Source of the DNA: an uncultured virus (IMG/VR IMGVR_UViG_3300046519_000369)
Lineage: Duplodnaviria; Heunggongvirae; Uroviricota; Caudoviricetes
Reading direction: 5' to 3' (one strand)
IMG/VR virus record: IMGVR_UViG_3300046519_000369
Length of the DNA: 20,000 nucleotides
Shown here in pieces: positions 1 to 20,000 of the stretch; positions within the stretch are counted from its first letter, which is position 1; each line of letters begins with the position of its first letter. The notes under the pieces are model-generated. The model saw nothing but the letters and a program-made list of their open reading frames with translations. It had not been told where the DNA came from and did no database searches. The position numbers were made by a program, and so were the translations under genes.

Positions 1-710
1 ACCTATTTTATATTGATAAAGGGACTAGCTTATTCACTCCACGTGTAGCTGGAGTTTTCGAATTACAAAAGGAATTTGAGCGTTTCAAACGTATTACCCC
101 TTCATTTTCTGGATCTACATGGACCAAATTAGGTACTGCGGCTATAGGCGAGGCTGGAATTCTATGTTTAGAGATCCTTGGAACGAATAGCTATACTCAA
201 GGAAATCCTTCTGCTTCTTCTGCGTTAGGGAAAACAATAGTATTTGCACAGTGTAAAAATAACTCAAATGCTGCAAATGCAAATATCCAAGCCACATGGC
301 ATCACATAGGAAATGGGGCAGGTATTCAAGAGGTACGTTTCGTACAAACATCTACCAATAGGTATGTTTATGATGTTTATGTCCTTCAGTCTTCAAATGC
401 ATATATTTCTTGTGCAGCAGAAATTAGTGGTGGTGATGCATTTGTTTGGGATATACAACGCTTAGTTTCAAAACCTACAGGTGGGGGTTCAGGAGATGTA
501 AATACACCAACAATGCTAATTGCATATCCTTATGTCAAGCTTCAAGCAGGTTCTGGATTTATTGGAGTAGATGAATCTGGTAATCCAATGCTGGGTGGTG
601 TTTCAACTACTACTGCTATGACTGGAACAGCCAGTCCCTTACCTGCACAACCAGCAGGATATTTATCGATTAACATCAACGGTACAGTTCGGAAAGTTCC
701 ATATTATTAA
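1..710 (+). CDS. Phage tailspike/tail fibre, C-terminal part (5' truncated by window)
   Basis: Frame 3 is open from base 3 (LFYIDKGTSLFTPRVAG...) to TAA at 708-710, so ORF 513..710 is only its tail. It ends in TASPLPAQPAGYLSININGTVRKVPYY, typical of phage tailspike C-termini. Confidence 0.75.
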   Translation, partial: LFYIDKGTSLFTPRVAGVFELQKEFERFKRITPSFSGSTWTKLGTAAIGEAGILCLEILGTNSYTQGNPSASSALGKTIVFAQCKNNSNAANANIQATWHHIGNGAGIQEVRFVQTSTNRYVYDVYVLQSSNAYISCAAEISGGDAFVWDIQRLVSKPTGGGSGDVNTPTMLIAYPYVKLQAGSGFIGVDESGNPMLGGVSTTTAMTGTASPLPAQPAGYLSININGTVRKVPYY

Positions 711-719
711 TAGTAAATA

Positions 720-750
720 AAGGCTCTAAGTGAAATCTTAGGGCCTTTTT
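720..750 (+). terminator. Rho-independent terminator
   Basis: aaggctctaag-tgaaat-cttagggcctt followed by T run. Confidence 0.75.
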
Positions 751-774
751 ATTTCTTATAAAATTTCTTAAAAA

Positions 775-2607
775 ATGGTGAGAAAAATGGCAACAGTAAA
801 TGCAATAGATGTAATTGATGGTGATAAAAATCAACATGAAATCAATGAGCTAAATACAGGGGTAATAAAAAATATCGATGAACTTAGGGAATTCATAGGG
901 TCTTTCCAAAATCAAATGGCGCAAACCATTGAATACCATGCTGGTAGTGGCTATGGTGGTGCACTATATAAGTGGGATAGTTCAGCCAATGAGGATGATG
1001 ATGGGTGTTCTGTAATTGCAGTTACAGGTGTTGGTATAGGGCGCTGGAAACTTCAATTAATTAACAGAACCATTCATGCTACACAAGCAGGGCTACTTGC
1101 GAACTTGGCTCAAACCGATCTAATTAACCAGTCATCTATTGTTCAAAAGTGTATAGATTACATCGCACTAATAGGGGGCGGGGTTGTTAAACTTCCAAAA
1201 GGTCACATTTACGCGCAGGTTCTAGCGAAGTCCAATGTTGAAATTCATGGCACATTTGAATCATTCGTGACTACAAAAAACTATGCGGAAATATCGGCAA
1301 ACCCAACTGGAGTAGTGCAAACTGTTAGATATGAACATGGTACTTTCTGGCACTCAACAAGCTCAACAGATTTATTCTTTATGCCCGAAAACGTGTCTAA
1401 TTGCACAATTTCTAATTTAAAAATGCTGGGTCTGCGACTGGACCAATCATCATCAGCGTGCGGTTTTGGTATGCGCATCACTGGCGATAGTTTTACTGCA
1501 AAATACGTGGATACATCAGGATTTAGGTTTGAAGGTTTGTATATTCGCGGCAAGGTTGGGGTTGATTGTGGAAATCACTATTTTGAGAATTGTAATTTTG
1601 ATGATGCACGACGCAATACAGCAGCACTGATCTTCTGTCATGATGTGCATTTCAAAAATTGTAAGTTCCGACAATTAAAGCCTGAATTATCGTGGATTTA
1701 CTTGTTCGACATCGAACCAAACCCTAGTACGTCTGACACTGTTTATAACGTGACAATGGAAAACTGTGAATTTAATGCAGTTTCTAGTTTAGATGCCGAA
1801 CCCACTGTTTTGGTTAAAGAGCAAAATACTCCTACAGGATCACCTAACGTTAAATTTTTAAATTGCCGATTCAAGGGGGTTGCTACAATACGTAATAATT
1901 GTGCTAACGGATGGAAGGATTGTATTGTAGATAACTGTGAGTTTGACACTTATGCTTTTAGTACAACACTTGGTTATACAATTTTATCAGGTAAGTTTAC
2001 AAACAATCGCATGTATGGATTAGTAGCTAAAGGGTTTTCTTTTAATACGCCTGCGACAGGGGACTTTATCATTGAAGGTAATATTTTTAATGATACTGTA
2101 TTCACTTCAAATATTTTAACAAGTCAAGCATCATTTGGGCTGAATACTTTTACAGGTACAGCAACATTAGTAACACCAATAGACCGCAGATCAATTACCG
2201 CTCAATATCGCATCACTCCATCCGTTCTTGAAGTTGTAAGCCCAGTTGGGGCTGCTTTAACAGCATATAGTCATATTGAAGTTAGACAAATTAATCTATC
2301 AACAACTTTAACGGATATCTTAACGACTCGGCTACGCTCAGGTGTAAAGATTACCATTACAGGTTGCGATGCCAATGACTCGATAGGGAGCAAGGCTTTC
2401 GTAGAGCTATTTATTAATAGCGACAATACTGCAAGCGCTACAGCAGCTCAGGAAATACTTAACCCTGCTACTTATGGAATAACTTTTGCTTGGAGTGGGC
2501 GAACTCTGCAATTAGCCTCCAAGTCCACAGCAGCCAATCAGTTTATTATTAAGGTCGAGGTTTTCGCAGCGTTGCCGCAGTATAAGGACGTAGCATGGTT
2601 AGTTTGA
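775..2607 (+). CDS. Second tailspike / capsule depolymerase, right-handed beta-helix (start probably 787)
   Basis: 610 aa. GGALYKWD...DDDG...GRWKL neck, IVQKCIDY...GGGVVKLPKG beta-helix entry, and repeated ENCNF/KNCKF/ENCEF/LNCRF/DNCEF rungs. Confidence 0.8.
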   Translation: MVRKMATVNAIDVIDGDKNQHEINELNTGVIKNIDELREFIGSFQNQMAQTIEYHAGSGYGGALYKWDSSANEDDDGCSVIAVTGVGIGRWKLQLINRTIHATQAGLLANLAQTDLINQSSIVQKCIDYIALIGGGVVKLPKGHIYAQVLAKSNVEIHGTFESFVTTKNYAEISANPTGVVQTVRYEHGTFWHSTSSTDLFFMPENVSNCTISNLKMLGLRLDQSSSACGFGMRITGDSFTAKYVDTSGFRFEGLYIRGKVGVDCGNHYFENCNFDDARRNTAALIFCHDVHFKNCKFRQLKPELSWIYLFDIEPNPSTSDTVYNVTMENCEFNAVSSLDAEPTVLVKEQNTPTGSPNVKFLNCRFKGVATIRNNCANGWKDCIVDNCEFDTYAFSTTLGYTILSGKFTNNRMYGLVAKGFSFNTPATGDFIIEGNIFNDTVFTSNILTSQASFGLNTFTGTATLVTPIDRRSITAQYRITPSVLEVVSPVGAALTAYSHIEVRQINLSTTLTDILTTRLRSGVKITITGCDANDSIGSKAFVELFINSDNTASATAAQEILNPATYGITFAWSGRTLQLASKSTAANQFIIKVEVFAALPQYKDVAWLV

Positions 2608-2611
2608 TGAG

Positions 2612-2639
2612 AAAAAAAGCACTCTAGGGTGCTTTTTTT
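2612..2639. terminator. Bidirectional terminator
   Basis: aaaaaaagcactctagggtgcttttttt. Confidence 0.8.
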
Positions 2640-2736
2640 CTTTTTTAGATTACATGTATAACCCAATAAACAACCACAGGCCCTTTGCTTCAATAGCTTA
2701 GGGCATTTTTATTACCTAAATTTTCTGGAGATATAA

Positions 2737-3126
2737 ATGGAACCAGTTTCTACTAGCGGTTTAACAGCACTTTTAAAATTTTACGGTGCAGCAATTATGG
2801 TGACTTTAGCGGTCGCATTAGTTGCTGCAGTTGTTTTGATGACACGTATGCCGCGCTCACCTCAAGAATGGGCCGTGGGGCTCATTTGTACGGTTGTATC
2901 AAGTCTCGCAGGTGGCTCATTTATTATCGTGAAGTGGGGGCTTCATGAATGGGTTACTGATGTGTGGGGAATGATTGCCTTAGGGGGCTTCTTCTTCATA
3001 TGCGGTATTCCCGGCTGGGCTTTAGTTCGATGGATCTTTAACTTCATTGCTAAACAAGAAGGTAAAACAATTGTTGAAGTGATCAAAGAAGTTAAAAAAG
3101 CCAAAGATGATATTCAAAATAGTTAA
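2737..3126 (+). CDS. Phage holin
   Basis: 129 aa, ~3 TM segments, charged C-terminus, GGAG RBS, upstream of the endolysin. Confidence 0.8.
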   Translation: MEPVSTSGLTALLKFYGAAIMVTLAVALVAAVVLMTRMPRSPQEWAVGLICTVVSSLAGGSFIIVKWGLHEWVTDVWGMIALGGFFFICGIPGWALVRWIFNFIAKQEGKTIVEVIKEVKKAKDDIQNS

Positions 3127-3244
3127 CCGCCTTCAGGCGGTATTATTCAATAGTTCACTTATATTTCTGTCATCTGTCGGAATTAATCAAATGATTTAGA
3201 GACTTGTTTATACTAAATGTTCAAAATAAAAACAGGATAACGCC

Positions 3245-4117
3245 GTGAAAAAGATAATTTTAGCAACAGTAATGGGTTTCAGTGGAGTAGGTAGTGCTTT
3301 TGCCGAGTGTACCTATAGCTTTGATGCAACTTTACAGGATTTAAAAGCATTAGAAGCAGCAGTAGGTGGAAGTACATCAAATTACCGATATATTGAGAAA
3401 GTTGCCAATATAAATAGCGCTAATCAATCTGGTTATGATCTTATAAATTATTACTCAAATAAAAATGTTGACTTATATTTAGCTTCTAAAAAGTATGCTC
3501 AATTTAAAACCCAGTATCATCTTAAAACTCCAGATAATGTTGTTTTAATTGATAAGCCTATTGCCACTTCAAATATCTTTGTCCAAGAATTTGTTTTTGA
3601 TGTTAGCAATTTGCAAGTCAATCTTGGTACTACTTCGCAAATTTATAATTACGGTTTTTTAGTCACAGGTTCTTCTCAGAGCAAAATAGAATTAGCCTTA
3701 AACGTAATTTTTGTTAAAGCAAATAATTATTCAGGCGCGATAAATGGTAATTCTATTACTGTGTTGGGTGTAACTAATAAATCAGATGGTACAGGTTATC
3801 TAGCGCCTTTAAGTGCCGCTAGCACAAATATTCCTGTACAAATACCAGCTGATGGAAAGGTCAGAGTGGGCATTTATGTAAACCAAAATAGCAAACAAGT
3901 TGGTTATATAATTAATGGTACTAACTATGGCTATCTAAATATTGTTATGGAAAACAAATTAAGTAATATCAGCTTTACTGGTGTAATTAATCAAAATCCA
4001 TTTGCTAACTCTGCTTTGACTGGTAAAACGGTTGGGCTTCAATTGGTTACAGATAAGTCTAAAATGCAGTTTACTTATCCTACTGGAGCTAAGGATATTT
4101 GTGGAGTAGCGTTGTAA
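3245..4117 (+). CDS. Secreted protein, DUF4882-like (moron)
   Basis: Signal peptide (..SAFA-ECTYSFDAT), N- and C-terminal Cys, beta-rich; resembles Acinetobacter DUF4882 proteins from memory; flanked by hairpins at ~3125-3141 and ~4151-4168. Confidence 0.6.
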   Translation: MKKIILATVMGFSGVGSAFAECTYSFDATLQDLKALEAAVGGSTSNYRYIEKVANINSANQSGYDLINYYSNKNVDLYLASKKYAQFKTQYHLKTPDNVVLIDKPIATSNIFVQEFVFDVSNLQVNLGTTSQIYNYGFLVTGSSQSKIELALNVIFVKANNYSGAINGNSITVLGVTNKSDGTGYLAPLSAASTNIPVQIPADGKVRVGIYVNQNSKQVGYIINGTNYGYLNIVMENKLSNISFTGVINQNPFANSALTGKTVGLQLVTDKSKMQFTYPTGAKDICGVAL

Positions 4118-4329
4118 AACTGCGAATTAAATTAGCTATTTTTTCTCAACAGCCACCTTCGGGTGGTTCTATTTTATAAAAGAGTAGTTTTGAGGTTTAA
4201 TTTATTTTTATTAAGTGATTGAAAGTATTGTATTATTTTTTAGTAATAGTTAAAATCTTCGTCACTTTTAATAATATTAATTTTATTAAAATTTCATATA
4301 AATATTTGATTAGTATAAGGGTGTTTTAA

Positions 4330-4668
4330 ATGTTGAGATGGCTTATCTTTCTTGTTATTCCTATCATGCTTCCAGGTTCTTTATATCCTCTGTTGATTGA
4401 GTTAACTAAAGCATTTAATGACATAGCTCAAAGAGTTGTTGCCCTTATAGTTATGTATATTGTAGCTGCTTTTATTGCTGCGACAGTAACTTATGAAAAT
4501 AATCCATATGGTAATAAATTGAAACCTGTCATTGTAGTGTTATCAATTGGAGCATTATTATTTTTTATTTCTTCCAAAACTTTAATCGCGATTATTTATC
4601 TTATTGCAAGTATATTTATAGTTGTAAAGTGGCATAAGAAATTTAAGGATAAACCTTTGCCAAATTGA
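4330..4668 (+). CDS. Small multi-TM membrane protein (moron)
   Basis: 112 aa, ~4 hydrophobic segments, very AT-rich leader, own terminator. Confidence 0.65.
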   Translation: MLRWLIFLVIPIMLPGSLYPLLIELTKAFNDIAQRVVALIVMYIVAAFIAATVTYENNPYGNKLKPVIVVLSIGALLFFISSKTLIAIIYLIASIFIVVKWHKKFKDKPLPN

Positions 4669-4702
4669 ATAGCAATTTAACTAGTTAAGAATATTTCAAC
4701 CT

Positions 4703-4724
4703 AACCCGCATATGCGGGTTTTTT
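4703..4724 (+). terminator. Rho-independent terminator
   Basis: aacccgc-atat-gcgggtttttt. Confidence 0.8.
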
Positions 4725-4743
4725 ACGTCCAAAGGAAAGTGAA

Positions 4744-5289
4744 ATGAACATTGAACAATATCTTGAAGAATTGATTAAACGCGAAGGTGGTTACGTGAAT
4801 AACCCTGCTGACCGTGGTGGCGCAACTAAGTACGGTATTACTGAAGCAGTTGCTCGAGCAAACGGGTTTAAAGCCAGTATGAAAGACTTACCTCTTGAGG
4901 TGGCCAAGTCTATTTATCGTAAACAATACTGGATCTCACCGCGTTTTGATCAGGTGAATGCCGTTTCTTCTGCAGTAGCTGAAGAGTTATTAGATACCGG
5001 TGTGAACTGTGGTACCGGCTTTACAAAACCACTTTTACAGCGTGCATTAAACCTACTGAATAATCAGGGTAAAGCAGGGTGGTCAGATTTAACTGTTGAT
5101 GGAATTTATGGTCCAGCGACATTAAATGCACTAAAAACTTTTCTGGCCAAACGTGGGAAAGATGGGGAGAAGGTTTTGCTTCGAATACTCAACATCATGC
5201 AAGGCCAGCGTTACATTGAAATTTGTGAACGTAATCCAAGCCAAGAACAATTCTTTTACGGTTGGATTGCTAACCGAGTTTCATTATGA
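4744..5289 (+). CDS. Endolysin, glycoside hydrolase family 108 with C-terminal peptidoglycan-binding domain
   Basis: EGGYVNNPADRGGATKYGIT motif, VDGIYGPATL, FFYGWIANRV end. Confidence 0.95.
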   Translation: MNIEQYLEELIKREGGYVNNPADRGGATKYGITEAVARANGFKASMKDLPLEVAKSIYRKQYWISPRFDQVNAVSSAVAEELLDTGVNCGTGFTKPLLQRALNLLNNQGKAGWSDLTVDGIYGPATLNALKTFLAKRGKDGEKVLLRILNIMQGQRYIEICERNPSQEQFFYGWIANRVSL

Positions 5290-5384
5290 AGGTTCTGGTT
5301 TTGCTGTGCATTTTGCTTTCAAGATGCACAGCTCATACTATCAATAATAATGTGAATGTGGGTATTTGTGTGAAAGCTCTCTGA
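5286..5384 (+). CDS. 32-aa lipoprotein-like lysis-cassette peptide (not in ORF track)
   Basis: MKVLVLLCILLSRCTAHTINNNVNVGICVKAL*; ATGA overlap with the endolysin stop; homologous copies at 7490 and 8598. Confidence 0.75.
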   Translation: MKVLVLLCILLSRCTAHTINNNVNVGICVKAL

Positions 5385-5398
5385 CGAGGGCTTTTTTT
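5373..5398 (+). terminator. Lysis cassette terminator
   Basis: aaagctctc-tgac-gagggcttttttt. Confidence 0.8.
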
Positions 5399-5495
5399 AT
5401 AAATAATTTTAACTGTAAAATCTAGAGCATAATTGACCATACTAACTTAAATAGCAGTAACTTTCATGCTAAATGGATTAGTTATTTTACATATA

Positions 5496-5918
5496 TTAGT
5501 CCAGAAGCCCAGCTATCCAGAAACCATGATTTGCGCAACTATCGGGAATAGAAGGGGTGACATGTGTAGATTTTACTTCATCTAATAGGCCACCGCCTAT
5601 TGATATTTCTTCGCCAATTAAAACAGATCGATTTGAAAAACTATTGGTAATTTTAAATATACCATTTCCTAGGTTTTCTAATTTGCTGCCATAGCGCCAA
5701 ATAATTAATGGACCCGTTTCATCGCCGAGTCTGATACATCCATTTTTATCTGCATAAAGCTTTCCATGTGCTGAGGCCATCATTGAAATATTACTTCTAG
5801 TATTGCTTGTGATAAGTATCGGTTGAATAGAGACCTCTTCATTGTTAGCTATAATAGGCTTTATCATGCAAGAAGTAACACTAATAGTCATTAACGATGC
5901 TAAGAGTTGTATTTTCAT
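5496..5918 (-). CDS. Lipoprotein, hypothetical (immunity-like)
   Basis: Lipobox-like VTSC; GKL...GCIRL...LIIW...IGEEISIGGG...IPDSC. Confidence 0.7.
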   Translation of the reverse strand: MKIQLLASLMTISVTSCMIKPIIANNEEVSIQPILITSNTRSNISMMASAHGKLYADKNGCIRLGDETGPLIIWRYGSKLENLGNGIFKITNSFSNRSVLIGEEISIGGGLLDEVKSTHVTPSIPDSCANHGFWIAGLLD

Positions 5919-5930
5919 ATAAGGGCTTTT

Positions 5931-6359
5931 TTACTTTTTAGTAATAGGTTCTATAAGTTGATTGATAATAACACCTTTACTTAGATCACATGCTGGTTCG
6001 GGTTTAACGATCCAGTTGTAGTCATTCAAATTAAGTGCATAAGCTTCTCCACTACCATAAGCAATAGTATCACCCTCTTTATATTCTTTTGAGTCAACAA
6101 TTAAAAGATGCTTATTGCTATCCCAATGAGCATCTTTAGTTGCGAAAACAGGAAGGACTCGATCACTTTCATGCATTAAATAAACACACGAATCTTCAAT
6201 TTTGATTTGTGCCTCGCTATAGCTTGCATTATCAGCAACGCCTGAGTAAGCAATTTTTGGCACAATAACCTTATTTTGAGGCTGAGAAGGATTAATACAT
6301 CCATTAAGCAAGATGACTAATCCAGTTAGAAAAGTGATTAAAATATTTTGTTTATTCAT
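5931..6359 (-). CDS. Lipoprotein, probable distant paralog of 5496..5918
   Basis: Lipobox LNGC; SCVYL...LPVF...EGDTIAYGSG...EPAC. Confidence 0.7.
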   Translation of the reverse strand: MNKQNILITFLTGLVILLNGCINPSQPQNKVIVPKIAYSGVADNASYSEAQIKIEDSCVYLMHESDRVLPVFATKDAHWDSNKHLLIVDSKEYKEGDTIAYGSGEAYALNLNDYNWIVKPEPACDLSKGVIINQLIEPITKK

Positions 6360-6515
6360 ACTTAATATACTAATGAAAAGCCTAAATTATAAAATTCGTC
6401 AGTAGACAGGTAATAGTATTCATTACATTGCCTAACTCTAGCACACGAGATAAGATTGATAGAATTTCATCAATAAAAGTTGATAAATAAAATGACTATA
6501 GTTTAGGAAAGATGA

Positions 6516-6884
6516 ATGGAAAGCGAATATACATATAGTTGTCTTTTAGCTGATAGAGGTATTCCACTATCATTAATCAATCCTGGAAGTACTGAGGTAG
6601 CTTTATATTTTGATGATGCTCTAATGGCTTTGGAAATGCATAAAAAAAATAAAACTATAATTTTAGGGGGGGATGTACTAATAGAAAAAGATGGTGAATT
6701 AATGTACGTATATCAATTATGGGGAAATGAGTATATTTATCTAAATTGGTATTTTGAACCTAATCAGAATAACTTGTCAGATTGTTACATGGCGAGTCAT
6801 GAAGCTGCTCTTAAGAACCTCTGTGAAATTAAAAAAAATAGTGATCAGTTCAAAACAACTTGCCTTATTGTTTTTGTTATCTAA
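6516..6884 (+). CDS. Imm40-like polymorphic-toxin immunity protein
   Basis: GIPL...EVAL..DDAL..L...ILGGDV...NWY...S pattern characteristic of Imm40. Confidence 0.75.
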   Translation: MESEYTYSCLLADRGIPLSLINPGSTEVALYFDDALMALEMHKKNKTIILGGDVLIEKDGELMYVYQLWGNEYIYLNWYFEPNQNNLSDCYMASHEAALKNLCEIKKNSDQFKTTCLIVFVI

Positions 6885-7048
6885 TTATTGTTTCCAACTA
6901 AAGTCACCTAATTTTTACTTTTTCTATAGAAAAAATTAACTTATTTCGGTTTGCAATTAGTCTTATTTATATATCAAAGCCTTATTATAAATAAGCTGGG
7001 ATATTTTTTTAGATTAAAATTTAAACTTATTCATTTAAAGAGAAAACT

Positions 7049-7423
7049 ATGGCTAATATTAAAATTCATGCGGGCGACTTCAATAAAGGAAAAGGAACTA
7101 TAAGTTTCATGTTTGGTAATTGTTCAATTACTCCTCCTTATGGTGACGGTGATAAATGGGCACCAACATCACATCCTATTGTTTCTGGGAATATTGAGGA
7201 AATATCCTTAGCCACGGAAGAGAATGTAAAAAGAATTGGTGGCACAGTTGGATGGGGGATTGCTGGGGCTGCTCTACTTGGTCCTTTAGGTTTATTGGCT
7301 GGTCTACTATTAGGTGGAAAAGGAAAAGATGTAACATTCATCTTAAAACTTAAAGATGGTAGAAAAATGCTAGCAACAACTGATAGTAAGTCATATACAA
7401 AACTTTCCGCTTTAGCTTTTTAA
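7049..7423 (+). CDS. Hypothetical protein with glycine-zipper membrane segment
   Basis: GGTVGWGIAGAALLGPLGLLAGLLLGG between beta-rich segments. Confidence 0.75.
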   Translation: MANIKIHAGDFNKGKGTISFMFGNCSITPPYGDGDKWAPTSHPIVSGNIEEISLATEENVKRIGGTVGWGIAGAALLGPLGLLAGLLLGGKGKDVTFILKLKDGRKMLATTDSKSYTKLSALAF

Positions 7424-7427
7424 ACCG

Positions 7428-7493
7428 ATTGAAATCTGTGAGCGCAACCCAAGCCAGGAGCAATTCTTTTATAGCTGGATTGCTTCACTATGA
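7428..7493 (+). pseudogene. Endolysin 3'-end remnant
   Basis: IEICERNPSQEQFFYSWIASL* versus endolysin IEICERNPSQEQFFYGWIANRVSL*; many synonymous changes and a 9-nt deletion. Confidence 0.9.
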
Positions 7494-7588
7494 AATTTCT
7501 GGTTTTGCTGTGCATTCTATTTTCAGGATGCACAGCTCATCCTATAAGTACAAATGTGAATACTTCTATTTGCGTTAGATCACTTTAA
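7490..7588 (+). CDS. Second copy of the 32-aa lipoprotein-like peptide
   Basis: MKFLVLLCILFSGCTAHPISTNVNTSICVRSL*, followed by ccctga-tttc-tcaggg hairpin. Confidence 0.7.
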   Translation: MKFLVLLCILFSGCTAHPISTNVNTSICVRSL

Positions 7589-7784
7589 AAAAATCCCTGA
7601 TTTCTCAGGGCTCAGTTTTCCTTAAATAAAGGTACCTTTTGGTCATCATAATTGCCCTCTATCCCAATTAGAGCGTGAAATTGGCTATGATATTTTCGGT
7701 TTAGAAGGATACTTAGATGGTGGATCACATCACATAGTGAATTTTTTGATAATTTAATCAAAACCAGAGGCTAAGATAACTAAT

Positions 7785-7807
7785 AAAAAAGGGGCTTTTC
7801 GCCCCTT
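7785..7807 (-). terminator. Terminator for 7827..8246
   Basis: aaaaaaggggc-tttc-gcccctt type hairpin with A run on the left. Confidence 0.75.
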
Positions 7808-7826
7808 AATTATTTAAACTTCTTTT

Positions 7827-8246
7827 TTATTTACTTTTGAAAATATAAATACCACTAAGAATTAAGAACATAGCTTGGAATAAAAACCATCCAAGTGTTG
7901 AATAATTAGAACACTTAGTGATGGAATCATAAATAATCTCCTTATAAGATACGGTTTCCATCATGTTTAGTAGTATTAATTCAGCTAATAATAGAACTAG
8001 AGAAATAACAGTGTAAAAATACTTATTTCTTATAAAAATTAAAATTATTGAAACGATGATCGATAATAAGCCACACATCCCTAACATTGATGGATCATTA
8101 GCTGAAACCCCATTTAACTCTTTAAAATAGGTAATAGTGCCTATAGCAATATATTCATTAATACATAAATCTTGCCCAAACTTATCTATCGTATATCCGC
8201 CTATACCTGATAAGAATAAAAATAATATGGCTACATATCTAATCAT
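7827..8246 (-). CDS. Orphan multi-TM immunity protein, paralog of 9451..9894
   Basis: YFKELNGVSANDPSMLGMCGLLSIIVSIILIFIRN aligns with YLRDMQGSADDDSVLIWFFGIISVVLGLIMFFVKN; starts 3 nt after the effector remnant stop. Confidence 0.75.
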   Translation of the reverse strand: MIRYVAILFLFLSGIGGYTIDKFGQDLCINEYIAIGTITYFKELNGVSANDPSMLGMCGLLSIIVSIILIFIRNKYFYTVISLVLLLAELILLNMMETVSYKEIIYDSITKCSNYSTLGWFLFQAMFLILSGIYIFKSK

Positions 8247-8249
8247 AAT

Positions 8250-8594
8250 TTACAAACTCAATTTTAATGATGGATCAAATTTCCATGTTTCAACTTGTAG
8301 TTCTGGATCTGCTCGGCAAGTTCCTTGGCATCCATCTGGAATTGCTATTACATCACCATTTGCATCTGTACAGATCACAACAAAAGTTTCATAGAGCCAA
8401 TCAGGATTCCTTTTATCAATGTTCATCAACTCTGCTGTTAATCCTACTTGCATCTCTCCAAAGCCATAGCTGTTATGAGGGTAGACTTCACCTAAGTTAA
8501 GATAAAAGGATAAGAGGTTTTTTCTATAAGCCCATACACCATGCATTTTTTCTTCAAATACAATAGATGCAACGATCTGAGGATCTATTACATT
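8250..8594 (-). pseudogene. Truncated, internally deleted lytic transglycosylase effector remnant
   Basis: Frame extends upstream of 8546: IDPQIVASIVFEEK...PHNSYGFGEMQVGLTAEL...NGDVIAIPDGCQGTC matches VDPLAVGSIIFQEK...PHRSYGLGEMQLGLAADL...NGIIYSKPDNCEAC of 9891..10889. Confidence 0.85.
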
Positions 8595-8595
8595 T

Positions 8596-8688
8596 GATGC
8601 TCAGCTAATACGATCAATAGCAATGTGAATGTATCAATCTGCGTTAGAGCACTTTAAAAAAAGCCCTGAGGGATCAGGGCTATTTTTG
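8596..8688 (+). pseudogene. Third, 5'-truncated copy of the small lipoprotein plus terminator
   Basis: CSANTINSNVNVSICVRAL* (8598-8657), then agccctga-ggga-tcagggct. Confidence 0.85.
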
Positions 8689-8689
8689 T

Positions 8690-9319
8690 CTAGTTTTCAA
8701 ATTCCACATTATAAAGGGATGTTAAAGATGCCTTTAATTTTTCATCTTTAGTTTCTGCAATGTACTCTTGCATTTTCTCTTTATACTCAGGGTGTCCAGC
8801 TTTATATTTTGCATACAAGTATGAGAACTCGCCTATCTTATAATCAGGGTCGGTCTTGTTTTCGGGTTTATCTAGTTCCACTTTTAGAACTTCTGCAACG
8901 TGGTCATAGCACTTATTAACCAAAGTACTTTCTTTCTTTTGTAAAGTTAGTAGCTGACATCTAAATGTAAGTCTTGCTGTGTCATTTGGTTTCTCTGCAA
9001 GTTGCTTATCATTCAATGCTTGTGCTTCTTCATATTTTTGCAAAGTCATGTAGATATTCATTTGCATAAATTCACGTTTTTTCTTATCCGAAATCTTACT
9101 GACTTCGGGCAATACTTCTACCATCTTTTTTTGAAATTCTTCAAAGTTACCCTCGCGGTAATATTTAAAGTAACTTTCATATTTATCAATGATTTTCTGA
9201 TCTTCGGCAGATATCAGCTTAGGTGCTGTGATTTCGCTTTGTTTTGTACTATCCGAAGCATTGCTACAGCCACCAAGAAATGATGAATAAACGATAAATA
9301 GGGTTAAATACTTTTTCAT
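8690..9319 (-). CDS. Helical (TPR-like) lipoprotein, probable orphan periplasmic immunity protein
   Basis: Lipobox LGGC; IYMTLQKYEEAQAL...KPND TPR-like helix pair; context. Confidence 0.65.
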   Translation of the reverse strand: MKKYLTLFIVYSSFLGGCSNASDSTKQSEITAPKLISAEDQKIIDKYESYFKYYREGNFEEFQKKMVEVLPEVSKISDKKKREFMQMNIYMTLQKYEEAQALNDKQLAEKPNDTARLTFRCQLLTLQKKESTLVNKCYDHVAEVLKVELDKPENKTDPDYKIGEFSYLYAKYKAGHPEYKEKMQEYIAETKDEKLKASLTSLYNVEFEN

Positions 9320-9386
9320 ACTTATGATTGAGTCTGCTTTAGAGGGGACGCCTTTTTCTGGACCACATTTAGATTAAATGTATTAT

Positions 9387-9415
9387 AAAAAGCCCTAAAT
9401 AATTAGGGCTTTTTT
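9387..9415. terminator. Bidirectional terminator
   Basis: aaaaagcccta-aataat-tagggcttttt. Confidence 0.8.
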
Positions 9416-9416
9416 C

Positions 9417-9444
9417 TTGAGTATAGAGATATCTCTATACTCAA
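9417..9444. repeat. Perfect 28-bp palindrome
   Basis: ttgagtatagagat|atctctatactcaa. Confidence 0.95.
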
Positions 9445-9450
9445 ATTCCA

Positions 9451-9894
9451 TTATGCTTCTTTAGGTTTATGTTTAATATTCAATAATATGAATAAAATGG
9501 TATAAATAAGTAAGGAAATAAGCCACAGAATTAAATAAATATTTTGATCGAATTTAATAGTATTTATAACAAGTTGGTTGATTGGATCACTTTCAGCTAA
9601 AAATGCGCTTAAAAATAAGAAGATATAAACAAAAAAACCTATTCTTAAAACATAAGTTATATTTTTAACAAAGAACATAATAAGGCCAAGTACGACACTT
9701 ATAATTCCAAAGAACCATATTAAAACACTATCGTCATCTGCTGAGCCTTGCATGTCTCTTAAATAAATATATTCATCTACGCCGTAAGGGGCAAAAGTCA
9801 CAAATCCTTTAGATAAGGATTCAAAGCAAATGGCTAAAATGCCCGATACTATCAATACGATAGCCAAGTAATATTTTAAGTTTAGAGTTTTCAT
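9451..9894 (-). CDS. Multi-TM cognate immunity protein candidate
   Basis: ~4 TM segments; ATGA overlap with the effector stop. Confidence 0.75.
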   Translation of the reverse strand: MKTLNLKYYLAIVLIVSGILAICFESLSKGFVTFAPYGVDEYIYLRDMQGSADDDSVLIWFFGIISVVLGLIMFFVKNITYVLRIGFFVYIFLFLSAFLAESDPINQLVINTIKFDQNIYLILWLISLLIYTILFILLNIKHKPKEA

Positions 9895-10889
9895 ATTCCT
9901 GTATATCCTTCCCCAGCTTTCCAGTATTTATGCAATGTGCGTGGGGTTGCGGTACATGCTTCACAATTATCCGGTTTAGAATAAATAATACCGTTTAAAG
10001 CTTGTTTAATGGATTCTTGCCAATTTCTTGATCGATTATAAACTCTAGAGGGACTATCAAAACTAGCCTTATTAGTTGAAGGATCCAGATAAGAATCTAA
10101 ACCCTTCTCACCAGCATTGTGCAGTATTGTAGCTTCCCTAGGGGTGAGCTGGCGGCCTAATTTTAATTGCTTTAAAGAAATATTCTTAGCGACAAGATCA
10201 GTTGCTACTTGAGGGTCGTTAGTGATGAGGTCAAATGTCTTTCTAAGCCTATTTGGGTCACTCTCCAGATAACCTAGCAGATCTGCGGCCAAACCTAATT
10301 GCATTTCACCAAGTCCATAGCTTCTATGAGGTTTAACGCCTCCGCGGTCTTTCGCATATGCAATATAGTTCTTGGCGATGGCTGCTGCTGAAAAGAATTT
10401 TTCCTGAAAAATAATTGAACCAACAGCCAACGGATCCACACCATACTTTGCTGCGGAGGTATTAATGGCTGCATTGTAATAGGCAACCATATTTAAGCCA
10501 TCCGGTGCTGGTACTGAACGATTAACCATAACATGATCAAGATTGTGGTCTTTTTCTTGGCTAGTTTTATGAGCAACTAATTTAACTTGATGTACTGTGT
10601 GCGTTACGCTACTGCCTGATTCTTTCGTGTATGTAGTGCCAACGAAAGGTTGGGGCTCTAACAATCTACCAGTCGGCAAGTACACATTAAATCGAACAGT
10701 ACAGTTTTTAGCATTTTCATTTTTCTGAAGTGGGAAACTTGTCTCTACAGATATACCTGAAGGGTTGATTTTCAACTTGCCCGTTTCAAACTTTCTACCA
10801 GTATCTTGCGCGATAAATAAAGCAGAAAATGAGAAGTTGGTATAATCGCCTAATCCTCTTAATCTCAACTGTGCATAACATGTACTCAT
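9891..10889 (-). CDS. Putative T6SS peptidoglycan-targeting effector (SLT/lysozyme-like fold)
   Basis: AAKYGVDPLAVGSIIFQE (catalytic Glu), SYGLGEMQ, LHNAG resemble SLT motifs I-III; no signal peptide; ATGA-coupled to the VgrG tip. Confidence 0.75.
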   Translation of the reverse strand: MSTCYAQLRLRGLGDYTNFSFSALFIAQDTGRKFETGKLKINPSGISVETSFPLQKNENAKNCTVRFNVYLPTGRLLEPQPFVGTTYTKESGSSVTHTVHQVKLVAHKTSQEKDHNLDHVMVNRSVPAPDGLNMVAYYNAAINTSAAKYGVDPLAVGSIIFQEKFFSAAAIAKNYIAYAKDRGGVKPHRSYGLGEMQLGLAADLLGYLESDPNRLRKTFDLITNDPQVATDLVAKNISLKQLKLGRQLTPREATILHNAGEKGLDSYLDPSTNKASFDSPSRVYNRSRNWQESIKQALNGIIYSKPDNCEACTATPRTLHKYWKAGEGYTGI

Positions 10890-11257
10890 TCTGTGTCTTC
10901 CTCACTTGGCGGCACAGGATCCGGATAATCATGGTTCTCTAAAAGATGGAAAGACATTTGTTCTTCTTTCTGGGTATATATCCGTTGAGTGTAGCCATTT
11001 TCATCAGTCATACCTTCAAATTGCCTACCTGATTCTGATATTGCGAAATATGCTTTATTTTTATAGGGTGCATTTTGATTATCAATTAATTGAACACTTA
11101 AATTAAATATACCTTTACTTTCGGGTAATACTGGAAAGTGGCTAACAACTTGTTCACCCGACTTGAATATATGTTGACCAGCTTTAACCTCAAATTTACC
11201 TCCCGTTATTATCGTAATACCTTTATCATTAATTACAATACGTGAACCACCCGCCAT
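10886..11257 (-). CDS. vgrG: VgrG C-terminal fragment (end of DUF2345 plus transthyretin-like extension); possibly a pseudogene
   Basis: AGGSRIVINDKGITIITGGKFEVKAGQHIF is the Acinetobacter-type VgrG tail; PYKNKAY...EGMTDENGYTQRI is a TTR-like domain; no gp27/gp5 body upstream. Confidence 0.85.
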   Translation of the reverse strand: MAGGSRIVINDKGITIITGGKFEVKAGQHIFKSGEQVVSHFPVLPESKGIFNLSVQLIDNQNAPYKNKAYFAISESGRQFEGMTDENGYTQRIYTQKEEQMSFHLLENHDYPDPVPPSEEDTE

Positions 11258-11329
11258 ACTTTTTTATTCTCAAATTTAAATTTATGTGATTAGAATAACA
11301 TAACTTGTTTAAACTCAAAAAATACACTT

Positions 11330-12031
11330 ATGACCATGATTGTTTCGGCGCATCTCGGAGATTGTATACTGATTGCCGCTGATAAAAGAGCGATGGTATA
11401 TGATATAAACTCTGGATTATTAAGAATATCTCATGATGATGAGGCGAAAATAAAGTTATGGTGCCGTGGTGCTATTACAGGCACAGGAGACAGTTTATTT
11501 ATAAATCGTATAATGAATTATTTTGAAAATTTAACAGAACAAGAACAAAAACTTGAACAAGTGAATGCTATTCAAATGGAAATAGAAAGAAGATTGTCTG
11601 AAGGGGTTCCAAAAGAGCTTCTTTCTAATAATACGCTTATATTCTCAATATTTAATGGCTGTAAAACCTCATTATATATAATACCCATACAGCCATTTTT
11701 TGAGACATTTAAACTTGGTAGTCGCGAACATTTAAGGTCCCAAGTTAATGAAATTAAAGAATGGACCATAGAGGTATGCTGTTTAAATATTCCTTCCGAT
11801 TTAGCATTATTACAAGACTTCCAGCGCAATTTAAGGAGCTTAAATAGCTTTGAAAGTGAGGGGCAATTCATTAGTTACTATATAGAGCATTTAAAGACTA
11901 TTTTTGCGAAACAAGCTTCTATAGATACTAGTGTTACACCGTCTTTTGACCTGTATTTACAATCATGTGAGACTGGAGGTAGCTTTGCCATTCATATTGA
12001 GAACAACTTTTTAACAACTTCAAATGTGTAA
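11330..12031 (+). CDS. Proteasome beta/HslV-like Ntn hydrolase
   Basis: M-T start, TMIVSA...DCILIAADKR, AKI, ITGTGD; matches the Thr1/Asp17/Arg19/Lys33/Gly47 pattern. Confidence 0.7.
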   Translation: MTMIVSAHLGDCILIAADKRAMVYDINSGLLRISHDDEAKIKLWCRGAITGTGDSLFINRIMNYFENLTEQEQKLEQVNAIQMEIERRLSEGVPKELLSNNTLIFSIFNGCKTSLYIIPIQPFFETFKLGSREHLRSQVNEIKEWTIEVCCLNIPSDLALLQDFQRNLRSLNSFESEGQFISYYIEHLKTIFAKQASIDTSVTPSFDLYLQSCETGGSFAIHIENNFLTTSNV

Positions 12032-12092
12032 TATTTTGCCCATTGGTCCAACTGGACCAAGATTAACTAAGTTATTTTTGGCTCGAAAGAAT

Positions 12093-12221
12093 TATTTGGC
12101 CAAACGTGGGAAAGAAGGCGCGAAATTTTTAGTCTGAGTTCTCAACATTATCCAAGAACAGCGTTACATCGAAATCGGTGAACGTAATCCCTCTCAGAAG
12201 CAATTCTAACCGTATTTCATG
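12093..12221 (+). pseudogene. Endolysin 3'-end remnant (decayed)
   Basis: YLAKRGKEGAKFLV*VLNIIQEQRYIEIGERNPSQKQF versus FLAKRGKDGEKVLLRILNIMQGQRYIEICERNPSQEQF. Confidence 0.9.
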
Positions 12222-12234
12222 ATCTATTAAAAAT

Positions 12235-12268
12235 TATTTTGCTAGACGAATTTCAGTCTAGCAAAATA
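12235..12268. terminator. Hairpin between convergent units
   Basis: tattttgctagac-gaatttca-gtctagcaaaata. Confidence 0.6.
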
Positions 12269-12279
12269 TATATGAATGT

Positions 12280-13056
12280 TTACTTAAAAATTAATGCTCT
12301 CGAAACACGAATAGAATCATATAGAAAATGATTAACTTCGGTATTTAGAGCTGGATGAAAGTCAGGTATGGTCTGTTCAAAGTTTGTAGGTATAGAAAAA
12401 CGACTAATATATAATGGGATTAAATATCTCTCATCGTAAACAATAATATTTCTTTCATCTCCCGAACTGCACAAAACCAAAGCTGATTCACCTAATTGTA
12501 AATAAAATTTAAATCTAAATCCTGATCCATCATCATCAATAATTTGATTTTCATATAATTCTTGCCAACCATCTAAATGATTAATACTGAAAATTTTGTC
12601 ATTTAAAAATGGTGTTACAAAGAGATAGACATTTTCTGAAGGTTTTTTTGTTTTAAAAAAATCATGATAAAAGTTTAATTTTTTTTCTTTGAAAGAGCTT
12701 GGACCAGTAGCGAAGAAATTTAGAAAAATCTTATATATAAGAATTCTTAGTTTTTCTACACACTCTCGATTTAGAAAGTCTTTAGGATCCTTCCCATCTA
12801 TCATAACTTCTAGGAGATCTTTGCATGATTCATCAATATCACATAACCATCCATTATTACAGGATGCACAAACTTTATGGGTAAAAGTGTGTGGAATAGG
12901 AGTTGTTGGCTTAAAGACTTCAAGATTTTCTGATATTGAAGTAAAAGATAACTGCTTTTTTTTAATATCTAATTTTTTTATTACCCATTGAGGAATAACA
13001 TGTTCATTTGTTTTTTCTTTACCAGAAATCTCAGTTTTGCAATAAATGCATTCCAT
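12280..13056 (-). CDS. HNH endonuclease-domain protein
   Basis: CIYC...NEHVIPQW...VCASCNNGW. Confidence 0.85.
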   Translation of the reverse strand: MECIYCKTEISGKEKTNEHVIPQWVIKKLDIKKKQLSFTSISENLEVFKPTTPIPHTFTHKVCASCNNGWLCDIDESCKDLLEVMIDGKDPKDFLNRECVEKLRILIYKIFLNFFATGPSSFKEKKLNFYHDFFKTKKPSENVYLFVTPFLNDKIFSINHLDGWQELYENQIIDDDGSGFRFKFYLQLGESALVLCSSGDERNIIVYDERYLIPLYISRFSIPTNFEQTIPDFHPALNTEVNHFLYDSIRVSRALIFK

Positions 13057-13124
13057 TTTAACTATTCCTAGTTTTTGAATTTAAAATATTAATTATATAC
13101 AGGTGGTTGATATTGCTAAAGATA

Positions 13125-13571
13125 CTATTTTTTATAATACTCAGAATAAAATTTTTTCTTAATTGTAGGTATTAAACTCATTAGATGAGACCAACCTGTA
13201 TCGATAGATTTTGTATGAATATTAATTGAAAATTCCTTGTTTAGCGGGTATACACTTTTATCAATTAGCTTAAAAGGCTCATTAATATCATCAAACTGGT
13301 GGGCTGTTAGATCAATAATACTATTTTCAGACTCTAACCAAAAATGGTGTGCATCATCTGTGTTAGTTCCCCTCATCATTTTAAAATTAGAATATTCTTC
13401 TTCTTCTAATATACTTAACAAAATACTAGATACTTCCTCACAATAGTTTCTAGGAAATGTTTGAATCCTGCCATAAGAAGGCAGTTCTTTTTGAAAACAC
13501 TCTAAAGCGCTGACAATAATTTCAATTAGTTTTTCATGTTCATTCATATTAGATCTCTTATTAATCACCAA
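13125..13571 (-). CDS. Papain/transglutaminase-like Cys-His-Asp protein (start possibly 13547)
   Basis: FPRNYC...HHFWLE...IIDLTAHQF. Confidence 0.65.
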   Translation of the reverse strand: MVINKRSNMNEHEKLIEIIVSALECFQKELPSYGRIQTFPRNYCEEVSSILLSILEEEEYSNFKMMRGTNTDDAHHFWLESENSIIDLTAHQFDDINEPFKLIDKSVYPLNKEFSINIHTKSIDTGWSHLMSLIPTIKKKFYSEYYKK

Positions 13572-13596
13572 CTATTCCTAAAATTAGAATCATTAA

Positions 13597-13917
13597 CTAT
13601 TCTTCACTTATACATTTAAATCTGATTTCTGTTTTAGGAAAGTTACCCAAAATGTAAGGTGGTTTTGCATCAATGGCTTCTAAGACACTAACAGATTTAA
13701 TTGTTTTCTGGCATTATTGATATGCTTCTTTCATTGTATCTGCTTTAAGTGTTCCCATCCCACTAAAACCGGTAGCAGCTTGACGTGAGACCATATAAGT
13801 ATTATTTCCCATAGGTACAATACCTGAATTTGCAGCGCACCCTACAATTAGAAAACTATAAATTGTAATCAAGATTTTTTTATTAAAAGAAGCAGTAAGC
13901 ATGAAATTTTGATCCAA
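13597..13917 (-). pseudogene. Lipoprotein interrupted by an in-frame stop
   Basis: Lipobox IVGC; after TAA at 13714-13716 the frame continues CQKTIKSVSVLEAIDAKPPYILGNFPKTEIRFKCISEE* to 13597. Confidence 0.8.
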
Positions 13918-14029
13918 TAAACAAGTTTTTAAAGTAAATCTTACTTAAGATTACTACTTATTTTTCTATGTGACAATTAGTAACCAATTTGTTAGATTAT
14001 GTGAACTTTATAAAAAACATTGAAAATTC

Positions 14030-14473
14030 ATGAAGAAAATATTAGTTACTAGTTTAATTGGATTGGCTTTAGGTGGGTGTACATCAATCCAAGTTAATAA
14101 TGCCACTGGATTTAATCCTGAGTCTATTCGACAAGTTTGTGTTGTTGACAACCCGAAAGTTGTCATCAAGGATTTTAATCAAATCATCGAGCGAAGTTTT
14201 AAACGCTATAATATTGATGCTAAAACTTATAAGGATACTGATAACTTAAGTCTTTGTCAGACGACTTTGAACTATACAGCTACTCGTTCTTGGGATATGG
14301 CTCCATATATGGTTGCTGCTCAATTCAATCTTTTGCAGAATGGCAGACAAGTTTCTGAAGCATCTTTTAGATTACGTGGAAATGGTGGACTAGCCCCAAA
14401 TAAATGGCGTAGTACCGAAACGAAGATTAATGAGTTGGTTGATCAGTTGTTAAATAAAGTACAATCGAAGTGA
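14030..14473 (+). CDS. Sbal_3080-like lipoprotein
   Basis: Lipobox LGGC; VCVVDNPKV...YTATRSWDMAPY...KW...KINELVDQL. Confidence 0.75.
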   Translation: MKKILVTSLIGLALGGCTSIQVNNATGFNPESIRQVCVVDNPKVVIKDFNQIIERSFKRYNIDAKTYKDTDNLSLCQTTLNYTATRSWDMAPYMVAAQFNLLQNGRQVSEASFRLRGNGGLAPNKWRSTETKINELVDQLLNKVQSK

Positions 14474-14483
14474 GTTATCTAAA

Positions 14484-14972
14484 ATGAAAAAGATTATTTT
14501 TACTTTAGTTCTTGGGTGGATTGTTTCATCATCTGCATTTTGTCAAATTATTTGGCAAAATGCAGAGAAAGGAATGAGTGTTGCTCAAGTTAAGAAAAAC
14601 TTTCCTAAAGCTCAGAGTGTTCAGCCAACTGATGGAACAACATTAGGGGACGGGGCTCTAAGATTATTAGAGTTGTCAGACTATGATATTAATAATTTCA
14701 AATTTGATGCATTTTTCTATTTTAAGGATGCCAAATTAATACAAGTTACCTTAAAAGCCAAGGATTCAGAAAATCAGGCTCTTGTTTATAAAAAAATGGT
14801 TGAGGCATTTCGCATGAAATATGGCGAAGAAAAATCAACTAATAATATGAGTATTGGACAAGAAAAACGTTGGATAACGAAGGATAAAACTGAAATAACT
14901 GTTTCTTTGTTAGGTGGCGATATGAATATTTATTATTCAGCCCGAATCGGTAATGAGCTAAATAAAATATAA
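14484..14972 (+). CDS. Secreted/periplasmic hypothetical protein
   Basis: Signal peptide; WQNAEKGMSVAQVK...F...KL..V...KYGE. Confidence 0.7.
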   Translation: MKKIIFTLVLGWIVSSSAFCQIIWQNAEKGMSVAQVKKNFPKAQSVQPTDGTTLGDGALRLLELSDYDINNFKFDAFFYFKDAKLIQVTLKAKDSENQALVYKKMVEAFRMKYGEEKSTNNMSIGQEKRWITKDKTEITVSLLGGDMNIYYSARIGNELNKI

Positions 14973-15004
14973 TCAAAAGGAAAATTAGCAAGTTCATTAG
15001 CTAA

Positions 15005-15033
15005 TAAAAAAGCACCTTAGGGTGCTTTTTTTA
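15005..15033. terminator. Bidirectional terminator
   Basis: aaaaaagcacc-tta-gggtgcttttttt. Confidence 0.75.
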
Positions 15034-15349
15034 AATTATTATGAATTTCTTTAATTAACTCATCAACCTCTAAGTTTGATACTTCAACTTCAGTTTCATT
15101 ATTGATTGTAAACTTTTTAATTTTACTTGCTTTATATGAGTTGATAAGCCATGTTGCAAGGGTTTTAAGCACATCATATGATGCTCCGGCCGCAACACCA
15201 ATTACTATATCGTATAAAGCGCTATCACAAGTTAGCCCATTATAATTTCGAGGTACCACAGTTAATTTAAAATTAGAATTCAATAAATTATCTTTCTGGA
15301 AAGAGGCAATATCCTCAATAAATATCTTGTTAAATTCAATTTTTTGCAT
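15017..15349 (-). CDS. Hypothetical protein with central small-residue hydrophobic helix
   Basis: 110 aa, GAGAG RBS; IVIGVAAGASYDVLKTLATWL. Confidence 0.6.
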   Translation of the reverse strand: MQKIEFNKIFIEDIASFQKDNLLNSNFKLTVVPRNYNGLTCDSALYDIVIGVAAGASYDVLKTLATWLINSYKASKIKKFTINNETEVEVSNLEVDELIKEIHNNLKKAP

Positions 15350-15418
15350 GATTTCTCTCTTTTTATGTTTTCGACATTTTAATTAGTTTTCTTAAAGTAG
15401 AGGATATCCGGTTCCCCA

Positions 15419-15868
15419 TCATTCCTTATCCTTATGTACATAATGATCTTCAACAATCAGCCAACCAAGACTTTTTTTACCATTATCTACAACATCAATA
15501 TGATTGTTGCCTTTATAAACCAGAACATCTTTATTAAAAAACTTCAATGAATTCCAGAAAGAAGAGTTACTCAAAACTTCCAGAGATAGATGGATATCAT
15601 CACGAAGACTTGAAAGTCCCTGTGTGTAATCCAAATCAAGCGTATTCAACAATTTCCCATAAATGACACGCTTTTTACCATCTTTTAACGGGATTATTCT
15701 GACATCAGCTTGGTTGTTGCTAAAATTAGTCGCCGGTAAAAAACTCTCTTCTAGACGATGTACTGCTTCAGCATTTATTGATCTACCGCTTTCTTTAGCC
15801 GCATCTTCAACTTGTTGTTTGAGTTCTTGTGGAACACGTAAATTAAATTGAGGATCTGTTCTAGCCAT
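15419..15868 (-). CDS. Arc-family ribbon-helix-helix repressor (Mnt-like position) with C-terminal extension
   Basis: MARTDPQFNLRVPQELKQQVEDAAKESGRSINAEAVHRLEES. Confidence 0.9.
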   Translation of the reverse strand: MARTDPQFNLRVPQELKQQVEDAAKESGRSINAEAVHRLEESFLPATNFSNNQADVRIIPLKDGKKRVIYGKLLNTLDLDYTQGLSSLRDDIHLSLEVLSNSSFWNSLKFFNKDVLVYKGNNHIDVVDNGKKSLGWLIVEDHYVHKDKE

Positions 15869-15903
15869 CAAAGTGAAGTCCAAAAATTTTTATAAGAATA
15901 TGC

Positions 15904-15957
15904 TAGTACCGTGCTTGACTTCAATATTAGCACCGTAATAGTATTATCACCGTGATA
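15904..15957. promoter_or_regulatory. Divergent promoter region with three 13-bp operator-like palindromes
   Basis: tagtaccgtgctt 15904, tagcaccgtaata 15928, tatcaccgtgata 15945; TTGACT 15915 and TAGTAT 15939 (18-bp spacer). Confidence 0.7.
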
Positions 15958-15976
15958 TCACAAAACGGAACACTAT

Positions 15977-16132
15977 ATGGCTAGAAACGATAAACAATTA
16001 AATGTTCGTATGCCTTGCGAATTGATTGAAGAGCTAAAAAAGAATGCTGAACAAAGCAGACGTTCATTAACAGCTCAATTAAATTTCATTATCGAAGAGT
16101 GGCTAAAAGATCAGCCTAAAATCATTAAATAG
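15977..16132 (+). CDS. Arc-family repressor, 51 aa (not in ORF track)
   Basis: MARNDKQLNVRMPCELIEELKKNAEQSRRSLTAQLNFIIEEWLKDQPKIIK*. Confidence 0.9.
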   Translation: MARNDKQLNVRMPCELIEELKKNAEQSRRSLTAQLNFIIEEWLKDQPKIIK

Positions 16133-16200
16133 AAAAACAATGAAGCCCCTGAATCTTGGCGGACTAGGGGCTTCTATCCAACTCGGTTAGGAGATCAGAT

Positions 16201-17004
16201 ATGACAAGTCTAGCATTAACATTTAATGAAGTGAACTTACACCCAATTTCTATAGAGGATGGGCAGGTGTGGATAGGGGCAACCCAAATTGGGTTAGCCT
16301 TAAGATACGCAAATCCTGAAACGGCTGTAATTAAACTGTTTAATCGAAATATTGAAGAGTTTTCTACAAATATGACTCGGTTAGTAGAAATGAAAACAAA
16401 TGGTGGTTTGCAATCTATAAGAGTTTTTTCACTTCGAGGTTGCCATCTTATTGCTATGTTCGCAAAAACTGCGATTGCTAAAGAATTCCGTAAATGGGTT
16501 TTAGATATTCTAGATCGGGAAGTTCAACCAAAACATAAAACTCACAAATCTGAACGTGTATCACTTAACGATGCCATTCACTTACTAGTGGCCAAAACTA
16601 AAAACCTGAACTTCTCTGATGCCTACAAACTGGTGCACCAGCGTTTTGGTGTAGAAGGCATAGATGAAATTTCTTTTGATGAGATTCCTGTAGCGGTTGA
16701 ATATGTTCACCACCTAATTGCTCTTATGAGCAATAAAAACGGTAATACAGGACTAGACACCAACGTTAAAGCTATGGCGATATACCTAGCTTGGTTAAGC
16801 GGGTGGTGGAGACAGTTTGGCCCTGCGGTAAGAGGTATTAATCCGCATATGGCCGCAGCAATCCATGATTATTTTAATGATGGAGGCTTTGTCGCTTGGT
16901 CATTTATTGAAAAAGATAAGAGAGCCGAGCTACATAAACGTATAGATACTCATCCTTGGCATTTACCACCAATGGATCGTTATCATTTGCTAAATAGAAA
17001 CTAA
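16201..17004 (+). CDS. Phage antirepressor (Bro-N domain; P22 Ant-like arrangement)
   Basis: QVWI...IGLALRY...RVFSLRGCHLIAMFAKTAIAKEFRKWVLDILD; AGGAG RBS. Confidence 0.9.
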   Translation: MTSLALTFNEVNLHPISIEDGQVWIGATQIGLALRYANPETAVIKLFNRNIEEFSTNMTRLVEMKTNGGLQSIRVFSLRGCHLIAMFAKTAIAKEFRKWVLDILDREVQPKHKTHKSERVSLNDAIHLLVAKTKNLNFSDAYKLVHQRFGVEGIDEISFDEIPVAVEYVHHLIALMSNKNGNTGLDTNVKAMAIYLAWLSGWWRQFGPAVRGINPHMAAAIHDYFNDGGFVAWSFIEKDKRAELHKRIDTHPWHLPPMDRYHLLNRN

Positions 17005-17011
17005 TAGTTCA

Positions 17012-17040
17012 GTGGAGATGACGGGAGTTGAACCCGCGTC
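17012..17040 (-). other. tmRNA (ssrA)-like 3'-end fragment, att-like site
   Basis: Minus strand GACGCGGGTTCAACTCCCGTCATCTCCAC: T-arm plus acceptor 3' strand with U at the G3-U70 position and A discriminator; no 5' part of the RNA adjacent. Confidence 0.85.
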
Positions 17041-17043
17041 TTT

Positions 17044-17069
17044 AAGAGCTCTCTTCGGAGGGCTTTTTT
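17044..17069 (+). terminator. Rho-independent terminator
   Basis: aagagctctc-ttcg-gagggctttttt. Confidence 0.85.
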
Positions 17070-17394
17070 ATGTAATGAGCATATAAAAACTAGAAAAATA
17101 ATATTTTTATGCTTTTGTAATTCCTATCAAATATCAGTACAAAAATGACTCCAATAGATGTAATGTCTAGATGGTTATTTACATGAAAATTACAACATCT
17201 TAAAAAAGAAATCTTTATATAAAGCTTCAAAATAGATGTTGTCACTTATGTCAGTAAAATGATTATTAGATTTAACTGTTTTGCAAGAATTTTGCATTTA
17301 TTTTGCAGGACATCGAAATAAATCTAATAAACTTAAAATTAATCAAATAGATATGGAATTTCTAAAATATTTATTCTTTATGGAGAAAGAATAT

Positions 17395-18816
17395 ATGTGG
17401 GAATTATTTGTAATTCTACTTTCGCTTGGGCTGTTAATGTACACAGCTTACAAGGGTTTTTCCGTCATTCTCATGGCACCAATTTGTGCCTTACTCGCGG
17501 TTTTACTCATTAACCCAGCCAATGTTTTACCGTTTTATTCGGGTGTTTTTATGCCCAAAATGGTGAACTTTATTAAAGATTACTTTCTTGTATTTTTGCT
17601 CGGGGCAATTTTCGGTAAAGTTGTTGAAATGTCAGGAATTGCTGAGTCTATCGCTCGAACTATTGTGAGATGGATTGGGGCCAAAAAAGCAATTTTGACA
17701 GTTGTACTATTAGGTGCAATTTTAACATATAGCGGTGTCAGCTTATTTGTTGCAGTATTTGCAATTTATCCTTTTGCAAACCAGCTTTTTAGACAAGCTA
17801 ATATTCCAAAACGTTTAATTCCCGGAACCATCGCACTGGGCGCATTCACGTTCACAATGGATGCATTGCCAGGTACGCCGCAAATCCAGAACGTTATTCC
17901 AACTACATTCTTTGGTACCAATATTTATGCCGCCCCATTTTTAGGGATTATTGGCGCTATTTTTGTTTTATGTGCAGGTTTAGCCTATTTGGAGTGGCGC
18001 CGTCGTGCTGCTGCGAAAGCGGGTGAAGGCTTTTCTGGTTTTGGAGTAGACAATACACCATCTCAAGAAGCTGAAGCCGATATATCTATGCAAAATAATG
18101 GAAGCACAGCTCGTCAGTTTTTAGCATTTGTACCTCTCATTCTTGTTGCGGTAATGAACAAATATTTGTCTAAGGCAATTAAAGAGTGGTATCCAAACGG
18201 CTTTGATTTTGCCACTGTAGGTTTAGCCGATTATACCGTTGATGTTGCAAAAACGGGGGCGATCTGGGCTGTAGGCTTAGCACTCATTGTCGGGATTATT
18301 TCTGCAATTTTGTTTGATTATCAGCGTGTAGTGACGAACTTTAAAGAAGGTGTCAACGCGAGTATTGGGGGCTCACTTTTAGCAGTGATGAATACTGCTT
18401 CTGAGTATGGCTTTGGTGCGATTATTGCGTCATTACCGGGCTTTGCCATGATTAGCCACGCAATGAGTAGTACCTTCACGAACCCATTGGTAAACGGTGC
18501 GGTGACCACAACGGTTTTAGCGGGTATTACTGGTTCAGCTTCTGGTGGTATGAGTATCGCTCTAAGTGCGATGGCTGAACACTATAACGCCGCGATTTTA
18601 GCCGCTGGTATTCCTCCAGAAGTCATGCACCGTGTGGTTGCAATGGCATCGGGCGGTATGGATACGCTTCCTCATAATGGCGCCGTGATTACCTTACTTG
18701 CTGTTACAGGTTTAACCCATAAACAGTCGTATAAGGATATTTTTGCAGTCACAGTAATTAAAACATTAGCGGTATTTGTGGTGATTACGGTCTTTACAGT
18801 GACTGGTATTGTTTAA
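17395..18816 (+). CDS. GntP-family permease, probable D-3-hydroxybutyrate transporter
   Basis: Multi-TM; LPGTPQIQN, GITGSASGG, DTLPHNGA motifs; GGAG upstream of ATG 17395; adjacent to bdh. Confidence 0.9.
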   Translation: MWELFVILLSLGLLMYTAYKGFSVILMAPICALLAVLLINPANVLPFYSGVFMPKMVNFIKDYFLVFLLGAIFGKVVEMSGIAESIARTIVRWIGAKKAILTVVLLGAILTYSGVSLFVAVFAIYPFANQLFRQANIPKRLIPGTIALGAFTFTMDALPGTPQIQNVIPTTFFGTNIYAAPFLGIIGAIFVLCAGLAYLEWRRRAAAKAGEGFSGFGVDNTPSQEAEADISMQNNGSTARQFLAFVPLILVAVMNKYLSKAIKEWYPNGFDFATVGLADYTVDVAKTGAIWAVGLALIVGIISAILFDYQRVVTNFKEGVNASIGGSLLAVMNTASEYGFGAIIASLPGFAMISHAMSSTFTNPLVNGAVTTTVLAGITGSASGGMSIALSAMAEHYNAAILAAGIPPEVMHRVVAMASGGMDTLPHNGAVITLLAVTGLTHKQSYKDIFAVTVIKTLAVFVVITVFTVTGIV

Positions 18817-18849
18817 ACCAACAAGTTAAAAATATTAAGGAGTGAATAG

Positions 18850-19635
18850 ATGACTAAACTTTTAGACGGAAAAGTAGCCTTTATTACGGGCTCTGCAAGC
18901 GGGATCGGTCTAGAGATTGCTAAGAAATTTGCTCAAGAAGGTGCAAAAGTTGTTATTTCTGATATGAATGCTGAAAAGTGCCAAGAAACAGCAAAGCTGC
19001 TAACAGAACAAGGCTTTGAAGCACTATCTGCACCATGTGACGTAACTGACGAAGATGCTTATAAACAAGCAATTGAGTTAATTCAACAGACCTTTGGTAC
19101 AGTAGATATCTTAATTAATAATGCTGGTTTCCAACATGTTGCACCTATTGAAGAGTTTCCAACGGCTGTTTTTCAAAAACTAGTTCAGGTCATGCTCACT
19201 GGTTCGTTTATTGGTATTAAACATGTCTTTCCAATTATGAAAGCTCAGAAATCGGGTCGTATTATTAATATGGCTTCAATTAATGGTTTGATTGGCTTTG
19301 CAGGCAAAGCAGGCTATAACAGCGCGAAACATGGTTTAATTGGTCTGACAAAAGTTGCCGCATTAGAATGTGCAAGAGATGGCATTACAGTCAATGCACT
19401 CTGCCCGGGTTATGTCGACACACCATTGGTTCGCGGTCAAATTGCAGATTTGGCTAAGACTCGTAATGTTAGTCTAGACAGCGCGCTTGAAGATGTAATT
19501 CTGGCAATGGTTCCTCAAAAACGTTTGTTATCTGTTGAAGAAATTGCTGACTACGCAATTTTCCTTGCGAGTGACAAAGCAGGTGGGGTAACGGGTCAGG
19601 CTGTAGTTATGGATGGTGGTTATACCGCACAATAA
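18850..19635 (+). CDS. bdhA: 3-hydroxybutyrate dehydrogenase (SDR)
   Basis: TGSASGIG, NNAGFQHVAPIEEFP, YNSAKHG, CPGYVDTPLV. Confidence 0.95.
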   Translation: MTKLLDGKVAFITGSASGIGLEIAKKFAQEGAKVVISDMNAEKCQETAKLLTEQGFEALSAPCDVTDEDAYKQAIELIQQTFGTVDILINNAGFQHVAPIEEFPTAVFQKLVQVMLTGSFIGIKHVFPIMKAQKSGRIINMASINGLIGFAGKAGYNSAKHGLIGLTKVAALECARDGITVNALCPGYVDTPLVRGQIADLAKTRNVSLDSALEDVILAMVPQKRLLSVEEIADYAIFLASDKAGGVTGQAVVMDGGYTAQ

Positions 19636-19648
19636 GTTAGAGTTTTAT

Positions 19649-19682
19649 AAAGACCGCTTATTTTTAATAGGCGGTTTTTTTA
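19649..19682 (+). terminator. Rho-independent terminator
   Basis: aaagaccgcttatt...aataggcggttttttt. Confidence 0.85.
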
Positions 19683-19961
19683 TCAATAAAAAGATATGTA
19701 AGTTTAGTGTTCAAAACGATGATTTATCTCTACTATAGTTGCTTATAAAAAATCTAATAAAATAAGTTTGTTAAGGTATGAAATTATACTTTAAAGGTAT
19801 TTAACTTATTTCCAATTTTAAAATCTAATAGAGTGTGAGAAAGTAATCTTTCCTCTCTTTCTTGATTAGATATTTTTCAGGAAAATTCGTCAATTAAAGG
19901 ATATTAATTGGCATACAAGTTGCTTTTTAAGCAATAAGTTATTTAGCTAGGTGAAAAGGAT

Positions 19962-20000
19962 ATGATATCACTCAGCCAACAGACGGAACTCAATCATTAT
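19962..20000 (+). CDS. Possible start of the next host gene (truncated)
   Basis: AAGGA immediately before ATG; MISLSQQTELNHY open to the window end. Confidence 0.3.
   Translation, partial: MISLSQQTELNHY

Follow-up and report, generated by a model that had tools for sequence, protein, structure and literature searches.

We analysed a 20,000-nt stretch of DNA from an uncultured member of the Caudoviricetes (IMG/VR record IMGVR_UViG_3300046519_000369), referred to here as the window, and compared it with IMG/VR fragments and one genome per species (L numbers denote comparison loci). Table 1 lists its features. The resident lysis cassette consists of a full-length endolysin gene, a small lipoprotein ORF and a closing hairpin, the last of which is absent from the list of a simple terminator scan. 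The lipoprotein ORF is conserved behind GH108 lysins and also behind a CHAP-type lysin; lipobox position -1 is Gly in 49 of 50 distinct intact ORFs, the sole Arg being that of the resident ORF. In most related phages the holin-like gene immediately abuts the lysin, and window positions 2703-3144 run straight into 4717 onwards in many loci. The 1.6-kb insert found here between the two genes is present in L088, L061, L008, L033 and L041 and absent from most other loci. Behind the cassette, blocks of cargo genes (28-34% G+C, against 38-41% for the tail genes) alternate with three partial copies of the cassette 3' end, here called stubs.

Table 1. Features of the window referred to in the text
Feature	Position	Strand	Basis or remark
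129-aa membrane protein, probably holin	2737..3126	+	phrog_1024, E 2e-64
1.6-kb insert separating holin-like gene from lysin	3145..4716	+	
DUF4882 protein in insert	3245-4117		Pfam DUF4882, E 2e-16
112-aa membrane protein in insert	4330-4668		
Resident full-length endolysin, GH108 + PG_binding_3	4744..5289	+	Pfam E 7e-24 and 5e-18; phrog_315 endolysin
Resident 32-aa small lipoprotein ORF	5286..5384	+	conserved ORF
Hairpin + T-run closing resident cassette	5375..5398	+	read from sequence
Cargo block A	5399..7427		140-, 142-, 122- and 124-aa ORFs
140-aa ORF	5496-5918	-	
142-aa ORF	5931-6359	-	
122-aa ORF	6516-6884	+	
124-aa ORF	7049-7423	+	
Stub 1	7428..7612	+	last 19 lysin codons + stop, intact 32-aa ORF, hairpin
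Cargo block B	7613..8595	-	139-aa membrane protein + 98-aa remnant
139-aa membrane protein	7827-8246	-	
98-aa C-terminal remnant of 335-aa gene	8250-8546	-	
Stub 2	8596..8688	+	small lipoprotein ORF, codon 13 to stop, + bidirectional hairpin 8662-8681
209-aa lipoprotein gene, convergent on stub 2	8690..9319	-	phrog_26452
Four-gene module	9451..12031		147-, 332-, 123- and 233-aa ORFs
147-aa membrane protein	9451-9894	-	
332-aa protein	9891-10889	-	
123-aa VgrG C-terminus-like ORF	10886-11257	-	matches ends of 930-1134-aa ORFs
233-aa ORF	11330-12031	+	
Stub 3	12086..12222	+	lysin from profile position 384 to stop codon; no peptide ORF
Hairpin terminator of convergent 258-aa gene	12235..12268	-	in L185 directly after full lysin's stop
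Cargo block D	12280..15349		258-aa (-), 148-aa (-), 67-aa (-), 147-aa (+), 162-aa (+), 110-aa (-)
147-aa Sbal_3080-family lipoprotein in block D	14030-14473	+	NF040519, E 3e-41
Conserved right arm of prophage	15419..17004		Pfam + PHROGs
Arc-like regulator	15419-15883	-	
Bro-N anti-repressor	16201-17004	+	
tRNA-like or tmRNA-like 3' end fragment	17014..17040	-	weak tmRNA 3'-part match

Self-blastn of 4200-5450 against the window gave three plus-strand matches: 5215-5357 with 7428-7561 (79%, E 1e-31), 5323-5359 with 8596-8632 (86%, E 9e-7) and 5133-5237 with 12086-12190 (79%, E 7e-21). A repeat search carried stubs 1 and 2 across their terminator hairpins, to 7612 and 8686, respectively. A DNA profile made from 63 distinct lysin units matched stub 1 at 7428-7599 (E 5.5e-23) and stub 3 at 12080-12207 (E 3.1e-28), and a second profile, of peptide plus terminator, matched stub 2 at 8596-8667 (E 2.9e-11). 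These searches confirm the four same-orientation copies, the resident one included, that the initial annotation had described. The third stub runs 12086-12222 (lysin stop codon at 12220-12222) and not from 12093, and the proposed unit of lysin end, 32-aa peptide and terminator is complete in its peptide only in stub 1 (ORF 7490-7588, lipobox LFSGC, hairpin 7595-7610); stub 2 starts at codon 13 of the ORF and stub 3 has none of it. A near-identical record (G001) contains the same four copies with unchanged spacing.

The copies had also been said to differ by many synonymous changes. This is true of the lysin codons of stub 1, where 7 of the differences across 19 codons are synonymous and 1 is not, but less so elsewhere, the synonymous/non-synonymous counts being 7/10 in the stub 1 peptide, 8/5 in stub 2 and 8/11 in stub 3. 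The resident is not the top-ranked allele for any stub (9th of 64 for stub 1, 27th of 62 for stub 2 and 6th of 64 for stub 3), in agreement with the earlier view of the remnants as diverged alleles and not duplicates of the resident. The farther a stub lies from the lysin, the more decayed it is: the lysin codons of stub 1 are clean and its peptide ORF is intact, and stub 3 carries an in-frame TGA and a 17-nt deletion.

The ORFs of block A matched no family of known function in Pfam, PHROGs and further family searches. In L008, L061/L134 and L133, sequence 90-95% identical to positions 5483-6431 follows the lysis cassette; the right end of the block differs in all four carrier phages (6055, 6363, 6431 and 7427), and 6432-7427 has distant relatives only. 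Stub 1, whose lysin is cut at profile position 472, begins 4 nt past the stop of the 124-aa ORF; for neither side of this joint, left or right, was a comparator found. Block B is 92-96% identical to L182, L089 and L029, three loci with an intact 335-aa gene in which the block comes directly after a full lysis cassette. Since stub 1 shares no more than 75-77% identity with the lysin ends of these carriers, and B-type homology begins at 7718, about 106 bp beyond the stub, its linkage to block B is one of architecture, not of allele identity.

Both parents of the next joint are known. L182/L089 homology stops at 8595 and L135-type homology begins at 8596, so that the 335-aa gene is cut mid-frame to 98 aa and fused to codon 13 of the lipoprotein ORF, with no clear microhomology at the joint; the 98-aa ORF matches the 332-aa protein (E 1e-13). 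From 8596 the lipoprotein ORF runs on into the 209-aa gene at 83% identity, as in L135, L136 and L141-L144. For the 209-aa gene, a lipoprotein gene plus terminator lies <200 bp from its 3' end in 42 of 49 loci, where stub 2 with the 209-aa gene is the native lysis-cassette flank; eight of these 42 lipoprotein-terminator units belong to a full GH108 unit. L182 homology returns at 10961, within the VgrG-tail-like gene.

The four-gene module also occurs elsewhere without a lysin nearby, and one of the long ORFs matched by its 123-aa ORF is VgrG by Pfam. Window 10961-12190 is 85-86% identical to L182/L089, and the left joint of stub 3 (233-aa gene to lysin position 384-389) is common to the window, L182 and L089, with differing right sides. 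Stub 3 has an L185-type end, with another hairpin immediately after the lysin stop. Its right flank is 96% identical to L185 (77/80) but the stub core only 88/115, and this similarity switch, at a conserved QFFYGWIA-coding stretch inside the stub, is the only hint of exchange through a stub. Further right, identity is 95% to L184 over 12092-15036 and 89% to L185 over 12081-13090. The full lysin of L185 is contiguous with the 258-aa gene; in L184, block D follows a stub whose left edge (profile 345) and left partner are different. The cargo differs between remnants and varies among carriers, as first proposed, and the expectation that the same cassettes follow full lysins in other phages is borne out by block B (L089, L182, L029), by stub 2 with the 209-aa gene (eight loci) and by stub 3 with the 258-aa gene (L185).

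The right arm is 91-97% identical to L088, L133 and L089. The fragment beyond it, where L089 homology stops (17041), is likely the right attachment site: it matches the tmRNA 3' part weakly (E 1.2e-7, under the gathering score), and no tRNA or tmRNA gene was called in the window.

Stubs of this kind are general. A lysin-based sample had the full unit in 97 loci, 49 of them with at least 3 kb downstream, representing 37 distinct downstream contexts. At least one stub was found in 10 of the 37. All 14 stubs lie on the lysin strand, are 5'-truncated and end at profile 627-683; their 5' edges vary (profile 384, 472 and about 582 here; 276-591 elsewhere). Mirror-image 5' stubs stand upstream of the full lysin in L008 and L133, and the L133 stub is 95% identical to the window lysin, its full lysin 82%. 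Cargo breakpoints had been expected to coincide with the remnants, but many (5487, 6431, 7718, 9413, 10961, 15036 and 15412) fall away from them. Because joints outside the cassette end leave no trace of this kind, part of the apparent preference for the lysin end may be an ascertainment effect.

We concluded, with a probability of roughly 0.7, that 4744 to about 17040 is an accessory-gene (moron) region of an Acinetobacter prophage that has grown by stepwise recombination with related phages. The stubs are best read as recording the stacking of cargo from different related phages, block after block. We infer the order of events from L182/L089, whose arrangement is presumed to be an earlier state: full lysin, peptide, terminator, 139-aa gene, intact 335-aa gene, then a 117-aa VgrG-tail gene, a 233-aa gene and a lysin stub from profile position 386-389. 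The window differs from it in three changes: block A and a new full cassette precede the old lysin, which is truncated (stub 1); only 98 aa of the 335-aa gene remain, joined at 8595/8596 to L135-type sequence, with L182 homology resuming at 10961; and an L185/L184-type right flank lies behind stub 3. No donor >96% identical was found for any step among the IMG/VR fragments and the genomes compared.

In each step one side of the exchange would be homologous or colinear, on the left through the conserved late genes and lysin, on the right through the VgrG-tail-like gene, the Arc/Bro arm or the att site. The other side would be an illegitimate joint that either landed in a lysis cassette's 3' end or was cut from it, and every step would therefore leave a 5'-truncated, co-oriented stub. 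Stub 1, and probably stub 3, would be the displaced end of a former resident cassette, and stub 2 the hitch-hiked upstream flank of incoming cargo. Stubs 2 and 3 adjoin the hairpin that serves the convergent cargo gene on their right; therefore, any event carrying this gene along with its terminator has to break within the cassette end, on the left of the hairpin. Two candidate routes are homology-facilitated illegitimate recombination following DNA uptake and a misaligned crossover, either phage-phage or prophage-phage; both may have contributed. The first of these was reportedly described by de Vries and Wackernagel in 2002 in naturally transformable Acinetobacter. As proposed for the window, it combines one homologous anchor with an illegitimate end joint nearby, and foreign DNA is gained while some recipient DNA is lost. 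Joint 8595/8596 paired with the homology at 10961 would fit this pattern, but the absence of clear microhomology there is a difference.

The initial annotation, whose interpretation holds in part, had seen in the lysin end a reusable handle that builds an integron-like array. Such recombinase-free exchange, in which the lysin end, full or stub, would itself be the substrate, cassettes would loop out between copies and reinsert by a single homologous crossover, and stubs would be functional handles, is in our view unlikely. It accounts for the co-orientation of every stub, it also predicts a stub 3 left joint kept in three phages with differing right sides, and the rise in identity to L185 inside stub 3 is compatible with a crossover. 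However, the 5' edges fall at different lysin and peptide positions and stub lengths vary by event, the left joints look illegitimate, and the copies are just 73-89% identical across 90-185 nt, a poor substrate for homologous recombination. Moreover, block A ends differently on its right in each of its four carriers, the native neighbour of stubs 2 and 3 is the cargo on their right and not that on their left, and no recombinant stub with near-identical halves was found. We therefore prefer stepwise stacking by one homologous side and one illegitimate joint, with the stubs better read as by-products, that is, displaced or hitch-hiked flanks. The earlier remark that no dedicated recombinase is visible stands, as Pfam found no recombinase family among the 27 window ORFs.

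Quite improbable is the repeated collapse of tandem prophages, in which related phages neighbouring at one site would have their cargo regions fused by a large deletion from the first phage's cargo end into the second phage's lysin. Its product is expected to be identical to that of a misaligned crossover, and in some IMG/VR records there are two full lysis cassettes, or the lysis genes of another phage are preceded by a lipoprotein-terminator unit and 209-aa gene (L050, L157, L158). Every round, however, needs a deletion of tens of kilobases ending within about 200 nt of the lysin end, the att-like fragment is single-copy in the window with none beside a stub, and the event at stub 2 replaced an internal segment delimited by homology in the VgrG-tail-like gene, which is not a prophage fusion. 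Local tandem duplication of the resident cassette end, with divergence in place and cargo inserted between copies, is hardly credible: the copies are co-oriented and within 7.5 kb, but every stub has other alleles nearer to it than the resident, the mostly synonymous lysin differences of stub 1 indicate divergence while under selection, stubs or their positions have full-cassette counterparts in other phages, and the cargo is not constant among carriers.

Among known systems, integron arrays are likewise ordered, with co-oriented unrelated cassettes punctuated by a repeated element, but no integrase or attC-like site was found in the window, and its repeated elements are pieces of genes that vary in extent and whose joints are not conserved. 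Arrays of orphan modules occur for cdiA-CT/cdiI in Acinetobacter, for rhs and for Vibrio cholerae T6SS effector-immunity genes, and for the Acinetobacter cdi arrays a homologous anchor, an illegitimate 3' joint and sequential 5'-to-3' displacement have been proposed (PMC6336857). These arrays resemble the window in having a full-length gene followed by co-oriented, 5'-truncated, diverged 3' fragments with their own downstream genes, in fragments that match full genes elsewhere, in decay that rises with distance, and in the proposed route of homologous anchor plus illegitimate joint (PMC6336857). The window differs in that its anchor is a phage endolysin with a small lipoprotein gene and not a polymorphic toxin, its cargo consists of unrelated independent genes and not of the anchor's variable tip with an immunity gene, at least one stub (stub 2) arrived with incoming DNA and was not displaced, and the array lies inside a mobile prophage. 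The array is best read as stacking of the orphan-array type, as in cdi, rhs and T6SS, and not as a site-specific system of the integron kind.

The Hendrix/Juhala model describes phage morons, and mosaic joints that arise by illegitimate recombination. The window shares with these low-G+C accessory genes that have their own terminators and stand between conserved phage modules, joints placed at or near gene boundaries, and partial gene copies as recombination scars. It differs in that up to three scars of one cassette end are stacked in one array, and the same kind of scar recurs among related contexts at the frequency given above. Stacked and recurring in this way, the scars give an ordered record of successive gains.

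We identified three co-oriented, 5'-truncated copies of the lysis-cassette 3' end (stubs 1-3) downstream of the complete, resident lysis cassette, which consists of a GH108 endolysin gene, a 32-aa lipoprotein ORF and a terminator. Self-blastn aligned stub 1 (7428-7561) with 5215-5357 at 79% identity (E 1e-31), stub 2 (8596-8632) with 5323-5359 at 86% (E 9e-7), and stub 3 (12086-12190) with 5133-5237 at 79% (E 7e-21), all on the plus strand. The repeat search extends stub 1 through its hairpin to 7612; stub 2 continues through its hairpin to about 8688, and by sequence reading stub 3 reaches the lysin stop codon at 12220-12222. All three were confirmed by DNA profile searches, and the remnant coordinates in the initial annotation proved correct to within a few bases by self-blastn, profiles and sequence reading. 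The stubs had also been described as alleles from different phages, and the comparison with other loci agrees with this. The resident allele ranks 9th of 64 by nearness to stub 1, 27th of 62 for stub 2 and 6th of 64 for stub 3, and is never the nearest. Stub 1 differs from the resident by 7 synonymous and 1 non-synonymous changes in its lysin codons and by 7 and 10, respectively, in its peptide ORF, which is intact; stub 2 differs by 8 synonymous and 5 non-synonymous codons; stub 3, the distal and most decayed one, differs by 8 and 11 and carries an in-frame TGA and a 17-nt deletion. From the allele ranks and codon differences we concluded that the stubs are diverged alleles. The alleles closest to the stubs among about 200 loci are only 76-89% identical; since no full-length allele in this set exceeds 96% identity to any stub, the donors could not be named.

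Layout of the window from left to right
Feature	Position	Strand	Remarks
Window as a whole			Right arm of an Acinetobacter prophage
Tail fibre and beta-helix tailspike	3-2607		
Holin-like membrane protein, 129 aa	2737-3126		
Insert of 1.6 kb: DUF4882 protein and 112-aa membrane protein	3145-4716		Between the holin-like gene and the lysin
GH108/PG_binding_3 endolysin, resident	4744-5289		
32-aa ORF, then hairpin	5286-5384		ORF overlaps the endolysin
Small ORFs without known family			About 10 kb, between the lysis cassette and the Arc-like gene
Arc-like regulator and Bro-N anti-repressor	15419-17004		
tRNA-like or tmRNA-like 3' fragment	17014-17040	minus	Just past the Bro gene
Chromosomal GntP-family permease gene, then SDR gene			Right of 17014-17040

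The nearest record, which is near-identical to the window, has the same four lysin-end copies with identical spacing. The 1.6-kb insert is present in some relatives (L088, L061, L008, L033, L041; L-numbers denote comparator loci from other phages or genomes) and missing from most. The fragment just past the Bro gene is probably the right attachment site of the prophage. It resembles the 3' part of tmRNA only weakly (E 1.2e-7, under the gathering score), and a complete gene for tRNA or tmRNA was called nowhere in the window, its right end included. Two palindromic terminator hairpins, one after the tailspike gene (2612-2638) and one after a 162-aa cargo gene (15006-15032), are 93% identical and lie 12.4 kb apart; homology to L184 stops at 15036, close to the second hairpin. 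A broken lysin is found in A. seifertii (L103, 10001-10412), with positions 1-303 of the lysin-unit DNA profile and then positions 286-395 inverted, at a distance of about 3 kb from a chromosomal flank shared with window 16888-20000 (90%). This locus appears to be a decayed prophage in the site that the window's prophage occupies.

Counterparts of the stubs and their cargo were sought in lysin-relative loci (the best 80 of 526 confirmed IMG/VR loci and 25 loci of species-representative genomes) and in further loci gathered around four cargo genes. The first part (5483-6431) of block A, the cargo in front of stub 1, lies behind the lysis cassette in L008, L061/L134 and L133 at 90-95% identity. 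Block B, between stubs 1 and 2, is 92-96% identical (window 7718-8595) to the DNA directly behind a full lysin, peptide gene and terminator in L182, L089 (A. pittii) and L029, i.e., at the position of stub 1. L182 and L089 have the whole 335-aa gene, behind which come a 117-aa VgrG-tail-like gene, a 233-aa gene and a lysin stub that runs from profile position 386-389 on through the peptide gene and terminator. Stub 2 together with the 209-aa gene (8596-9413) forms an unbroken 83% alignment to L135, L136 and L141-L144, in which the corresponding DNA is the end of a full cassette and its convergent neighbour gene. Homologues of the 209-aa gene have a lipoprotein gene and terminator within 200 bp of their 3' end in 42 of 49 loci, and 8 of these 42 belong to a full GH108 unit. 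Stub 3 with the 258-aa gene (12081-13090) is 89% identical to L185, where a full lysin without the peptide gene is directly followed by the 258-aa gene. In L184, block D (12092-15036, 95%) lies behind a stub with an earlier start (profile 345), which has a truncated 332-aa gene as its left partner. The check suggested in the initial annotation, for a full lysin followed by the same cassette in another phage, was thus positive for stub 2 (L135 type) and stub 3 (L185), and for stub 1 at the level of architecture only. At megablast level, GenBank phages matched in lysin or peptide pieces (22 records) but nowhere in the cargo.

The joints were located by comparison with these loci. Stub 1 begins 4 nt past the stop codon of a 124-aa ORF. 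Stub 2 starts exactly where the L182/L089-type homology ends (8595). This point lies within the 335-aa gene, which has been cut down to its last 98 codons (8250-8546; E 1e-13 against its 332-aa paralogue), and no clear microhomology was found at the 8595/8596 joint. The L182-type homology restarts at 10961, within the VgrG-tail-like gene. We therefore concluded that 8596-10960 is a replacement whose left end is illegitimate and whose right end is homologous. L182 and L089 share the left joint of stub 3, with 70/90 and 75/90 identical positions in the left flank. The stub 3 core is about 77% identical (88-90 of 115) to every comparator and, past the 17-nt deletion, identity with L185 rises to 77/80; a crossover point was not found within the core, and only this jump in identity at the 3' end was seen. 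The 5' edges of the stubs vary, at profile positions 384, 472 and about 582 in the window and 276, 345, 386, 400, 459, 498, 499, 539 and 577-591 in relatives, and the right end of block A falls at four different positions in four carriers. The initial annotation had taken the lysin end for a reusable homology handle and suggested testing whether cargo breakpoints coincide with the remnants; this reading is not supported, as many breakpoints lie elsewhere (5487, 6055, 6363, 6431, 7718, 9413, 10083, 10961, 13090, 15036, 15412).

The simplest account of the array is stepwise stacking by recombination, in which each step combines a side that is homologous or colinear with an illegitimate joint on the other. 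From an L182-like starting array, a new lysin with block A would have come in from the left, cutting the old lysin at position 472 and leaving stub 1. A piece made up of the peptide end, terminator, 209-aa gene, membrane protein gene and 332-aa gene would have entered through an anchor at its right end, in the VgrG-tail-like gene, and left stub 2, and the right side of stub 3 would have been swapped for an L185-type end with block D. Stubs would always keep their 3' end because the hairpins in or beside them serve neighbouring cargo genes and because long duplications would be unstable; the hairpin at 8662-8681 has a terminator score on both strands, and that at 12235-12268 on the minus strand. 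Homology-facilitated illegitimate recombination is documented in transformable Acinetobacter. The joints may have arisen by DNA uptake, by phage-phage crossover or by collapse of tandem prophages, candidate routes alike, and for the last of these the attachment-site-like fragment, present in a single copy in the window, gives no support.

The array has a close likeness in the orphan arrays of cdi, rhs and T6SS loci. In both, a full anchor gene has behind it 3' fragments in the same orientation that lack their 5' part and have downstream genes of their own, and these fragments are alleles of other lineages that are joined to full genes elsewhere. For Acinetobacter cdi orphan arrays, a published account (PMC6336857) proposes sequential displacement by means of a homologous anchor and an illegitimate joint on the 3' side, and the 8595/8596 joint with homology from 10961 is compatible with such formation. 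The phage array differs from these polymorphic-toxin displacement arrays in its anchor, a phage lysis cassette, and in its cargo, which consists of unrelated genes rather than the toxic C-terminal tip of the anchor with a cognate immunity gene. Lysin alleles have a conserved end, and separate ORFs of no known family, on either strand, make up the cargo. Like phage morons, the blocks are extra genes that some relatives have and others lack, are associated with hairpin terminators and deviate in G+C content (28-34% in cargo vs. 38-41% in tail genes); promoter-scan sites were no more numerous than in shuffled sequence. The array had also been called integron-like with no dedicated recombinase visible. 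The second part of this description is correct, as Pfam detected no recombinase, integrase or transposase family in the 27 ORFs of at least 60 aa in the window; the integrase of the prophage itself would be encoded beyond it. An integron has an IntI-type tyrosine recombinase beside the array and an attC-type imperfect inverted repeat at a fixed junction, whereas here the junctions are lysin/peptide fragments with varying starts; because there is neither a recombinase family among the 27 ORFs nor a fixed site, the array is not an integron. In the open-access literature searched, we found no account of such stubs of the lysin end among prophage cargo.

To estimate how general such stubs are, we counted them in the lysin-based sample of 97 loci with a full unit, of which 49 had at least 3 kb of downstream sequence and were counted (the 48 with less than 3 kb were left out). 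These 49 loci represent 37 distinct downstream contexts, and 10 of the 37 contain at least one stub. All 14 stubs of the relatives are on the lysin's strand, lack their 5' part and reach close to the terminator. In this sample, no full lysin had a 5' lysin fragment downstream of it, and no array held more stubs than the three of the window. Mirror-image, 3'-truncated stubs (profile 1-245) of another allele occur about 0.7-1 kb upstream of the full lysin in L008 and L133. The upstream stub of L133 is 95% identical to the window lysin, and its full lysin 73-92% (60-nt windows).

The 32-aa ORF is a real, conserved gene for a small lipoprotein, with the consensus ...LLSGC followed by TAHTINSNVNVSICVKAL. 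This gene and the terminator are found 3' of GH108 lysins and also 3' of a 256-aa lysin (L155 6673-7538; L154-L181) that is non-homologous to the GH108 lysin and has a weak CHAP match. The small lipoprotein therefore belongs to the lysis cassette whatever the lysin type, and its role may be spanin-like. Position -1 of the lipobox is Gly in 49 of 50 distinct intact ORFs, the sole Arg being that of the resident, and the stub 1 copy (7490-7588) keeps the Gly. The resident lipoprotein may be unprocessed, and the stub 1 copy might serve as its substitute. The signal-peptide coding part contains an inverted repeat with 9-bp arms (5303-5332 and 7507-7536), which is kept in many alleles and missing from divergent L155-type alleles. 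This repeat was dropped as a candidate hot spot for joints, as the other stub edges are off-register and the divergent alleles lack it.

Part of the cargo may serve interbacterial competition or immunity. Residues 2-112 of the 123-aa ORF (10886-11257) match the ends of 930-1134-aa ORFs in three genomes, and one of these ORFs is a VgrG by Pfam; judged by its sequence, the 123-aa ORF is a homologue of the C-terminal VgrG tail. A 332-aa ORF and a 147-aa membrane protein ORF come after it, and a divergent 233-aa gene completes a four-gene module (9451-12031), which is also present in other Acinetobacter genomes with no lysin nearby, and the 332-aa family occurs in 7 of 121 Acinetobacter genomes searched. 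The module resembles a T6SS effector-immunity cassette that the prophage has as cargo, with putative effector and immunity roles that we infer for the 332-aa and 147-aa ORFs from their position. Pfam, NCBIfam, PDB and PADLOC gave no match for these roles; PDB sequence searches with the 332-aa and 123-aa ORFs and PADLOC on 18 cargo ORFs returned nothing, the AF2 model of the 332-aa protein (pLDDT 47.6) was too poor for a fold search, and Atlas gave only a lead, to SLT (0.87), for the effector/immunity roles in the 9451-11257 module. A second, decapitated pair at 7827-8546 consists of the last 98 codons of the 335-aa paralogue and an intact gene for a 139-aa membrane protein, and resembles an orphan-immunity pattern; the 335-aa/139-aa pair is intact in L182 and L089.

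A broader proposal, which we consider unlikely, is that prophage accessory regions in naturally competent Acinetobacter arise mainly through one-sided-homology capture. The conserved lysis cassette would be the universal anchor, and the retained stubs with their bidirectional terminators would be portable homology that lets cassettes pass between unrelated prophages. If true, it would mean a recombinase-free exchange of cassettes for lysogenic-conversion and interbacterial-competition genes that leaves behind a readable stratigraphy of gains. 

The stubs are an ordered, datable record of accessory-gene gain in a temperate phage, which is usually invisible, and they show that joints fall repeatedly at the 3' end of the lysis cassette across a widespread group of Acinetobacter prophages, in 10 of the 37 distinct contexts. 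Stub detection could delimit cargo cassettes automatically during prophage annotation. The stubs also tie the accretion of phage morons to the displacement logic of cdi, rhs and T6SS arrays, and the VgrG-tail-like gene with its putative effector and membrane-protein pair, together with the decapitated pair, suggests that prophages shuttle competition or immunity modules.

Follow-up and report, generated by a model that had tools for sequence, protein, structure and literature searches.

A proteasome-like enzyme gene paired with a gene for a detached VgrG tip in Acinetobacter, and a possible mechanism of T6SS re-arming at the protein level

The window, that is, the whole stretch of 20,000 nucleotides analysed here, is the end of an Acinetobacter-type prophage. 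It carries a cassette of about 2.6 kb, in which a gene encoding a proteasome-beta-like Ntn enzyme stands head-to-head with a gene encoding the tip of VgrG, the latter followed by genes for a predicted cell-wall effector and a predicted immunity protein. This pairing of enzyme and tip is apparently undescribed, widespread and real. The architecture is well supported, while the chemistry is offered as a hypothesis: enzyme and tip together would replace the tip of the host VgrG at the protein level, a reading on which we are evenly divided.

The cassette and its prophage setting

The features of the window are listed in Table 1. The original prediction described three genes coupled by ATGA overlaps. 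The genes and the overlaps are real, both minus-strand junctions (tip/effector and effector/immunity) being 4-nt ATGA overlaps, but a fourth, divergent gene that had been missed belongs to the unit. As the overlooked gene encodes a conserved proteasome-like partner, the likely mechanism changes. No NCBIfam match was obtained for any of the four genes.

Table 1. Features of the cassette and its surroundings (positions in the window)
Feature	Position	Strand	Evidence or remark
Tail fibre and tail spike	1-2607		
GH108 endolysin	4744-5289		
Accessory gene stack	between endolysin and Arc-like/antirepressor genes		
Second endolysin 3'-end and downstream remnant	7428..7561	+	79% identical to 5215-5357; bounds older cassette
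Intact orphan immunity gene of the displaced effector allele, 139 aa	7827..8246	-	92%-identical block common with L001
Broken remnant of a second effector allele (L001/L005 type)	8247..8595	-	96-97% identical blocks to L001 effector
Two hairpins 3' of the tip-effector-immunity operon	9387-9414 and 9417-9444		self-BLAST palindromes
Predicted immunity protein, 147 aa	9451..9894	-	position-based assignment
Predicted antibacterial cell-wall effector, 332 aa	9891..10889	-	SLT/lysozyme-fold model
Mini-VgrG tip, 123 aa	10886..11257	-	DUF2345 end match; VgrG tail of L004
Head-to-head intergenic region, 72 bp	11258..11329		between enzyme and tip genes
Proteasome-beta-like Ntn enzyme, 233 aa	11330..12031	+	AF2 model, VIA/Foldseek structure matches
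Degenerate endolysin 3' copy flanking the cassette	12081..12207	+	76-79% identical to 5128-5254; translation
Terminator-like hairpin past the enzyme gene	12235..12268		
Arc-like and antirepressor genes	15419-17004		
GntP permease, then dehydrogenase	after antirepressor genes		

The head-to-head region contains a purine-rich, ribosome-binding-like stretch before the ATG of the tip, and in homologous loci the enzyme–tip gap is 55–172 bp, mostly 62–97 bp. A scan for sigma-70 promoters gave no excess over shuffled sequences (17 vs 20.9). The paired hairpins at the other end of the minus-strand operon are likely the terminator region. A contig from an RNA library (X2) spans all four genes, starting at 9425; such contigs cannot show transcription, strand or level.

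The virus record G001 matches window positions 1–17494 at 100%, and no record in the annotated phage collection covers the cassette at the DNA level. PADLOC, applied to nine window proteins, gave zero matches. The degenerate endolysin copy flanking the cassette, also present beside the cassettes of L001 and L047, was probably left behind when the cassette entered the moron stack of the prophage. Taken together with the remnant that bounds the older cassette, it suggests that cassettes entered by recombination at the endolysin end. The effector remnant of the older cassette has lost its 5' part and carries an internal deletion of about 211 nt; the orphan immunity protein encoded next to it has four hydrophobic segments. 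Loci L001 and L005 have the same enzyme and tip head as the window and a different effector allele.

The enzyme and its linkage to the tip

The AF2 model of the divergent gene product (pLDDT 90.6) has the alpha-beta-beta-alpha Ntn fold. It matches proteasome beta with VIA Z 15.9 (rmsd 3.6, 183 aligned residues; Foldseek E 3e-7), Anbu with Z 15.0, HslV with 11.6 and BPH with 11.4. The Connectase structures rank 20th and 28th, with Z 9.9 and 8.7, and the Connectase Pfam family is absent from the matches of 37 enzyme members at E up to 1. Judging from the model, the product is a proteasome-beta-like Ntn enzyme with a predicted peptidase or transferase activity. The predicted catalytic residues are Thr2 (Thr1 after Met removal), Asp18 and Lys40, and Asp199 is conserved too. 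In the alignment of 59 enzymes (55 full-length tip-linked ones and four from other genera), position 2 is occupied by Thr in 53 and Ser in six, Asp18 and Lys40 are present in 59/59 each, and Asp199 in 57/59. The proteasome triad is given as Thr1-Lys33-Asp17 in PMC4792962. By alignment position, the Thr, Asp and Lys of the enzyme appear to fit this triad, and Asp199 probably corresponds to Asp166. Broken enzyme copies account for four of the 59 tip-linked ones.

All three of the related loci found first have, facing the tip, a homologue of the 233-aa divergent gene. The enzyme profile produced 109 matches in 59 of the 247 Acinetobacter species genomes; 89 of these matches were crossed with VgrG tails, the 20 fragments not reaching the N-terminal part being excluded. 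The VgrG tails were the top 150 of 726 matches, a ranking that favours tips because the tail model was built from tips. Among these top 150, 53 start with Met, all of them in frames of at most 245 aa, and 47 of the 53 are faced by an enzyme gene within 300 bp. The six Met-start tips lacking an adjacent enzyme all come from genomes with an enzyme elsewhere. None of the 74 full-length matches among the same top 150 has a Met start at this position, and none adjoins an enzyme gene (0/74 in both cases). Hence the idea that a Met at the tip start is native to VgrG was rejected. Once further loci had been fetched, there were 66 distinct enzyme starts preceded by 250 bp or more of sequence, and 59 of them have a tip head-to-head. 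The seven exceptions are L052, L097, L084 (where the contig ends at 290 bp), L083 (where the tip is 2 kb off, with inserted ORFs in between), the broken L100 and two distant homologues of 196 aa.

The cassette is mobile: it resides in prophages (L001–L003, L005), at many chromosomal positions and on plasmids, which agrees with the original prediction of a plug-in. The further claim, that a phage supplies the module, holds for the window but not in general: most of the copies examined are chromosomal or plasmid-borne, and given this predominance a phage-specific module was rejected.

Outside Acinetobacter, enzyme matches occur in ten genomes of a 401-genome sample of the family, from which 12 stretches were fetched. 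In four genomes of other genera the tip faces the enzyme and bears an 18-aa leader ending in S/AGGS (here and below, the slash marks the position of the proposed cut). In four other Moraxellaceae genomes the genes are co-oriented inside the T6SS operon, in the order hcp-tssE-tssF-tssG-enzyme-tip-effector-immunity, with hcp and tssE read from the sequence and TssF and TssG identified by Pfam. The tips of these operons start at the equivalent register of their own host VgrG type, in which the preceding residue is Asn. Since the enzyme stays with the tip in this layout, the possibility that it is a passenger of a shared divergent promoter was rejected. The remaining stretches, from G743 and G786, are broken or reach contig ends; in one of them, L161, a partial enzyme is preceded by a tip. 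More distant enzyme homologues, from phage regions or plasmids, are tip-less (L110, L111, L127–L130, L163), and a homologue from a Vibrio plasmid has no tip annotated nearby. The profile had no match in 400 genomes sampled across the class, and metagenome scans for two distant homologues found none.

The presence of the enzyme is associated with the T6SS. A TssC match is found in 49 of 59 enzyme-bearing genomes vs 90 of 188 others (Fisher p 1e-6, with the genomes treated as independent of kinship), and in 46 of 52 after removal of seven genomes with fragments only or with the distant type; ten of the 59 have none.

The tip, the effector and the immunity protein

The tip ORF opens with M-AGGS. 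Its residues 2–34 align with the final 33 positions of DUF2345, at a score that falls short of the Pfam cut-off (E 5.9e-5). Three codons ahead of the ATG there is an in-frame stop, and the 72 bp that precede the ATG are intergenic and contain no vgrG coding sequence. The protein consists of a conserved 30-aa head, comprising the last needle strands and the DUF2345 end, and a variable, putatively TTR-like tail predicted to bind the effector. The gp27 and OB/gp5 domains are missing, and it has no NCBIfam VgrG match, as opposed to TIGR03361 for the VgrG of L004. In this last locus, on a host chromosome, the tail of a full-length VgrG of 923 aa is almost that of the tip, and the genes next to it encode an effector with 81% identity and a related immunity protein, which confirms that the tip is truly a VgrG tail. 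Thus the original reading of the first ORF as a VgrG tail that begins at AGGS and lacks the spike body is upheld, and L004 provides the full-length vgrG allele with this tip and effector that had been proposed as an object of search.

If the tips were products of decay, their truncation points should be random, as was noted originally; they fall at fixed registers instead. Of 59 tips, 42 start at AGGS, 14 start seventeen residues later at (G/S/A)G(K/R)F, and the remaining three are variants: the first begins with GTG at AGGS, the second has a Met further upstream, and the third bears a leader. In most full-length host VgrGs examined the residue before both start sites is Thr. A small second residue permits removal of the initiator Met, and hence the presence of A, G or S at the second position in 56 of 58 tips favours such removal. 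SD-like 3-mers precede 49 of 58 tips, vs 0.20 in shuffled sequences. For the first 30 codons, pS is 0.23–0.86 and pN is 0.03–0.17 (36 pairs); that is, the head is near-saturated at synonymous sites and conserved as protein. The short start type, (G/S/A)G(K/R)F, tracks one enzyme clade (13 rows, 100/98) and is of single origin. The Mantel correlation of the enzyme with the head is 0.61 and with the tail 0.19 (34 loci), the former being expected from linkage alone. The four loci from outside the genus and L121 have a short leader ending in S/AGGS, and this end seems to mimic the host VgrG site.

The effector model (AF2, pLDDT 86) has an N-terminal beta-sandwich (residues ~1–105) and an SLT/lysozyme-fold domain (~126–309). 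Its VIA scores are Z 10.3 for MltE over 143 residues and 9.6 for Tse3, with related matches occupying the top ranks; the best Foldseek E is 2.5e-3, and matches at the sequence level are weak (E 0.33). The nearly invariant Glu163 closes helix 153–163, so that the model has a lysozyme-like fold with a catalytic-type Glu at a helix end. The dN/dS value of 0.09 vs L004 points to strong purifying selection. The effector gene lies directly 3' of the full-length vgrG in L004, and judging from the position after vgrG in L004, L010 and L011 the protein would be secreted by the T6SS, be toxic in the periplasm and be neutralised by the product of the next gene. The latter, the 147-aa protein, has four hydrophobic segments and trails the same effector in L003 and L004; it has no match in Pfam, PHROG or NCBIfam, and it is called the immunity protein because of its position only.

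The cargo of other cassettes is diverse: LysM, GH19, Tox-REase-5 with DUF4123, VRR-NUC and DUF2515 were seen, and many proteins have no Pfam match, a family being matched by 10 of 26 cargo or tip queries. In some loci (L082, L103) the effector is fused to the tip.

Proposed mechanism, alternatives and meaning

Connectase is described in PMC7980362 as linking a Met-processed PGA N-terminus, via an enzyme conjugate, to a longer protein at the site where the latter is cut. A translated fragment whose N-terminus coincides with an internal cut, always kept together with an Ntn enzyme, suggests an arrangement of this type. The tip would be translated separately, and Met removal would leave an AGGS... 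N-terminus, the same as that of the fragment released if the host VgrG were cut at xIT/AGGS. The enzyme would cleave the VgrG of the host at this point, and the native tail would be exchanged for the tip, most probably by acyl-enzyme transpeptidation. The grafted tail would then load its own SLT-fold effector, the host T6SS would deliver it, and the 147-aa membrane protein would shield the carrier. In this way a phage or plasmid could re-arm its host with about 2.6 kb rather than a whole vgrG locus. The catalytic residues (Thr/Ser, Asp and Lys) kept in 59/59 enzymes and the survival of the pair through a change of layout count in favour of an enzyme–tip mechanism, as do the head-to-head linkage counts, the fixed start registers, the selection on the head codons, the TssC association and the precedent of Connectase. 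The joining of the tip to VgrG by Connectase-like transpeptidation is a serious but tentative possibility, and with the same reserve we suggest that the enzyme could be a dedicated bacterial protein ligase that splices tips of mobile elements onto the host VgrG needle. Cleavage of VgrG followed by non-covalent strand replacement is unlikely.

Several observations speak against this scheme. The enzyme fold is nearer to the hydrolytic proteasome beta and Anbu (Z 15–16) than to Connectase. The VgrG needle is an intertwined trimeric beta-helix, and the proposed bond may be inaccessible once VgrG has folded. The residue before the cut varies, being usually Thr, Asn in the Moraxella-like VgrG and Ser in the leaders, hence a strict requirement for Thr was rejected; several host VgrGs deviate at site I. 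A single base change from Thr to Met could alone explain why Met replaces Thr. The tip-less distant homologues and the carriers with no TssC match also count against replacement of the VgrG tip, and the enzyme–head correlation and the clade-bound short start type carry less weight, given linkage for the former and a single origin for the latter.

The original prediction allowed for two modes, recombination of the conserved 5' ~120 bp into a host vgrG and action of the mini-protein in trans. In the former case the cassette would be a DNA donor similar to orphan Rhs/CDI modules. It is supported by L004, where this tail is part of a full-length vgrG accompanied by the effector and immunity genes, and by traces of exchange: the identity between the tip and L004 per 30-nt block is 15–22/30 in the head and rises to 26–28/30 in the tail, from nt 91, so that tails were clearly exchanged in DNA just past the AGQH codons; two further strains keep to the window sequence up to nt 119 of the tip and depart from it thereafter; and blocks of 30–45 nt with 80–90% identity to full-length vgrG exist. 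However, recombination explains better how cassettes acquire tails than how the cassette works. The first 90 nt of the long-type tips are 50–66% identical to full-length vgrG, with exact runs of at most 12 nt (the comparison being with the same-genome vgrG for G003 and G005, and with vgrG of another species, G002, for the window tip, whose own host could carry a closer vgrG). The short type offers just 39 nt, at 64–77% identity. The 93-nt head had 28 matches in 191 genomes; all 17 with at least 69% ungapped identity are mini-tips, and the 11 full-length vgrG genes reach at most 68% ungapped and 71% gapped. Moreover, high identity of the 5' arm and lack of an own translation start, both expected of orphan donor modules, are not seen in the tips, which have ATG or GTG at fixed registers and SD-like motifs, and the enzyme would have no role. 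Since the head is conserved as protein at such a low DNA identity, and diverges at synonymous sites, a recombination arm is disfavoured, and action in trans, the other mode, is likely; we consider the donor reading very improbable.

Action in trans does not by itself require cutting. The tip could be a non-covalent adaptor, its strands trimerising or stacking on the blunt end of an uncut VgrG, between it and PAAR, and carrying the effector, with the enzyme only maturing the tip or effector, trimming leaders or aiding assembly. Translation of the tip and selection on its head are fully compatible with this, the leader-bearing tips offer the enzyme a substrate other than VgrG, and precedents are described in PMC13373197 (TvpC, a gp27-less VgrG-like trimer acting in trans) and PMC10433429 (secreted co-effectors). 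On the other hand, most tips are leaderless, yet the enzyme is fully conserved, the short type retains a single needle strand, a thin basis for stacking, and the exact host register of the starts and its tracking of an enzyme clade are left unexplained; we find the adaptor doubtful. Defence or sabotage, in which either own or incoming VgrG tails are clipped by the enzyme or the tip serves as a decoy, with the carrier profiting chiefly from the immunity gene, appears very unlikely, marginally less so than a DNA donor. It would agree with the orphan immunity gene kept after effector decay at 7827–8595, with the carriers lacking TssC, and with the inhibition of the Acinetobacter T6SS by defective VgrG, whose C terminus is essential, according to PMC6960284; purifying selection on the effector, with its Glu retained, and the many intact effector types in cassettes, some of them tip-fused, argue against it. 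Finally, the tip could be a decayed vgrG with the first ATG after the break arising by chance, and the enzyme an unrelated neighbour. Indeed, the top 150 matches include 15 that begin at model positions 2–5, in frames shorter than 800 aa and with no enzyme, a true vgrG remnant lies downstream in L004, and truncated A. baumannii vgrG genes were called likely non-functional in PMC6833914. Still, decay is hardly credible: it is effectively refuted by the Met-start counts, the linkage at 59 of 66 enzyme starts and the selection on the head, and it is further opposed by the fixed registers, the conserved gap, the SD-like motifs and the linkage in two layouts and several genera. Other explanations taken together are as improbable as defence.

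The cassette can be placed among known systems. The variable tail encoded next to its effector resembles VgrG C-terminal extensions with DUF2345 and TTR, such as those of EAEC VgrG1-Tle1 and A. baumannii VgrG17-Tae17, and the 332-aa effector resembles Tae17, which combines an Ig-like sandwich with a lytic transglycosylase fold (PMC11796386). Unlike in these systems, the tail is a separate 123-aa gene product without gp27, OB and most of the needle, and it is paired with an Ntn enzyme. Archaeal Connectase, a proteasome-beta-like ligase, shares the Ntn fold with Thr1/Ser1 and the proposed logic of a Met-processed N-terminus (PMC7980362), but the cassette enzyme is bacterial, structurally further from it than from proteasome beta and Anbu, and has a predicted ligase role; the specificity of Connectase is KDPGA, whereas the candidate site here is a different sequence. 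A further mark of Connectase is a lid of two helices inserted between strands S3 and S4. Anbu, BPH, HslV and 22 uncharacterised prokaryotic proteasome homologues have the fold and the catalytic pattern in common with the enzyme. The survey of such homologues reports no informative genomic context for the new families, and its main text does not mention secretion, Acinetobacter or toxin (PMC8665760).

The small trans-acting effector loaders of the T6SS (TvpC, Tap/Tec DUF4123, Eag, DUF2169 and co-effectors) are also similar, and a DUF4123 gene is cargo in some cassettes. Orphan Rhs/CDI modules are silent DNA donors. Like these and the Vibrio immunity arrays, the cassettes have recombining polymorphic tails, and a displaced allele leaves an orphan immunity gene, as at 7827–8595; the tips differ in that they possess start codons and SD-like motifs, and in that selection acts on the head as protein. 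TvpC retains the OB-fold together with a beta-prism of 81 A, and gives way to VgrG (PMC13373197), which sets the cassette tip apart, and in the literature consulted T6SS adaptors have no peptidase partner, whereas the tip has a putative one. Full-text searches, covering titles and beginnings of abstracts with subscription papers mostly outside, retrieved no proteasome-like or Ntn enzyme linked to VgrG and no mini-tips. Members may sit among the truncated vgrG genes of PMC6833914 or in the GPH cluster of PMC8665760.

The enzyme offers a way to locate effectors in roughly a quarter of the Acinetobacter species (59/247). On the usual view, gene gain or DNA recombination at vgrG loci alters the effector repertoires of the T6SS. 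If the proposed mechanism is true, the re-tipping in trans of spikes already present would add a new route of repertoire change, and short "DUF2345 domain" genes, dismissed as truncated vgrG, would be explained. It would also give the first genomic context and a testable substrate for an uncharacterised bacterial proteasome homologue. If ligating, the enzyme would be a candidate sequence-specific protein ligase, and its family would be the second among proteasome-derived ligases for which the substrate pair is known. The cassettes would then be a natural case of warhead exchange at the protein level, by which phages and plasmids reprogramme T6SS payloads post-translationally.

Variants of the tip

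The mini-VgrG tips of the related loci L131–L134 and L121 begin with a short leader that ends in serine immediately before AGGS. For the proteasome-beta-like enzyme, such leader-bearing tips would be a candidate substrate that occurs naturally as one chain. The largest enzyme group (L059–L076 and similar loci) has tips with proline after the internal threonine at the second start register (T-PAK, T-PGK, T-PSK), where host VgrGs mostly have glycine or serine; this proline might shield such tips from the second-type enzymes. The tips encoded at L082:833-2215 and L103:1021-2376 are 451–460 aa long, apparently have the effector domain fused to them, and are a mini counterpart of a specialised VgrG.

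Enzyme, tip and effector in other contexts

Two genomes, G061 and G025, each have an enzyme without a tip (L052 and L097, respectively) and, at a separate site, a tip without an enzyme (L114 and L116). This separation within one genome is consistent with action in trans. More distant proteasome-like homologues (L127–L130, L110, L111) have no tip; all are situated in phage regions, and four lie close to tail genes. Downstream of the full-length chromosomal vgrG locus, L004:9385-14127 has an array of vgrG 3' remnants of varied lengths with effector and immunity-like genes and without the enzyme; in contrast to the enzyme-paired tips, these are ordinary orphan modules. In unrelated bacteria, Rhs-type proteins carry the catalytic domain of the effector as their C-terminal toxin (L012, L016; P0023, P0024).

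Accessory genes and repeats of the window

Further accessory genes and the repeats are listed in the table. The 209-aa lipoprotein-like gene could be another orphan immunity gene. The tandem lipoprotein-like ORFs have no family matches, and PADLOC gave no match for the HNH_5-like protein.

Accessory genes and repeat elements of the window
Feature	Position	Strand	Remarks
DUF4882 protein and small membrane protein	3245-4117 and 4330-4668		inserted between holin-like gene and endolysin
86-nt hairpin-rich element	5323-5408		immediately 3' of endolysin; recurs among the repeat sites
Tandem pair of lipoprotein-like ORFs (140 aa, 142 aa)	5496-6359	-	directly 3' of endolysin
Repeat sites	7428-7612, 8596-8681, 12081-12207		copies of the endolysin 3' end and of the 86-nt element
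Lipoprotein-like gene, 209 aa, phrog_26452	8690-9319	-	between the two cassettes; own terminator
258-aa protein	12280-13056	-	N-terminal HNH_5-like Cys motif, E 0.005

The endolysin 3' end is present in repeated copies, which, together with those of the 86-nt element, split up the moron stack. They have the look of a hot spot at which accessory cassettes recombine.
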